Notes under the pieces: model-generated
Database searches by the model: none
Seen by the model: the letters and a program-made list of their open reading frames with translations, nothing else
What the model was told of the DNA's origin: nothing
IMG/VR virus record: IMGVR_UViG_3300028584_000124
Span: 1-41,273 of that record
Source of the DNA: a virus
Direction: 5' to 3' (one strand)
DNA length: 41,273 nucleotides
Translations under genes and position numbers: made by a program
In this document: positions 1 through 41,273 of the stretch, piece after piece
Layout: the number at the start of each line of letters is the position of its first letter
Numbering within the stretch: the stretch's first letter is position 1

Positions 1-99
1 CTCATCGCGCGGGAGATGGGGGACATGGGGCAGAAGCGGAACCACATCACCAAGGCCGGATGGTCCTACGTGGAGCGTCTAGCCTCCTTCATCAACTAG
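1..99 (+). CDS. MarR-like regulator gene, 3' end only (exact copy of 41019..41117 created by the window-end overlap)
   Basis: Bases 1..255 are identical to 41019..41273. The reading frame ends ...SYVERLASFIN at TAG 97..99. Confidence 0.8.
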   Translation, partial: LIAREMGDMGQKRNHITKAGWSYVERLASFIN

Positions 100-107
100 G
101 AGCTGAC

Positions 108-1217
108 ATGGCTGTTCGACAGCGCGGCAAGACCTGGCAGGTGGACGTCAAAGTCCAGGGCCAGGACAACCCCACCGGGGAGCTGGTGCGGGTCCGGCAG
201 AACTTCAAGACCGAACGCGAGGCCATCCGCATGGAGCTGCTCATACGGGCGGACATCATGAGGACCGGCCGGTGGAGCCCAGAGCTAGAGGTCGAGGGCG
301 TCGTCCAGCTGAAGAACAAGCGCGCCGAGGGGACCCTCAAAGCCGCCCTGAAGCTGGCCTGGAGCCACCCCACCAAGGGCTGGCAGCACACCAAGGACGG
401 CAAGGGCCAACACCGCAACGCCGAGATGGTCGTGGAGTTTCTCGGCGAGGACACCCTGTGCATCGAGATCACCCACCTCGACTTCGACAGGGCTGCTGCC
501 TACTTCGCCGAGAAGCACAACAGCTCCGACACCGTCACCCGCAAGCTCCAGGCCTTCTACCGGGTCCTGTGGTTCGCCCAGCGGCAGGGCTGGATCAGAG
601 CCCGCCCAGAGTGGGACCGCCCGACACCTGGGAAGGCCCGAGAGTACATCTTCACGCCTGAAGTCGAGGCCGAGGTCATCGCGTACTTCCGCCACATCGA
701 AGGCAATGACGAGCTGGCCGATATGTTCAAGGTCGGCATCGAGACCGGCGGCCGACTTGGTGAGCTACTGGCCGCCCGCGTAGAGGACTGCTCCCTCACC
801 GACAGCTTTATGGTCATCTACGGCGCTGTCCGCGAGGACGGCCGGAGAGACACCAAGAACGCCGAGAGCCGCACCGTGATCCTCACCGACGCCGCCAAGG
901 AAGTCCTGGCCCAGCGCATCAAGGCCATCGGCAAGCGGGGCCTCCTGTTCCCCAACATGAACAGCGAGCACGTCAGCCGGGACATGCGTATGGCCAGGGA
1001 GCACATGGGCGAGGAAGGCAACACCGAGTTCGTCTTCCACGCCACCCGCCACACCTGCGGAACACGCATGGCCGAGCGGGGTGTCCCCCTGAACGACATG
1101 ATGGACCAGCTAGGCCACAAGACTGCGGCCATGACCCGCCGCTACATCAAGCTGTCACCTGCAGCCCGCCGCGCGACCATCCTAGCGGCCATGCAGCCAC
1201 GTCTCACGGGGTCCTAA
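108..1217 (+). CDS. int: tyrosine recombinase / phage integrase
   Basis: ATG 108 follows a GGAG that overlaps the upstream TAG. The C-terminal catalytic signature is HATRHTCGTRMAERG ... LGHKTAAMTRRY (HxxR ... Y). The ORF-track start at 60 overlaps the upstream gene and is rejected. Confidence 0.95.
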   Translation: MAVRQRGKTWQVDVKVQGQDNPTGELVRVRQNFKTEREAIRMELLIRADIMRTGRWSPELEVEGVVQLKNKRAEGTLKAALKLAWSHPTKGWQHTKDGKGQHRNAEMVVEFLGEDTLCIEITHLDFDRAAAYFAEKHNSSDTVTRKLQAFYRVLWFAQRQGWIRARPEWDRPTPGKAREYIFTPEVEAEVIAYFRHIEGNDELADMFKVGIETGGRLGELLAARVEDCSLTDSFMVIYGAVREDGRRDTKNAESRTVILTDAAKEVLAQRIKAIGKRGLLFPNMNSEHVSRDMRMAREHMGEEGNTEFVFHATRHTCGTRMAERGVPLNDMMDQLGHKTAAMTRRYIKLSPAARRATILAAMQPRLTGS

Positions 1218-1219
1218 CC

Positions 1220-1238
1220 GATTAGGTGGCATCTACGC
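1220..1238 (+). promoter_or_regulatory. motif B copy (GATTAGGTGGCATCTAC-GC), candidate phage-RNAP promoter
   Basis: Matches 14 of 17 positions of AATTGAGTGGCATCTAY, which also occurs at 5107, 15086 and 36615. It lies in the gap after int. Confidence 0.4.
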
Positions 1239-1267
1239 TGCTGCTGGTCCAACTCTATGTGGTCAGC

Positions 1268-1352
1268 TGGTGGCGGCTCCGGGGATCGAACCCGGATACC
1301 CTTAGGTGGCAGATTTTAAGTCTGCTGCGTCTACCAGTTTCGCCAAGCCGCC
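1268..1352 (-). tRNA. tRNA-Leu (anticodon UAA), class II, CCA encoded
   Basis: The reverse complement reads GGCGGCT-TG-GCGAAACTGGTAGACGC-A-GCAGA-CTTAAAA-TCTGC-CACCTAAGGGTAT-CCGGG-TTCGATC-CCCGG-AGCCGCC-A-CCA. This gives a 7-bp acceptor stem, a 5-bp anticodon stem with TAA at positions 34-36, a long variable arm and a TTCGATC T-loop. Confidence 0.9.
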
Positions 1353-1415
1353 TCGCGCCTTCCCTAGCTGATCCTGCTACAGGTCGAAAGACCATAGCCA
1401 GGCACTGGAGAAGAT

Positions 1416-1676
1416 ATGCGCAAGGCCCTGACCATTGGACTGCTCCTGGCGTCGGCACTCGGCGTCGGGGCGGCGGTAGCGGCGAAGACCATCGAGATGA
1501 CCACGCCCTATGAAGCGACCTATCGCTCCCCGACCGGGACGTGGGTCGCTTCCGTTTGGCAGGACCCCGGCACTGGCTGTCAATACTACTTCAACGGCGG
1601 CCCGCTAACGCCCCGCTTGAACCGGGATGGCAAGCCGCACTGCCCCGGTGTCCCTGTCAGTCCTTACCCGGACTAA
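1416..1676 (+). CDS. small secreted protein (signal peptide, two Cys), function unknown
   Basis: GGAGAAG RBS precedes the ATG. The N-terminus MRKALTIGLLLASALGVGAAVAAK looks like a Sec signal with an AxA site. High GC3. Confidence 0.6.
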   Translation: MRKALTIGLLLASALGVGAAVAAKTIEMTTPYEATYRSPTGTWVASVWQDPGTGCQYYFNGGPLTPRLNRDGKPHCPGVPVSPYPD

Positions 1677-1896
1677 ATCTGTCGACCCGCGCCCAGTAGG
1701 ACCGCGAGTAGGTCAGGTAGACCACGAGAAGCACACCAGGCACGGACCCTAGCGCCACCGCCTGGAGGTTCTCCGGTATCCATCCGCTGACCACGAAGCC
1801 AGCCACCACCCAGCCGATACCGACCTTGGTCAGTAAGCCCCGCAGCTTGTCGGGGTGGATGCCGTGGTCTGGGTTTGCTGTCGGTGTCGAGGGCAT
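1657..1896 (-). CDS. small two-TM membrane protein (only - strand protein gene)
   Basis: On the - strand AGGAG lies 6 nt upstream of the second ATG (1896). There are two hydrophobic segments (IGWVVAGFVVSGW; VALGSVPGVLLVVYL). It overlaps the convergent 1416..1676 gene by 20 nt. Confidence 0.55.
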   Translation of the reverse strand: MPSTPTANPDHGIHPDKLRGLLTKVGIGWVVAGFVVSGWIPENLQAVALGSVPGVLLVVYLTYSRSYWARVDRFSPGKD

Positions 1897-1948
1897 GGCC
1901 ATCTCCTGGGCGAAAGCCCTTCTAGCTCATCATCGCAATGGAGGGAAC

Positions 1949-2140
1949 ATGATCGACTTTTCCCCGGACAGGGACGAGGTCACCGCGCTGCGGACAGAAA
2001 GCGGCATGGGCCTACAAGAGTGCCAACGCCGTATTCTCGGCCGCAACATCCGCGCCGCGCTCTATGGTGACCGGCGAGCGGACCCCGCCGTCCTCCAGGC
2101 GGTCCTGCTGGAAGTCGTGGATCGCTTGTTCCCCGACTGA
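1949..2140 (+). CDS. hypothetical small protein
   Basis: GGAGGG RBS lies 4-5 nt before ATG 1949 (MIDFSPDRDEV...). It is divergent from the - strand gene. The segment VTALRTESGMGLQECQRRI loosely resembles a UBA / EF-Ts N-terminal helix pair, but the call is weak. Confidence 0.5.
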   Translation: MIDFSPDRDEVTALRTESGMGLQECQRRILGRNIRAALYGDRRADPAVLQAVLLEVVDRLFPD

Positions 2141-2260
2141 CGTGGCCCTGGCCGTGTCCCTTGAGGCCCCATCCGGTGGCCTTGAGGCCCTGGGGCCACA
2201 CCATAACCACTTGAAGTAACAGGAGAATTGCCCAGCCGTAGACGGACTTAAAATCCGGGG

Positions 2261-2281
2261 ATTGCACTTGCGCAATCGCTA
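2261..2281. promoter_or_regulatory. TTGCGCAA palindromic motif, site 1 of 10 (ATTGCACTTGCGCAATCGCTA)
   Basis: Core at 2268..2275, in the gap upstream of the RNAP gene. The sequence is identical to site 37415..37435 and is the exact reverse complement of 15068..15088. TTGCAC ... GCTATG flanks resemble -35/-10 elements. Confidence 0.6.
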
Positions 2282-2354
2282 TGTGGCCCCGAAGAAACTT
2301 AGCTAGTTCAATAGTTTGCCCACCACTCAGGTGGCTGACATCCGACGCGCATAC

Positions 2355-2391
2355 GTGGCCCTGCACTGAGTGGCCCTACGCGCGTGGCCCT
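2355..2391 (+). repeat. three GTGGCCCT octamers at 15- and 14-nt spacing
   Basis: GTGGCCCT occurs at 2355, 2370 and 2384. Related copies are at 2142 (CGTGGCCCTG) and 2283 (GTGGCCCC). All lie in the non-coding stretch before the RNAP start. Confidence 0.7.
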
Positions 2392-2411
2392 GTACCCCAA
2401 GGAACGCCCTC

Positions 2412-5084
2412 ATGACTGCCAACCAAGCCATGGTTGATCCCAGCCTGATGACCGCCCTCGACGAGATCACTGTCGAGCTTACCGACCCCGCCATGGACCG
2501 CCAGTTTGAGCTGGAGGCCGAGATGATCGAAGACGGACGCCACAAGTTCTGGGACCGCATGGAGCGCGCCCGCCCTGGAGTGGACGCGGAAGGCCGCGCC
2601 CGCGAAGGCGAAGAGAGCCGCGCCCCTACCTCCCAGTGCCTCATGCGTCTCTCGCTGAACCCAGTGAAGGACGGCATCGCCGCGTTCATCGCCGCCGCGT
2701 CCTCCGGGAAAGCTGGCCGCAAGCACGCCGCCCTGAAGCACCTGAAGCTGGTGGACCACGAGACCGCCGCCTTCCTGGCCCTCAAGTCCTGCCTCGACGC
2801 CTTCAGCCTGTCCCTTACCGAGGGGGTCCTGTGTGGACGCATCGGCCGCCTGATCGAAGACGAGGTCCGCCTCCGCATCTTCGAGGACAAGGCTGCGGGT
2901 CTGTTGCGCGCGATCCGCAGCCGCTTCGACACCAGCAACTTCAAGCACCACCGCCGGGTACTCAATGCCCTCGCCAAGAGGCACAATGTGGACCTGGGGG
3001 AGCGCTGGTCTGACGTCGAGGCCCTGCACGTCGGCGCTGCCCTCCTGACCCAGGTCATCGAGCGCACCGGCCTGTTTGAGATCGTGATGGTCCAGCGCGG
3101 AGGGGCCGACCGCCACGTCACCGTCCAGCCCACCGCAGCCACCGTGGCATGGGTCCAAGCCCGCGACGGCGCTGCCCAGTTCCTCCTGCCGACCTACATG
3201 CCGATGGTCGTCCAGCCCAAGCAGTGGACCTCGCCGACTGGTGGCGGCTACCGCTTCGGCCTGGCCCGCCGCCTCCGCATGGTCAAGAGCCGCAGCCCCG
3301 GCTATCAGGCCGAGCTGAAGGAGTGGGATATGCCCCTGGTGTACCGCGCTGTGAACGCGCTGCAGGACACGCCCTGGCAGGTGAACACGGACGTCCTCCG
3401 CTACCTGTCCCCTGCCGCGCGCGCAGGTCACGAGTTCGCTGGCCTCCCCTCCACCAAACAGGCCACCGTGCCGCCCGCCCCGGCTGGCATCCCCGCCGAC
3501 AAGGAGAAGCGCACCGAGGCACAGGCCCTGGCCCTCAACGCCTGGAAGTCGCAAGCCCGCGACATCCACGTGGAGAACATCCAGCGCCGCTCCAAGGGTC
3601 TCGTGGTGGCCCGCACCCTGGCCATCGCCGAGAAGTACGCGGAGGAGCCCTGCATCTACTTCCCGTACACCCTGGACTTCCGGGGCCGTGCCTACCCGGT
3701 GCCGTCCTTCCTCCAGCCGCAGGGCTGTGACTACCAGAAGGCCCTCCTGCGGTTCTCCAAGGGCAAGCCCCTCGGTGAGCAAGGCGCGGCCTGGTTGGCC
3801 ATCCACGGTGCCAACCTGATGGCGGACTGCCCTCTCTCCGGTGCGAAGCTCGACAAGGCTGCGCTCCAGACCCGAGTGGACTGGGTGTTCGCCAATGAGC
3901 ACCACATCGTGGCCGCAGCGGCTGACCCCGACGCCAGCGACTTCTGGCTGAAGGCAGGGGGCGGCGAGAGCTGCTGGCAGTTCCTGGCGTTCTGCTTTGA
4001 GTGGGCGGGCTACGTCCGCGAGGGGGCATCCTTCGAGAGCCGCCTCCCCATCGCCCTGGACGGCTCCTGCAACGGCCTCCAGCACTTCTCCGCCATGCTG
4101 CGGGATGAGGTGGGCGGTGCTGCCGTCAACCTCGTGGCCCACAAGCTGCCCGCCGACATCTACATGGAGGTCCGCAACGCCACCCTGGAGCAGATCAAGA
4201 TCGACGCCGCCTGTGCCCTCGTTGAGGTGCCGGACGCGCCGACCGACAAGGAAGCGCTGAAGGCCGAGGACAAGTCGTTCAAGGATATGCGCGCCCTGAA
4301 CGCCGACACCCACGCAGCCCGCGCCTGGATGGGCACCAACCAGCTGGACCGGGACCTGTGCAAGCAGCCTGTCATGACGATGCCCTACGGGTCCAAGCAG
4401 TTCGGCATCCGCCAGCAGCTCGCCCGCAAGCTCGCCAAGAGGGGCTTCGAGTTCATCGACCAGTCAACCGGGGAGGTCTCCGAGGGCTGGAACGAATGTG
4501 GCTACCTCTCCAAGGTCATCTGGGGAAGCCTCGGGTCCGTGGTCGTCAAGGCCCGCGAGGCGATGGACTGGCTCCAAGCCTGTGCCCGCCTGGCAGCCGC
4601 CGAGCAGCAGCCCATCAACTGGGTCACGCCGGACGGCTTCTGGGTCCAGCAGAACTACCGGGAGGCCCACCTGAAGAAGGTCAAGACCCAGGTCGCGGGC
4701 ACCCTGTTCTGGCCCCGAATGGCCGAGGAAGCCGACACCGTGGACAAGCTACGCCAGCAGAACGGCGTGGCTCCGAACTTCGTCCACTCCATGGATGCCA
4801 CCGCCATGCGCGCGTGCATCAACATGTCGTTGGACAACGGGATCGAGGACTTCGCCATGATCCACGACAGCTACGCGGTCCACGCCGCCGACACCGAGCT
4901 GTTCTACGACTGCATCCGCCAGAGCTTCATCGCGATGTACGAGCAGGAGGACGTGCTGGCCAACTTCAGGGCCAATCTGGAAGCCCAGCTCTCGGAAGAG
5001 AGTGTCGAGCTTCTCCCCGCCCCGCCGCTGCCGGGAACCCTTGATCTTCAGGGGATTGCCTGCTCGGACTTCTTCTTCGCCTAG
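2412..5084 (+). CDS. T7-like single-subunit DNA-dependent RNA polymerase
   Basis: 890 aa. Signatures are DGSCNGLQHFSAM, PVMTMPYGSKQFG, HDSYAV and a C-terminal SDFFFA (compare T7 DGSCSGIQHFSAM, IHDSFGT, DFAFA). ATG 2412 follows AAGGAA. The GTG at 2370 from the ORF track lies inside the GTGGCCCT repeats. Confidence 0.97.
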   Translation: MTANQAMVDPSLMTALDEITVELTDPAMDRQFELEAEMIEDGRHKFWDRMERARPGVDAEGRAREGEESRAPTSQCLMRLSLNPVKDGIAAFIAAASSGKAGRKHAALKHLKLVDHETAAFLALKSCLDAFSLSLTEGVLCGRIGRLIEDEVRLRIFEDKAAGLLRAIRSRFDTSNFKHHRRVLNALAKRHNVDLGERWSDVEALHVGAALLTQVIERTGLFEIVMVQRGGADRHVTVQPTAATVAWVQARDGAAQFLLPTYMPMVVQPKQWTSPTGGGYRFGLARRLRMVKSRSPGYQAELKEWDMPLVYRAVNALQDTPWQVNTDVLRYLSPAARAGHEFAGLPSTKQATVPPAPAGIPADKEKRTEAQALALNAWKSQARDIHVENIQRRSKGLVVARTLAIAEKYAEEPCIYFPYTLDFRGRAYPVPSFLQPQGCDYQKALLRFSKGKPLGEQGAAWLAIHGANLMADCPLSGAKLDKAALQTRVDWVFANEHHIVAAAADPDASDFWLKAGGGESCWQFLAFCFEWAGYVREGASFESRLPIALDGSCNGLQHFSAMLRDEVGGAAVNLVAHKLPADIYMEVRNATLEQIKIDAACALVEVPDAPTDKEALKAEDKSFKDMRALNADTHAARAWMGTNQLDRDLCKQPVMTMPYGSKQFGIRQQLARKLAKRGFEFIDQSTGEVSEGWNECGYLSKVIWGSLGSVVVKAREAMDWLQACARLAAAEQQPINWVTPDGFWVQQNYREAHLKKVKTQVAGTLFWPRMAEEADTVDKLRQQNGVAPNFVHSMDATAMRACINMSLDNGIEDFAMIHDSYAVHAADTELFYDCIRQSFIAMYEQEDVLANFRANLEAQLSEESVELLPAPPLPGTLDLQGIACSDFFFA

Positions 5085-5088
5085 AGCA

Positions 5089-5125
5089 TGTCGATTGCGC
5101 AATCGCAATTGAGTGGCATCTACGC
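5089..5125 (+). promoter_or_regulatory. composite site: TTGCGCAA motif (site 2) followed by motif B AATTGAGTGGCATCTAC-GC
   Basis: Palindrome core at 5095..5102 and motif B at 5107..5123, with a 12-nt offset identical to the 15068..15104 composite. It lies directly after the RNAP stop. Confidence 0.6.
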
Positions 5126-5165
5126 TGCATCACCACGCAGCTCATTCCGACTACCGGAGAACCTC

Positions 5166-5366
5166 ATGACCACCACCACCCGCACCGTGACCACCACCGC
5201 CGTCTCCGACGCGGTCTGCACCCTGTTCACCGTCATCGAAGACAGCCGCGAGCCTGGTATCGTCCGCATCGAGAGCGGCGCGGACACCGTGTGCCTCGAT
5301 GCAGGCACGCTCGACGACATCCTGCACACCCTGAACGCCGCAGCTGGCCGCATCATCCCCGCATGA
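5166..5366 (+). CDS. hypothetical protein
   Basis: GGAG RBS precedes ATG 5166 (MTTTTRTV...). High GC3. The stop overlaps the next start (ATGA). Confidence 0.6.
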   Translation: MTTTTRTVTTTAVSDAVCTLFTVIEDSREPGIVRIESGADTVCLDAGTLDDILHTLNAAAGRIIPA

Positions 5367-5626
5367 AGCTCAACCGCGACCGCATCATGAACGCCGATGC
5401 CGAGCAGGTAGGCCGGGGTGCAATCGCCCTGGCCGACCGTCTCCAAGACATCGCCGACCATGACCGCCCCCTCGCCGTTGCGATGTTCGTCCGCCTCTTC
5501 TTCGAGCGGCTGGGCATCGAACCGCAAGAGGCCATGACCGCCGCCGGGAACATGCTGGCCGAGGCAGAGCGCCTTGGTGTCCGGCAGTTCGCCGCCCTCC
5601 GCGACTACCTCAAGAACGACCTCTAG
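5363..5626 (+). CDS. hypothetical protein
   Basis: ATGA start/stop overlap with the upstream gene. 87 aa, high GC3. Confidence 0.6.
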   Translation: MKLNRDRIMNADAEQVGRGAIALADRLQDIADHDRPLAVAMFVRLFFERLGIEPQEAMTAAGNMLAEAERLGVRQFAALRDYLKNDL

Positions 5627-5645
5627 CGCCTGGAAAGGCCCGACC

Positions 5646-5798
5646 ATGTTCAACACCACTGCCCATGCTCGGGCCATCGCCATATCCGCCGCTTGCCAGT
5701 TCTGGACGCGCGGCCAGCCCGTCCCCCTCAACATCCTGGCCCGCCTCGACAGCCTCGGCTGCGACATCCAGGCCCTGGAAGCCCGTTACGCCGTCTAG
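5646..5798 (+). CDS. hypothetical small protein (50 aa)
   Basis: GGAAAGG precedes ATG 5646 (MFNTTAHARA...). High GC3. It ends just before palindrome site 3. Confidence 0.45.
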   Translation: MFNTTAHARAIAISAACQFWTRGQPVPLNILARLDSLGCDIQALEARYAV

Positions 5799-5802
5799 GC
5801 CG

Positions 5803-5822
5803 TAGCGATTGCGCAACCGCAA
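5803..5822. promoter_or_regulatory. TTGCGCAA palindromic motif, site 3 (TAGCGATTGCGCAACCGCAA)
   Basis: Core at 5809..5816, about 20 nt upstream of the SSB start. Confidence 0.6.
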
Positions 5823-5835
5823 CACAGAGAACCAC

Positions 5836-6537
5836 ATGACCGAAACCACCAAGAAGCCCCGCCTGGAAACCGCCGTCTCCCCGCGAGGCGTGTTCAACTT
5901 CCCGTGGCTCAACAAGCCGGACACCAAGTTCAACAAGGAAGGCGTCTACACCACCGGCCTCCTCGTGAACGCTGGCGCGGCCGCCCCCTTCATCGCCAAG
6001 ATCGACGCCGCCATCCAAGCCAAGCTGGACAGCCAGGTCGCCGAGATGGTGGCCAAGGGTGGCAAGGCCATCGCTGACAGCAAGAAGGTCACGACCCACG
6101 CGCCGTACCAGCCCGAGTACGACAAGGAGGGCAATGAGACCGGCCGCATCAAGTTCACCGCCAAGGTCAATGCCGAAGGCAGCAACGACAAAGGGGACGT
6201 GTGGTCCAACAAGCCCGCGATCTTCGACGCAGCTGGCACCCCGACCACGGTGGCCATCTTCGGCGGCTCCGAGGGCAAGGTCAGCGTCCAGCTGGTCCCG
6301 TACTACTCGGCCAAGGACAACCAAGTCGGCATCACGCTGCGCCTGAAGGCCGCCCAGGTCCTGAAGCTGGTCAGCCGCAACAGCGACAGCGCCGAGGGCT
6401 TCGGCTTCGGCTTCGGTGCCGAGGACGGCTACGTCGCCGACGAGCAGGACGAACCGGCCCCCAAGGGCGAGGACTTCAGCACGGGTGACGACACCGCCTC
6501 GGACGACACCAGCTCCAAGTCGAACGACGACTTCTAG
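5836..6537 (+). CDS. T7 gp2.5-like single-stranded DNA-binding protein
   Basis: GGSEGKVSVQLVPYY and ITLRLKAAQVLKLV align with T7 gp2.5 GGSKLKVKYSLVPY and VKLQLESVMLVEL. The acidic C-terminal tail ends ...SNDDF, with a terminal Phe as in gp2.5. Confidence 0.85.
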   Translation: MTETTKKPRLETAVSPRGVFNFPWLNKPDTKFNKEGVYTTGLLVNAGAAAPFIAKIDAAIQAKLDSQVAEMVAKGGKAIADSKKVTTHAPYQPEYDKEGNETGRIKFTAKVNAEGSNDKGDVWSNKPAIFDAAGTPTTVAIFGGSEGKVSVQLVPYYSAKDNQVGITLRLKAAQVLKLVSRNSDSAEGFGFGFGAEDGYVADEQDEPAPKGEDFSTGDDTASDDTSSKSNDDF

Positions 6538-7047
6538 GTGGTCAAGCCCCGCTACAAGAGCGCGGCGCACGCGGGGCACCTTCTGGGTTTCCGGTCTGGA
6601 CTGGAGGAGCAACACTCCGCCCAGCTCACCGCCCAGGGGGTGCCCTACGACTACGAGAAGCACAAGGTCATGTACGTGGTCCCGTCACGGGTCGCCTCGT
6701 ACACCCCCGACTTCTACCTCCGCCACAACGGGATCGTAGTCGAGACCAAGGGCCGCTTCGAGGCAGCCGACCGGGAGAAACACCTCCTGATCCGCGCACA
6801 GCACCCCGCCCTCGACATCCGCTTCGTCTTCTCCCGCTCGAAGACCCCCATCCGCACGGGCTCGCCGACCACCTACGCCGATTGGTGCAACACCCACGGC
6901 TTCCAGTTCGCCGACAAGTTCATCCCCCAGTCGTGGCTCATCGAGCCTCTCGACGTCACTCGGGAAGGTGCCCTGGCCTCCGCCACCACCGCCCCCTGCC
7001 AGCAGACCTGGGCCAGCTTCAAGTTGACCCGGCGTCGCACCGCTTAG
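6538..7047 (+). CDS. T7 endonuclease I-like Holliday junction resolvase
   Basis: YTPDFYLRHNGIVVETKGRFEAADREKHLLIRAQHPALDIRFVFS...GSPTTYADWCNTHGFQFADKFIP parallels T7 gp3 YTPDFLLPNGIFVETKGLWESDDRKKHLLIREQHPELDIRIVFS...GSPTSYGEFCEKHGIKFADKLIP. A GTG start abuts the SSB stop. Confidence 0.93.
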   Translation: MVKPRYKSAAHAGHLLGFRSGLEEQHSAQLTAQGVPYDYEKHKVMYVVPSRVASYTPDFYLRHNGIVVETKGRFEAADREKHLLIRAQHPALDIRFVFSRSKTPIRTGSPTTYADWCNTHGFQFADKFIPQSWLIEPLDVTREGALASATTAPCQQTWASFKLTRRRTA

Positions 7048-7053
7048 GACCTC

Positions 7054-7521
7054 ATGTTCCAGCCCCGCAAGTCCACCGAGTTCGTGGTCGTCCACTGCTC
7101 GGCCACGCCTCCGTCTCTTGACTGGGGCCGCACCGAGATCGACCGCTCCCACCGCCAGCGTGGCTTCACCGCCATCGGCTACCACTACGTCATCAAGCGC
7201 GATGGCACCGTCGAGAAGGGCCGCCCCGAGAACACCGTGGGTGCCCATGTCGAGGGCTACAACAGCCGCTCACTGGGCATCTGCCTGGTGGGCGGTGTCG
7301 ATGCTGCAGGTAAGCCGCAGGACAACTTCACGGACGCCCAGTGGGCCGCCCTGATCCCCACCCTGCGCAGCCTGAAGCACGCCTACCCGTTGGCCAAGAT
7401 CGTCGGCCATCGGGACCTGTCACCCGACAAGAACAAGGACGGCAAGGTCAGCCCCCACGAGTGGCTGAAGTCCTGCCCGTGCTTCGACGTCGCCCAGTTC
7501 CTCAAGACCCACAGCATCTAG
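7054..7521 (+). CDS. N-acetylmuramoyl-L-alanine amidase (T7 lysozyme gp3.5-like)
   Basis: STEFVVVHCSATPP, IGYHYVIKRDGTVEKGR, GAHVEGYNSRSLGICLVGG and SCPCFD match T7 lysozyme blocks FVHCSATKP, GYHFIIKRDGTVEAGR, GSHAKGYNHNSIGVCLVGG and ACPSFD. Confidence 0.93.
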   Translation: MFQPRKSTEFVVVHCSATPPSLDWGRTEIDRSHRQRGFTAIGYHYVIKRDGTVEKGRPENTVGAHVEGYNSRSLGICLVGGVDAAGKPQDNFTDAQWAALIPTLRSLKHAYPLAKIVGHRDLSPDKNKDGKVSPHEWLKSCPCFDVAQFLKTHSI

Positions 7522-7532
7522 GAGAGCCACAC

Positions 7533-7811
7533 ATGGCCATCATCTCAACCGCCCCCACCGATCTGCGCGTTGTCCGCCGCATCCTGGCCGCTATCCGTCT
7601 GCTGCTGAAGGCGGTGCTGGCGGTGACGGTCATCCCCGTGGTCTGGGCAGTCCTCGCCATCATCGGCATTGTCGTGAGCGCCATCCAGGCCCTCATCTCC
7701 TGGGTCGTCGAGACCTATGACGAGATCGTCGACGCCGCTACCGAGACCCACGAGGTGATCGTCAGCGCCCTCCACGAGGAGCTGGACGAACTGATCCACG
7801 CCCCGGCGTAG
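7533..7811 (+). CDS. small membrane protein (holin candidate, adjacent to the amidase)
   Basis: AGGAGAG RBS lies 7 nt before ATG 7533. The hydrophobic core is LLLKAVLAVTVIPVVWAVLAIIGIVVSAIQALISWVV and the C-terminus is acidic. Confidence 0.6.
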   Translation: MAIISTAPTDLRVVRRILAAIRLLLKAVLAVTVIPVVWAVLAIIGIVVSAIQALISWVVETYDEIVDAATETHEVIVSALHEELDELIHAPA

Positions 7812-7842
7812 CCACTTCCCGACCTCTTCCTGTCCAACCGAA

Positions 7843-7880
7843 AGCCCGCCCAGGTGACCCCCTGTGGCGGGCTTTGCTGT
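7843..7880 (+). terminator. stem-loop followed by a T-rich tract (intrinsic terminator candidate)
   Basis: AGCCCGCC (7843..7850) pairs with GGCGGGCT (7866..7873), with inner CAGG/CCTG pairing. TTGCTGTGT follows. Confidence 0.55.
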
Positions 7881-7900
7881 GTCCCGTGAAAGGCATCCCC

Positions 7901-8170
7901 ATGACGACTTCCGTCAACGCCACCCCCGCCCAGCTCTGCGCCGTCAAGCAGGTTGAGGAGGAAGGCACTCCCCAGCAGAAGACCATCCTCGCTCACCTCA
8001 TCGAGCGCCGCCACGCTGGCCTCTCCCAGTTCGAGGCGCTGCACCTCTACCGTGTGGCCGCCCTCCCGCGCCGCATGGCTGACCTCTCCGCAGCTGGCGT
8101 CCCCATCCGCAAGGACCGCCGCGAAGACCCCACCGGCCGCGCCTATGTCCGCTACTATCTGGACCTCTAG
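7901..8170 (+). CDS. winged helix-turn-helix DNA-binding protein (HTH_39-like)
   Basis: LSQFEALHLYRVAALPRRMADLSAAGVPIRKDRREDPTGRAYVRYYL fits the pattern of small phage wHTH proteins (helix, R..DL...G..I, then a wing ending ..Y.L). Confidence 0.55.
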   Translation: MTTSVNATPAQLCAVKQVEEEGTPQQKTILAHLIERRHAGLSQFEALHLYRVAALPRRMADLSAAGVPIRKDRREDPTGRAYVRYYLDL

Positions 8171-8245
8171 GATGCTCGGCTCCCTCTGCGCACTCGTGGC
8201 CCTCTTCATGGCCACCCTCGCTGTTGGCCCGCCCCCGAGCCACCC

Positions 8246-9913
8246 GTGAACCACGAAGAGGACAGCTCCGAGCTAGTCGGCAAGGGGCCGTGCGACAAGT
8301 GCGGCTCCTCCGACGCCCGCGCCATCTACAGCGATGGCCACTCCTACTGCTTCGTCTGCTCCCCCGCCGATGCGTGGCAGCCAGGCGACGGCCAACCGGC
8401 GACCACCGCCAGACACAGGAAGCCCATGGCCAAGGACCTGATCCAGGGAGGCGAGTACCGCGCCCTGGTCACACGCAAGATCAGCGAGGAGACCTGCCGC
8501 AAGTTCGGATACAAGGTCACCACGCTCTCCGACGGACGCACCGTGCAGGTAGCGCCCTACTATACCGACGGCCAGCTCACCGGCCAGAAGGTGAGACCCG
8601 CTGAGAAGGACGATATGTTCTCTGCCGGGTCCATCAAAGGCGAGCTGTTCGGCCAGCAACTGTGGAGCCAGGGCGGTCGCAAGATCGTCGTCACCGAAGG
8701 CGAGATCGACTGCATGTCGGTCTCCCAGGTGCAGGGCAACAAGTGGCCGGTGGTCAGCGTCCCGAATGGCGCGGCCGGTGCCCCCAAGGCGCTGGCGAGG
8801 AACGTCGAGTGGCTCTCCTCCTTCGGCGAGGTCATCCTGATGTTCGACATGGACAGCGATGGCAAGAAAGCCGCCGCCGCCTGTGCCGCCCTCTTCCCGC
8901 CTGGCAAGGTGAAGATCGCCCAGCTTCCTCACAAGGACCCTAACGAGTGCCTCCAGAAGGGGGACACCCAGGCGATCATCTCGGCCATCTTCAACAGCCA
9001 GCCCTACCGGCCGGACGGTCTGCTCCACATCCGGGACATCGCTGCCCAGGCCAAGATGCCCCCGGTCCCCGGCATTGACTGGGCGTGGCCAACCATGACC
9101 GCCTGGACCTATGGCCGCCGCGAGACCGAGTGCTACGGCTTCGGTGCGGGCACAGGCGTAGGCAAGACCGACCTCTTCACCCAGCAGATCGAGTTCGACG
9201 TGAACACGCTGAAGAAGAAGGTCGGCCTGTTCTATCTGGAACAGAACCCCGTCGAGACCCTCTGGCGTCTGGCTGGGAAGATGAAGGGCAAGGCCTTCCA
9301 TGTGGATGACGGGACGTGGACGCTCCAAGAGCGCTCCGACGCCATCGACGAGTTGGCTTCCCACGATTTGATCACCCTCTACCAGTCCTTCGGGCGCTGC
9401 GAGTGGGACACGATCAAGGGCCACATCCGGTTCCTCGCCGTCTCCGAGGGCATCAAGCACTTCTACCTCGACCACCTCACCGCCCTGGCCGACCCGGCAA
9501 ACGAACGGGAAAGCCTGGAGATCGTGATGGAAGAGATGGCCTCCATGGCCAACGAGCTGCGCCTGATCTTCCACTACGTGAGCCACCTCTCGACACCCGA
9601 GGGCAAGTCTCACGAAGAGGGCGGTCGGGTCCTCTCCAAGCACTTCAAGGGTGCCCGCGCGATTGCCTTCTGGTCCCACTTCATGTTCGGCCTAGAGCGC
9701 AACAAGCTGGCCGATGACCCCGAGGAGCGCACCGTCGCCACCCTCCGCTGCATCAAGGACCGCATGACCGGCCGCGCCGATGGGGAAACCCTGCGGCTCA
9801 AGTACGACCGGACCACCTGCCGCCTCAACGAAGAACCCAAGGCCACGTCGCCCAGAAGCGCGGAGGTCTTCAACACAGGAGATGCTCCCGATGAAGATGA
9901 CTGTCCTTTCTAA
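8246..9913 (+). CDS. T7 gp4-like primase-helicase
   Basis: Zn finger CDKCGSSDARAIYSDGHSYCFVC, TOPRIM KIVVTEGEIDCMS and ILMFDMDSDG, Walker A GAGTGVGKT, C-terminus ...DEDDCPF. The start is GTG. An internal Met at 8426 aligns with T7 gp4B Met64. Confidence 0.95.
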   Translation: MNHEEDSSELVGKGPCDKCGSSDARAIYSDGHSYCFVCSPADAWQPGDGQPATTARHRKPMAKDLIQGGEYRALVTRKISEETCRKFGYKVTTLSDGRTVQVAPYYTDGQLTGQKVRPAEKDDMFSAGSIKGELFGQQLWSQGGRKIVVTEGEIDCMSVSQVQGNKWPVVSVPNGAAGAPKALARNVEWLSSFGEVILMFDMDSDGKKAAAACAALFPPGKVKIAQLPHKDPNECLQKGDTQAIISAIFNSQPYRPDGLLHIRDIAAQAKMPPVPGIDWAWPTMTAWTYGRRETECYGFGAGTGVGKTDLFTQQIEFDVNTLKKKVGLFYLEQNPVETLWRLAGKMKGKAFHVDDGTWTLQERSDAIDELASHDLITLYQSFGRCEWDTIKGHIRFLAVSEGIKHFYLDHLTALADPANERESLEIVMEEMASMANELRLIFHYVSHLSTPEGKSHEEGGRVLSKHFKGARAIAFWSHFMFGLERNKLADDPEERTVATLRCIKDRMTGRADGETLRLKYDRTTCRLNEEPKATSPRSAEVFNTGDAPDEDDCPF

Positions 9914-10133
9914 CGCTGTCCGCAAGGTCATGCTGCACTTCGGCTGGGTTCCCTTGGCCGATCTTGAAGCCATGACCGAACTAAAGCGCTGGGCCGTTCG
10001 ACAGGTCGGCGAAGCGCTAGACCAGCGAGACGCCGCTCTGCTCGCAGCCTCCCAAGCCCACGCCGACGCCCGCCTCCTGTCCATGCCCCGTGAAGACGGC
10101 GGGCGTCTCATCCAAGCCATCGTGAGGTACTGA
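9891..10133 (+). CDS. hypothetical protein
   Basis: CAGGAG lies 9 nt upstream of ATG 9891. It overlaps the helicase 3' end. High GC3. Confidence 0.5.
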   Translation: MKMTVLSNAVRKVMLHFGWVPLADLEAMTELKRWAVRQVGEALDQRDAALLAASQAHADARLLSMPREDGGRLIQAIVRY

Positions 10134-10282
10134 TGACTGCCACCATCCTCGACTTCCAACGGGGCATGGCGCTCCTCCGCCCCTCCCATGTCCTCCGGCA
10201 GACCACCACCCGCCTCCACAACCTGTTGGTCGCCAGCCTGGCCCGCCCCCACCACTCACCGCCGGAGCCCCGATGCGCCTGA
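10133..10282 (+). CDS. hypothetical small protein (49 aa)
   Basis: TGATG stop/start overlap with the upstream gene. High GC3. Below the ORF-track length cutoff. Confidence 0.35.
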   Translation: MTATILDFQRGMALLRPSHVLRQTTTRLHNLLVASLARPHHSPPEPRCA

Positions 10283-10398
10283 AGTTACCTTTCGTCATTA
10301 TCAGCCGAGCCCGCTGGGAGCGCATCTGCATGGCGCTCGATGCGTGGCCCCGGCTGCTCGACCACCTGACCAAACAGCCGGAACCCCCGGCCAGCTAG
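10273..10398 (+). CDS. hypothetical small protein (41 aa)
   Basis: ATG 10273 (MRLKLPFVIISRARWERI...), mostly G/C third positions. It overlaps the previous small ORF by 10 nt. Confidence 0.3.
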   Translation: MRLKLPFVIISRARWERICMALDAWPRLLDHLTKQPEPPAS

Positions 10399-10426
10399 GC
10401 GACCTCCGCCATCACGAAATCACCAA

Positions 10427-10455
10427 GCCCTCGGCCTCACCGCCGGGGGCTTTTT
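10427..10455 (+). terminator. rho-independent terminator
   Basis: GCCCTCGGC (10427..10435), loop CTCACC, GCCGGGGGC (10442..10450), then TTTTT. The stem is 9 bp with one G-U pair. Confidence 0.8.
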
Positions 10456-10468
10456 CTTTGGAGACTGC

Positions 10469-11981
10469 ATGGCCCTACGGCTTCTCTACGATCTGGAGAC
10501 CGATGGCCTTGAAGCTGAAGTCACCCAGGTTCACTGCCTCGTAACCGCCAACCTCGACACAGGTGCATACCGCGCCTACGTGCCGCCCTACTATAACCTC
10601 GACCTGATCAGGAAGAACTTCCCTGACCTTGAACACGTCGGCGTCATCGAAGATGGCCTCGACTATCTCGCCACTTCTGACTACTTGGCGGGTCACAACA
10701 TCCTCTCCTACGATAACCCAGTCCTCGACAACCTGTACCCCGGCCGGTTCAACTGGCGGAAGTACAAGCTGCTCGACACCTTGGTCCTCTCGAAGCTGGT
10801 CTTCTCGGACATCAAGGACGGCGACCAAGCGCGCATCAAGGCTGGCACCTTCCCGCCTGGCCTCATGTTCCGCCCCCACTCCCTCGAAGCCTGGGGCTAC
10901 CGCCTTGGCTGCAACAAGGGGGACTACTCGGCCGACATGAAGGCCAACGGGCTGGACCCGTGGGCGAACTTCAACGAGCCCATGCTGGCCTACTGTATTC
11001 AGGACGTTGAACTGAACGTCCAACTGTGGAAGGTCCTGCGCAACAAGAAGCCGGACCCCCGCGCTGTTGAGCTTGAGCTGGAAATCTCCCGCATCATCCT
11101 CCAGCAGGAGCGCAACGGGTTCCCCTTCGACGAACGTAAGGCCGGTGAGCTGTACGCCACCCTGTCCGCCCGACGCCAGGACCTCCTCGACCAGTGCACC
11201 GCCCTGTTCCCCGCCTGGTGGGCTCCCACGACCGTGGCCACCACCTCCAAGGGGCGGAAGGTCAAGCGCCCCGAGTTCGGCACCAAGGTCGTCAAGCGCT
11301 TCAGCCTGACCACCGGCAAGCCGCTGCAGGACCGCGTCGAGGCCATCACCGAGGACTACGTCGAGGGCACCCAGCACACCAAGATGCGGCTGGTCACCTT
11401 CAACCCCTCCAGCCGGGACCATGTCTCCGACCGCTTCATGAAGCTGTACGGCTGGCAGCCCACTGAGTTCGGGAACGACGGCAAGCCGACGGTGGATGAC
11501 GACATCCTCACCGCCCTTCCCTACCCGCCCGCCAAGCTCCTCGCCGAGTACTATATGATCGAGAAGCGGGTCGGCATGTTGGCCGAGGGCAAGCAAGCCT
11601 GGCTGAAGGCAGTCCGCGACCACCGCATCCACGGCCGGGTCAACACCAACGGCGCTGTCACTGGCCGAGCCACGCACTCCAGCCCCAACGTCGCCCAGGT
11701 CCCGTCCATCCACAACGCGGATGGCCCCGTGCCGTTTGGCCGAGAGTGCCGCGAGCTGTTCACTACGGTGTCCAGTGTCCCGGCCCTGGCTGCCCAGTAC
11801 GGCACCGACTGGGTCCTCGTGGGTGCCGACGCCTCTGGTCTGGAGCTGCGCTGCCTGGCGCACTTCATGTCCCCGTTCGACAATGGGGCCTACGCAGACA
11901 CGGTCGTGAACGGAGACGTCCACACCATAAACATGCACGCCGCCGGTCTCGCTACCAGAGCCCAGGCCAAGACCTTCATCT
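10469..11981 (+). CDS. T7 gp5-like family A DNA polymerase, exon 1
   Basis: Exo motif LYDLETDGL, then GRVNTNGAVTGRATHSSPNVAQVP, motif A GADASGLELRCLAHF, and the start of motif B RAQAKTFI. Similarity to T7 gp5 stops after AKTFI, and the frame then runs into a stop at 12029. Confidence 0.9.
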
Positions 11982-12655
11982 TAGAAATCGGGATGACTTC
12001 ACGGGCGACCGTGATGACAAAAACTCTGTGAACTCAGGGAACACCCCACGCGGGCAATCCTGAGCCAAGCCCTGTGCCCCTCTCCCAACTTCCGGGGAGG
12101 TAATCATGAAGCACCCTAACGGAAGGTTCTTCGCAAAGCCCTGCCGCTGCTGCGGCTCTGACTTTGCGCCAGAAGCTCCATCACATTTGTACTGCTCTGA
12201 AAGCTGCAAGCTGGATGGCAATGCACACGCCTACTATATGCGATGCTACGGCATCTCCCTGAAAACTGTCAGGGGGATGGCCGCCGAACAGAACAACCAA
12301 TGTGGCCTGTGTGGTCGCGTCGGCTTCAAGATGACGGCGGACCACCGTAGCTTGCTAAATGTAGATCACTGCCACGCATCGGGCCGAGTTCGTAAGCTGT
12401 TGTGCCACAACTGCAACCGAGCACTCGGCCTACTCCAAGACAACCCGGAGCTGATGCGTAAAGCAGCCGACTATATTGAGGCGCACAGGGAAGGTGCAAC
12501 GACTATCCCTACGGGGAGTAGGCCAGAAGCGATTGCTGGCCGAAGCGCAGAGCCCTCTGGAAACAGAGGTGATGATATAGTCTGGACCCGGCGGCAACGT
12601 CGGGCAGCTTGAACAAAGCGGGCAGGGGCGTAGCGTCCCCTGCTGAACACCCTCG
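11982..12655 (+). mobile_element. group I intron (674 nt) with HNH homing-endonuclease ORF
   Basis: P1 pairs exon TCATCT (11976..11981) with GGATGA (11991..11996), with a U-G pair at the 5' splice site. The intron ends in G at 12655. Core-like segments are GGGCAATCCTGAGCCAAGCC (12052..12071) and GATATAGTCTGGACC (12574..12588). GNRA hairpins are CCTCTG-GAAA-CAGAGG (12554..12569) and a GCAA-loop hairpin (12587..12604). Joining the exons restores AKTFI-Y-AFLYGAG. Confidence 0.8.
12106..12612 (+). CDS. HNH endonuclease (endonuclease VII / His-Me finger type), intron-encoded
   Basis: GGGGAGG RBS. Motif CGLCGR...NVDHCHASGRVRKLLCHNCNRALG (DH.H..G..R.LLC..CN..LG). GC is lower than in flanking DNA. 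The ORF is in a different frame from the polymerase exons. Confidence 0.9.
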   Translation: MKHPNGRFFAKPCRCCGSDFAPEAPSHLYCSESCKLDGNAHAYYMRCYGISLKTVRGMAAEQNNQCGLCGRVGFKMTADHRSLLNVDHCHASGRVRKLLCHNCNRALGLLQDNPELMRKAADYIEAHREGATTIPTGSRPEAIAGRSAEPSGNRGDDIVWTRRQRRAA

Positions 12656-13236
12656 ACGCATTTTTATACGGAGCTGGCGCAGAGAAGATCGGCTCGATCA
12701 CCGGAGTAACGCCCACCGAGATCATCGCTCTGGGCGGCAACAAGACCGTCATCAATCGGCTCATCAAGCAGGGCCGCACGCCCACCCCGGAACTCGTGGC
12801 GACCATCGCCAAGGGCCAGAAGCTGATGGACAGCTTCCTGAACAAGACGCCCGCCCTGAAGGCCCTCCGCAAGAAGGTCGGAGAGAAGTTCAAGGAGACC
12901 GGCACCCTCAAGGGGCTGGACGGCCGGACGCTCAAGTGCCGCTCGGAACACTCCGCCCTCAACACCCTGCTGCAATCCGCCGGTGCCTTGCTCTGCAAGC
13001 GCTGGATCGTGGAGATGCACGCGGCCTTCGAGGAGCGCGGGTGGAAGAACGGCGTGGACTATATGCAGTCGGCATGGGTCCACGACGAAGTCCAAATTCA
13101 ATGCCGAAAGGAAATCGCTGATGAACTCGGCAAGATCGCGACCGACTGTGTCGCAAGAGCCGGGAACTACTTCGGCTTCCGCCTACCACTTGCTGGCGAA
13201 TACAAAGCCGGACAGTCCTGGGCCGACACGCACTGA
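12656..13236 (+). CDS. T7 gp5-like DNA polymerase, exon 2
   Basis: It begins AC|GCA TTT TTA TAC GGA GCT GGC, giving (Y)AFLYGAGAEKIG (T7: YGFLYGAGDEKIG). Further matches are HSALNTLLQSAGALLCKRW and AWVHDEVQIQC (T7 HAALNTLLQSAGALICKLW, AWVHDEIQVGC). The frame is continuous with exon 1 after splicing. Confidence 0.9.
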
Positions 13237-13237
13237 G

Positions 13238-13438
13238 ATGATGGAGGTGCTGGAGACCGCGAGGTCCCCCGGCATCTACACCAAGTCCAACCTGGCCCGC
13301 ACCTATGCGAACGCCATCGCCGAAGCCGCCAGCCGCTGCTGGATCAGCACCCGCCTAGACCACCGAGACTACGGGAGGGTCTGGATGCTGACCACCAGCG
13401 GCCTGGCCACCCTCAACATCGAGAAAGGTCTCGCATGA
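13238..13438 (+). CDS. hypothetical protein
   Basis: ATGATG lies directly after the polymerase stop. 66 aa, high GC3. ATGA overlap with the next ORF. Confidence 0.5.
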   Translation: MMEVLETARSPGIYTKSNLARTYANAIAEAASRCWISTRLDHRDYGRVWMLTTSGLATLNIEKGLA

Positions 13439-13602
13439 ACGAAGACATGAAAATCCCCATGCGCGTGGCCAAGGAGCTGGACGGGCGCATCACGTTCTCC
13501 TTCACAGTTTCGACAGCCGAGGAGCTGGTCTCCGTACTTTCGGAAGAGGCGCTGGACGGCTTGCTCCCGGCCCTCAAGTCGGCGCTGGCGGCACGGCATT
13601 GA
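13435..13602 (+). CDS. hypothetical small protein (55 aa)
   Basis: ATGA overlap upstream. Its stop overlaps the exonuclease TTG start. High GC3. Confidence 0.45.
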   Translation: MNEDMKIPMRVAKELDGRITFSFTVSTAEELVSVLSEEALDGLLPALKSALAARH

Positions 13603-14471
13603 CCCGCACCCTCCTCATCGACGCCGACGTGGTCTGCTACGAAGTCGCCATGTCCGCCGAGGTCGCCGTCAACTGGGCTGACATCGGAGACCCGGACCTC
13701 TGGACCGTCCACGCCCGCCAGCAGGAAACCGAGGTCCGCTTCTCCGCCGCCATCGAAGCTCTCAAGACGAAGCTCGAAGCGGACGAAGTGATCCTCTGCC
13801 TTACGGACGGGAAGAACTGGCGCATGTCAGTCTACCCGCTCTACAAGTCCAACCGCTCCAACAAACGCCGCCCGATGCTGCTGCCCGTTCTCAGGCAGTA
13901 CGCTCTGGATAACTTCAAGACCTACCTGCGGGAAGGCTTGGAGGGCGACGACTGCCTGGGCATCCTCGGCACCCACCCGGCGCTGGTCCCCGGTGACAAG
14001 ATCATCTGCACCAAGGACAAAGACCTGAAGACCATCCCCGGCCGCCACTACAACTGGGGCAAGCCGGAGCTGGGGGTGTTCACCGTGACACCCGAGGAGG
14101 CCGACAGCTTCCACCTTCGTCAGGCCCTGGCCGGTGACGCTACCGACGGCTACCCCGGCTGCCCCGGCATCGGGATGGACACCGCCGAAGCCCGCCTCGC
14201 TGAGAACGTGGCCTGGGAGCAGTACGGCCGCGAGTTCAAGTCCGGCCCCCGCAAGGGAACCACCGAGACCCTCTGGCGGAAGTGCGAGGCAACCAGCCCC
14301 TGGCATGTAGTCACGAGCCACTACGAGAAGGCCGGGATGACCGAGGCTGACGCCCTGGTCCAAGCCCGTGTCGCTCGCATCCTCCGCGCCTCCGACTTCA
14401 ACTTCCAGACCAAGGAGCCCGTCCTATGGGAACCAGACGCACCGATTGCCCCCACTGCGGCGTCGGACTAG
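13599..14471 (+). CDS. T7 gp6-like 5'-3' exonuclease
   Basis: LLIDADVVCYEVAMSAE, LEGDDCLGILG, IICTKDKDLKTIPG, GDATDGYPGCPGIG and ARVARILRASDFNF parallel T7 gp6 blocks (LEGDDVMGVIA, IISCDKDFKTIP, GDITDGYSGIAGWG, QMARILRFNEYNF). Confidence 0.93.
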   Translation: MTRTLLIDADVVCYEVAMSAEVAVNWADIGDPDLWTVHARQQETEVRFSAAIEALKTKLEADEVILCLTDGKNWRMSVYPLYKSNRSNKRRPMLLPVLRQYALDNFKTYLREGLEGDDCLGILGTHPALVPGDKIICTKDKDLKTIPGRHYNWGKPELGVFTVTPEEADSFHLRQALAGDATDGYPGCPGIGMDTAEARLAENVAWEQYGREFKSGPRKGTTETLWRKCEATSPWHVVTSHYEKAGMTEADALVQARVARILRASDFNFQTKEPVLWEPDAPIAPTAASD

Positions 14472-15070
14472 GGCTCATCCACCTGGCTACCTGCCCGGTC
14501 ATGACCAAGACCACCCGCCCCGTGGTGTCCACCGGCGGCGACCCCTTCGGCGACACCGGAACGGAAGACCTCCGCCGAGGCGCTACAGCTACCCGCTTCC
14601 TCGACACGTCCATCGTTGCCGCGCATCTTGCCGGGGCCGAGCTGCTGAAGCGCTACACCGCCACGCAGGGCACCGCCGCCACGCGCTACCCGGACGACAA
14701 CCCCAAGACCATCCACGGGTTCGCCAAGCCGTCCATCTCCCTGGTCCCTCCCGTGGCTATCGTGGAGATGGCCAGGGCCTTCCGCCACGGCGCTGACAAG
14801 TACGGCCCCGCCAACTGGCGCGACAAGCCGGTCACCATCCAGACCTATATCGACGCCGCCTTGCGCCACCTGCTGGCCATCGCGGACGGCGAGGATGTGG
14901 ACCCGGAGAGCGGCTGCTTCCATGCCGCCCATGTCGCCAGCTGCATGGCGATCATCATGGACGCCAAGGCCAGCGGCACCCTTCAAGACCGCCGCCCCAC
15001 CCCCGGCCAGGCCGCCGAGCTGATCCGCCAGTACACCGCAGCCACCGCCCCTCCCACGCCCGCAGTGTAG
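14426..15070 (+). CDS. DUF5664-like (MazG-type all-alpha dATP/dGTP pyrophosphohydrolase-like) protein
   Basis: KPSISLVPPVAIVEMARAFRHGADKYGPANWRDK...YIDAALRHLLAIADGEDVDPESGCFHAAHVASCMAIIMD matches the remembered DUF5664 pattern (KP...L.PP.AL..LA.V..FGA.KYG..NW..G...Y..A..RHL.A...GE..D.ESG..HLAH). AAGGAG lies 9 nt before ATG 14426. An alternative start is at 14501. Confidence 0.6.
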   Translation: MGTRRTDCPHCGVGLGLIHLATCPVMTKTTRPVVSTGGDPFGDTGTEDLRRGATATRFLDTSIVAAHLAGAELLKRYTATQGTAATRYPDDNPKTIHGFAKPSISLVPPVAIVEMARAFRHGADKYGPANWRDKPVTIQTYIDAALRHLLAIADGEDVDPESGCFHAAHVASCMAIIMDAKASGTLQDRRPTPGQAAELIRQYTAATAPPTPAV

Positions 15071-15104
15071 CGATTGCGCAAGTGCAATTGAGTGGCATCT
15101 ATGC
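15068..15104 (+). promoter_or_regulatory. composite site: TTGCGCAA motif (site 4) followed by motif B AATTGAGTGGCATCTAT-GC
   Basis: Palindrome core at 15074..15081 and motif B at 15086..15102, with the same 12-nt offset as at 5089..5125. It lies at the boundary between the replication and structural modules. Confidence 0.6.
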
Positions 15105-15120
15105 ACGAGCACAGGACCTC

Positions 15121-15312
15121 ATGAAGAACCCACCGCCTGTCAGCGAAGCCACGGTCTTGGACCTAGAGGCTCGCTTCCCCGACCGCTGCCCAAACGCCAA
15201 CGCATCCGACCGTGAGGTCTGGCTGGCGGCAGGTGCGGCCGAGGTCGTCCGCTTCCTCCGACATCACTTCGAGGAACAGACCAACCCCCAGCAGGAGGAC
15301 GACGACAGCTAA
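15121..15312 (+). CDS. hypothetical protein
   Basis: ATG 15121 (MKNPPPVSEA...), acidic C-terminus, high GC3. TAATG overlap with the next gene. Confidence 0.55.
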   Translation: MKNPPPVSEATVLDLEARFPDRCPNANASDREVWLAAGAAEVVRFLRHHFEEQTNPQQEDDDS

Positions 15313-15524
15313 TGTGCATCGTCAAGAAACCCAAGGCCCCGGAAGTCGCCATCGGCGCTCCACCGCCTCCTCCCCAGCCCCTCGCCTCCGAACTGACCAT
15401 CGCCCCCTCGAAGTCCAAGAAGAGTGACGCCCTGTCCGCCCAGCGCGGCATCAAGGGCCTCACGATCTCTCGGTCCATCGGTGGCATGGGTGGCGGCGCA
15501 GGGCTGGCGATTGGCGGCACCTGA
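15312..15524 (+). CDS. hypothetical small protein (possible virion or lipid-anchored protein)
   Basis: MCIVKKPKAPEV... is followed by Pro-rich and Gly-rich segments. It is translationally coupled on both sides, directly upstream of the portal gene. Confidence 0.5.
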   Translation: MCIVKKPKAPEVAIGAPPPPPQPLASELTIAPSKSKKSDALSAQRGIKGLTISRSIGGMGGGAGLAIGGT

Positions 15525-17053
15525 TGGCGGCCCCCGTCCGCAGTGACGGCCCCATCGCCGCCCGATACCTGAAGTTCTCCATCGCCCGCGCCGAGTACAT
15601 CGAGCGTGGCCGAGACTGCGCCGCCCTGACCATCCCCAGTCTCTTCCCAAGAGAGACAACGAAGGGCGCGAAGATCATCACCCCGTACTCCGGGTTCGGC
15701 GCTCGCGGGGTGAACAACCTCGGGGCCAAGCTGATGATGGCCCTCTTCCCGAGCAACCTCCCGTTCTTCCGCCTGGTCGTCGATGAGTTCGCTCTCGAAG
15801 AACTGGGCGCAGCCAAGGGAGATGCCGAGAAGGCCCTCTCTAAGATCGAGCGATCGGTAGCCACTGACGTCGAGACGACCTTCATACGCGTCCCGCTGTT
15901 TGAGGCCCTCAAGCACCTGATCGTGGTCGGCAACGTCCTATTCTACCGCGACCCCAAGACGGGCCGTGGCAGGGCGATCCCCCTCACCTCGTACATCGTC
16001 CGCCGTGACCCCATGGGTAACGTACTGGAGATCATTGTACGTGAGGAGATCGCCAATGTTCTTCTCCCTACCGCCGCCTTGGCGTTGCTAGCAGGGAAGG
16101 AAGGCGGGGACGATGACACCGAAGAGATGGTTCCCATCTTCACCCGCATCCTCCGCGAGAAGAACCGCTGGGCCGTCACACAGGAAGCTGCTGGCGTGGC
16201 CATCGAGAGTGCTGCAGGGGGCTATCCCCTAGACCAGTGCCCGTGGCTCCCGCTGCGCATGATCCTCGTGGATGGTGAGGACTACGGTCGGTCGTTCGTT
16301 GAGGAGCACTACGGTGACCTCAACAGCAACGAGAAGCTGACCAAGGCCATCATCCAGTTCTCGGCCGCCGCCGCCAAGATCGTCTTCCTCGTGAAGCCCA
16401 ACTCCACGACCAAGCCCGCTGCCCTCGCAAAGGCCAACAGTGGTGACTTCGTGACGGGCAGCGAGGCGGACATCGCGGCCCTCGGCATCGACAAGTTCGC
16501 TGACTTCCAAGTCGCGTCCGCCACCTCCGAACGCATCGAGACCCGCCTCGGCTACGTCTTCCTCCTCAACTCCGCCATCCAGCGGAACGGGGACCGGGTG
16601 ACCGCCGAGGAAATACGCCGCGTGGCCCAGGAGCTGGACACCGGACTTGGTGGCGTCCACGCGCTGCTCGCCCAAGAGCTTCAGCTGCCTCTCGTCTCCA
16701 ACATCATGGCGACCAAGGCGAAGAAGCGCGAGCTGCCCGCCCTGCCGAAGGGCCTGGTCAAGCCCGTGGTCGTTACCGGCATCGAAGCGCTGGGTCGCGG
16801 CACCGATCTCGACAACCTCATGACCGCCATAAACGCGCTCGCCACAGTCCCCAACGCTCTCCAGCGTATCAAAGGCGGCGAGTTCGGGAAGCGGGTCTTC
16901 GCCGCTGTCCAGCAATCATCCGACGGCCTCTTCATGACCGATGAGGAAGTCGCGCAGGAACAGCAAGCCGCCGCCGCAGCCCAAATGGCCCAGGCAGCAA
17001 CACCCGCCGTGGCCAAAGCCGCAGCGGAAGGAACCATGGAACCCCCCGCATGA
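15524..17053 (+). CDS. portal (head-tail connector) protein, T7 gp8-like
   Basis: CAALTIPSLFP, GARGVNNLGAKLMMALFP, PLFEALKHLIVVGNVLFY, DGEDYGRSFVEE, SGDFVTGS, RVTAEEIRRVAQELDTGLGGVHALLAQELQLPLV and TGIEALGRG all parallel T7 gp8. Confidence 0.96.
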   Translation: MAAPVRSDGPIAARYLKFSIARAEYIERGRDCAALTIPSLFPRETTKGAKIITPYSGFGARGVNNLGAKLMMALFPSNLPFFRLVVDEFALEELGAAKGDAEKALSKIERSVATDVETTFIRVPLFEALKHLIVVGNVLFYRDPKTGRGRAIPLTSYIVRRDPMGNVLEIIVREEIANVLLPTAALALLAGKEGGDDDTEEMVPIFTRILREKNRWAVTQEAAGVAIESAAGGYPLDQCPWLPLRMILVDGEDYGRSFVEEHYGDLNSNEKLTKAIIQFSAAAAKIVFLVKPNSTTKPAALAKANSGDFVTGSEADIAALGIDKFADFQVASATSERIETRLGYVFLLNSAIQRNGDRVTAEEIRRVAQELDTGLGGVHALLAQELQLPLVSNIMATKAKKRELPALPKGLVKPVVVTGIEALGRGTDLDNLMTAINALATVPNALQRIKGGEFGKRVFAAVQQSSDGLFMTDEEVAQEQQAAAAAQMAQAATPAVAKAAAEGTMEPPA

Positions 17054-17358
17054 CCACCGAACCCACCGAGACCATCCAGTTCCCCGAAGTTCAACCGGAA
17101 GCCAACGCCGTTGGTCTTGACGCTGTTCCGCAGGTGGACACTGAAGTCGCCCCCGTCGAGGCGGCCCCCGCCCCGTTGACGCTGCCGAGGCGCACCCGCG
17201 CCCCTTCGGCCCCCAAGCCTGTCGTCGAACAGGAAGGCACCCGCACCGAGACCGACAACGAGCCGGTCCAGGGTGACTACGAGGAGGCCCTCGCGCCCTT
17301 CGCCGTCACGGACAGCCTCCTGCCGTCGGGCACCAAGATCACCATGGTGCAATACTAG
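17050..17358 (+). CDS. hypothetical acidic/Pro-rich protein
   Basis: ATGA overlap with the portal stop. Low-complexity, probably disordered sequence. Confidence 0.45.
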   Translation: MTTEPTETIQFPEVQPEANAVGLDAVPQVDTEVAPVEAAPAPLTLPRRTRAPSAPKPVVEQEGTRTETDNEPVQGDYEEALAPFAVTDSLLPSGTKITMVQY

Positions 17359-18201
17359 ATGGCTGATCCCGTCATCGAAGCCGCCTCGGCTGATCCTGCC
17401 GTCCTGGCCGCTATCGCCGATGCCGACGCCCGCGCTGCAGGTACGGCTGACGAGAACGGTGTCGCCAAGCCCCCGGTCCCCGCAGCTGACGAGAAGCCCG
17501 ACTGGGTGGAAGACAAGTTCTGGGACGCCGAGAAGAAGACGGTGAACACCGAGGCCCTCGCCGCGAGCTACGCCGCACTTCAGGCCAAGCTCTCTGGCAA
17601 GGCCGATGAACCTGTCGTCGATCCGGCGGTGGAACCCAAGGTCGAAGGTGAGCAGGATATTGCTCCCGTCGCCAAGGCTCTGGCCGACGCTGGCATGGAC
17701 TTCGACGCCATCAACGCCGAGTACCAAGCCGACGGCGACATCAAGCCCGAGACCCGCGCCAAGCTGGAAGCTGCCTTCGGTAAGCCGATGGTGGACAACT
17801 ACTTCGCCGGTCTCGCCAGCCAGGAAGCCGCAGCCTCGGCCGAGTACGCCAAGACGATCCACGATGCTGTCGGCGGTGCTGACAAGTACGCGGAGATGCT
17901 GGCCTGGGCGGGCGAGAACCTGTCCCCGGCGGATGCCGCCACCTACGACCGCATTGCCACTGGCGGAGACGCCGCTGCTGCCGCTCTGGCCGCCTCGGGT
18001 CTCTACGCCAAGTTCAACGCGGCCGGTGGCGTCGCTCCTGCCCTGCTGGAAGGCAAGCCCCCCGCTTCAAACAGCCAAGGCTACGCCACCTTGCAGGATA
18101 TGACGAACGACATGAAGGACGCCCGCTACCAGCGTGACGCTGCCTTCCGAGCCGGTGTGGATCGCAAGATCGCCGCCAGCTCCGGTCTCGGCTCTCGCTA
18201 G
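17359..18201 (+). CDS. scaffolding protein (T7 gp9 position and composition)
   Basis: 280 aa, Ala/Asp/Glu-rich helical protein immediately after the portal region. The call rests on position and composition only. Confidence 0.6.
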   Translation: MADPVIEAASADPAVLAAIADADARAAGTADENGVAKPPVPAADEKPDWVEDKFWDAEKKTVNTEALAASYAALQAKLSGKADEPVVDPAVEPKVEGEQDIAPVAKALADAGMDFDAINAEYQADGDIKPETRAKLEAAFGKPMVDNYFAGLASQEAAASAEYAKTIHDAVGGADKYAEMLAWAGENLSPADAATYDRIATGGDAAAAALAASGLYAKFNAAGGVAPALLEGKPPASNSQGYATLQDMTNDMKDARYQRDAAFRAGVDRKIAASSGLGSR

Positions 18202-18202
18202 G

Positions 18203-18457
18203 ATGACCTTGGCCGACGCCATCGACAAGGTCGGCCGGGCTCTCAGGCAGGTGATGACGGGGGCGGACAACAAGACCTTGGCCATTGGCCGGGTGATGTC
18301 CGTCCCCTACCTCGCCGCCACCCTCGCCATCCCCTTCATCCTCATTCATGTGGGCCGGGAGTTCTCCCTCACCGACGCGGGCATCTACATCACCGCAGCA
18401 GCTGGGGGGTTCATGGCCCTGGTCCGAGGCACAGACGCCACGGAGCCTGACCCGTAA
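18203..18457 (+). CDS. two-TM membrane protein (holin candidate)
   Basis: Hydrophobic segments are VMSVPYLAATLAIPFILI and GIYITAAAGGFMALV. It lies directly upstream of the spanin pair with a TAATG overlap. Confidence 0.55.
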   Translation: MTLADAIDKVGRALRQVMTGADNKTLAIGRVMSVPYLAATLAIPFILIHVGREFSLTDAGIYITAAAGGFMALVRGTDATEPDP

Positions 18458-18819
18458 TGCTCAAGTACCTGTATGCGGGGCTCCTCGCCCTGGCGCTGTT
18501 CTTCTTTGGCATGTTCATCGACCAGCGCGCCAAGAACGACCGGCTGCGCGAGGAGCTGGCCGCAGTCCACACCTCTCTCGTCACCTCCCAGGCCCAGGCC
18601 GCGTTCAACGAGCGCCTCGCAACTGCTGTGCTCGCCATGGCCCGCCGCGAGAACGTCATCACCCTCCAGACCAAGGACTATGCCGATGCCGTCGCTCAAG
18701 CTGAAGGCGGGTCTTCCGAGGTCCCTGTTGATGTCACTGGCCGCTGGGCTGCTGGTGTTGACGGGATGCGCCTCGAAGCAGCTACCGCCCACACCGGGTC
18801 TCCTGCTGATCCAGATTGA
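18457..18819 (+). CDS. i-spanin (Rz-like)
   Basis: N-terminal TM LLALALFFFGMFI followed by a charged helical periplasmic domain. An o-spanin frame overlaps its 3' part. Confidence 0.7.
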   Translation: MLKYLYAGLLALALFFFGMFIDQRAKNDRLREELAAVHTSLVTSQAQAAFNERLATAVLAMARRENVITLQTKDYADAVAQAEGGSSEVPVDVTGRWAAGVDGMRLEAATAHTGSPADPD

Positions 18820-19033
18820 TCCAAGCCTGAGGGAGCGCTGCCCGCGCCCCACCAGGCCCACTGACAGCCCACTCCCGGTGGGACTACTCGCCGCCTTCTC
18901 CGTCAAACAGGAGGGGGCACTCTCGGTCTGCGAGGGCCGCAAGGACACTGCTGTCCGCGCCATCGAAGACCACAACGCCGCAGTCATGAAGCTCTCCAAG
19001 GACCTCCGCAAGAAGGTCTGGTGGAAGCTCTGA
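18686..19033 (+). CDS. o-spanin (Rz1-like outer-membrane lipoprotein), overlapped architecture
   Basis: It lies in the +1 frame relative to the i-spanin. Signal plus lipobox SLLMSLAAGLLVLTGC, with a Pro-rich mature N-terminus. Start candidates are 18680, 18686 and 18731. Confidence 0.65.
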   Translation: MPSLKLKAGLPRSLLMSLAAGLLVLTGCASKQLPPTPGLLLIQIDPSLRERCPRPTRPTDSPLPVGLLAAFSVKQEGALSVCEGRKDTAVRAIEDHNAAVMKLSKDLRKKVWWKL

Positions 19034-19042
19034 GGTTTCCCC

Positions 19043-19546
19043 ATGCCTAGTGCAGTTTTCCAAGGCGTTGTTGGCCAGAGCGCCTTCAAGATGCCCTTCC
19101 CTGTAACCCCCGCCACCCCGGTGACCGTCTATGTTGACGGGGTCCTGGCATCCCACACGATCAAGGACGTTGACGTCACCCTGACCACGCCCCTGGCCGC
19201 TGCCGCAGTGGTGGAAGTCCGTGGCGGCTTCGTGGATGAAGTCCCCACCGTCCGCCCTCTCGCCGAGAACCTGACGCTCACCGCCGGTACAGGAACTGTC
19301 GCCGCCGAAGAGGTGACCGGCGGTTCTCTGCTGGTGACCATCACGGCCACTGCCTGGAACTCCGCGTCGATCAAGGTCCAGTACCGCACCAAGTCCGGCA
19401 TCTGGTTGGACGCCATGACCGCTGCCGGTGTCACTGCGAGCCTCACGGCGGACGGCACCACCAACGTTGTCGTCGGGTCCATCTCCGCGCTGCGGTTGCT
19501 GGCGACCGGCGGCAATCCGGCAGGTGTCACTGCGTGGGTCAGCTAG
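19043..19546 (+). CDS. tail-fibre N-terminal (gp17 adaptor-like) protein
   Basis: SAFKMPFPVTPATPVTVYVDGV resembles the T7 gp17 N-terminus DFNIPFEYLARKFVVVTLIGV. The rest is beta-rich T/V/A sequence. Only 167 aa. Confidence 0.45.
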   Translation: MPSAVFQGVVGQSAFKMPFPVTPATPVTVYVDGVLASHTIKDVDVTLTTPLAAAAVVEVRGGFVDEVPTVRPLAENLTLTAGTGTVAAEEVTGGSLLVTITATAWNSASIKVQYRTKSGIWLDAMTAAGVTASLTADGTTNVVVGSISALRLLATGGNPAGVTAWVS

Positions 19547-19717
19547 ATGCCGCTCCCTAAATCATTCGGCTTGGCACGCGGCTGGGCCATGGCGGGGGGC
19601 GGCCTATCCGCTGTCCCCCAGAACACGGGTGGGGGGGCTGGTTCTCTGATCCTGCGGAACGGATCGGCGCTCATCTTGCGCAACGGCACACCCTACCAAT
19701 TGAGGAGCGCAGCATGA
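19547..19717 (+). CDS. hypothetical small protein with duplicated LILRNG motif
   Basis: ATG abuts the upstream TAG, and its TGA overlaps the next ATG (ATGA). It contains SLILRNGSALILRNG. Codon usage matches the following gene. Below the ORF-track cutoff. Confidence 0.4.
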   Translation: MPLPKSFGLARGWAMAGGGLSAVPQNTGGGAGSLILRNGSALILRNGTPYQLRSAA

Positions 19718-21018
19718 CCCGCGCCACCGACATCTCGCCATTCTCAGATGACGCGGCCGACCTGCGCCGCTTGGTCGGATCGAAGACACCGCGCTTTGCG
19801 TCGAACAAGAACGGCCCGCCGGGCGGCCTGAACTCGGGAACGAACAAGACGAGCAATGCGGTCACGGGGGACGCGACAACTATCCGTCGAACCTTCCGGC
19901 TTCCGTCAGATCGCACCTTGGGCGACTTCCAGTGGAAGTTCTCGAACTGGCGTTTGTCGCCCACTGAGACGGCCGGAGATAATGACCTGACGATCGTTAA
20001 GGTCGCTCTCGACTACGCAGGCACCATTTATCCGATCTTCTTCAACGGAAAGCGGTCGGTCACCATCGAGCCCAACGGTGAAGTGCTGAGCGACCCGATT
20101 TCTCCGCGTATCCCGCCTGGCGCGACAGTCTCCCTGCGCTACCGCCCCACCGTGCCTACCGGTGGGACCATGCCCACCGGGCGCGGGACGAATATTAGCG
20201 TTGGCGATCTTTGGAACGGCAAGGATGGGCCTGACATCGTCGATGCGACCGGAACGAGCGGCTTTCTCGCGGACAGCACGTATTTTGCGTATGGCCCTTC
20301 GGCGATGCTGGCGACGGAGAAGACTGGATCGAAGCCGACCGTACTGATTGTGGGCGACAGCATCGGGGCTGGCCAGGGTGAGACGACCCTGACTGCTGAT
20401 GGCGACATCGGCTTTATCGAACGAGGCCTGGCAGGCCGTTATCCGTGGGGCGCTATTGCGCGCGGAAATCAGTCCTTCATCACGATCGCCAATAATCCAT
20501 CAAAGCAAATGACCTATGCTCGTTTCGCTACGAGTGCGCTTTCGAATTTGGGGATCAACGACTTCTACAATCCCGGTATCGCTACGTCAGACAGCCCGAA
20601 CCTAGACGTGGTACAGGCGCGTGCGCTGGCGCTCTGGACGCAACTTGCCGAGGCGGGTCTTCGAGTTCATCAAACCACCCTGACCCCAGTCACAACGAGC
20701 ACTGACGCGTGGGCGACGACGACCAATCAGACGATCTACTGGCCCAACCAAAACGCCAAGCGCGTGAACTTCAACGATTGGCTGCGGACGGGCGCGCCGA
20801 TCATCGCCGGGGTTGCCGTCGCTGTTGGCACGTCCGGAGCGCTTCTGGCTGGCCAATATGGTCACCCACTCGCGGGCTATATCGAGATCGCTGATACCGT
20901 CGAGAGCGCCCGGAACTCTGGGCTTTGGGCGGCGGGCCTGACCGGCGATGGAACGCACCCAAAGTCGGCAGGGCATCTGCTGATGTCAGCTCCAGTCGCC
21001 GCCTATTCGTTCGAATAG
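19714..21018 (+). CDS. SGNH/GDSL hydrolase-domain protein (probable tail-associated polysaccharide esterase)
   Basis: AGGAG RBS. Block I LIVGDSIGAG, block III GINDF, block V DGTHPKSAGH. The N-terminal ~190 aa are non-catalytic and beta-rich. GC3 is visibly lower than in neighbours. Confidence 0.8.
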   Translation: MTRATDISPFSDDAADLRRLVGSKTPRFASNKNGPPGGLNSGTNKTSNAVTGDATTIRRTFRLPSDRTLGDFQWKFSNWRLSPTETAGDNDLTIVKVALDYAGTIYPIFFNGKRSVTIEPNGEVLSDPISPRIPPGATVSLRYRPTVPTGGTMPTGRGTNISVGDLWNGKDGPDIVDATGTSGFLADSTYFAYGPSAMLATEKTGSKPTVLIVGDSIGAGQGETTLTADGDIGFIERGLAGRYPWGAIARGNQSFITIANNPSKQMTYARFATSALSNLGINDFYNPGIATSDSPNLDVVQARALALWTQLAEAGLRVHQTTLTPVTTSTDAWATTTNQTIYWPNQNAKRVNFNDWLRTGAPIIAGVAVAVGTSGALLAGQYGHPLAGYIEIADTVESARNSGLWAAGLTGDGTHPKSAGHLLMSAPVAAYSFE

Positions 21019-21051
21019 ACCCCCACACCCGTACTCAAAATGACTACCCCA

Positions 21052-21083
21052 GAGGCCACTAGCAGACCACCGCTAGTGGCCTC
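21052..21083 (+). other. perfect 12-bp stem-loop without T tract
   Basis: GAGGCCACTAGC (21052..21063), loop AGACCACC, GCTAGTGGCCTC (21072..21083). Confidence 0.8.
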
Positions 21084-21182
21084 CCTGCGCCCATGCAGCC
21101 CGACTACCGGGACGCCATAGCGGCATCGCAAAGGGCAACACCATGACCACCCACAGCTGCCAGCTGCGAGGAGCAATCCCGC

Positions 21183-22178
21183 ATGGCCGATAAGTACATC
21201 ACAGACCTGGCATCGGCCACGGCCCTAGCGCCCACCGATGTCATGCTGGTCTCCCAAGGCAGCGCCACACCGAAGCGGGCGGCCCTCTCCCTCATCAAGA
21301 GCGCGCTGTTCGCCACGGGGTCCTTCACCCGCCAGCTGCTGGACGCCGGGTCCATCGCGAACGTCCGCACCCTGCTGGGTCTCGATGCGGTTCCCGGCGC
21401 AGCCTCCATGTCCAAGGGCCACATCTTCGGCCTCACCCTCTCGGTGAACACCGCCGCCCCCCTCTGGGCCATCAACGTCGAGGCTGGCCAGTGCCGGGAT
21501 AGCTCGGACACCTACGATCTCCGCCTGAACAGCGGCATGATCAAGGACCTGTCCACGATCTGGACCCCCGGAAGTGGCAGCGGCGGGCGGGACACGGGTG
21601 GCTCCGTGGTAGCGAACACCAGCTACCACGTCTTCCTCATCCGCAAGTCGTCGGACGGTAGCCTGGACATCCTCTTCTCCACGTCCGCGCTCGGGCCGCT
21701 GATGCCTTCCGGTTACGCCGCCCTCCGCCGCCTCGGCGCGGTCATGACGGACGCCACGGGGTACATCCGCAAGTTCACCCAGCACGGCAACTTCTTCCAG
21801 CTCGCAGACCGCACCGCTGACTACGCGGGTGTTGCCAACGGCGCTGGGCCGTACCTCCGCCAGATCGCCGTTCCGCGTGGCATCCCCATGCTGGCGCGTG
21901 TCTACCTTCAGAGCCAGGGCGGGCCTGGCGTGGTAACGACCTTCAGCGGTGTCTACGATCCTGCTCTGGGCGTCCCGCAGCTGGTCACGAACAAGCGGGC
22001 ACAAATCCGCCGCAACATCTTCAAGGACCAAGCCAGCGCCGACGCCAGCTATGGCATCTTCGACGGAGACGTCTGGACCGACAGCAACGCCCAGGTATAC
22101 ACGCACTCGGACAACACGGGCGACATCATCGCGCTGGGCACCTACGGGTGGACCGACGACCGGGGCCAGTTCCTGTGA
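21183..22178 (+). CDS. tail fibre / receptor-binding protein
   Basis: GAGGAG RBS. The N-terminus ITDLASATALAPTDVMLVSQGSATPKRA is the common phage fibre opening (I.DL..A..L...D...V.Q.G...K). Confidence 0.65.
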   Translation: MADKYITDLASATALAPTDVMLVSQGSATPKRAALSLIKSALFATGSFTRQLLDAGSIANVRTLLGLDAVPGAASMSKGHIFGLTLSVNTAAPLWAINVEAGQCRDSSDTYDLRLNSGMIKDLSTIWTPGSGSGGRDTGGSVVANTSYHVFLIRKSSDGSLDILFSTSALGPLMPSGYAALRRLGAVMTDATGYIRKFTQHGNFFQLADRTADYAGVANGAGPYLRQIAVPRGIPMLARVYLQSQGGPGVVTTFSGVYDPALGVPQLVTNKRAQIRRNIFKDQASADASYGIFDGDVWTDSNAQVYTHSDNTGDIIALGTYGWTDDRGQFL

Positions 22179-22744
22179 TCCGCGCTCCGGTGACTATCGC
22201 CGGGTTCGGCACTTCGCTGATGACCGGCCGTCTCTCAACGAGCCACCTAGTGCGCCTTCAGAGCAATCTGCGGGCCGTCGCCTCCAGGCCTGTGGTCGTT
22301 TACGACGTGGGCCAGGGCGGGATGACGTCGGCCTGGGGGCGAGCCAACATCTTCAGAGCCACACAGCACCGGCCCAACATCTGCCTCTTCGAGGGCTTCT
22401 CGATCAATGATGCGGTGACGTCCTTCTCGGTGTCCCGCGCGCAGTCGCTCGACAACAAGGCCGCCATCCTCGCGGACCTCCGCGCCTGTCGCGCCGACAT
22501 GAAAATCTTCCTTCTTACGATGAACGGCGTCCCGGACCCTACGCTCCGGCCAGACCTCGAAGCCTACTATCAAGATGACCGTGACTTCGCGGCTGCCAAT
22601 GGCCTGACCCTGCTCGACGTGCGGGCGGCCTGGGGCACTCCGACGCTCACTGACATGCCGGACAGGCTCCACCCGATCCAGGCCGCTGTGGACCGCGTAC
22701 TCCTGCCAATCACTACGGCAGCCTGTACACCGTTCGTCATCTAG
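22175..22744 (+). CDS. second SGNH-type hydrolase
   Basis: The GTG start overlaps the fibre TGA (GTGA). Block I IAGFGTSLMTG (GTS variant), block II GQGGMTS, block III EGFSINDA, block V PDRLHP. Confidence 0.65.
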   Translation: MIRAPVTIAGFGTSLMTGRLSTSHLVRLQSNLRAVASRPVVVYDVGQGGMTSAWGRANIFRATQHRPNICLFEGFSINDAVTSFSVSRAQSLDNKAAILADLRACRADMKIFLLTMNGVPDPTLRPDLEAYYQDDRDFAAANGLTLLDVRAAWGTPTLTDMPDRLHPIQAAVDRVLLPITTAACTPFVI

Positions 22745-23012
22745 CCACCCTCCGGGGACTAGGCCCGCTGGCTACGGGAAGACCCACTTAGCGTGGGGCA
22801 ACAGGTGGAAGCCCTGAGCCACACTCGCACTGACGCCTACGGGCAATCGCGGGTGGCCTCTCTACGGCCTTAACACCACATCGCCTTCCTCCACACGAGC
22901 CCTCAACCCTTTCGCGGATGCGTTAGGGGGCGGGAGAACTTGGACACGAGGCGGAGCGAGTGCGTGAGGGCAAGTCCTTCACCCAACACTCCTCAAGTCT
23001 GAAAGTAATACC

Positions 23013-23939
23013 ATGGCTGACAATACCCTGACCCGTCTTGGTCAACAGAACAACACTGGCCTGACCGACGCGCTGTTCCTCAAGGTCTACGGCGAAGTCC
23101 TCGCCGCCTTCCAGCGTACCACCAAGTTCATGGACCGAACCTTCACGCGCTCCATCGCCTCGGGTAAGTCCGCCCAGTTCCCGGTCATCGGCCGCGCTGC
23201 TGCTCGCTACCACACCGCTGGTACCGAGATCGCCGGCACGACCATCGCCCAGAACGAAAAGATCATCACCATCGACGGTCTGCTGATCTCGGACGTCTCC
23301 ATCGCGGAGATCGACGAAGTCATGAACCACTACGACGTGCGTTCGGAGTTCACCCGTCTGCTCGGCGAGGCCCTGGCCCAAGAGCTGGACCGCAACATCG
23401 CCCGCACCGGCCTCCTGGCTGCCCGCTCGGCGTCGTGGGGCGGCTCGATGCCTGGCGGTACGAAGCTGATCGTGGCCACCGCGAAGACTTCGGGTCTGGA
23501 CCTGGCTGGTGCCATCTTCGCCGGTAACACCCAGCTGGATGAGAACTTCTGCCCCGAGACCGACCGCTCGGCCTACGTGAAGCCCGTCCAATACGCGCTG
23601 CTGGTCCAAGAGACCAAGAACATCAACAAGGACTGGAACGCCAGCGGCTCCTACGCGGACGGCTCGGTCCAGAAGATCGACAGCACCGAGATCGTGAAGA
23701 CCACCTCGCTGCCTACGACCAACGTCACCGGCACCATCGGCAACAAGTACAACGTCGATGCGTCGGCGACCGCTGCCCTGCTCATGCACCGCTCGGCCGT
23801 CGGCACCGTCAAGTTGATGGACATGAAGCTCGGCGTCGAATGGTCGGAGCGCCGCCAGTCCACCCTGATGGTCGCGAAGAACGCGGTCGGCCATGGCATC
23901 CTCCGCCCTGAAGCCGCCGTCGAAATCGCCACGGCCTAA
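23013..23939 (+). CDS. major capsid protein, T7 gp10-like
   Basis: LFLKVYGEVLAAF, SGKSAQFPVIGR, EKIITIDGLLISDV, MNHYDVRSEFTRLLGEALA, MHRSAVGTVKL and GHGILRPEAA all parallel T7 gp10A. Confidence 0.96.
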   Translation: MADNTLTRLGQQNNTGLTDALFLKVYGEVLAAFQRTTKFMDRTFTRSIASGKSAQFPVIGRAAARYHTAGTEIAGTTIAQNEKIITIDGLLISDVSIAEIDEVMNHYDVRSEFTRLLGEALAQELDRNIARTGLLAARSASWGGSMPGGTKLIVATAKTSGLDLAGAIFAGNTQLDENFCPETDRSAYVKPVQYALLVQETKNINKDWNASGSYADGSVQKIDSTEIVKTTSLPTTNVTGTIGNKYNVDASATAALLMHRSAVGTVKLMDMKLGVEWSERRQSTLMVAKNAVGHGILRPEAAVEIATA

Positions 23940-23957
23940 CACCTAACAGCCACTTAA

Positions 23958-23995
23958 GGGGTCACTTCTCATCGCGAGAGGTGGCCCCTTTTTTT
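23958..23995 (+). terminator. strong rho-independent terminator after the capsid gene (T-phi position)
   Basis: A 13-bp stem GGGGTCACTTCTC / GAGAGGTGGCCCC (two G-U pairs), loop ATCGC, then seven T. Confidence 0.85.
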
Positions 23996-24010
23996 CGTCT
24001 GGAACCTCTC

Positions 24011-24604
24011 ATGATCCCAACCAGTCCCACCACCGAGCTGGACGCGGTAAACGCCATGCTCTCCGTCATCGACGAACTGCCGGTGACCAGCCTGGCTGCG
24101 GCCGAAGAGAACGCCGATGTTGAGCTGGCCCTGCAAATCCTCCGCAGCGCCACCCGCGCTGTGCAGATCACCGGCTGGCAGTTCAACACCGAAGAGAACG
24201 TGCTGCTCACCCGCGCCGGGGACAACACCATCTCGCTGCCCGCCAACGCCGTGAAGTGCGTCAAGGCCCCAGCCGCCTCTGGCCAGGACAGCGTGCGCTT
24301 CGCCATCCGTGGCCAGAAGCTGTTCAACCGGGACACCAACACGTTCGTGTGGACCCAGGACATCCGCTGCGACGTCACGGTCCTGCTGGCGTTTGAGGAC
24401 CTCCCCGAGCCCGTCCGCAACTACCTTGCTGAGAAGTCAGGCGACCGCTTCCAGAAGCGTGCGCTGGGTTCGGACACCCTCGCCATGTTCACCCGTGACG
24501 ACGTTGCCGATGCCCTAGTGATCCTCGCGGACTACGAGCTGGAGGCCGGGAACTATAACTTCCTGACCAGCCCCGATGTCGTCGATGGGTGGGCCATCCG
24601 ATGA
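24011..24604 (+). CDS. tail tubular protein A, T7 gp11-like
   Basis: TELDAVNAMLSVIDELPVTSL, GWQFNTEEN and LPEPVRNYLAEKSGDRFQKR parallel T7 gp11 [30 protein letters not shown] and [20 protein letters not shown]. Confidence 0.9.
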   Translation: MIPTSPTTELDAVNAMLSVIDELPVTSLAAAEENADVELALQILRSATRAVQITGWQFNTEENVLLTRAGDNTISLPANAVKCVKAPAASGQDSVRFAIRGQKLFNRDTNTFVWTQDIRCDVTVLLAFEDLPEPVRNYLAEKSGDRFQKRALGSDTLAMFTRDDVADALVILADYELEAGNYNFLTSPDVVDGWAIR

Positions 24605-25566
24605 GCCTCATCACCCAGGACATCCCCACCCTGACGAATGGGGTGAGCCAGCAGCCGGACGTGCTTCGGCTCCCCTCCCAGGCCAACGGCCAGTTGAACT
24701 GCCAGTCCTCGGTGATCTACGGGCTGACCCGCCGCGCTCCTACGCGCCACATTGCGAAGGTCAGCGATGGCTCTTTCGATAGCGCCTTCTTCCACATCAT
24801 CAACCGGGACAGCACCGAGCGCTACGCAGTGGTCATCACGGACGGCGACATCAAGGCCTTCGACCTGATCACCGGAGTAGCCCGCCTCGTGGATGCCCCG
24901 CTGGGGAAGGCCTACCTCACCGCCTCAAACCCGCGCGCCAGCTTCAAGGCCGTAACCGCCGCCGACTACACCTTCATCGTCAACCGCTCGTCCATTGCCG
25001 GGATGACCGCCGAGACCAGCCCGGCCGTCCTCCCGGAGGCCCTGCTCTCGTTCTATGCGGTCCAGTATAAGGAGCGGTTCGTTGTCTCCTTGGACGGCGT
25101 GAGCTGCACCTTCAATGTGCCCGGCTCCGCTACGGTAAGCGGGGCCTCAAACACCGAGGTCCTCAACACCAACGACACTGCCGCCGCCGTCCACAGCCTC
25201 CTGCTGACCACCTTCCCCACGGGCTGGACCTTCACCCTCTCCGGGTCGAACGTCATGATCCGCAGGGCTGACGGCGCGGACTTCACCATCAAGACCGAAG
25301 ACAGCGCTGGGGGCACGCACCTCAAAGCCCACAAGGGCGTGGTGCAGAACTTCACTGATCTCCCGAAGACCGGCATCGACGGCTTCAAGATCAAGGTGAT
25401 TGGAACCCCGTCCGACCCCGGCGCTGACTACTGGGTCCAGTACCAAGTCACCACCGCCCCAGCGCCCGTTGTCGAGCAGCCCACCGGCAGTAACCCCGGC
25501 ACGGAACCGCCGGTCTACACTGGCAAGCCGTGGCTGAACGACGGCGAGTTCTACCGCGTCCTGTAA
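24601..25566 (+). CDS. tail tubular protein B, N-terminal part (T7 gp12 residues ~1-290 equivalent)
   Basis: ATGA overlap with gp11. SLITQDIPTLTNGVSQQPDVLR, HIINRDSTERYAVVITDGDIKAFDL and VTAADYTFIVNR match T7 gp12. It ends at TAA 25564..25566. Confidence 0.9.
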   Translation: MSLITQDIPTLTNGVSQQPDVLRLPSQANGQLNCQSSVIYGLTRRAPTRHIAKVSDGSFDSAFFHIINRDSTERYAVVITDGDIKAFDLITGVARLVDAPLGKAYLTASNPRASFKAVTAADYTFIVNRSSIAGMTAETSPAVLPEALLSFYAVQYKERFVVSLDGVSCTFNVPGSATVSGASNTEVLNTNDTAAAVHSLLLTTFPTGWTFTLSGSNVMIRRADGADFTIKTEDSAGGTHLKAHKGVVQNFTDLPKTGIDGFKIKVIGTPSDPGADYWVQYQVTTAPAPVVEQPTGSNPGTEPPVYTGKPWLNDGEFYRVL

Positions 25567-25587
25567 CCTTCACTAGGAGACCACACA

Positions 25588-27237
25588 ATGGCTGACATTC
25601 AGTCCTCTGGCGGTTGGGTGGAGGTCGTTGCGCCGGGTATCAAGACCACGCTCGACGCCTCCACTATGCCGCATCAACTCATCTCCAAGGCCGACGGTAC
25701 GTTCACCTTCGAGCCCGTCTCCTGGGAGAAGCGGGAAGTAGGCGATGACGTGACCAACCCGGTTCCGTCCTTCGTCGGCAACCGCATCAACGACGTGTTC
25801 TTCACGCGCAACAGGCTTGGCTTCCTCACCTCTGAAAACGTGGTGATGTCCAGGGCCGGTGGCGCGTACTTCAACTTCAGCCGGGAGACGGTGACCGATG
25901 TCCTCGACACTGACCCCATCGACCTGGCAGCTGACGAAGGGTCCCTGTCGGTCCTGACGGAGGCCATCCCGTTCAACGAGGACATCGTCGTCTTCTCGCC
26001 CACTACCCAGTTCCGCTTCACCTCCGGGGATGAGCCTTTCACCGCGAGGAGCGTCAAGATGCGCTCGGTCTCCCGCTACGAGAACTACTCGCCGTGTGCC
26101 CCCGTGGCCTCTGGCACCTCGATCCACTTCGCGACGAGCCACGGGTCCTACGGCGGCATCTCCGAGTTCAGGATTGCCGGTCCAAACGCCCAGGCCCAGG
26201 ACCTCACCGAGCATGTCCCCCGCTACATCCCCGGCAACATCCGCAAGATACTGACGTGCGATCCGGAGAACATGCTGGTGGCCCTGTCGGACTACGACTT
26301 GGGGGCCATCTACGTCTACTCATCGTACTCTCGGGGAGAGGAACGCCTCCAGGCCTCGTGGTCTCGATGGGCATTTGGCCCCAACGACCGGGTCCTCGAC
26401 GCTGCCATCCTGTCGTCAGACTTGGTGCTCCTCATCCAGCGCCCTGACGGCCTGTATCTGGAGACGCTGACCCTGGCTACAGGCATCGCGGACGCGAGTA
26501 GCAACTGCATGATCCATTTGGATCGGCGTCTGGTGGAGAGCGTCCTTGCGCGGACCTACTTCCCCGGCACGAACCAGACCTACGTCTCAATCCCGTGGGA
26601 ATGGCATGGCGACACGGAGAGGCCTCTGGAGGTCTGGGAGCGCCTACCTCCCGGAGAGACCCGCAACCCGGTCAAGCTGAACCACACGATGATCGCCCCA
26701 ACGATGGTGGCGGTGGACGGCGATGTGACGGACACCCAGTTCTTCATCGGCGCGGCCTACGACAGCGCCTACACCTTCTCGACGCAGTACCTGCGGGACG
26801 ACAAGGGTTCGCGCACCGACGGGCGGCTCCAGATGCGGCGCTTCCACGCACAGTACGCGAGAACCGGGAAGTTCTCCGCCCTCGTGGCATACACACGCAC
26901 AGCGCGGAACATCTCCGGCGGCGGAGCCACCCCGACCGGGCTGCTCCTAGTCGATGACGGGATATTCCTCACAGAGCCACTCTCCGGCCTCTGGGTGGAC
27001 TTCGCGAGCACCGGGTCGGACGACTTCACGCTCTCGCTGGGCGTTGCCGCCGGGACGAAGGTGCGGAGTTACTCCCTGCCCAACGACAGGGTGAACGCTT
27101 CCGGCAGGTTTACGTGGCCCATCCACGCCAAGGCGGACAGCGTGAGCGTCTCCATCCGCTCCTCCGGTGCCCTGCCCTTCGCGATCCTGTCCGCAGGATG
27201 GGAAGCTGGGTTCACTGCCCGCGCCCAGAAGGTCTAG
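25588..27237 (+). CDS. tail tubular protein B, C-terminal part (T7 gp12 residues ~300-794 equivalent)
   Basis: AGGAG lies 8 nt before ATG 25588. TMPHQL, NPVPSFVGNRINDVFFTRNRLGFLTSENVVMSR, YFNF, DPIDL, HVPRYIPGN and SWSRWAFG match T7 gp12. The frame is the same as the N-terminal part. Confidence 0.9.
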   Translation: MADIQSSGGWVEVVAPGIKTTLDASTMPHQLISKADGTFTFEPVSWEKREVGDDVTNPVPSFVGNRINDVFFTRNRLGFLTSENVVMSRAGGAYFNFSRETVTDVLDTDPIDLAADEGSLSVLTEAIPFNEDIVVFSPTTQFRFTSGDEPFTARSVKMRSVSRYENYSPCAPVASGTSIHFATSHGSYGGISEFRIAGPNAQAQDLTEHVPRYIPGNIRKILTCDPENMLVALSDYDLGAIYVYSSYSRGEERLQASWSRWAFGPNDRVLDAAILSSDLVLLIQRPDGLYLETLTLATGIADASSNCMIHLDRRLVESVLARTYFPGTNQTYVSIPWEWHGDTERPLEVWERLPPGETRNPVKLNHTMIAPTMVAVDGDVTDTQFFIGAAYDSAYTFSTQYLRDDKGSRTDGRLQMRRFHAQYARTGKFSALVAYTRTARNISGGGATPTGLLLVDDGIFLTEPLSGLWVDFASTGSDDFTLSLGVAAGTKVRSYSLPNDRVNASGRFTWPIHAKADSVSVSIRSSGALPFAILSAGWEAGFTARAQKV

Positions 27238-27702
27238 GTGCTCACCTTCGCGGTGGCCACCCCGGACCACCTAGCGTCCCTCTTGCCGAACCTACGGCCG
27301 GAGGACGTCCGAGAGCTTGTCTCCAGCACTGGCCATGGCCCCGCCACCGCCCTGATCCACTCGCTGTCCCTCTCAGAGATCACCGTGGTGGCCCTGGGAG
27401 AGGCGCAGGAGGTGGTCGCCATGTTCGGCCTGGCAGCTGCCAGCGAAACCACTGGCGTGCCCTGGATGGTGGCCTCTACCGCCGCCCCTGCCCACGCCCG
27501 AGACATCGCCCGCCACAGCCGTCCAATCGCTGACCGCATGAACGCTCGCTACCCGCTCCTCGTGAACGCCGCTGACTGCAGGAACTCCCTGCACATCCGG
27601 TGGCTCACCTGGGCGGGCTTTGAGCTGGGCGAGGTGACCACTGAACACGCCGCAGACGGCAGCCCATTCATCACTTTCCACAGGAGCCGCACGCATGTGT
27701 GA
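27238..27702 (+). CDS. internal virion protein A (gp13 position)
   Basis: The GTG start abuts the upstream TAG. 154 aa. Size and position match T7 gp13. The call is by position only. Confidence 0.5.
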   Translation: MLTFAVATPDHLASLLPNLRPEDVRELVSSTGHGPATALIHSLSLSEITVVALGEAQEVVAMFGLAAASETTGVPWMVASTAAPAHARDIARHSRPIADRMNARYPLLVNAADCRNSLHIRWLTWAGFELGEVTTEHAADGSPFITFHRSRTHV

Positions 27703-28258
27703 ACCCGCCACTATCATGGCTGGGCTGACTGCTGTCGGCAGCGCCCTGTCTTCCACTGCTGGCGTGGCCGCCCTGACCATCGGGTCCGCCGCAATGACGG
27801 GCATCGGCCAGGTCCAGCAGTACCAAGACGCCAAGTATAACGCCAAGGCCCAGCGGAGTGCGGCCCTAGCCGCCTTCGAGGGAGACACGGCGGCGATCAC
27901 CAACCGCCAGCTCCAAGAGGGGCAGTCCGCGTCTCAGCGCCTCAACGAGCAGCAAAGCGAGTTCCGCGCTGCCCGCGCCTCCGCCATCGTCAACGCCGAG
28001 GATGCCGGGGTGACCGGCCTGTCCGTCGATGCGCTGCTGAATGACCTCACCGGACAGCAAGCCAAGCGCACGAAGGCCACCAACCAGAACCTGCAGATGG
28101 CCATTGCGCAGCTGCAAGAGCAGAAGGGCGGGGCGGGCGTGCAACTCGCCAGCCGCACCAACGCCGCCCGCAGCCCCTCCATGTCCAGCCTGATGATCGG
28201 CCTGGGCGGGACCGCGCTGGACGCTGCCAACAGCTACACCAAGCGCACCAAACCCTAG
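27695..28258 (+). CDS. internal virion protein B (gp14-like)
   Basis: 187 aa with a hydrophobic N-terminus, then a Q/A-rich coiled coil, as in gp14-type proteins. The position is conserved. Confidence 0.6.
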   Translation: MCEPATIMAGLTAVGSALSSTAGVAALTIGSAAMTGIGQVQQYQDAKYNAKAQRSAALAAFEGDTAAITNRQLQEGQSASQRLNEQQSEFRAARASAIVNAEDAGVTGLSVDALLNDLTGQQAKRTKATNQNLQMAIAQLQEQKGGAGVQLASRTNAARSPSMSSLMIGLGGTALDAANSYTKRTKP

Positions 28259-28267
28259 GAGATCGCC

Positions 28268-30409
28268 ATGGCGCGACAGCCCAACTCCCTATCGCCCGCC
28301 GAGCGCCTCCAGCCCCAAGCCGCCCCCACACAGTCCTATGTGGACCCTGGCGAGCAGACCGGCGGTGCGTCTCTTCTCCGCGCTCTCAGCTCCGTGAACC
28401 CTGCCCTTGGCCAGCTGGCCGACCGCATGGCCCAGACGAACCGCGAGAAGCAGGAGGCCCTGGTCGAGGGCAAGATCGGCGGGATGACCTTTGACCAGTT
28501 CAAGGCAGCCCGCACTGCAGACCCCACTCTCGGCTTCACCGGGGCGTGGGCGCGGGCTGCCCTCGACAAGCAGTTCGGGATGCGCCTGGGCCACGAGGTC
28601 CGTCGCAAGGCCGAGACCGAGCTGGCCACCGCAGACCTCACCGAGACCAACCCCGAAGAGTTCGTGGCGCGGCACATGGAGGAGGCTGCGGGTCAGCTCG
28701 GTGACAGCAAGTTCGCTGCCAGCGGCTTCCGCGAGACCACCGCCCAACTGCTGGACAAGACCCGCGACGCCGTCAACGCCAAGCGCGTAGTGGCCACGGT
28801 CGAGACCCGCAACGACAACGCCTCCCAGAACTTCCTCGGGGCGGTTGAGAAGGCCGAAGCCGACGGCCTGACCCCGCAGCAGCTGGTGGCCAACCTCCGC
28901 GCCCAGCAGCAGCAGAACAGGGACGCCCTCCAGATTGGCTACCCAGAGCAGGACAAGCTGATGGAAGGCGTCCTCGCGACGCTCGCCCAGCGGCCTGGCA
29001 TGGAGGGCTACATTGCCGAGATCGGTAAGATGGACCGGGGCGGCGTCAAGCTGTCCACCCAGCTTGGTCCGCGCTTCGAGGCCTTCACCACCGCTGCCGA
29101 GGCCAAGAGCCTGGAGACCCAGAAGGAGGGTCTGCAGAGCGACATCGCCCGGTGGACACTAGCGGCCGACGAAGGGACCCTCGACGAGAAGGCTCTGGAC
29201 GCTGCCATAGCGAAGTACCCCAAGATACTGGGCGGTTCCTACGGGGCCAACTTCAAGATCAGGAACAAGAACGCGCGCGAGCAGCAGCTGGCCCAGGCCA
29301 CCGCCGCCCTCCAGTCGCAAGGCAAGGAGGTCGTGATGGCCAAGTATGAGCCGGACCTCGTGTCCGCTGCCATGCAAGGCCGGATCGCCGAGGTGCAGGA
29401 CATCACCGAAGACGTCGCCGGGAAGACCATCGACATCTCCCGGAAAGACGCCAAGGACCACGGGCTGAAGCTGGCAGCTGCCCAGCTCACCCGTGACGGC
29501 ACTGCCCAAGGTCTGCCCCCCGAGCGTGTCCGCGCCAACGTCGTCGAGATGTACGGCCGGAACGGTGAGATCGACCCAGACACCGAGGCCCGTATCAGCG
29601 CCCTGCTCCACGGAACCGCGCCTGGTGGGGACACCCCGGCCTCCGTCCTGAACTACCTCCCCGAGCTGGCCCTCGTGTCCCAGGTTGCCCCACACATGGT
29701 GGAACGCATCGTGGGCAATGAGACCGACCGCCTGTTCATCGACACGATCACCACCGGCATGGAACTCGGCAACGACCCGAAGACCGCCATGGCCACCGCC
29801 GTCTGGCGTCGGGACAACAAGGCGCTGATCAAGATGCCGTCCGGCAGTCCCCGCACCAAGATGGTCGCGGAGATGATCGACGGCATTGATGGCGGTGGCT
29901 GGGGCGGACAGTCGAAGGTGGCCAACCCTGGGCTGCTGAAGAACTTCGTCGAGGATCGCCTGGACTACTTCTACGCCACCGGGGCCACCGGCAGCGTCCT
30001 CAAGAAGAAGGTCGAGGAGAGCTTCCTCCGCACCCACGTCAACCTCAACGGCCAGCTCATCGACGTGAGCGGAACCGGCGTCACGCCCTTCAAGGCGGCT
30101 CCGGTCCTGCAAAGCGCATCGGACGCCATCTCCCGCGCCCGCCCCGAGCTGAAGGGCCAGAAGGTCACCTTCATCCCTATGGGTCGGGGCTCTGACCGCT
30201 TCCAGGCCGTGACGATCACCGGGCTGCCCATCCCCGGAACCACCCGGACCTGGGCCGAGATGGCCGACCAAGCAGAGCGCGACCGCACCGCCTCCGTCCT
30301 CACCAAGGGGAAGGCCAAGGCGGGCCTCCGCGCCTTCCAGAACGAACGTGCTGCCTCCGAAGACTACGGGGCAGGTGCCCCCGGCTCGATGATCGACGCC
30401 ATTAAATAG
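28268..30409 (+). CDS. internal virion protein C (gp15-like)
   Basis: AGGAG RBS. 713 aa helical protein in the gp15 position (T7 gp15 is 747 aa). Confidence 0.7.
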   Translation: MARQPNSLSPAERLQPQAAPTQSYVDPGEQTGGASLLRALSSVNPALGQLADRMAQTNREKQEALVEGKIGGMTFDQFKAARTADPTLGFTGAWARAALDKQFGMRLGHEVRRKAETELATADLTETNPEEFVARHMEEAAGQLGDSKFAASGFRETTAQLLDKTRDAVNAKRVVATVETRNDNASQNFLGAVEKAEADGLTPQQLVANLRAQQQQNRDALQIGYPEQDKLMEGVLATLAQRPGMEGYIAEIGKMDRGGVKLSTQLGPRFEAFTTAAEAKSLETQKEGLQSDIARWTLAADEGTLDEKALDAAIAKYPKILGGSYGANFKIRNKNAREQQLAQATAALQSQGKEVVMAKYEPDLVSAAMQGRIAEVQDITEDVAGKTIDISRKDAKDHGLKLAAAQLTRDGTAQGLPPERVRANVVEMYGRNGEIDPDTEARISALLHGTAPGGDTPASVLNYLPELALVSQVAPHMVERIVGNETDRLFIDTITTGMELGNDPKTAMATAVWRRDNKALIKMPSGSPRTKMVAEMIDGIDGGGWGGQSKVANPGLLKNFVEDRLDYFYATGATGSVLKKKVEESFLRTHVNLNGQLIDVSGTGVTPFKAAPVLQSASDAISRARPELKGQKVTFIPMGRGSDRFQAVTITGLPIPGTTRTWAEMADQAERDRTASVLTKGKAKAGLRAFQNERAASEDYGAGAPGSMIDAIK

Positions 30410-30417
30410 GACAGCCA

Positions 30418-33400
30418 ATGCCGACCAAAGGATACGACACGGCCCCCTCGACTGTGAGGGAGGCCCTAACCGACGCTGCCCGCCAGACGGGTGTCGCGGA
30501 AGACTTGCTGATCAGCATTGTCGGACGTGAGAGCCGCTTCAACCCCTACGCGGCGAACCCGAAGTCCACCGCCCAAGGGCTGGGCCAGCACCTCGACAGC
30601 ACCTGGCAGGAGATCACCAAGAGCGCGGGCAAGCGGTACGGCATCACCGCCGAGACATCTCGCTTCGACCCGCGCGCCTCCGCCCTGATGACCGCCGAGC
30701 TGGCCAAGTCCAACGCTGCCAGCCTCAAGCGTGCCCTAGGCCGTGACGCCGCCCCCGGCGAGCTGTACGCGGCTCACTTCCTTGGTGCCGGTGGTGCTGC
30801 GGAGATGATCAAGGCGGCCACCAAGAACCCTACCGCAGCTGCAGCTGATCTCTTCGCTGATGCCGCCGCCTCCAACCGCTCCATCTTCTACGATGACAAG
30901 GGCGGCAAGCGGTCCATGCGGGACGTCCTGAAGGGCCTCACTGACACCGTCGGCGGAGCCCCTGGAGTGGCCACACAGGGCTTCTCCGCGAAGAACATCT
31001 ACGAGGTGCCGACCGACCCTTCCGCCCCTCCACCGCCCCCCAAGCGCGGCTGGATGGAGGACACCTGGGACAACTTCACGAAGGCCGCCGAGCAAGAGCA
31101 GAGCCAGGTCCTCGTGACCCAGTTCCTCATGCGCCAAGGCGATGCCTCGCTGGCACCTGATGCTAACTTCCGGTGGACGCCGGAGCTGGTCAAAGAGAAG
31201 ACCGCCGAGCTGCCCCAGGAGATGGCCGAGTGGGTCGTCGAGAACGCCCACAGCGAGGCGCACATCGACAGCCTGGTGAAGCGCGCCCAGCGGTCTGCCC
31301 AGAACGAAGAGGACCTGAACGCTCTCGGCTTCGCTGAGAACCTCGGCCTCCGGGGCGCTGCGCTCCTGACTGACATCCCCACGTGGTTCCTCGGAGCAGG
31401 TGCGGCTAAGGTCGCAGGTGGCGCGAAGCTGGGGCGGCTCGCCCTGGCTGGACGCGCTGGTCTCATTGCCATGGCGGAGAACGTCCCGGTGGAAGGCCTG
31501 AAGGCCGCGCTCCGTCCTGACTACGGGATCGACGATGCGCTGCTCGGGACGGCCACCTCCTTCGCCTTCGGGGCTGGCTTCGGTGCCCTCGGCAAGAGCG
31601 GCAAGGACCTGGACAATGCGTTCCAGGCCGAAGCTGCCGGTGCTGAGAAGCACGTCATGCAGAAGAACGGCACCCTGACCCCCGAGGGGGAGGCCTACTA
31701 CGCGGCCATGGGCGTCCCTGGACCCCAAGTCCCACGCAAGGGCACTTCCGGTGGCGCTGCGGCTTCCCCCCTTCCTGACGGTCCTGACGGTATCGGCAAG
31801 GCGCGCTTCAGCGTCATGGGCGGCCTCAAGAAGTCCCCGTCCTACGAAGTCCGCGATCTGGCCGACCGGCTGGACAATGACGTCGTGGGCGATGGGGGCT
31901 CCTCCATCCGTGGTGGCGAGACGGCCTTCGAGTATATGCGCCGGGTCGGTGAGGCCGGTGAGGCGTTCGTCGCCCGCCAGCATGAAGACGCCTGGGAGGA
32001 CTACGCCAAGCGCAACGGCATCGTGGGGGCCAAGAAGATCGGCCACGCCCGTGACCAGTTCGGCCGGGACGTTGGGCGTCAAATCCTCAACCCCGATCAC
32101 AGCACTGACCCCGCCGTGATCAAGGCCGCTGGTGCCCACTCGGAGCTGTTCAACACGCTGCTCCAGCGGGCCAAGGCTGAAGGCGCGGAGTGGGCTCAAG
32201 AGGTCGAGCCGAACCCTCACTATATGCCGATGGTCTTCCACAAGGAGAACATCCGCAGGGCTCTCGAAGCCCACGGTGAGGACGGCGTGGTGTCTGTGGT
32301 GGCCAAGGCCTTCAAGGCTGCCAATCCCAAGATGGCCGACGACCTGGCACAGCGTGTCGCCGCCAAGTATTTCCGCACCGTCCAGCACGCTGTGGAAGGC
32401 TGGGGCGGTGCTCGCACCAACGCCCTGTCCGGCCTGGACACTGACGAGCTGCTGGACCTGATGATCCAACAGGGTCTCAAGCAGGAGGACGCCGAGGCGT
32501 TCATCGCCGCCAACAAGGGAACCGCCGTCAAAGGTGGCCCGAAGAACTTCCGCAAGAAGGCCGTCCTGGCTGACCTGACGAAGTTCCTCCCCGAGGGCGG
32601 CGAGCCCGGCTCCGAGTTCTCCATCCGGGACCTCACCGAGCTGAACGCCGAGAAGGTCAGCCGCCAGTATAACCGCACGATCTCCGGCCACGTCGCCATG
32701 GTGCGGGCTGGGTTCAAGACGTTTGGGGACTTCGAGAAGTCTGTGGAGGCTGCGACCGTGAAAGCGGCCAACGGCCTCAACGGCATGACGGACACCGTCG
32801 CTCGGAAGAACCAGTCCGCGCTGATGTACCTCGGCAAGCAGGTGTACGGCATCCCAGTCATTGACACGAACGACGTCAGGGCTGTGCAGCGCGCCCGCTT
32901 CGCGTCCATCCTGGGGAACTATAACTTCTCCACGATGATGGGCCAGTCGGGCATCGCCCAGTTCGGCGACATCCCCAAGATCATGCTCAAGACCAGCATG
33001 GAGGCGTCCTTCCGCGCCTTCAAGATGGGTGACGTCTTTGGCGTCCTCGCGAAGGGTGGCAAGGGTGCGGACGAGCTGGGGCGTGATCTGGAAGTGATGA
33101 CCGGGGTGGGAACCAACCGCGCCCGCAACAGCGTAGTGGCGCACTTCGAGGACATCGAAGACTGCTATCAAGACGAAGGTGCCGCCACGGCCCTGGAGCG
33201 CGCACAGCGCCTGGGGAAGTCTGCCGCCAACGTCACCGCCATGGTGTCCGGCATGACCCCCGTCACGGACTTCCTGGGGCGGTGGGCAGTGCGGTCGCAT
33301 ATGCAGCACCTTGCTGACGTCGTGACCGGCGCGAAGAAGGTGGACAAGAAGGTCCTCTACGACATGGGCCTTGGGCCGCAGGAGATCGCGCGCTTCAAGA

Positions 33401-34140
33401 CCCTGGTCGAGAAGATGGACCTGGCCCCCAACGGGGTCGTGCGCGGCATGAACCGGGCCAAGCTGATGGAGACGGACCCGACCGGGTACGACCTCCTGGC
33501 TGGCTACCTGTCACGCCAAGCCCGCACCACGGTGCTGGAGACGTCGCCGGGGATGCTGCCGCAGCTGATGGGCGATCCCATGATGCGCCTGTTCCTGCAG
33601 TTCCGCTCCTTCTCCATGGCGTCTCACGAGGCCAACACGCTCCACAATCTGAAGATGGGCAACGCCTACGCGGCGAAGTCCTTCCTCGTGAGCGGTGCGT
33701 GGGCCACGGCGGTCTATGCCACACATACCTACACCAAGAGCATCGGGCGGCCGGACGCGGAGGAGTACCGGGAGAAGGCCCTGAACCCCGCCACGGTCGT
33801 CACGAACGGCTTCCTGACGCGCTCCGCAGACAGCGGCATCATCGCCTCGGTCATTGGCACCGGATGGGACTTCACGCTGGCCCCGGCTGGCGTAGACAAC
33901 CCCCTGAACCAGGGCCGCACCACCGGCCTGGAGAGCGGGCTGAAGGGCATACCCACCGTCGCCACCGGCCTCGCCGTAGGTACCGCCCTGCAGCAAGCCG
34001 TCAAGGACACCTTCACTGACAGCCGCATGACACAGGCAGACGTTGCCCGGTGGCAGCGGCTGGTCCCCCTCAACAACACCTATGGCGTGGCGAACGCGCT
34101 TAAAGCGTTCACCGGCCTGTTCCCTGAAGAAGAAAACTAA
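30418..34140 (+). CDS. internal virion protein D (gp16-like) with N-terminal lytic transglycosylase domain
   Basis: 1240 aa. The SLT-type motif is LISIVGRESRFNPYAANPKSTAQGLGQHLDSTW ... AAHFLG. Size and position match T7 gp16. Confidence 0.85.
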   Translation: MPTKGYDTAPSTVREALTDAARQTGVAEDLLISIVGRESRFNPYAANPKSTAQGLGQHLDSTWQEITKSAGKRYGITAETSRFDPRASALMTAELAKSNAASLKRALGRDAAPGELYAAHFLGAGGAAEMIKAATKNPTAAAADLFADAAASNRSIFYDDKGGKRSMRDVLKGLTDTVGGAPGVATQGFSAKNIYEVPTDPSAPPPPPKRGWMEDTWDNFTKAAEQEQSQVLVTQFLMRQGDASLAPDANFRWTPELVKEKTAELPQEMAEWVVENAHSEAHIDSLVKRAQRSAQNEEDLNALGFAENLGLRGAALLTDIPTWFLGAGAAKVAGGAKLGRLALAGRAGLIAMAENVPVEGLKAALRPDYGIDDALLGTATSFAFGAGFGALGKSGKDLDNAFQAEAAGAEKHVMQKNGTLTPEGEAYYAAMGVPGPQVPRKGTSGGAAASPLPDGPDGIGKARFSVMGGLKKSPSYEVRDLADRLDNDVVGDGGSSIRGGETAFEYMRRVGEAGEAFVARQHEDAWEDYAKRNGIVGAKKIGHARDQFGRDVGRQILNPDHSTDPAVIKAAGAHSELFNTLLQRAKAEGAEWAQEVEPNPHYMPMVFHKENIRRALEAHGEDGVVSVVAKAFKAANPKMADDLAQRVAAKYFRTVQHAVEGWGGARTNALSGLDTDELLDLMIQQGLKQEDAEAFIAANKGTAVKGGPKNFRKKAVLADLTKFLPEGGEPGSEFSIRDLTELNAEKVSRQYNRTISGHVAMVRAGFKTFGDFEKSVEAATVKAANGLNGMTDTVARKNQSALMYLGKQVYGIPVIDTNDVRAVQRARFASILGNYNFSTMMGQSGIAQFGDIPKIMLKTSMEASFRAFKMGDVFGVLAKGGKGADELGRDLEVMTGVGTNRARNSVVAHFEDIEDCYQDEGAATALERAQRLGKSAANVTAMVSGMTPVTDFLGRWAVRSHMQHLADVVTGAKKVDKKVLYDMGLGPQEIARFKTLVEKMDLAPNGVVRGMNRAKLMETDPTGYDLLAGYLSRQARTTVLETSPGMLPQLMGDPMMRLFLQFRSFSMASHEANTLHNLKMGNAYAAKSFLVSGAWATAVYATHTYTKSIGRPDAEEYREKALNPATVVTNGFLTRSADSGIIASVIGTGWDFTLAPAGVDNPLNQGRTTGLESGLKGIPTVATGLAVGTALQQAVKDTFTDSRMTQADVARWQRLVPLNNTYGVANALKAFTGLFPEEEN

Positions 34141-34388
34141 TGAGCAACGACCCGTCCATCACGTCGGAAGTCCTGATGGCTATTGGCCGTGTCGAGGGGC
34201 GCGTCGAGCAGTTCTTCGCGCACCAGTCCCGCCAAGACGAGCGCCTCAACAACCACGGGGAGCGCATCGTCAATCTGGAGAAGTGGCAGAGCCGAGCCCT
34301 TGGCTACCTCGCAGGGGGCGGCCTGGTCCTCGCGACTATCTGGGCCGCCGCCTCCGCCGCCATCGAACACTTCAAGATCGGAAGCTGA
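34140..34388 (+). CDS. small protein with C-terminal TM segment (holin/antiholin candidate, T7 gp17.5 position)
   Basis: TAATG overlap with gp16. An N-terminal charged helix is followed by LGYLAGGGLVLATIWAAASAAI. Confidence 0.5.
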   Translation: MSNDPSITSEVLMAIGRVEGRVEQFFAHQSRQDERLNNHGERIVNLEKWQSRALGYLAGGGLVLATIWAAASAAIEHFKIGS

Positions 34389-34389
34389 T

Positions 34390-34659
34390 ATGAGCAAAGC
34401 CACCAACGACGCGCTGTCGGCTCTCCACGGCGCACTCGCCACGGCCCTGGCCGACAAGATCAAGGAGGGCACCGCCACTGCGGCTGACCTGTCCGTCGCC
34501 AAGGCGTTCCTGAAAGACAACGGCATCACAGCCACCCCGGTCCCCGGCTCGCCCCTCGCGAACCTGCTGGATACCGCACCGGACGCCCCCTTCGACGAGG
34601 ACGCCGAGCTGGACAAACAGCGGGCCATCTTCAGTGGCGCACCGAGCGGCCACCACTAG
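34390..34659 (+). CDS. terminase small subunit (gp18-like, DNA maturase A)
   Basis: 89 aa, the same size as T7 gp18 and directly upstream of the large subunit. Helical N-terminus, acidic C-terminus. The call is positional. Confidence 0.6.
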   Translation: MSKATNDALSALHGALATALADKIKEGTATAADLSVAKAFLKDNGITATPVPGSPLANLLDTAPDAPFDEDAELDKQRAIFSGAPSGHH

Positions 34660-34691
34660 CCCCACCGGACGCCCACCAGCGCCCACATCAA

Positions 34692-34724
34692 GCCCTCGCA
34701 GGTAATCCTTGCGGGGGCTTTTTT
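34692..34724 (+). terminator. rho-independent terminator
   Basis: GCCCTCGCA (34692..34700), 9-nt loop, TGCGGGGGC (34710..34718), then TTTTTT. Confidence 0.8.
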
Positions 34725-34779
34725 GTGTCTCCAGCGCCGCTCCTAGAGCCAGCGCGGGGCACTCTGAGACATCCCCATC

Positions 34780-36507
34780 ATGAGCGACCTACCGACCCCC
34801 GGCGTGAGCCGACAGGTGCGGCGGGCCGAGGAGAGGACGGAGCAAAAGAGCTACCGTCTCTTCAAGAACTTCCTCGCCCGCGTGTGGCAGTTCCTGCGGC
34901 TCCCGTCGCCCACCCCCGTCCAGTACGACATCGCGGACTACCTGCAGTTCGGCCCCAAGCGTGCCGTCATCCAGGCTTTCCGTGGCGTCGGTAAGAGCTG
35001 GATCACCGCAGCCTTCGTGGTCTGGCTGCTGTACCGCGACCCCCAGAAGAAGATCATGGTCGTGTCCGCCTCCAAGGAGCGTGCCGACGCCTTCGCTATC
35101 TTCGTGAAGCGCCTGATCATGGAGATGCCCGAGCTGGCTTTCCTGATCCCCTCGCGGAGCCAGCGCACCTCCAACGTGGCCTTTGAAGTCGGCCCCGCCC
35201 AGGCGGACCAGTCGCCCTCCATGAAGTCGGTCGGCATCACCGGCCAGCTCACCGGCTCGCGCGCCCACGTCATCATCGCGGACGACATCGAGGTCCCCAA
35301 GAACTCCTTCACGGCCCCCATGCGGGAGAAGATCGCGGAGCTGATCAAGGAGTTCGACGCGGTGCTCAAGCCCGCCGAGGACTGCCCCGCCGACGAGCCG
35401 CCTCGCATCATCTACCTGGGAACCCCCCAGACTGAGATGTCGATCTACAACCGGCTCCCGGAGCGGGGCTACGAGATCAGAGTGTGGCCCGCCCGCATCC
35501 CCGTGGCCATGTCCAAGTACGAGGGGCGCATGGCCCCCTTCGTCCTGGCCCTCATGGCTGGCGGCAAGAAGGCCGGTGGCCCCACCGACATCATGCGGTT
35601 CACCGACGGCGACCTGGCCGAGCGCGAGCTGTCCTACGGCCGGTCGGGCTTCGCGCTCCAGTTCATGCTGGACACCAGCCTCTCCGACGCCGACCGCTAC
35701 CCGCTCAAGCTGGAAGACCTGATGGTCATGCCGCTGGACGCCGAGCGCGCTCCCATCTCCATGGCCCACGGCAAGGACCCCAGGAAGAACGCCCTGGATG
35801 ACCTCTCCCCTGTGGGCTTCACCGGGGACGCCTACTGGGCACCCATGTGGATGGATGAGGTCTACGGCCTCTACACCGGCAGCGTCCTCGCCGTCGACCC
35901 CTCCGGCCGTGGACAGGATGAGACCGGCTACGCTGTCATCAAGCAGCTCAACGGTCGCCTCTTCCTGCTGGCGTCCGGTGGTCTCCGAGGAGGGGCCACC
36001 CCCGAGAACCTGGCCTTCCTCGCCAAGGTCGCCCAGAAGCACAAGGTCAATGCCATCCGCCTGGAGGTGAACTTCGGTGACGGCATGTGGGGCCAACTGT
36101 TCCGACCTGTCCTCGCCTCCATCTGGCCCTGCACCGTCGAGGAGTTTCGCTCCGTCGGTCAGAAGGAAACCCGGATCATCGACACCCTGGAGCCCATCGT
36201 CCAGCAGCACAGGCTGGTGGTGGACCGGGCGGTGATCGAGGAGGACCTTCGCGTTGATGACCCGAAGTACAGCCTCTTCTGGCAGTTCTGCAGGATCACC
36301 AAGGAGCGCCACTCGATAGCCCACGACGACCGCCTGGAAGCCCTCCAGATGGCCGTGGACTACTGGCTGGAGCGAATGTCCGTCGATGAGAACAAGGCCG
36401 CTGACGCCCACCGTGAGGCCCTCCTTGATGAGGTCCTGGCCATGTTCGAAGACGATGCAGGATTGGACAGTGTCAGGAGTGGCCCCCAGAACTGGTCTGG
36501 GGCCTAG
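34780..36507 (+). CDS. terminase large subunit, T7 gp19-like
   Basis: QAFRGVGKSWITAAFVVWLLYRDPQKKIMVVSASKERADA, PSMKSVGITGQLTGSRAHVIIADDIEVP, IIYLGTPQTEMS, GFALQFMLDTSLSDADRYPLKL, DPSGRGQDETGYAV, NFGDGMWG and AHDDRLEAL all parallel T7 gp19. Confidence 0.96.
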   Translation: MSDLPTPGVSRQVRRAEERTEQKSYRLFKNFLARVWQFLRLPSPTPVQYDIADYLQFGPKRAVIQAFRGVGKSWITAAFVVWLLYRDPQKKIMVVSASKERADAFAIFVKRLIMEMPELAFLIPSRSQRTSNVAFEVGPAQADQSPSMKSVGITGQLTGSRAHVIIADDIEVPKNSFTAPMREKIAELIKEFDAVLKPAEDCPADEPPRIIYLGTPQTEMSIYNRLPERGYEIRVWPARIPVAMSKYEGRMAPFVLALMAGGKKAGGPTDIMRFTDGDLAERELSYGRSGFALQFMLDTSLSDADRYPLKLEDLMVMPLDAERAPISMAHGKDPRKNALDDLSPVGFTGDAYWAPMWMDEVYGLYTGSVLAVDPSGRGQDETGYAVIKQLNGRLFLLASGGLRGGATPENLAFLAKVAQKHKVNAIRLEVNFGDGMWGQLFRPVLASIWPCTVEEFRSVGQKETRIIDTLEPIVQQHRLVVDRAVIEEDLRVDDPKYSLFWQFCRITKERHSIAHDDRLEALQMAVDYWLERMSVDENKAADAHREALLDEVLAMFEDDAGLDSVRSGPQNWSGA

Positions 36508-36614
36508 CGTACCACCCCCAGTCCCACCGGAAGACTTACTGCCAGCTAAGGCCGGGGGAGGACCCTGGATAGGCTGCTAGATGACCCCTGCTCCTGACCT
36601 ACAGGAGGAGGATC

Positions 36615-36633
36615 AATTGGGTGGCATCTATGC
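36615..36633 (+). promoter_or_regulatory. motif B copy (AATTGGGTGGCATCTAT-GC), candidate phage-RNAP promoter near the right end
   Basis: 16 of 17 positions match the 5107 and 15086 copies. It lies ~110 nt after the terminase stop, analogous in position to T7 phiOR. Confidence 0.5.
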
Positions 36634-36672
36634 CAGGGTCCTCTCTATGTGGGTACTGTAAGTGGCTATCTG

Positions 36673-36840
36673 AGTGGCACTGATCGAGATGCAGAGGGTG
36701 GTTCCCGAGGGGGAGGAAGGTCATGGTCCTCCCCCTATTGCCCATACCATCCAAGTCACCACGCCATGACCACAGGCAGTCCAACGCCTGGCTTGACTGG
36801 AGGTGGCTCTGCCGGGGATACCCCCTAGTGGCACTGATCG
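36673..36840 (+). repeat. direct repeat AGTGGCACTGATCG (2 copies, 154 bp apart) within a cluster of GTGGC-type motifs
   Basis: Identical 14-mers occur at 36673..36686 and 36827..36840. Related sequences are AGTGGCTATCTGAGTGG at 36661 and GGTGGCTCTG at 36802. Confidence 0.8.
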
Positions 36841-37169
36841 GACATGCCCCCAAGCTCTAGGCCTCGGCTCACCTTGGGGGTTTCCCGGATGTATTTTTGG
36901 TAGAGATTTGTCAGGGGTCATGATCAAACAGGATCGCGCGATGACCCCCCCGGCCCCCCTCCTTGACCCACATAGGGCCACAACTAGGGGAACATTCTGG
37001 GCCACGCGCCTGAATAGCTCAATGAATACAAGGGTTCGCGTCGGATAAGTAGTCCGATGGTGTGGCCCTAGTGGGTCAATGGGTCTATCTGACATTTCAG
37101 TTGAGGCGCGCGTCTTCGGTGGGGTGTAAAGGGTCCTTGTCATCTGACCACTGGTAGACCACACAAAGC

Positions 37170-37339
37170 GCCACGCAATGACCACGCCCAGACCACGGGA
37201 AGATGGACGCCCAGCACCACGCCCAGCCCCACAATACCCTACTCGCACAGTAGGACATCAAGCCATCCTTATGCCTACCGATCTAGTGGGGTATGACTGA
37301 CTGTCTCTTTTCGTGGTCACCTAGTGGTCATTGCGTGGC
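37170..37339. repeat. 16-bp perfect inverted repeat GCCACGCAATGACCAC / GTGGTCATTGCGTGGC
   Basis: Arms at 37170..37185 and 37324..37339. A third, direct 14/15 copy CCACGCCATGACCAC is at 36759..36773. Confidence 0.8.
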
Positions 37340-37414
37340 CCTGCTGGACCTTGTGACAGCCCGTCAAGCCTTACGGTGCGGGCGTCTGTCTGTTTTCTTT
37401 CATCGGATATGCAG

Positions 37415-37435
37415 ATTGCACTTGCGCAATCGCTA
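37415..37435. promoter_or_regulatory. TTGCGCAA palindromic motif, site 5 (ATTGCACTTGCGCAATCGCTA); candidate leftmost early promoter/operator
   Basis: Core at 37422..37429. The 21-mer is identical to site 1. TTGCAC and GCTATG flank the palindrome. It is the first site upstream of the early gene block. Confidence 0.6.
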
Positions 37436-37591
37436 TGGGTTCGATAGACAGTCAATACCGGACGGCGGAGACGCCAACCGGGCGGGGCTCCAGGGCCTCG
37501 GGTCTTTGACATTGTGAAGAGGTCGCGGGGTTCTAGCCTCGCCTGATGAGCCCTAGCAGGGCGAAACCTCAACCTTATTGCGCCTCAAGCC

Positions 37592-37612
37592 TAGCGCTTG
37601 CGCAATTGCAAT
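37592..37612. promoter_or_regulatory. TTGCGCAA palindromic motif, site 6 (TAGCGCTTGCGCAATTGCAAT)
   Basis: Core at 37598..37605, immediately upstream of the GGAG RBS and start of the first early gene. A half-site-like TTGCGCC lies ~20 nt upstream. Confidence 0.6.
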
Positions 37613-37624
37613 CGGAGCATGACC

Positions 37625-38032
37625 ATGGGCGACAACGTCGCAATCCTCGCGGGCTTCACCACGGAGCTTGAAGGCTCCAATGACCGGGGCGACATCGCGT
37701 TCCTGCTGGTCGAGCCCGCCACCGACTTGGACGGCACGTTCCGCGCTTGGGACATGGATGCGCAAGGGTTCATCCGCGTGGATGGCTGGCGCTGGACCTT
37801 CGATACGATGGCTGATCACCGCCCGGTGGAACTGGCCGTCCAATGCGTCCCGCCCGGTGGCGAGGAACCCGCGTCGTTCCTCTTTCGGAGGTCGCCGGGT
37901 CAGACGATCAGGGAAGGCGAGCTTGTCTCCCCTACCTTTGACAGCCTCGCGACGCTCTTCCCGTGGTGCACGGCGAACGGCTGGGCAAGCACGGGAGGCC
38001 TTGGCTGCACCTTCCGCAAGGTGGCCGCCTAG
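37625..38032 (+). CDS. first early protein, acidic N-terminal half, function unknown
   Basis: GGAG lies 8 nt before ATG 37625 (alternative ATG at 37619). High GC3. It occupies the position of T7 gene 0.3, but no sequence similarity is recognised. Confidence 0.6.
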   Translation: MGDNVAILAGFTTELEGSNDRGDIAFLLVEPATDLDGTFRAWDMDAQGFIRVDGWRWTFDTMADHRPVELAVQCVPPGGEEPASFLFRRSPGQTIREGELVSPTFDSLATLFPWCTANGWASTGGLGCTFRKVAA

Positions 38033-38035
38033 ACC

Positions 38036-38056
38036 ATTGCACTTGCGCAATCACCA
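38036..38056. promoter_or_regulatory. TTGCGCAA palindromic motif, site 7 (ATTGCACTTGCGCAATCACCA)
   Basis: Core at 38043..38050. The left arm is identical to sites 1 and 5, and the right arm is degenerate. Confidence 0.55.
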
Positions 38057-38057
38057 A

Positions 38058-38115
38058 GCCCCTCGCCCAGTCCCACGGGCGGGGGCCTCCCTCTCAAGCT
38101 CCCGGATTGACCGGG
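38058..38115 (+). repeat. modular intergenic stem-loop element, copy 1
   Basis: Hairpin GCCCCTCGCCC / GGGCGGGGGC (38058..38086), CT-rich spacer CTCCCTCTCAAGCT, then hairpin CCCGG-ATTGA-CCGGG (38101..38115). Confidence 0.6.
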
Positions 38116-38138
38116 GGTTTCAATAGGAGGCCCTAGAG

Positions 38139-38285
38139 ATGACAGCTTACGAAAAGACGTGCCGACGGGAGATTGCGGCACAAGCAAACCTTGTGGCCGT
38201 GAGTAAGACCCCCGCGCACAAGAAGCACCACAAGGCTTGCTTGCATGGATGGGAAGCGGAACTGCGCAAGGAGCTTGCCCGGTGA
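38139..38285 (+). CDS. hypothetical small basic protein (48 aa)
   Basis: AGGAGG lies 9 nt before ATG 38139. Its stop overlaps the next GTG start (GTGA). Below the ORF-track cutoff. Confidence 0.5.
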   Translation: MTAYEKTCRREIAAQANLVAVSKTPAHKKHHKACLHGWEAELRKELAR

Positions 38286-38659
38286 CCCGCCGTATCAAAG
38301 CAACCGTGACAGTCGCCATTCCCACGCCAGACGGCCCAGCCCGGCCTGTTGAAGCGGAAGCCTATCTGACCCGCGAAGACAGCCGCTGGGCCGCTACACG
38401 CCAGCCGGGCGGGACCTATTGGACCCTCACACACCGGGGGTCTGGAATGGGCCTTAGCTCGATCCTCCCGCCGACTAAGAGAAGCCAACAGGTCAACACC
38501 GTGCGCGCCGCTATCGCCGCATGGGAAGCGCACGCGGAACTGGACCTAAGCGCCTTCGACCGACTTACGACGCTTGGCCAAGGCTTCGACGGCTTCCCGC
38601 CTCCCCGCGACGTCATCGCCACTATGCGCACGCTCGCCGCTCAAGCCGGGATCGCCTAG
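38282..38659 (+). CDS. hypothetical protein
   Basis: GTG 38282 is coupled to the upstream stop. 125 aa, high GC3. Confidence 0.55.
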   Translation: MTRRIKATVTVAIPTPDGPARPVEAEAYLTREDSRWAATRQPGGTYWTLTHRGSGMGLSSILPPTKRSQQVNTVRAAIAAWEAHAELDLSAFDRLTTLGQGFDGFPPPRDVIATMRTLAAQAGIA

Positions 38660-38676
38660 TCCCACTCCCCGTCAAG

Positions 38677-38733
38677 CTCCCGGCCTCACAAGCCGGGGGC
38701 TCCCTCTCAAGCCGCAGGGATTGGCTTTGCGGC
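38677..38733 (+). repeat. modular intergenic stem-loop element, copy 2
   Basis: Hairpin CTCCCGGC / GCCGGGGG (38677..38699), spacer CTCCCTCTCAAGC (the same 13-mer as copy 1), then hairpin GCCGCAGGG-ATTGG-CTTTGCGGC (38711..38733). Confidence 0.6.
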
Positions 38734-38752
38734 TTCAATCGGAGCCCCTCCA

Positions 38753-39025
38753 ATGCGTCAAGCTATCGTCACCAAGTGGCACGGCCCTACCAACTACAGC
38801 GGCTCGCGTATCAAGGCCAAGGCTGCAGCGGGGTCTATCACCGTCCCGTGGGACTACGCCTTGAACGTCGCAGACAACCACACAGCCGCCGCCCGCGCCC
38901 TCGTTGAGAAGCTCGAATGGGCGGGGGTCTGGTCGGGCGGCGGGATGCCCAGCGGTGACGGCTATGTCTTCGTTGACGCGTCGGGGGCGGAGCCCTTCAC
39001 CGGCACTCCCGCGCCCCGCGCGTAG
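38753..39025 (+). CDS. hypothetical protein
   Basis: GGAG RBS. 90 aa (MRQAIVTKWHGPTNYSGSRIKAKA...). High GC3. Confidence 0.6.
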   Translation: MRQAIVTKWHGPTNYSGSRIKAKAAAGSITVPWDYALNVADNHTAAARALVEKLEWAGVWSGGGMPSGDGYVFVDASGAEPFTGTPAPRA

Positions 39026-39042
39026 CGGTTGCGCAATCGCCC
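39023..39042. promoter_or_regulatory. TTGCGCAA palindromic motif, site 8 (TAGCGGTTGCGCAATCGCCC)
   Basis: Core at 39029..39036. The site starts on the stop codon of the upstream gene. Confidence 0.55.
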
Positions 39043-39147
39043 TACCGCCTGATGAGGCCCCCGGACGCGGGCCGAAACTGCCCCCACGCAATCCAATGGG
39101 GCGCAGTCGCGGAAGTCCTTTCGCATGACCCACAACAGGAGAACCCC

Positions 39148-39291
39148 ATGTTCATCATCACCGACGCCCGCACCGGCCGTCCCCTCGGCTTGTCGTCCTA
39201 CAAGTGCCGCAAGCTCGCCAGGGTCGCGGCGCAAGCCCTCGCCGACGCCCTGGGCCAGCGGCTCGAAGTCCGTAGCGTCGGGGAGCGTTGA
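39148..39291 (+). CDS. hypothetical small protein (47 aa), TDxRTGRP motif
   Basis: AGGAG RBS. MFIITDARTGRPLG... shares its N-terminal motif, and a 22/23-nt DNA match, with the next gene. Confidence 0.5.
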   Translation: MFIITDARTGRPLGLSSYKCRKLARVAAQALADALGQRLEVRSVGER

Positions 39292-39293
39292 AC

Positions 39294-39491
39294 ATGGAGG
39301 CCGATACCGTCCTGACCGACACCCGCACCGGCCGTCCTGTGCGCCTGGCCGACACCGTCTGTGCGGACACCGGACGAAAGCACACGCTGCTGGGCTACTC
39401 GCAAGGCCACATTCTTCTCGCGGACAGGGACGGCGTTTTGAGGCGGGAGCGCTGCGCCTTCGTGGGGCTGGAAGTCCGCCAGAACACCTAA
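39294..39491 (+). CDS. hypothetical small protein (65 aa), TDxRTGRP motif
   Basis: GGGGAG precedes ATG 39294 (MEADTVLTDTRTGRPVRL...). The ORF-track TTG at 39288 is less likely. Confidence 0.5.
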   Translation: MEADTVLTDTRTGRPVRLADTVCADTGRKHTLLGYSQGHILLADRDGVLRRERCAFVGLEVRQNT

Positions 39492-39507
39492 AGCCCACCA
39501 ATGGAGC

Positions 39508-39562
39508 GCCTCCGGCCTAACCCGCCGGGGGCCTTTCCTTCCAGCCTCTGGGATTGTCCCAG
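39508..39562 (+). repeat. modular intergenic stem-loop element, copy 3
   Basis: A 9-bp hairpin GCCTCCGGC / GCCGGGGGC (39508..39532), CT-rich spacer CTTTCCTTCCAGCC, then hairpin CTGGGA-TTG-TCCCAG (39548..39562). Confidence 0.6.
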
Positions 39563-39588
39563 GCGCTGCATCGAGAGGCTCACACACC

Positions 39589-40134
39589 ATGACCACCCAA
39601 AGCCCCATCCGCCTGTCCCGCGAAGAACTGACCGCGCTGGACCCGTGCGACCAAGACCGCCGCCTGGCCCTGTTTGGCCGCAGGAAGTACCTCACGGCCC
39701 GACTGGCGATGGAAGCCGGGGCGACTGTGAGTGATCTATTGTGGGTCGCTGGACGACTTGGGCGCAAAGACCTGTGCGTGAAGTTCGCCCTGGCCTGTGC
39801 CCAGCGGACGGCCCACCTCAACCCAGACCAGCGTGTCCAAGCAGCGTTGGACGCCACGGCGGCTTGGCTTGCCAATCCTTGCGAGGACACCCAGTCGGCG
39901 GCGTGGTCGGCGGCGGAGGCGGCGTGGTCGGCGGCGAGGTCGGCGGAGGCGAGGTCGGCGGCGGAGGCGGCGTGGTCGGCGGCGGCGAGGTCGGCGGCGG
40001 AGGCGGCGTGGTCGGCGGCGAGGTCGGCGGAGGCGAGGTCGGCGGCGGAGGCGGCGTGGTCGGCGGCGGAGGCGGCGTGGTCGGCGGAGCAAGAGGAACA
40101 GAAGGTCATCTTCCTGTCGATCTTCGACGCCTAG
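39589..40134 (+). CDS. early protein with C-terminal AAWSAA(E/R) tandem repeats
   Basis: 181 aa. A helical N-terminal domain is followed by 65 residues composed only of A, S, W, E and R (SAAWSAAEAAWSAARSAEARSAAEAAW...). Confidence 0.7.
   Translation: MTTQSPIRLSREELTALDPCDQDRRLALFGRRKYLTARLAMEAGATVSDLLWVAGRLGRKDLCVKFALACAQRTAHLNPDQRVQAALDATAAWLANPCEDTQSAAWSAAEAAWSAARSAEARSAAEAAWSAAARSAAEAAWSAARSAEARSAAEAAWSAAEAAWSAEQEEQKVIFLSIFDA
39895..40089 (+). repeat. in-frame tandem repeat built from five codons (TCG, GCG, TGG, GAG, AGG)
   Basis: It has 21-nt (GCGGCGGAGGCGGCGTGGTCG) and 48-nt units. All six frames are open across it, which accounts for the spurious Arg/Gly/Pro-rich ORFs in the track. 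Confidence 0.9.
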
Positions 40135-40138
40135 CCCA

Positions 40139-40159
40139 TAGCGCTTGCGCAACTGCAAG
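40139..40159. promoter_or_regulatory. TTGCGCAA palindromic motif, site 9 (TAGCGCTTGCGCAACTGCAAG)
   Basis: Core at 40145..40152, a few nt after the stop of the repeat-protein gene. Confidence 0.55.
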
Positions 40160-40162
40160 ACA

Positions 40163-40222
40163 CCCTCGGTTCCACATGGAGCCGGGGGCCTTCTGTCCCA
40201 GCCGCTGGACACCCCAACGGCT
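40163..40222 (+). repeat. modular intergenic stem-loop element, copy 4
   Basis: Hairpin CCCTCGG / CCGGGGG (40163..40188), CT-rich spacer CCTTCTGTCCC, then a weaker hairpin AGCCG / CGGCT (40200..40222). Confidence 0.5.
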
Positions 40223-40241
40223 GCGCTTGGAGGCCCTCACC

Positions 40242-40358
40242 ATGAACACAAACCTCATCAACCGCTTGCCGCTTCTAGCCCTGGAGTTCCTCGTGATCTC
40301 CCTCGGCTTTGCCGCCTGGATCGCCTTCGTGGTCGTCCTAGCGAGTGCGTGCGGTTGA
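40242..40358 (+). CDS. small single-TM membrane protein (38 aa)
   Basis: GGAGG lies 8 nt before ATG 40242. Sequence MNTNLINRLPLLALEFLVISLGFAAWIAFVVVLASACG. Confidence 0.5.
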   Translation: MNTNLINRLPLLALEFLVISLGFAAWIAFVVVLASACG

Positions 40359-40736
40359 CCTAGCGTCTGGCGTACCGCTGCTCGCTAATGGGCAGCTCCG
40401 CCACAAACGTTAACGGGTACGACCGCTTTCGGCGCAGGATCATGAGAATACTCGGTCACCGCGTAGGCGGGGGTGGCATACAACCACACCCTGTCCTAGC
40501 GTGCGATTTCTCAGCGGTCTTAGCGTGGTCTCTCGGCTCCGCCACTATTGGCCAATGCTGGGGGGTATTATTGTGAAAGCGAGAAGAAACTGTGCGTAAA
40601 CACACAAGTCGGGACTTCTATATTTCCCTATTCGGCCTATCGGCCCACGTGGAGTTCCACGGGTGGACCGGGGGATGGGCCTTCACCCGCAGAGCGTCCT
40701 ACTTGCACATTGCGGGGGGATGCTTCAATGCTCACC

Positions 40737-40760
40737 TATCGCAATCGCGCAATCGCAAGC
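40737..40760. promoter_or_regulatory. TTGCGCAA-family motif, site 10 (TATCGCAATCGCGCAATCGCAAGC; core TCGCGCAA)
   Basis: Core at 40745..40752 with one mismatch, ~30 nt upstream of the MarR-like start. CGCAAT is repeated in tandem around the core. Confidence 0.5.
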
Positions 40761-40790
40761 GCGTCACCGTCGAAGAGTGGATCGCTGCCA

Positions 40791-41117
40791 ATGGCAACCA
40801 AAGACGTGAACCTGAAGGCCCAGCAACTCAGTAGGGTCATGGAGGCGCTTCTCTCCCTGGATGGCAATATGCCCGTCATCCAGGGTCTCATCTTTCTCTA
40901 CGTCGCATCTCAGGATCGCGGAACGGGTACTGGGCCGAACGGCCTGGCCATCGCCGAGGCCTTAAAGATCGACGCCACCCGCGTCTCCCGCAACCTGACC
41001 CGCCTCACCAGCGCCGGTCTCATCGCGCGGGAGATGGGGGACATGGGGCAGAAGCGGAACCACATCACCAAGGCCGGATGGTCCTACGTGGAGCGTCTAG
41101 CCTCCTTCATCAACTAG
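40791..41117 (+). CDS. MarR-like winged-helix transcriptional regulator (candidate prophage repressor)
   Basis: 108 aa. LAIAEALKIDATRVSRNLTRLTSAGLIAREM...RNHITKAGWSYVE has the MarR-type recognition helix plus wing layout. Its stop lies 8 nt before the int start. The longer ORF-track start (40548) would place motif site 10 inside coding sequence. Confidence 0.6.
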   Translation: MATKDVNLKAQQLSRVMEALLSLDGNMPVIQGLIFLYVASQDRGTGTGPNGLAIAEALKIDATRVSRNLTRLTSAGLIAREMGDMGQKRNHITKAGWSYVERLASFIN

Positions 41118-41125
41118 GAGCTGAC

Positions 41126-41273
41126 ATGGCTGTTCGACAGCGCGGCAAGACCTGGCAGGTGGACGTCAAAGTCCAGGGCCAGGACAACCCCACCGGGGAG
41201 CTGGTGCGGGTCCGGCAGAACTTCAAGACCGAACGCGAGGCCATCCGCATGGAGCTGCTCATACGGGCGGACA
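41126..41273 (+). CDS. int: integrase gene, 5' end only (exact copy of 108..255)
   Basis: It is part of the 255-bp window-end overlap and is truncated by the window edge. Confidence 0.9.
   Translation, partial: MAVRQRGKTWQVDVKVQGQDNPTGELVRVRQNFKTEREAIRMELLIRAD

Follow-up and report, generated by a model that had tools for sequence, protein, structure and literature searches.

[quoted passage not shown]

The family-A DNA polymerase gene of a T7-like phage is, as read from its sequence, predicted to be interrupted by a 674-nt group I intron at 11982..12655 of the window, the 41,273-nt stretch of viral DNA analysed here (all features lie on the + strand). With high confidence, we assign this element to the mobile, self-splicing group I introns and, within them, to subgroup IA2. 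The assignment is based on the anatomy of the sequence, homology, covariation and the reading frame restored when the exons are joined, and the intron boundaries are supported by the Rfam model RF00028, 12 same-site homologues, an RNAalifold fold and the ends of the intron of Pseudomonas phage LUZ24. The earlier note on this DNA had proposed a group I intron, and this is supported by a full-length Rfam match and by relatives that covary in every helix (the invariant P7 is treated below).

Polymerase exons and splice junction

Exon 1 of the polymerase (10469..11981) was identified by its ORF and a Pfam DNA_pol_A match, and aligns with residues 3-525 of T7 gp5. The ORF itself extends to 12031; the similarity to DNA_pol_A persists until ...AKTFI and is followed by 16 unrelated codons and a TGA. 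The last base of exon 1, T11981, is the first base of a Tyr codon that corresponds to Y526 of T7. Similarity to T7 gp5 picks up again in a different frame at 12658 (AFLYGAGAEKIG), as had been noticed earlier and was checked on the window. Exon 2 (12656..13236) starts with the AC of the Tyr codon and ends with the stop codon at 13234..13236. Joining T11981 to A12656 gives TAC as predicted, and the product reads KTFIYAFLYGAG within an unbroken ORF of 697 aa. Residues 6-697 of the spliced polymerase aligned with T7 gp5 (E 1.6e-127), and the alignment was gapless where KTFIY meets AFLYGAG. The split is therefore inside motif B, where the earlier note had placed it, with the Tyr codon aligned to Y526 of gp5. 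The splice sites that had been read from the sequence are the same as those of 12 homologous introns and of the LUZ24 intron, whose ends have been mapped. Y526 of T7 polymerase is the residue that governs dideoxynucleotide discrimination. The GC content of the intron is 57.6%, compared to 64.6% for the window. A megablast search of deposited phages with the polymerase region returned zero matches, and no relative emerged when genome contigs were scanned for the spliced polymerase.

Structure and covariation of the ribozyme

RF00028 matched 11970..12604 from end to end (model positions 1-253) with 37.8 bits and an E-value of 5.9e-8. The covariance-model scan suggested in the earlier note thus gave a significant E-value, but the score fell short of the curated gathering cut-off of 50 bits, which is a detection criterion and not a structural feature. 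At the gathering threshold, an Rfam scan of the whole window reported one tRNA only and missed the intron; the match surfaced when an E-value threshold was applied to a narrow region. The LUZ24 intron, which is proven to splice, likewise scored below the cut-off (40.8 bits). The introns that passed, at 52.9-91.4 bits, are ORF-less and some ORF-bearing relatives, namely those of Ralstonia phage BOESR1 (91.4 bits), Aeromonas phage MQM1 (75.1 and 61.0), Desulfovibrio phage ProddE (53.0) and a Pseudoblastomonas prophage (52.9). P6 of the window intron holds a 397-nt insertion, and P7.1 and P7.2 are additional helices; the shortfall in its score is consistent with both. A group II intron was also considered and rejected, RF00028 being the sole significant RNA family match.

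Thirteen same-site introns were aligned after deletion of their ORFs; in the window, 12085..12476 was removed and the P6a loop was replaced by an artificial GAAA. RNAalifold, run without guidance, returned the canonical helices P1-P9.2, with compensatory changes in 50 of 77 pairs; pair counting gave 50 of 78. Paired cells amounted to 94.5%, compared to 77.4% in shuffled alignments (none of 500 shuffles was as high) and 37-47% when the partners were slid. Pairs with double changes numbered 50 compared to 6-21 in the slid controls, and the covariation score was 0.514 compared to at most 0.13 in the controls. The paired percentages for P1 and P2 are underestimates because in each of these helices MAFFT placed two rows one column out of register (L005 and L132 in P1, the window and L004 in P2). 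The RF00028 E-value together with this strong covariation is beyond chance.

P1 (11976..11996) is formed by the exon sequence TCATCT (11976..11981) and the guide GGATGA (11991..11996). The U11981-G11991 wobble at its cleavage site agrees with the earlier reading, and the helix is lengthened by U11982-G11990. Exon and guide co-vary in the relatives (TTCATCT/GGATGA, GGATAT/GTATCC, GGTTCT/GGAACC and TTTATCT/GGATA). Of 13 aligned rows, 12 retain the cleavage-site U-G, and the remaining one differs through an alignment shift. The P2 hairpin (CACGG-GCGA-CCGTG, 12000..12013) keeps its GNRA cap in relatives whose stems have changed. P3 pairs CTCTGTG (12024..12030) with CGCAGAG (12546..12552), 516 nt apart; by pair counts, 100% of its cells were paired, with changes on both sides in six of the seven pairs. 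The alignment fold and pair counts also defined P4 (12033..12039 with 12058..12064), which surrounds P5 (12044..12046 with 12052..12054), just 3 bp in the window. P4, P5, P6 and P8 covary. GGGCAATCCTGAGCCAAGCC at 12052..12071, which the earlier note had likened to conserved core sequence, corresponds to P5', P4' and the start of P6. P6 and P6a are formed by 12070..12082 (CCCTGTGC, C, CCTC) and 12478..12490 (GAGG, C, GCACAGGG); seven of the eight P6 pairs covary, and P6a in the window has a mismatch of C12078 opposite C12482.

P7 pairs GACTA (12501..12505) with TAGTC (12578..12582), which lies inside GATATAGTC; the second segment likened to core sequence, GATATAGTCTGGACC at 12574..12588, proved to be this 3' strand of P7. 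The helix is invariant in 13 of 13 sequences, so that its pairing is neither supported nor contradicted by covariation, and it matches the Rfam consensus GACUA...UAGUC. Between P7 and P3' lie P7.1 (TCCC-TACG-GGGA, 12506..12517) and P7.2 (GGCCAG...CTGGCC, 12521..12541; five of six pairs covary), linked by GTA at 12518..12520. The presence of P7.1 and P7.2 as additional helices linked by G-U-A is the signature of subgroup IA2 (PMC3428280). P8 (CCTCTG-GAAA-CAGAGG, 12554..12569) covaries in five of six pairs, and P9 (CCCGGCG-GCAA-CGTCGGG, 12587..12604) was supported by pair counts; the GNRA tetraloops reported in the earlier note, GAAA at 12560..12563 and GCAA at 12594..12597, cap these two helices. 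P9.1 pairs GCTT (12607..12610) with AAGC (12616..12619) and contains the ORF stop codon TGA (12610..12612), and P9.2 pairs 12621..12630 with 12634..12644, as supported by pair counts. The intron ends with the terminal guanosine, omega-G, at 12655, which is conserved in LUZ24 and in every one of the 13 same-site introns. The terminal G with a frame-restoring ligation, and a complete P3-P8 core including the P3/P7 pseudoknot and the P7 guanosine-binding helix, are the features of a group I intron. P10, which would pair the 3' exon with the guide region, was sought by eye and amounted to at most 2 bp from the P1 loop in the window and to 4-5 bp (GCAU/AUGC) in L127 and L133; the pairing is not conserved over the set. 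A search by eye for P9.0 found nothing conserved.

The endonuclease ORF and its overlap with the core

The P6a loop contains a 168-aa homing-endonuclease gene of the Endonuclease VII (DHHRN) type (12106..12612). The Endonuclease VII relationship, already seen in the earlier note, is borne out by a match of residues 46-125 to Pfam Endonuclease_7 (PF02945; 64.4 bits, the cut-off being 23.6; E 8.8e-18), by PHROG endonuclease VII families (E as low as 1.4e-27), and by matches to Hpy99I and T4 Endo VII; 855 homologues were found. DHHRN endonucleases have zinc ligands CX2C...CX2C and catalytic D-H-x-H, R and N residues (PMC6083498). The corresponding set in the ORF is C66-x2-C69, D87-H88-C89-H90, R94/R96 and C100-x2-C103-N104, and these positions are common to nine homologues and align to T4 Endo VII and Hpy99I. 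The ribosome-binding site attributed to the ORF was confirmed as GGAGG at 12096..12100, 5 nt 5' of the ATG. The GC3 of the endonuclease gene is 0.66 compared to 0.81-0.89 for host genes, and its product shares 55-71% identity among phages whose polymerases share 34-43%. The intact target site is present in the intron-less alleles of Bordetella phage BB8 and Pseudomonas phage LUZ100, which are candidate targets. The low GC3, the conservation of the endonuclease above that of the polymerase and the intact intron-less sites are probable signals of mobility.

Over residues 1-125, divergence at third codon positions is 1.7-2.6 times that at first and second positions, indicating selection at the protein level. 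Divergence over the last 43 codons is flat (0.145/0.182/0.255), indicating that this part is constrained as RNA and not as protein. These codons, 126-168, are ribozyme core, overlapping P6', P7, P7.1, P7.2, P3', P8, P7' and P9. Since the ORF runs through the catalytic core, translating ribosomes would unfold the ribozyme.

The RNA constraint on the last 43 codons would also fit an intron that splices but whose endonuclease no longer functions in homing, being inactive or having another role, so that inheritance is vertical only. The frameshifted ORF of the L063 relative indicates that decay occurs in this family, and same-site introns without an ORF exist (MQM1 intron 1 and ProddE). We consider this unlikely for the window intron, however, as its ORF is intact with every Endo VII catalytic and zinc position present, its first 125 residues have the third-position excess expected under protein selection, it is far better conserved across phages than the polymerase, and its ATG is preceded by a strong GGAGG.

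The Shine-Dalgarno sequence may be covered by a local hairpin, CCTCTCC/GGGGAGG (12079..12100), with a minimum free energy of -11.3 kcal/mol. Alone this hairpin is not significant (z -1.1; 27 of 200 shuffles folded equally well), and analogous hairpins were found in eight relatives. Part of the complementarity arises because GGAGG resembles the P6a 3' strand, GAGG. The hairpin and distal P6a are mutually exclusive, and 12079..12085 pairs either with the Shine-Dalgarno sequence or with the far strand, 12478..12481, that is needed to complete the ribozyme. Among 30 long ORFs, 26 run into the core in one frame. Tentatively, and with more doubt than belief, we suggest that this arrangement may act as a switch that makes endonuclease translation and polymerase splicing exclusive on each RNA, and that P6a may serve as a landing pad for unrelated endonuclease genes. 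If the landing-pad reading is true, the core would give such genes their C-terminus and stop codon.

Related introns and a model for splicing and homing

The polymerase gene of LUZ24 contains a 669-bp intron that splices in vivo, as determined by cDNA and ONT-cappable-seq (PMC10914365, citing Ceyssens et al. 2008). This intron has the same site and the same endonuclease family as that of the window. The insertion point is identical (AAGACCTTCATCT-intron-AYGC, within the Tyr codon of KTFIYAF), as is the guide GGATGA, and the lengths are 669 and 674 nt. In both introns the endonuclease is in the P6 region, the window ORF being 56% identical to LUZ24 gp35 (E 2.7e-53), and the ribozyme cores are homologous, with blastn segments 66-79% identical. 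In contrast to the introns, the phages are unrelated: the LUZ24 polymerase is ~34% identical, LUZ24 lacks the T7-type RNA polymerase gene order, and the window phage has an integrase (60..1217), which fits the earlier description of it as a temperate-type relative. The LUZ24 ORF ends just ahead of P7, whereas the window ORF is 43 codons longer and continues through the core to P9.1.

Further same-site introns were found in ProddE (annotated 'Contains intron'), in the Pseudoblastomonas flavescens CP129107 prophage and on contigs L004-L008, L011, L127 and L131-L133; MQM1 intron 1, called a 'putative intron' (PMC10410586), is also at this site. These introns interrupt the same codon, their cores are homologous to that of the window (58-85% nucleotide identity across the intron minus its ORF), and most carry the same Endo VII-type endonuclease (48-71% identical), which ProddE and MQM1 intron 1 lack. 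In the literature, we found no experimental report of splicing for the ProddE, MQM1, CP129107 or contig introns. Homologous IA2 cores, with 74-83% identity in the 3' half, also interrupt the same O-helix motif at other points: 5 nt upstream, after the TT of a Phe codon, in Salmonella phage Vi06, L126 and L115, and 11 nt downstream, after a Leu codon, in BOESR1 and L026. Their guides and splice points differ from those of the window; no Pfam match was obtained for the endonucleases of Vi06 and L026, and BOESR1 has no ORF. Three intron insertion points are thus found within 16 nt of the O-helix.

Bonocora and Shub (2004) are reportedly the source for introns in the T7-like phages PhiI and W31. 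These are IA2 introns with HNH endonucleases in polymerase genes, as relayed by PMC3428280, and the polymerase gene of cyanophage Pf-WMP3 contains an IA2 intron with I-PfoP3I (PMC3428280). As far as that account describes them, the three resemble the window intron in subgroup, in GUA-joined P7.1 and P7.2, in an ORF located in P6a and in interrupting a conserved polymerase motif, but their sites are at E. coli Pol I positions 881 and 674 and their endonucleases are classical HNH rather than Endo VII (DHHRN) enzymes. The Pf-WMP3 ORF also extends through P6, P7, P7.1 and P7.2 (PMC3428280). DHHRN homing endonucleases are typified by F-CphI, which has the catalytic motif of the window ORF but is free-standing, beside an intron; intron-encoded members in polymerase genes include that of LUZ24 and those of two Yersinia phages, Berlin and YpP-G (PMC6083498). 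The introns in T7-like and SPO1-like phages mentioned in the earlier note agree with these sources (PMC3428280, PMC6083498). Our literature search found no assay for any member of the subgroup of the window endonuclease.

Gene callers present such loci as two polymerase ORFs and an endonuclease, and this, like the Rfam score under the gathering cut-off, would suit a polymerase truly split or broken by a free-standing endonuclease gene, with no splicing and either two assembling polypeptides or a dead gene. Such a gene structure is very improbable. Exon 2 has no in-frame start codon from the stops at 12610 and 12631 to the junction and no ribosome-binding site at the junction; its first start is at 12796, 47 codons downstream, so the O-helix would be destroyed. 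All group I helices are present within the 674 nt, with covariation that extends to the long-range P3, the same element at the same site in LUZ24 splices (PMC10914365), and the phage genome is complete, with terminal repeats and its other genes intact. An intein or a group II intron can be dismissed, as the insert is out of frame with the exons and contains stops at 12029 and 12610, and a Pfam search found neither intein nor reverse-transcriptase domains.

For a mobile, self-splicing intron, splicing and homing in the window phage are expected from its relatives, and the steps of splicing from the general group I mechanism. A single pre-mRNA would be made from the polymerase gene, and its intron would adopt the P1-P9.2 structure. 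With U11981 held in P1 by its wobble with G11991, a free guanosine at P7 would attack after this U, and the released exon 1 would then attack after the terminal G12655, ligating the exons. Ligation would restore TAC and the O-helix, and the 697-aa polymerase would be translated. In a mixed infection, an intron-less relative would have its uninterrupted site, AAGACNTTYATCT/ACGC..., nicked or cut by the endonuclease, and would acquire the intron when the damage is repaired with the intron-bearing allele as template.

A mobile intron with its own homing endonuclease is of a well-known kind, and the current understanding of group I introns is unchanged. For annotation, the polymerase here and in many metagenomic T7-like phages should be recorded as one spliced gene (697 aa here), and the description as two fragments plus a stray endonuclease should be dropped for such loci. 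Routine pipelines will under-call them because the Rfam gathering threshold misses these ORF-bearing introns, even that of LUZ24. The target of this mobile intron family is the codon of the O-helix that corresponds to Y526 of T7, and its hosts now include a T7-like phage that is temperate and high in GC, as well as a chromosomal prophage.

The split polymerase codon

The earlier note had proposed that a group I intron interrupts the T7-like DNA polymerase gene. This reading proved to be real and correctly interpreted, and the coordinates and motifs it quoted all agreed with the window sequence. Similarity to Pfam DNA_pol_A and to T7 gp5 runs through the ORF at 10469..12031 as far as ...RAQAKTFI, after which the ORF reads 16 unrelated codons and then TGA. 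Polymerase similarity picks up again at 12658 (AFLYGAGAEKIG...) in a different frame and continues to 13236. Joining T11981 to A12656, with removal of the 674-nt insert (11982..12655), creates a TAC codon and an uninterrupted ORF of 697 aa. Residues 6-697 of the joined ORF aligned with T7 DNA polymerase (E 1.6e-127) without a gap at the junction. The segment KTFIYAFLYGAG was aligned opposite T7 K522-G533, so that the split codon corresponds to T7 Y526. The endonuclease ORF (12106..12612), carried in the P6a loop, shares its reading frame with polymerase exon 2 (12656..13236), and across 12106..12700 the two are separated only by two stops, TGA 12610 and TAG 12631.

Among deposited phages, no polymerase exceeds 46% identity to that of the window. 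Introns at the same codon are found in phages with deposited sequences. Spliced cDNA of Pseudomonas phage LUZ24 lacks positions 19143-19811 (PMC10914365). The LUZ24 exon context is AAGACCTTCATCT before GTGAGATATGGATGA... at the 5' end and ...TTTTG before ATGCGTTC at the 3' end, and the junction KTFI-Y-AFIYGAG has the same insertion point and guide sequence as the window. The split in the Desulfovibrio phage ProddE polymerase falls in this codon too and was annotated 'Contains intron' by the depositors, while the authors of Aeromonas phage MQM1 suggested only 'putative introns'.

Group I fold and covariance-model score

An Rfam scan of the whole window at the gathering threshold reported tRNA only and not the intron. 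Using an E-value threshold on 11900..12750, RF00028 matched 11970..12604 over model positions 1-253, with the P6 loop enlarged by a 397-nt insertion and 38 additional nucleotides past P7. The covariance-model check proposed in the earlier note was thus borne out in the match itself (E 5.9e-8) but not in its score, which at 37.8 bits lies under the curated RF00028 cut-off of 50 bits. Homologous introns lacking an ORF scored well above this cut-off (Ralstonia phage BOESR1, 91.4 bits; MQM1 intron 1, 75.1 bits), and two ORF-bearing or longer same-site relatives exceeded it narrowly (52.9 and 53.0 bits). The LUZ24 intron, for which splicing has been shown, scored 40.8 bits. A score under the cut-off is therefore typical for this intron group and does not count against group I identity.

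Thirteen introns interrupting this codon follow exon ends of the form ...AAR ACN (TTC ATC, TGG ATA, TGG TTC or TTT ATC) T and terminate in ...G before exon AY GCN. The guide sequence varies together with the exon (GGATGA, GTATCC, GGAACC, GGATA), the U-G position remaining constant. These 13 introns were aligned after the P6a loop and ORF had been cut from each and replaced by GAAA. RNAalifold, with no structure supplied, recovered P1, P2, P3, P4, P5, P6, P6a, P7.1, P7.2, P8, P9 and P9.2, with compensatory changes in 50 of 77 pairs. With P7 added as a pseudoknot before pair counting, 94.5% of cells were paired, compared to 77.4% in shuffles (0/500 as high) and 37-47% with partners slid by 1-3 columns. 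Double changes occurred in 50 pairs compared to 6-21 in the slid controls, and the covariation score was 0.514 compared to at most 0.13 in controls. P3 (12024..12030 with 12546..12552), which spans the ORF, was 100% paired, with six of its seven pairs covarying. GUA at 12518..12520 links P7.1 to P7.2, the join that is the signature of subgroup IA2 (PMC3428280).

The alternative that the polymerase is truly split or dead is very unlikely, since the first start in exon 2 is at 12796, the insert contains all the group I helices with covariation, and the genome is complete and elsewhere intact. Reading frames and domain content ruled out both an intein and a group II intron.

The endonuclease and its overlap with the ribozyme

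The endonuclease ORF encodes 168 aa behind a GGAGG at 12096..12100 and matches Pfam Endonuclease_7 at 64.4 bits (cut-off 23.6). Its product shares with T4 Endo VII and Hpy99I the zinc ligands as well as the D-H-x-H, R and N positions. Among its 855 homologues, the best shows about 70% identity over the full length, and LUZ24 gp35 is 56% identical over residues 1-126 (E 2.7e-53). Every context retrieved had polymerase exon 1, Endonuclease_7 and polymerase exon 2 on T7-like contigs.

Across nine homologues, divergence at codon positions 1/2/3 was 0.24/0.22/0.58 for residues 1-45 and 0.35/0.26/0.60 for residues 46-125, a third-position excess that marks selection on the protein. For residues 126-168, which overlap P6', P7, P7.1, P7.2, P3', P8, P7' and P9, the values were 0.145/0.18/0.255, and constraint here acts on the RNA.

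The endonuclease Shine-Dalgarno sequence is able to pair with 12079..12085, the distal P6a 5' strand (hairpin 12079..12100). This pairing is incompatible with distal P6a, and 12478..12481 on the P6a 3' strand is its competitor. Eight relatives have comparable hairpins whose flanks are different. The ribosome-binding site of I-TevI, the intron endonuclease of T4 td, is masked. The window hairpin alone was thermodynamically non-significant (z -1.1), and the complementarity arises in part because GGAGG resembles the P6a 3' strand.

The core is entered in one frame (GAA GGT GCA ACG ACT ATC = EGATTI) by 26 of 30 long endonuclease ORFs, many of the 26 being mutually related; ORFs entering in other frames form three groups. 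Apparently different endonuclease families use the one frame, including those of the window (12481..12612), Vi06 (L002), MQM1 intron 2 (L001), the relatives' loci L026, L035, L036, L055 and L076, and others. A similar overlap of ORF and core is described for Pf-WMP3 (PMC3428280).

Host phage, distribution and probable spread

A perfect 255-nt direct terminal repeat (1..255 = 41019..41273; unique sequence 41,018 bp) indicates that the window covers the entire phage genome. Since the integrase ORF starts inside it, at 60, the repeat may have arisen from overlap in the assembly of a circular or permuted genome and not from physical ends of the T7 type. The tyrosine integrase (60..1217, plus strand) adjoins tRNA-Leu(UAA) (1268..1352, minus strand), and this pairing, a T7-type RNA polymerase (2370..5084) and T7 gene order point to a temperate T7-like phage. 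Other genes encode SSB, endonuclease I, amidase, primase-helicase, DNA polymerase, exonuclease and portal protein. A motif of ~31 nt around CGCCTAG...TAGCGATTGCGCAATCGCAA is present in seven copies, several intergenic (5078..5108, 5792..5822, 15057..15087, 37581..37611, 38026..38056, 39012..39042 and 40128..40158), and 2260..2283 is identical to 37414..37437 over 24 nt; both may be phage RNA polymerase promoters. A G+C-rich tandem array at 39848..40111 (9-15 nt units, GGCGGCG[T/A]GGTCGGCGGCGGA-like, about 15 overlapping copies) falls within overlapping ORFs without assigned function.

Related IA2 introns lie 5 nt upstream of the window's site, following TT of the Phe codon (Vi06, L126, L115), or 11 nt downstream, following the Leu codon (BOESR1, L026), so that intron insertion is seen at three points within 16 nt of the polymerase O-helix. 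Farther downstream, the MQM1 polymerase carries a second group I intron (L001 3584..4215, 61 bits on Rfam), whose HNH_3-type endonuclease ORF ends within the core at the TAG of GUAG between P7.1 and P7.2. Blastn against deposited phages placed the intron 3' core in 48 records (74-83% identity), several of the hits falling at polymerase/endonuclease junctions, and the intron also matched the terminase large-subunit gene of phage DSS3_VP1. At least 120 IMG/VR contigs contain the core 17-mer AAGGTGCAACGACTATC, with about 100 of these matches outside T7-like polymerase. Judged from these matches, the intron belongs to a large phage family present in many different genes.

The endonuclease is 55-71% identical across phages whose polymerases are 34-43% identical. 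A T7-like prophage of the Pseudoblastomonas flavescens chromosome (CP129107.1 1603196..1623573) has its polymerase in two parts, divided by the same intron and endonuclease; the prophage endonuclease is 69% identical to that of the window, the polymerase only about 41%. GC3 is 0.66 in the endonuclease compared to 0.81-0.89 in host genes. Bordetella phage BB8 and Pseudomonas phage LUZ100 have intron-less polymerases with AAGACNTTYATCT/ACGCCT..., very near the window's ligated exons. Together with the codon-position pattern, the identity contrast, low GC3 and intact intron-less sites fit horizontal spread by a putative homing endonuclease. The Rfam threshold under-calls ORF-bearing members of this intron family, and the finding is of practical use for calling genes correctly and for exposing this shortfall.

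Follow-up and report, generated by a model that had tools for sequence, protein, structure and literature searches.

A dispersed family of candidate operators for a MarR-like protein in a temperate T7-like phage

The phage analysed here carries about a dozen copies of a short intergenic element built around TTGCGCAA, and these probably constitute a MarR-like repressor/operator network for the control of lysogeny. The window, by which we mean the whole 41,273-nucleotide stretch of viral DNA, has identical first and last 255 nt; it is therefore a circular assembly, 41,018 bp long, from a temperate T7-like phage. Position 108 is the same as 41126 in the duplicated end, and because the ends are identical the MarR-like gene, the integrase, a tRNA and the RNA polymerase (RNAP) gene form one contiguous block. 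The nearest relatives are Caulobacter and Phenylobacterium prophages, and the host is most likely a Caulobacter-type bacterium. RNAP identity with the syntenic relatives is 58-67%, and the closest cultured phages by RNAP include LUZ100 (38%) and Pasto (36%). The features are collected in Table 1.

Table 1. Coordinates of genes, promoters and candidate operator sites in the window.
Feature	Position	Strand	Remarks
MarR-like winged-helix protein gene, 108 aa	40791..41117	+	candidate repressor; immediately upstream of integrase
Tyrosine integrase gene	108..1217	+	starts 9 nt past MarR-like gene
T7-type single-subunit RNAP gene	2412..5084	+	
att core-like GGACTTAAAATCC	2244..2256	+	resembles tRNA-Leu anticodon arm
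Phage RNAP promoter copy 1 CGATTAGGTGGCATCTACG	1219..1237	+	directly past integrase stop codon; no adjacent operator
Phage RNAP promoter copy 2 CAATTGAGTGGCATCTACG	5106..5124	+	predicted +1 at G5124
Phage RNAP promoter copy 3 CAATTGAGTGGCATCTATG	15085..15103	+	ahead of structural genes
Phage RNAP promoter copy 4 CAATTGGGTGGCATCTATG	36614..36632	+	non-coding stretch after terminase gene; no operator
Candidate host promoter, MarR-like/integrase operon	40703..40732	+	TTGCAC-N18-AATGCT, by sequence inspection
Operator 1	37415..37436	.	double unit, reverse orientation, ATTGCAC-TTGCGCAA-TCGCTAT; head of early region, 182 nt before first early gene; terminator-like hairpin (37378-37393) just before it
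Operator 2	37591..37612	.	double unit; ends 6 nt before ATG 37619 of first early gene, whose ribosome-binding site lies within those 6 nt
Operator 3	38036..38057	.	reverse orientation, one intact unit; 3 nt past stop codon of gene 37619-38032
Operator 4	39022..39043	.	left unit TAGC-N6-GCAA intact, right arm decayed; TAG is stop codon of gene 38753-39025
Operator 5	40138..40159	.	double unit; 3 nt past stop codon of gene 39589-40134
Operator 6	40738..40759	.	variant core TCGCGCAA; 31 nt upstream of MarR-like gene; candidate autoregulation site
Operator 7	2261..2282	.	double unit, reverse orientation; 129 nt upstream of RNAP gene, starting 4 nt downstream of att core-like sequence
Operator 8	5088..5109	.	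3 nt past RNAP stop codon; right half-site GCAA at about -19 to -16 of following promoter
Operator 9	5802..5823	.	double unit; 12 nt upstream of gp2.5-like SSB gene (5836-6537)
Operator 10	15067..15088	.	double unit; abuts promoter copy 3; TAG is stop codon of gene 14468-15070
Weak site	19676..19689	.	exact TTGCGCAA core, poor arms TTGC-N6-GCAC; 24 nt upstream of gene 19714-21018; family membership doubtful
Single-unit site TAGCGGCATCGCAA	21118..21131	.	intergenic; 51 nt upstream of gene 21183-22178

The 8-mer TTGCGCAA occurs ten times exactly in the window, compared with 0.45 +/- 0.67 expected from dinucleotide shuffles, and none of 100 shuffles gave ten copies. An earlier, sequence-only reading of this DNA had reported the motif. 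All nine of its exact positions are correct, as is the one-mismatch copy TCGCGCAA at 40745, and the excess over shuffled controls bears it out; a tenth exact copy (19676) had been missed. The extent it gave, 37415-40760, covers just 6 of the 12 sites. The 21-mers at 2261-2281 and 37415-37435 match each other exactly, and their reverse complement stands unchanged at 15068-15088, as had been stated, and the identity of the first pair runs to 24 nt (GATTGCACTTGCGCAATCGCTATG, at 2260-2283 and from 37414).

Placed in a common orientation, for which three of the ten must be inverted, the copies form a 22-nt quasi-palindrome, aTAGCGA-TTGCGCAA-kyGCAAT, with one fixed asymmetry. The perfect 16-bp palindrome proposed earlier, GCGATTGCGCAATCGC, has no exact copy, the best having one mismatch. 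Judged from the sequence, the element is best described as a pair of TWGC-N6-GCAA inverted repeats that interdigitate with an offset of 6 bp. Its basic unit is probably this 14-bp inverted repeat, in which the half-site centers lie 10 bp apart. Most sites have two units at the 6-bp offset, TAGC-ga-TTGC/GCAA-ky-GCAA, and it is their overlap that creates the TTGCGCAA core. The TWGC-N6-GCAA repeat, here in two interdigitated copies, is more likely to be the functional unit than the 8-mer, because relatives retain the N6 inverted repeat without the 8-mer. Against a model of two bound dimers, the 8-mer is exact where one N6 unit has decayed (5095, 38043, 39029), which this model does not require. 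In the window TTGC-N6-GCAA is found 9 times against 0.40 expected, and TWGC-N6-GCAA gives 26 strand-matches against 1.56.

The units are strongly confined, with 17 of 18 exact units lying in intergenic DNA, which makes up 10.5% of the genome. Six sites begin no more than 4 nt from a stop codon. The claim that the TAG of the motif is itself the upstream stop codon holds for two of these (15068 and 39023), while the other four start 3 nt past the stop. A transcribed palindrome lying between cistrons might act in the polycistronic mRNA, as a hairpin serving as processing site, stabilizer or translational operator, and the early intergenic regions of T7 carry RNase III hairpins. Yet in the oriented alignment 71.6% of cells can pair as RNA, no better than the 74.4% of shuffles, and no compensatory variation was found among the aligned copies. 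Columns 3 and 20 never pair, one pair is A.A throughout, and at another six of nine distinct sequences show no pairing. The central GCGC would have to form the loop, and separate, better G+C-rich hairpins already lie downstream of the motif in the early intergenic regions. In the relatives the tetramers are kept and the ability to pair is not. The conserved signal is sequence rather than structure, and an RNA-level role is extremely unlikely.

It was also suggested that the element might be an unusual promoter family. Such an element could be either a second class of promoter for the phage RNAP or a host promoter, with TTGC as a -35-like element, for each downstream gene. Each copy does have a + strand gene downstream, TTGCAC and TTGCGC are similar to -35 hexamers, and the oriented consensus of about 21 nt is of the length of T7-type promoters. 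But every gene is on the + strand and yet three of the ten copies point the other way, no conserved -10 element follows, and the copy at 37591 ends just 6 nt before a start codon. The sigma-70 operator-over-promoter layout proposed at 2261 and 37415 is not supported: just 10 bp separate TTGCAC from GCTATG, and a consensus scan found no sigma-70-like site at any copy of the motif. The phage promoter is a different 19-nt motif, motif B (ATT-R-R-GTGGCATCTAY-G), which is present in four copies in one orientation (a search allowing three mismatches finds three of them) and matches the T3-like promoters of the relatives. Two operators are fused to the upstream edge of motif B copies 2 and 3, as had been noted. 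Because the 19-nt promoter lies directly downstream of the motif there, a start site belonging to the motif would fall inside another promoter. A promoter function for the element is thus very unlikely. As first argued, its behavior is that of an operator for a DNA-binding protein, usable in either orientation, rather than that of a directional promoter, and the earlier interpretation as a whole is partly supported.

Conservation of the element can be followed in the relatives. The N6 inverted repeat is syntenic there even where the 8-mer core is absent, lying between the att core and the RNAP gene, before the SSB gene, after the RNAP stop codon at a phage promoter, and upstream of the MarR-like gene. 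Ahead of the RNAP gene, where the copy reported earlier is confirmed as Operator 7, counterparts occur at the same position in L013 (9847), L014 (4105), L010 (8923) and L029 (7425), the sequence being TTGCACAAGTGCAA in L014 and TTGCGATATCGCAA in L010. L014 and L012 have the repeat right after the RNAP stop codon, 3-9 nt upstream of their own promoters, and one-mismatch sites at the position of Operator 9 (7701 and 7994, respectively). The site upstream of the MarR-like gene, also correctly reported, is conserved in three phages, L010 and L008 having the TCGCGCAA variant there too. The intergenic DNA has otherwise diverged, and the retention of nothing but tetramers at fixed spacing in syntenic positions indicates selection on a recognition sequence.

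These data bear on whether the copies could instead mark the edges of mobile or recombining gene cassettes, comparable to the promoter-stem-loop cassettes of T4-type phages, and owe their spread to duplication and not to retention for binding. Some upstream context is shared, CGCCTAG-nCCA preceding the sites at both 38026 and 40128, the motif and hairpins flank each early gene, and there is the 24-nt identity between 2260 and 37414. The syntenic positions and retained tetramers within diverged DNA make such an origin highly unlikely as the full explanation, and it could in any case be compatible with operator function.

The candidate binder is the 108-residue product of the gene preceding the integrase. 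An AlphaFold model (pLDDT 86.6) predicts a winged helix, whose best structural matches are all of the MarR family (TM 0.65-0.76), and the family profile matches MarR structures with E = 2e-7. The Pfam MarR_2 score of the protein is 24 bits, below the cut-off of 27. Its recognition helix contains a family-invariant R64-x-S66-R67, followed by N68 in at least 90% of family members. The protein is about 35 residues shorter than a typical MarR protein and lacks the last dimerization helix. Searching 50,697 GenBank phage records by tblastn did not detect it, and Pasto gp7 is a distant homologue (hhalign probability 91.8%).

Half-site and recognition helix change together in one case. In the phage represented by L015, L029 and L030 the helix reads RTSRIL in place of RVSRNL. 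Exact TTGC-N6-GCAA is absent from this phage, which instead has TWTC-N6-GAAA at four sites (six strand-matches, against 0.26 expected), all intergenic and at syntenic positions; the four-tetramer architecture recurs at two of them. This co-variation is confined to one lineage. In Pasto the obvious palindromes are GTGAC-N6-GTCAC, though gp7 shares the VSRN motif, so that helix identity alone does not predict the site.

The sites might be genuine operators for another protein, either a host regulator or another phage protein such as the PF14090 helix-turn-helix protein (7901-8170) or an early protein responsible for shutting off early transcription in lytic growth. Enrichment, intergenic placement and synteny are silent on the identity of the binder, all relatives have the PF14090 protein, and the MarR-like protein is unusually short. 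Two 10-kb elements, L010 and L011, retain the sites and both proteins, and so do not discriminate between them. However, the PF14090 helix-turn-helix segment is nearly identical in the window phage and L029, and therefore does not co-vary with the half-site as the MarR-like helix does. Together with the conserved site upstream of the MarR-like gene, this makes a different binder unlikely.

We infer the identity of the binder, its stoichiometry and repression on binding, and propose the following for the MarR-like repressor. In the prophage, dimers of the protein would bind the sites and block transcription of the early operon by the host RNAP, those at the head of the operon and right past early stop codons serving as stoperator-like roadblocks. 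This mode of action is putative, since most sites could not be assigned a credible host promoter. Binding at Operator 7 would stop transcription from entering the RNAP gene, meeting read-through from the disrupted host tRNA gene. At two of the four phage promoters it would occlude the upstream edge (about -29 to -16); that the other two (1219 and 36614) have no operator counts against the network. Binding at Operator 6 may autoregulate the MarR-like/integrase operon. The putative host promoter of this operon was not detected by the consensus scan; L010 and L008 both retain its -35-like cTTGCA.

Operators of the MarR family, such as E. coli marO (TTGCC-N2-GGCAA), the SlyA site TTAGCAAGCTAA and MepR sites, consist of inverted half-sites of the T-T/A-G-C type that a winged-helix dimer recognizes. 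With some MarR proteins, two dimers bind side by side or on overlapping sites, and autoregulation is typical of the family. The inverted repeats and half-sites in the window are of this type, but they have a spacing of N6, and the protein is a truncated one of 108 aa that lacks the last helix. Its role would be to maintain the prophage, and nothing points to ligand-responsive regulation of a neighboring operon.

In Cluster A mycobacteriophages (L5 gp71, Bxb1), many copies of the repressor site, termed stoperators, lie in short intergenic gaps near stop codons and inside transcription units, where they are considered to silence the prophage through a block to elongation. The sites here show a similar dispersal over the genome, again in narrow gaps between genes and near stop codons. 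Stoperators, however, are asymmetric 13-14-bp sequences in one orientation relative to transcription and bind a non-MarR helix-turn-helix repressor, whereas the window sites are quasi-palindromic and partly inverted, their candidate binder is MarR-like, and two lie on promoters of a phage-encoded single-subunit RNAP. T7/T3-type promoters too are short conserved intergenic elements of T7-like genomes, but in this phage motif B fills that role.

Among the closest parallels is the module of Pasto and LUZ100, which has the same order of early genes, winged-helix regulator, tyrosine integrase and RNAP; Pasto also has a minus-strand tRNA-Leu between the integrase and RNAP genes, as here. According to PMC10134795, which cites Boeckman et al. 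2022, a MarR-like regulator of temperate T7-like phages has been proposed to repress RNAP expression via sites flanking its promoter; such a regulator beside the integrase, with its binding sites at the promoter ahead of the RNAP gene, was put forward there as the lysogeny switch. The circuit is therefore not without precedent, although the sequence-only reading knew of none: the concept and the logic of repressing RNAP expression through sites near its promoter were already proposed, and the network here extends that idea rather than being a new kind of system. In the window phage there are about 12 sites. Their range takes in the early operon and the SSB gene, they abut two middle/late phage promoters, and the one beside the RNAP gene comes after the att core instead of flanking the phage promoter at 1219. 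Both the TWGC half-site and the doubling of units by interdigitation are specific to this Caulobacterales group.

The octamer TTGCGCAA occurs exactly ten times in the window, compared with 0.45 ± 0.67 expected from 100 dinucleotide-preserving shuffles, in which the maximum was three. The observation made in the sequence-only reading therefore stands against shuffled controls. Its nine positions are all correct and its one-mismatch copy at 40745 is real, but the list was incomplete, a tenth exact copy at 19676 having been overlooked. As it had stated, the 21-mers at 2261 and 37415 are identical to each other and to the reverse complement of 15068-15088; the stretch common to the sites at 2261 and 37415 reaches 24 nt. 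The perfect 16-bp palindrome GCGATTGCGCAATCGC is absent as such, and the best copies contain one mismatch.

Ungapped alignment of the ten copies gives the oriented 22-nt consensus aTAGCGA-TTGCGCAA-kyGCAAT, in which 10 columns are invariant and 6 more show the same base in at least 90% of copies. Of the ten aligned copies, three are inverted (2268, 37422 and 38043). The two arms are nearly symmetric, with the sole fixed exception of TAGC on one side versus TTGC on the other. The element reads as four tetramers, TAGC-ga-TTGC/GCAA-ky-GCAA, and can be written as two interdigitated TWGC-N6-GCAA inverted repeats with a 6-bp offset. Within each such unit the half-site centers lie 10 bp apart, which is the spacing expected for a winged-helix dimer touching successive major grooves. 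TTGC-N6-GCAA is found nine times in the window against 0.40 expected, and TWGC-N6-GCAA gives 26 strand-matches against 1.56 expected.

The sites are placed between genes. Intergenic DNA, scored as 10.5% of the genome, holds 17 of the 18 exact units, and the exception (28104) is probably a chance match. The TWGC-N6-GCAA scan also uncovered a single-unit site at 21118, and in total about 12 sites are mapped in the window. Six of the 22-mers begin on a stop codon or 3 nt past it (within 4 nt). One copy ends 6 nt ahead of a start codon; this, together with the mixed orientation of copies in a genome whose genes all lie on the + strand, speaks against its being a promoter. We consider it highly probable that the TTGCGCAA sites are protein-binding operators.

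A palindrome of this kind might alternatively act in the RNA, as a hairpin or processing site. In the hairpin that it implies, 71.6% of cells pair, compared with 74.4% in column shuffles, and pair counting reveals one double change. Columns 3 and 20 are A and A in nine of nine distinct sequences, so that this pair never forms, and a second pair is unpaired in six of the nine. Since the pair counts are no better than in shuffles, it is the sequence and not the pairing that is conserved. A structured RNA element was rejected for lack of compensatory changes, and an Rfam scan of the window found tRNA only.

A host promoter overlapped by the operator had been suggested from TTGCAC and GCTATG, taken as -35 and -10 elements. 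For a sigma-70 promoter we required the two hexamers to be 16-18 bp apart, and these are separated by just 10 bp. Sigma-70 consensus scans of 36400-41273 and 1-6000 revealed no promoter-like site overlapping any copy, and this part of the earlier proposal falls. The Caulobacter promoter consensus is TTGACGS-N10-14-GCTANAWC; in a manual comparison the spacings at the copies are too short for it. Sites for sigma-54, CtrA, LexA and CcrM were also considered, and none fits. The sole E. coli-type sigma-70 match of the region lies at 40597-40624, within the non-coding segment 40363-40790 upstream of the gene for the MarR-like protein, where G+C is below that of the surroundings.

The remaining promoter reading is that the element is recognized by the phage's own T7-type RNA polymerase (RNAP). 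Such promoters are expected in one orientation, with about 19-23 conserved nt leading to a +1 purine, and to resemble the promoters of relatives. The TTGCGCAA element is used in both orientations and was rejected as a promoter of this type; a separate 19-nt sequence, motif B, shows the expected properties instead. Its core GTGGCATCTAYG is present exactly at 1226, 5113, 15092 and 36621, all on the + strand. A search with the 19-mer matched three copies within one mismatch, and inspection of the sequence gave the fourth (1219-1237), which follows the integrase stop codon immediately. Thus motif B, named as a promoter candidate in the sequence-only reading, is the phage promoter, with four copies in one orientation, and by its sequence it is clearly related to T3-like promoters that recur in the relatives. 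At the TTGCGCAA copies 5095 and 15074 the right-hand GCAA lies at about -19 to -16 of a motif B promoter. The promoters at 5106 and 15085 thus have a site, and those at 1219 and 36614 do not. The RNAP gene is preceded by a double site at a distance of 129 nt, and the phage promoter upstream of the gene (1219-1237) has no adjacent site; the corresponding promoter in L010 (L numbers denote loci from related phages and prophages) does have one.

The first and last 255 nt of the window (1-255 and 41019-41273) are identical, and the assembly is therefore circular (or terminally redundant), with a length of 41,018 bp. The duplicated ends repeat the MarR-like gene and the beginning of the integrase gene. 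The window is 64.6% G+C and all convincing genes lie on the + strand. The gene for the winged helix-turn-helix (wHTH) regulator, that is the MarR-like protein, is directly upstream of that for the tyrosine integrase, between the early genes and the RNAP gene, and the same regulator and integrase order is found in L010, L012, L015, L029 and phage Pasto (L031). No close relative at the DNA level was found among GenBank phages by megablast or blastn. The nearest RNAPs, 58-81% identical, come from Caulobacter segnis, Phenylobacterium and metagenomes, and among cultured phages the nearest by RNAP (36-40% identity) are Rhizobium phages, LUZ100 and Pasto. Scans of IMG/VR and JGI metagenomes with the RNAP returned relatives only at 38% identity or below.

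Gene order in the window, with tRNA genes, candidate operators and phage promoters in the window and in related loci
Feature	Genome	Position	Strand	Sequence or remark
Non-coding stretch	Window	36.5-37.6 kb
Small early genes	Window	37619-40358		then low-GC non-coding stretch
Winged-helix gene	Window	40791-41117		108 aa
Tyrosine integrase	Window	108-1217
tRNA-Leu(UAA)	Window	1268-1352	minus
tRNA-Leu	L010	18958-19042
tRNA-Leu	L012	4163-4247
tRNA-Leu	L015	1699-1784
tRNA-Leu	Pasto (L031)	8491-8573
T7-type RNAP	Window	2412-5084
gp2.5-like SSB, endonuclease I, amidase	Window			after RNAP
Primase/helicase, split DNA polymerase, structural genes, terminase	Window			then following
Site few nt past att core, upstream of RNAP gene	Window	2262/2268
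Post-att-core site	L013	9847		TTGCGCAATCGCAA
Post-att-core site	L014	4105		TTGCACAAGTGCAA
Post-att-core site	L010	8923		TTGCGATATCGCAA
Site directly after RNAP stop codon	Window	5095
Site directly after RNAP stop codon	L014	6819
Site directly after RNAP stop codon	L012	7119
Site directly after RNAP stop codon	L013	12573
Site directly after RNAP stop codon	L010	11729
Site after RNAP stop codon	L029			TTTCGATGTCGAAA, 5 nt upstream of promoter
Site just ahead of SSB gene	Window	5809
Site just ahead of SSB gene	L014	7701
Site just ahead of SSB gene	L012	7994
Site upstream of MarR-like gene	Window	40745		TCGCGCAA-nn-GCAA
Site upstream of MarR-like gene	L010	17402		TCGCGCAA-nn-GCAA
Site upstream of MarR-like gene	L008			TCGCGCAA-nn-GCAA
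Site upstream of MarR-like gene	L029
Sites ~15 nt before start codons of two early genes	L029			TATC-gc-CATC/GAAA-cc-GAAA
Phage promoter	L012			AATTAACTGGCCCAyTAGAGA, 4 copies
Phage promoter	L014			GGGATTACCCTGGCCTATAG
Phage promoter	L029			GGATTAGGTTGGCCTAGAGA
Phage promoter	L010			GCAATTArGTTGCCGCTwAG
Phage promoter	L013			CATTTAGGTGGCGTCTACG

Several further features of this genome were observed. A complete tRNA-Leu gene, crossed in antisense by transcription from the promoter at 1219-1237, follows the integrase gene closely on the minus strand. Every relative covering the region shares this arrangement, as does Pasto, and the phage tRNA may replace a host tRNA gene broken by integration. 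The family A DNA polymerase gene is apparently split (10469-13438). An open reading frame of 520 aa (10469-12031) matches the first part of PF00476 only, and is followed by an endonuclease VII-like one (12106-12612; PF02945) that may encode a homing endonuclease; in the relatives the polymerase is a single gene of 694-704 aa. The approximately 1-kb non-coding region after the terminase gene (36600-37400) contains promoter copy 4, further copies of GTGGCCC, AGTGGCACTGATCG twice (36673 and 36827), and an imperfect 38-nt repeat pair at 36746 and 37158 (about 74% identical, with 412-nt spacing). It is probably a genome-end region or replication origin. A distant T7-like phage (L020/L021) on the 78.7-kb contig JGI10211J34971_10000054 has two RNAP copies about 41.4 kb apart, and this contig is probably the assembly of a two-unit concatemer.

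Within the early region a second set of repeats lies downstream of the operator in the intergenic regions 38058-38138, 38660-38752, 39505-39588 and 40165-40241. The first is a G+C-rich hairpin ending CCGGGGGC, followed by CTCCCTCTCAAGC, and the second is a hairpin with a GGGATTG loop immediately ahead of the ribosome-binding site. Like the RNase III sites among the T7 early genes, both may serve in processing or stabilizing the RNA. The early gene 39589-40134 contains an in-frame tandem array (39894-40087) with periods of 21, 36, 48 and 84 nt, with 98% matches at period 84, encoding a repetitive segment rich in Ala, Glu, Trp, Ser and Arg.

Loci for comparison were fetched around RNAP homologs. 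In their phage parts every exact TTGC-N6-GCAA is intergenic. Intergenic DNA makes up 6-16% of the sequence and holds a strong excess of one-mismatch matches, and the sites lie at positions syntenic with those of the window. The site following the RNAP gene abuts the phage promoter in the window, and in L012, L013 and L014 the promoter comes no more than 10 nt after it; that of L010 has no promoter after it. In L014, L010 and L012 the N6 inverted repeat persists although the TTGCGCAA 8-mer is absent. What all have in common is therefore the N6 unit, and the 8-mer appears to be a by-product of two overlapping units. Thus the motif that the sequence-only reading would seek in related phages is there as the N6 unit at syntenic positions, but not as the 8-mer in these three.

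In the integrated relatives the att core comes from the anticodon arm of a tRNA gene. L013 follows selA/selB directly, where selC is expected, the att core of L014 corresponds to a tRNA-Ser-like loop, and those of L010 and the window to a tRNA-Leu-like loop. The operator is located 4-12 nt past the att core. The RNAP gene is the first gene of the prophage, and transcription from the interrupted host tRNA gene would consequently enter it. We infer that such read-through explains the constant site at the att core.

Around the att core-like sequence GGACTTAAAATCC (2244-2256) there are six copies of GTGGCCC within 250 bp (2142-2390), with 29 genome-wide against 14.2 expected, and similar clusters flank the L010 att core (19185-19250 and 9020-9045). 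They probably represent arm-type sites of attP to which the integrase binds. L010 (about 8913-19300), L011 and the Caulobacter segnis loci L008/L009/L019 are 10-kb integrated elements between 14-nt repeats GGACTTAAAATCCG, present in two independent samples and as a degraded copy in C. segnis. Still present in them are the T7-type RNAP, amidase, PF14090 helix-turn-helix (HTH) protein, GDSL lipase, MarR-like protein, integrase and tRNA-Leu, together with operators, phage promoters and a 756-aa protein with no Pfam match; primase, DNA polymerase and structural genes are absent. They could be decayed prophages, or satellite-like elements with their own single-subunit RNAP.

What might bind the operators? 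The 108-aa protein is the sole regulator in the lysogeny module, directly upstream of the integrase. Its AlphaFold model (pLDDT 86.6) has a wHTH fold comprising helices 2-23, 29-41, 51-58 and 62-74, a β hairpin (78-92) and a helix (94-104). In a Foldseek search of the PDB the top 11 and 48 of the top 50 matches are of the MarR family (TM 0.56-0.76), including MepR, Rv1404, MarR and SlyA; chains of ArsR stand at ranks 12 and 47. Against PF12802 (MarR_2) the window protein reaches 24 bits, where the cut-off is 27; all 14 family representatives match PF12802, with a best E-value of 4e-13, and the family profile matches MarR structures with E = 2e-7. The protein is short, with 108 aa compared with 135-147 aa in the Foldseek target chains (typically about 140-150 in MarR proteins). 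The model ends at the helix after the wing, and the C-terminal α6, the dimer-interface helix, is missing.

The family is small. An exhaustive HMMER search of 1.84 billion representatives gave just 14 relatives at E ≤ 1e-3, in which R64, S66 and R67 of the recognition helix are invariant and N68 nearly so. A word-based protein search returned the query as its sole match, and scanning a genome collection with the wHTH alignment gave only the C. segnis locus already known. The contigs of three members (P0123, P0126 and P0127) are short or without phage context. P0127 (L016 1041-1376) is flanked by gatA- and gatB-like genes on a bacterial contig, and its surroundings contain no phage genes; the family is thus not confined to T7-like prophages. 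Pasto gp7 aligns with the family profile at an hhalign probability of 91.8% (E = 7e-7, 21% identity) and shares VSRN. A tblastn search of GenBank phages with the MarR-like protein found no match, so that the kinship to gp7 is distant.

A natural variant offers a test of the link between the protein and the sites. The phage represented by L015, L029 and L030 has an RNAP 60% identical to that of the window, and its MarR-like protein P0131 has the recognition helix RTSRIL in place of RVSRNL. There is no exact TTGC-N6-GCAA over 15 kb of the L029 phage. Instead TWTC-N6-GAAA is present at four sites in L029, all intergenic and at positions matching those of the window sites (6 matches on both strands, against 0.26 strand-matches expected). 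The two early-gene sites share the four-tetramer architecture of the window, and a post-att-core site is present with one mismatch (TTGCACTTGCGAAA). The PF14090 HTH protein (window 7901-8170) is common to all these phages and might be thought an alternative binder; its HTH segment is almost identical in the window and L030, and therefore does not track the change of half-site. The co-variation is a single evolutionary event, and is thus suggestive rather than conclusive. Taken with the 10-bp half-site spacing, it suggests that the MarR-like protein would bind palindromic DNA as a dimer. On balance we favor the MarR-like protein as the binder, acting as a repressor.

The operator reading is largely borne out by enrichment, placement, synteny and this one case of co-variation; its promoter overlap and claim of novelty are not. 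In the prophage, MarR-like dimers would occupy the sites, with two dimers per double site. Host RNAP would meet roadblocks where the early operon begins and again between its cistrons, and transcription into the RNAP gene would be stopped. At the promoters at 5106 and 15085 the bound protein would cover the upstream edge, and the MarR-like/integrase operon would be autoregulated. Cooperation between ribosomes and RNAP is known, and we speculate that roadblocks just past stop codons might be effective where the polymerase is no longer trailed by a ribosome.

Some observations fit this less well. Two of the four promoters have no site, decay of one unit has left the 8-mer core intact, and compared with MarR the protein is truncated. 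VSRN is present in Pasto gp7 too, yet the obvious palindromes of Pasto are GTGAC-N6-GTCAC. We regard as tentative, and as less likely than not, the complete scheme of stoperator-like self-silencing across the genome, in which paired truncated MarR-like dimers on interdigitated 14-bp operators after stop codons would block host RNAP (including tRNA read-through) and clamp the upstream edge of promoters of the phage's single-subunit RNAP. If it is true, one small protein would govern two unrelated polymerases, with a specificity that could be re-tuned by one or two helix residues (RVSRNL/TWGC versus RTSRIL/TWTC).

T7-like phages were long regarded as strictly lytic, and the present findings bear on how they may establish and maintain lysogeny. 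The window and its relatives provide an explicit, testable circuit comprising a 108-aa protein and a 14-bp unit with 12 mapped sites, of which two are fused to mapped phage promoters, and the specificity variant in the sister phage (TWGC versus TWTC) permits a swap experiment. As orthogonal parts, a number of new RNAP/promoter pairs with their matching repressor sites upstream could serve as tightly switchable T7-style expression systems in Alphaproteobacteria. Current ideas are not overturned; a proposed model is filled in and extended.

A regulator has been proposed to control the lysis/lysogeny decision in temperate T7-like phages (PMC10134795). A passage of that paper, citing Boeckman et al. 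2022, contains the hypothesis that it represses RNAP via sites flanking the promoter upstream of the RNAP gene, and the earlier statement that no such circuit had been described is therefore out of date. The LUZ100 study obtained no stable lysogens, and repressor binding was still a hypothesis (PMC10134795). Pasto has the same order as the window: early genes, wHTH, integrase, minus-strand tRNA-Leu and RNAP. Its 8-copy repeat is a T3-like promoter, with GTGAC-N6-GTCAC palindromes within and beside it. The window extends that model in several respects. Its sites number about 12 and reach into the early operon and beside the SSB gene, and two of them are fused directly to promoters ahead of middle and late genes. 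The double units are interdigitated, a conserved site sits beside the att core, and a relative supplies a natural specificity variant.

The closest functional analog is the stoperator network of the Cluster A mycobacteriophages. As there, many candidate repressor sites (12 in the window) are dispersed in short intergenic regions within transcription units. The repressor family differs, and whereas stoperators are asymmetric and lie in one orientation, the site in the window is quasi-palindromic, with three of ten copies inverted.

Follow-up and report, generated by a model that had tools for sequence, protein, structure and literature searches.

The window, by which we mean the whole stretch of 41,273 nucleotides analyzed here (IMG/VR virus record IMGVR_UViG_3300028584_000124), has an exact 255-bp overlap between its ends: bases 1–255 are identical to 41019–41273, so that position 41126 is equal to position 108 in the first copy. 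We considered this duplication as a phage terminal repeat and rejected that option, as it is located within the coding sequence of a MarR-like regulator and an integrase; it is an assembly overlap in coding sequence. The locus consists of the regulator gene (108 aa; 40791–41117, plus strand), a tyrosine integrase gene (369 aa; 108–1217, plus strand, with its first 148 nt repeated as 41126–41273), a tRNA-Leu gene, three small open reading frames (ORFs) and the gene of a T7-type single-subunit RNA polymerase (RNAP; 2412–5084, plus strand; PF00940 at 8e-99, and PF14700), the presumed target of the switch. The preliminary description had recognized here a lysogeny-type module upstream of a T7-like RNAP gene, and our analysis bears this out, with a winged-helix regulator and an intact tyrosine integrase. 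The RNAP gene is followed by genes for a primase-helicase, a DNA polymerase, a head-tail adaptor (in the portal position) and a terminase, in the order of T7. The RNAP shares 66% identity with one encoded in a Caulobacter segnis chromosome, and 58–65% with RNAPs from Phenylobacterium contigs. This is a T7-like phage, probably with a Caulobacter-type host (Caulobacterales).

The order integrase, tRNA-Leu, three small ORFs and RNAP had been given correctly; the co-orientation of all genes had not, as the tRNA gene and probably one of the ORFs lie on the minus strand. The tRNA-Leu(UAA) gene is complete, with an encoded CCA (1268–1352, minus strand; ARAGORN; 56.6 bits with the Rfam tRNA model), and is convergent with the integrase gene. 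In the related locus L010 a tRNA-Leu gene is found at the equivalent place, also on the minus strand, and in phage LUZ100 a minus-strand tRNA-Leu lies beside the integrase. The first accessory ORF (86 aa; 1416–1676, plus strand; GC3 0.78–0.79) has a signal-peptide-like N-terminus and weak matches to DUF6440 and to PHROGs of unknown function. The second (81 aa; 1657–1902, minus strand; GC3 0.78–0.79, GC2 0.48–0.49) has hydrophobic stretches; no plus-strand ORF extends across 1700–1825, so none competes with it, and it is probably a real gene, a moron. Neither this ORF nor the third one (63 aa; 1949–2140, plus strand; GC3 0.78) matched any family in Pfam-type and PHROGs searches, and at the nucleotide level the region had no match among deposited phages. 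What did hold of the earlier reading of gene orientation is the lack of a lambda-like divergent switch: the regulator gene is co-oriented with the integrase and the lytic genes.

The regulator gene and its product

The regulator gene runs from the ATG at 40791 to the TAG at 41115–41117 and is separated by 8 nt (41118–41125) from the integrase ATG (41126–41128), the spacing noted before. Also as described, the Shine-Dalgarno sequence of the integrase gene, AGGAG (41116–41120, plus strand), overlaps the regulator TAG; it lies 5 nt from the integrase ATG. Locus L006 has an identical TAGGAG...ATG junction with an 8-nt gap, and in other relatives the gap is 1–24 nt. The two genes thus form an apparent operon, judging from their arrangement. 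Longer versions of the regulator ORF (129 and 189 aa) were rejected: GC3 is 0.82 from 40791 versus 0.53 in the upstream extension, and the ATG at 40791 aligns with the regulator start codons of two relatives (L010 and L017). The homologues are 108–112 aa long.

The 655-nt stretch upstream of the regulator gene is mostly non-coding. In an alignment with the sequences that precede the MarR genes of L010 and L017, its part 40700–40740 (plus strand) is conserved; this part contains a -35-like CTTGCA (40702–40707), and we regard it as a putative promoter. A generic sigma-70 scan upstream of the regulator yielded only another weak site (40597–40624); the generic sigma-70 and terminator scans performed no better than on shuffled controls.

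The protein is best called a short MarR-like protein, by reference to the MarR family of regulators (PF01047/PF12802). We base this assignment on family-level and structural evidence and not on a single-sequence Pfam score, which for the 108-aa protein alone is 24 bits with MarR_2 (PF12802) against a cut-off of 27. An exhaustive HMMER search retrieved 13 homologue clusters; all 14 members of the resulting family match PF12802 (best 4e-13), and a PDB search with the family profile retrieves MarR structures at about 2e-7. The AlphaFold model (pLDDT 86.6) has the topology H-H-H-H-E-E-H, with helices at residues 2–23, 29–41, 51–58, 62–74 and 94–104 and strands at 78–82 and 88–92, which is the order of the MarR fold (helices 1–3, recognition helix 4, beta wing, helix 5). 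The top Foldseek matches are MepR, MarR, MexR and SlyA, and nearly all of the best 50 matches listed are MarR-family proteins, with query-normalised TM-scores up to 0.76. The winged-helix, MarR-like character proposed earlier therefore holds by family profile, AlphaFold and Foldseek alike. No peptidase domain (S24 included), no other domain and no cysteine were found in the protein.

Against canonical MarR proteins it falls short by about 35 residues (the matched structures have 135–147 aa), and it is without the C-terminal dimerisation helix of full-length MarR (about 140–150 aa). Since this last helix is missing, the formation of a dimer is assumed. The regulators of LUZ100 (109 aa) and of Rhizobium phage RHph_I20 (115 aa) are equally short, and hhalign relates our regulator to both: 97.5% with E 8e-12 for LUZ100 gp10, and 97.2% for the RHph_I20 MarR (EVC11_026). 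The homology to gp10 is visible only by profile comparison, the pairwise BLAST being not significant. Likewise, tblastn of the 108-aa protein against deposited phages gave no match, a word-indexed protein search returned only the query itself, the homologues having come from the exhaustive HMMER search, and neither the regulator family nor the integrase had a match in IMG/VR scans.

Integrase, attachment site and integrated relatives

The integrase matches PF00589 at 1.4e-22 (80.8 bits, cut-off 27.1) and phrog_1 at 1e-47. The preliminary description had raised the possibility of an inactive enzyme, which is not what the alignments indicate: R216, K250, H311, R314, H337 and Y346 are all present and invariant relative to a 53%-identical relative, and R216, H311, R314, H337 and Y346 align with the conserved motifs of the XerA core (4a8e). 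The catalytic set R-K-H-R-H-Y is intact. Every one of the nearest phage homologues of the integrase comes from a phage with a T7-type RNAP gene or from one described as T7-like.

The phage attachment site (attP) lies between the small ORFs and the RNAP gene. Its 15-bp core, CGGACTTAAAATCCG (2243–2257, plus strand), has the form of the anticodon stem-loop of tRNA-Leu(UAA), and in L010 the same 15-mer flanks the integrated element, repeated directly at its two junctions. The P arm (2142–2200, plus strand) contains GTGGCC(C/T)-type repeats, candidate arm-type integrase sites, and the P' arm (2283–2392, plus strand), which precedes the RNAP ATG, contains four GTGGCCC(C/T) repeats; 8 of the 62 copies of the GTGGCC(C/T) motif in the window fall within 2142–2392. 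Both arms align with the phage sides of the L010 junctions, the P arm with that of the right junction. Counterparts of the P' arm repeats are located at 1230 and 1242 in L010 and at 5863, 5948 and 5962 in L018, and analogous arm repeats, GTGACCC and GTGCCCT, occur in L012 and L006. The tRNA-Leu gene itself, proposed earlier as the attachment site, turned out to be distinct from it, as the core is located 0.9 kb downstream. We also rejected the full tRNA-Leu gene as attP: in L010 this gene stays inside the integrated element, and it is thus not the crossover site. Integration of the window phage would produce two junctions, one with host DNA followed by ...CGGACTTAAAATCCGGGGATTGCAC, the other with ...GCCGTAGACGGACTTAAAATCCG followed by host DNA.

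Relatives of the phage are integrated in bacterial contigs, and in these prophages the MarR-integrase pair and the RNAP gene lie at opposite ends. L006 and L018 together make up a 42.6-kb prophage located between selB and the 3' half of selC. It has the regulator (50% identical) and integrase (53% identical) at its right end, the RNAP gene at its left end, and a core that is a one-base variant, CGGACTTCAAATCCG, present at both junctions. Both junctions are intact, and the bacterial attachment site (attB) rebuilt from them is an intact tRNA-Sec. L012 is a Phenylobacterium contig with terminase, MarR and integrase genes, then host genes. The closest integrated relatives, L010 (integrase 82% and regulator 63% identical) and L017, are both truncated remnants. 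By annotation, one of the relatives is a Phenylobacterium sp. and one is Caulobacter segnis.

The expectation of integrated copies in host genomes was thus met for related prophages; an integrated copy of this exact phage was not found in the genome-collection and metagenome scans. The genome-collection scan with the integrase alignment found nothing, and the 3' 30 nt of the phage tRNA-Leu occur in no species-representative genome of the scanned collection. ARAGORN does not recognize a tRNA in the attB reconstructed from L010, the only integrated element that has the window core. A metagenome scan with a 20-mer of P arm and core retrieved two unrelated contigs only. One of these two, L014, seems by eye to contain the 3' part of a tRNA-Leu with the same 20-mer.

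These results bear on whether the cassette is an evolutionary relic of a phage that is now effectively lytic, its MarR-integrase pair no longer setting up stable lysogeny. The missing copy of the exact phage and the truncation of L010 and L017 would fit such a relic, as would LUZ100, which has the same cassette and from which stable lysogens were never obtained (PMC10134795). We consider it improbable, however, given that all catalytic residues of the integrase are intact, that both genes have the GC3 of functional genes, and that arms, core and operators are conserved. Moreover, the selC prophage is a full-length relative with both of its junctions intact, and pelagiphages have been experimentally shown to integrate (10.1101/410191).

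Palindromes and promoter-like motifs

The repeated operator-like palindrome suggested earlier does exist. The 16-bp palindrome GCGATTGCGCAATCGC, with the consensus GCRNTTGC-GCAANYGC, occurs 10 times in the window versus 0.27 expected. One copy, the variant GCAATCGCGCAATCGC (40741–40756), ends 34 nt before the regulator ATG and is a candidate autoregulatory site; the same variant, TCGCGCAA, is found at equal distance from the regulator ATG in L010 and L017. Five copies are in the early region: 37418–37433, where the 24 nt at 37414–37437 are identical to 2260–2283; 37594–37609, which closely precedes the first early gene with GC3 support; 38039–38054 and 39025–39040, both intergenic; and 40141–40156, where the 655-nt stretch before the regulator gene begins. 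The copy at 5805–5820, in the region of the replication genes, has a stop codon immediately before it and the next in-frame ATG 15 nt after it. Two others, 5091–5106 and 15070–15085, abut promoter-like motifs, the latter before the structural genes. The remaining copy (2264–2279) follows the att core at a distance of 6 nt, on the side of the RNAP gene, and this core-palindrome spacing is exactly 6 nt in the window, L010 and L018. The regulators of these three phages are only 50–63% identical.

The promoter-like motif, TAGGTGGCATCTACGC, has 4 matches in the window versus 0.34 expected. They are located at 1223–1238 (plus strand), at 5110 (just past the RNAP gene), at 15089 (preceding the head-tail adaptor gene, which opens the structural block) and at 36618 (past the terminase gene). 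By eye the motif resembles the SP6 promoter, and these are putative promoters of the phage RNAP.

The palindrome also occurs in L006, L010, L012 and L018, within their phage parts, and the regulators of these loci have the RVSRN recognition helix in common. On this co-occurrence and on the site upstream of its own gene, the 108-aa protein is predicted to bind the palindrome. Several copies are only 15–25 nt before start codons and just past stop codons, positions unusual for promoter operators that imply a roadblock or other roles.

Such positions raise an alternative, in which the palindromes are bound by another phage or host protein, act as RNA-processing hairpins or are parts of promoters, the regulator controlling its own operon only. 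RNase III sites are located between the early genes of T7 and, like those processing sites, most of the palindromes lie directly past stop codons in intergenic gaps; in addition, seven of them share an asymmetric 13-nt upstream extension, and two are fused to promoter-like motifs. Still, it is the sequence that is conserved and not the pairing: half-site positions 3–4 vary, with no compensation across the dyad, and 5–8 of the 8 possible pairs form. This uncompensated variation argues for a protein-binding site, and RNA hairpins were rejected on these grounds. A dyad of 16 bp suits a dimer of the MarR family, for which palindromic operators of 16–20 bp are typical. In the four other loci the motif is found together with regulators of the same recognition helix, one copy belongs to the conserved region upstream of the regulator gene, and no other DNA-binding gene was recognized among five early ORFs in a PHROGs scan. 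We therefore regard a role of the palindromes apart from the regulator as unlikely.

The palindrome beside the core brings up a further possibility, namely that the regulator is mainly an Xis-like directionality or architectural factor for the integrase and not an immunity repressor. Lambda Xis is itself a winged-helix protein, the tight coupling of the regulator gene to the integrase gene and its position mirror lambda xis-int, and the exact 6-nt spacing from the core in three phages would suit such a function. We find this improbable, as 9 of the 10 sites are far from attP, in early intergenic regions or at promoter-like motifs, the site upstream of its own gene suggests transcriptional autoregulation, and the fold is a five-helix MarR core and not a small Xis or MerR-type domain. 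The regulator may have a secondary role at attP.

The cassette of temperate T7-like phages is said to have been described by Boeckman et al. in 2022, whose account may already include palindrome sites of this kind.

Proposed switch and comparison with known systems

T7-like phages are usually treated as strictly lytic, a view that matters for phage therapy and for ecological models. With a probability of roughly 0.72, we interpret the locus as a cassette for lysogeny in a temperate T7-like phage, of the type known from pelagiphages, LUZ100 and RHph_I20. The regulator and the integrase would be made from one transcript. A regulator dimer would bind the palindromes at its own gene (autoregulation), at the five early intergenic sites, at two promoter-like motifs, at 5805 and in the gap from the att core to the RNAP gene. 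With these sites occupied, the phage RNAP would not be made or not be used, leaving the middle and late genes silent. The integrase, helped by the GTGGCCC arm repeats, would recombine the core with the matching anticodon-arm sequence of the host. Since attP lies between the integrase and RNAP genes, integration puts the MarR-integrase pair and the RNAP gene at opposite prophage ends; the integrated RNAP gene would then be cut off from every upstream phage promoter, and the operator next to the core, 6 nt away, would guard it. The phage tRNA-Leu(UAA) would probably replace the host tRNA-Leu(UAA) split by integration. From these pieces taken together we infer that the regulator represses, which kind of attB the phage uses in nature, and that its tRNA serves as a replacement.

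A more tentative extension, about which we are rather doubtful, is that the operator network serves both transcription and recombination, the regulator silencing the RNAP at its promoters and marking or modulating the integration site. If true, temperate T7-like phages would have their first defined repressor-operator pair, and in hosts, the Caulobacter group, that are open to genetic testing. In any case, the contig is a clean new example of the temperate T7-like branch, probably from Caulobacterales. Its parts are legible: a candidate repressor, ten candidate operators, candidate phage promoters, a mapped attP, and integrated relatives that include the complete selC prophage.

The preliminary description had implied that the arrangement was new. 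The MarR-integrase cassette is, however, of a type already described, in pelagiphages (Zhao et al. 2018/19; 10.1101/410191), in LUZ100 (2023; PMC10134795) and in the GenBank annotation of RHph_I20. The features that mark this type are present here: a T7-like genome, an integrase gene directly upstream of the RNAP gene, a short homologous MarR-like gene, and an attP in the gap between integrase and RNAP.

In LUZ100, a MarR-like regulator directly upstream of the integrase gene is co-transcribed with it and was proposed as a lysis/lysogeny regulator acting around the RNAP promoter, with a model in which MarR represses RNAP expression (Putzeys et al. 2023, PMC10134795, with citations of Boeckman et al. 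2022 and Zhao et al. 2019). Our phage resembles LUZ100 in its T7-like genome, in its profile-homologous regulator of similar length (~108–109 aa), in a cassette placed directly upstream of the RNAP gene, in its homologous integrase (27% identity, E 8e-29), and in a minus-strand tRNA-Leu(UAA) beside the integrase, with a phage promoter (here a promoter-like motif) between cassette and RNAP gene. The two differ in gene order, MarR(gp10)-tRNA-integrase(gp11) in LUZ100 and MarR-integrase-tRNA here, and in host, Pseudomonas for LUZ100 and a probable Caulobacterales member here. Their regulators have no detectable pairwise BLAST similarity, and the palindrome of the window was not found in the early region of LUZ100.

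Rhizobium phage RHph_I20 (MN988539) is an isolated T7-like phage in which a "MarR family transcriptional regulator" ends 1 nt before an "integrase protein", followed by the RNAP. Among deposited phages it has the closest integrase (39.7% identity) and the closest RNAP (40% identity), and its regulator is profile-homologous to ours. Its cassette, in contrast, is without a tRNA gene, a second MarR-family gene lies further upstream, and the window palindrome was not seen in the cassette searched. No common motif emerged when the LUZ100 and RHph_I20 cassettes were searched for short palindromes.

The lambda Int/attP system shares with the window a tyrosine integrase, a short core, arm-type repeats on both sides and a small DNA-binding gene upstream of the integrase gene. 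Unlike lambda, the window has neither a divergent cI/cro switch nor a self-cleaving repressor; the candidate repressor is co-oriented with the lytic genes, and the target of the switch would be the phage RNA polymerase gene.

The pelagiphages of the HTVC019P type likewise have a MarR regulator next to the integrase upstream of the RNAP gene, with attP in the non-coding gap between integrase and RNAP and the core in the middle of a host tRNA; some carry a tRNA-Leu between integrase and RNAP, thought to replace the split host gene, and other pelagiphages patch the tRNA with a phage-borne 5' half (10.1101/410191), as the selC prophage does. In contrast to our phage they infect marine, AT-rich hosts, their integrase is only about 30% identical, and the paper describes no operator set (10.1101/410191). 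The general picture drawn by the pelagiphage, Boeckman and LUZ100 studies is unchanged by our analysis; the window adds concrete sequences bearing on MarR-operator binding and on repression of a T7-type RNA polymerase.

Organization of the regulator-integrase cassette

The window has a G+C content of 64.6% over 41,273 bases, of which the first 255 are repeated exactly at its end, leaving 41,018 bases of unique sequence. The contig is a circular assembly cut within the cassette, which is why the preliminary description spoke of a first copy. The regulator ORF runs on the plus strand from an ATG at 40791 to a TAG at 41115-41117 (108 aa), and the tyrosine integrase (PF00589, 1.4e-22) occupies 108-1217 on the same strand, its ATG at 41126 corresponding to 108 in the first copy. 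Reading the sequence confirmed the arrangement of the gene pair, with a gap of 8 nt and a ribosome binding site, AGGAG (41116-41120), overlapping the regulator stop codon. A longer upstream frame for the regulator was rejected in favour of the 108-aa reading, because GC3 is 0.82 from 40791 versus 0.53 in the longer frame, homologues are 108-112 aa long, and its start codon lines up with those of two relatives.

Downstream of the integrase are a tRNA-Leu(UAA) gene on the minus strand (1268-1352), three small ORFs, and the RNA polymerase (RNAP) gene (2412-5084, plus strand; PF00940, 8e-99), followed in T7 order by primase-helicase, DNA polymerase, head-tail adaptor (in the portal position) and terminase. 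The cassette had been described as fully co-oriented with the lytic genes; the tRNA-Leu and an 81-aa ORF (1657-1902) are instead on the minus strand. This ORF, which lies in the tRNA-attP interval and is opposite in orientation to all phage genes, has coding-like composition, hydrophobic stretches and no competing plus-strand ORF, and a search for a family match found none. It is a candidate prophage-expressed moron, acting for example in superinfection exclusion.

The regulator alone scored 24 bits on MarR_2 against a Pfam cut-off of 27, and matched a PHROG annotated as "transcriptional regulator" (3.4e-8). A word-indexed protein search gave no match beyond the regulator itself; an exhaustive search gave 13 more clusters with 35-50% identity. 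All 14 members of the resulting family matched MarR_2 (best 4e-13), and among solved structures the family profile matched the MarR family proteins TM0816, PA3341, MepR and SlyA at ~2e-7. The AlphaFold model built from the family alignment (pLDDT 86.6) consists of four helices, a beta hairpin and a helix, and nearly all of the 50 Foldseek hits listed belong to the MarR family (MepR, MarR, MexR, SlyA, OhrR), with TM-scores up to 0.76. Family profile, model and structural search thus all place the protein in a DNA-binding family, as had been proposed. It is about 35 residues shorter than the matched proteins and lacks the last helix, and its accurate label is "short MarR-like". A domain search found no peptidase domain and the sequence has no cysteine, which rules out induction by the lambda or the oxidative-MarR route.

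One regulator homologue, P0009 (JGI sample 3300059473), has an N-terminal extension resembling the N-terminus of the integrase (MSIRSRGRSFMVDV...). The gene immediately before it encodes a serine recombinase (Resolvase) and not a tyrosine integrase; one recombinase may have been exchanged for another, with part of the integrase remaining in place.

The integrase is intact. The catalytic residues R216, K250, H311, R314, H337 and Y346 are all present and invariant in comparison with a 53%-identical relative, and all except K250 align with conserved XerA motifs. Homologues in deposited phages include those of Rhizobium phage RHph_I20 (39.7%), Pseudomonas phage LUZ100, Ralstonia phages, Bordetella BB8 and Pelagibacter HTVC105P; most of the phages with an integrase homologue are also among the RNAP matches.

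Attachment site and integrated relatives

Searches with the integrase and RNAP reached bacterial contigs, and integrated copies of related phages were found there (loci L006/L018, L010 and L012), as the lysogeny reading anticipated. L010 is the nearest relative by integrase (82%) and regulator (63%), with the same minus-strand tRNA-Leu(UAA) 55 nt after the integrase gene. The 15-mer CGGACTTAAAATCCG forms a direct repeat at 1105 and 11488 of this locus, flanking the block from RNAP to MarR, integrase and tRNA, and the same 15-mer is the attP core of the window (2243-2257). To the left of the core, the window aligns with phage-side sequence at the right L010 junction (GTGGCCC repeats), and to the right with phage-side sequence at the left junction (palindrome, then RNAP). 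The preliminary description had pointed to the tRNA-Leu gene as the attachment site. The full gene is not the crossover site, since it remains within the integrated element; the core matches both L010 junctions instead. ARAGORN did not recognise a tRNA in the attB rebuilt from L010. Eight of the 62 copies of GTG(G/T)CC(C/T) in the window fall within 2142-2392, with counterpart repeat variants in L012 (GTGACCC) and L006 (GTGCCCT); we read these repeats as putative arm-type integrase sites.

L006 and L018 are two parts of one 107-kb metagenome contig carrying a prophage of ~42.6 kb in selC, also present in assembly GCA_900155025.1. Its left side reads selA, selB, the 5' half of the host tRNA-Sec, core, operator, RNAP, and onward to terminase; its right side reads early genes, MarR, integrase, two small genes, a phage mimic of the 5' half, core, the 3' half of the host tRNA-Sec, and host genes. 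Joined together, the two host halves give an intact tRNA-Sec, and the hybrid tRNA at the right junction is below the Rfam threshold, as expected for a patched gene. The MarR and integrase are 50% and 53% identical to those of the window, again separated by 8 nt with TAGGAG. The core of this prophage is that of the window with one base changed, CGGACTTCAAATCCG, and is the tRNA-Sec anticodon stem-loop; the window core resembles in form the anticodon stem-loop of a tRNA-Leu(UAA). In L012, which carries proteins named Phenylobacterium sp. by NCBI, the order is terminase, early genes, MarR (39% identical), integrase (52%), then PI-PLC, RecA and AlaS genes.

A 20-mer including the window core also occurs in an unrelated metagenome contig, L014 (Ga0070688_100023234), upstream of what by eye are a tRNA-Leu-like variable arm, T arm and acceptor end; ARAGORN called no tRNA in this region. 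On its reverse strand, ~2914-3000 appears by eye to be the 3' two-thirds of a tRNA-Leu(UAA), containing GTAGACGGACTTAAAATCCG; the sequence before it is unrelated and low in G+C. This arrangement resembles a junction where a different element has inserted into the corresponding part of a tRNA-Leu.

Since Caulobacter segnis and Phenylobacterium are the annotated sources of RNAP homologues with 58-66% identity, the host is probably a member of Caulobacterales. Genome scans with the integrase alignment and the 3' 30 nt of the phage tRNA-Leu did not find it.

We also observed a ~10-kb mini-element (L010, 1105-11502; L017, 5300-13600) reduced to RNAP, a 78-aa gene, an HTH_39 gene, a 756-aa protein, a GDSL lipase, an 81-aa gene and MarR. 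In L010, amidase, integrase and tRNA-Leu are present as well, and the 15-bp att core borders the element on both sides. The two genomic contexts differ: one is a 72-kb metagenome contig, the other a Caulobacter segnis chromosome, in which the element lacks the integrase gene and adjoins a transposase gene. This is either a prophage that decayed and was preserved in both places or a satellite-like element retaining a T7-type RNAP.

Operator-like palindromes and the early region

Allowing up to 3 mismatches, the palindrome GCGATTGCGCAATCGC has ten sites in the window versus 0.27 expected, and none of 100 shuffles reached ten. Each half-site reads G-C-R-N-T-T-G-C, in which GC..TTGC hardly varies. 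Changes at positions 3-4 are not compensated on the other side of the dyad, which disfavours an RNA hairpin and argues for a protein site. The site at 40741 ends 34 nt before the regulator ATG; those at 37418, 37594, 38039, 39025 and 40141 are in early intergenic regions, and that at 2264 is between the att core and the RNAP gene. The others are at 5091, 5805 and 15070, and those at 5091 and 15070 abut TGAGTGGCATCTAYGC. This motif has four copies versus 0.34 expected (after the integrase gene, after RNAP, before the head-tail adaptor, and after the terminase gene); on visual comparison it is similar to the SP6 promoter, and it is a putative phage RNAP promoter.

The palindrome was also found in the phage parts of L006, L010, L012 and L018, whose regulators keep the R-(V/I)-S-R-N recognition helix. 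Two of its positions are conserved. Upstream of the regulator gene, the conserved region of the window, L010 and L017 contains a TCGCGCAA variant; near the att core, the window, L010 and L018 each have a copy at a distance of exactly 6 nt. A 24-nt sequence, GATTGCACTTGCGCAATCGCTATG, is identical at 2260-2283 (the att-core operator) and 37414-37437, in a ~1.1-kb non-coding region after the terminase gene.

The early leader contains a full-model match to the type III hammerhead ribozyme (RF00008; 37517-37572, plus strand), with 35.4 bits against a gathering score of 48.5 (E = 5e-5 in a 4.8-kb search). The matched sequence includes the catalytic core CUGAUGAG, CGAAAC and the GUC cleavage triplet. 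The palindrome at 37594 follows 22 nt later, and the first early gene to show coding-like composition ~50 nt after the ribozyme match. A search of the sequence retrieved for three related loci did not recover the motif. The candidate could process early transcripts, by analogy with RNase III, which processes those of T7. Further downstream, an early ORF (39589-40134) whose PHROG matches are of unknown function contains a G+C-rich tandem repeat (39848-40111) with units of 9-15 nt, which reads as an 84-nt family in 15 registers.

The 655 nt upstream of the regulator (40135-40790) are mostly non-coding by GC3, and their RNA folds far better than shuffles (z = -4.55). They include the only sigma-70-like match of the region (40597-40624) and, by eye, a possible ORF for a 40-aa hydrophobic peptide (40241-40363).

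Proposed mechanism and comparison with known systems

From the observed anatomy, homology and site placement, we infer a model of binding, repression, promoter identity and natural target. One early transcript would encode both the MarR-like protein and the integrase. A dimer of the former would bind the palindromes, thereby limiting its own synthesis, blocking early transcription and the phage promoters, and guarding the RNAP gene. The integrase would join the core to a matching anticodon arm; because attP lies between the integrase and RNAP genes, integration would leave the RNAP gene at the opposite prophage end, separated from every upstream phage promoter. The observation of a lysogeny-type module is upheld, and its interpretation partly supported.

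The preliminary description knew of no dedicated repressor candidate in such phages; LUZ100, the pelagiphages and RHph_I20 contradict this. In LUZ100, a MarR-like regulator directly upstream of the integrase is co-transcribed with it from a host promoter, a tRNA-Leu adjoins the integrase gene, a phage promoter precedes the RNAP gene, and a model of MarR repressing RNAP expression was proposed, in a paper that credits Boeckman et al. (PMC10134795). HTVC019P-type pelagiphages have MarR and integrase upstream of RNAP, with attP always between integrase and RNAP and cores in the middle of a tRNA gene (10.1101/410191). Both a 5'-half patch and a replacement tRNA-Leu were described there: integration splits the host tRNA, and the phage tRNA-Leu "is likely used instead" (10.1101/410191). 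By analogy, the phage tRNA-Leu gene of the window probably replaces a host gene disrupted by integration. The GenBank annotation of RHph_I20 shows the same MarR-integrase pair, and profile comparisons show homology of the window regulator with those of LUZ100 (97.5%) and RHph_I20 (97.2%). The cassette is real and probably functional, its anatomy is well defined, and it is not novel in kind; the set of ten palindromes, their joining to promoter-like motifs, and the constant 6 nt between a palindrome and the att core may go beyond the literature consulted.
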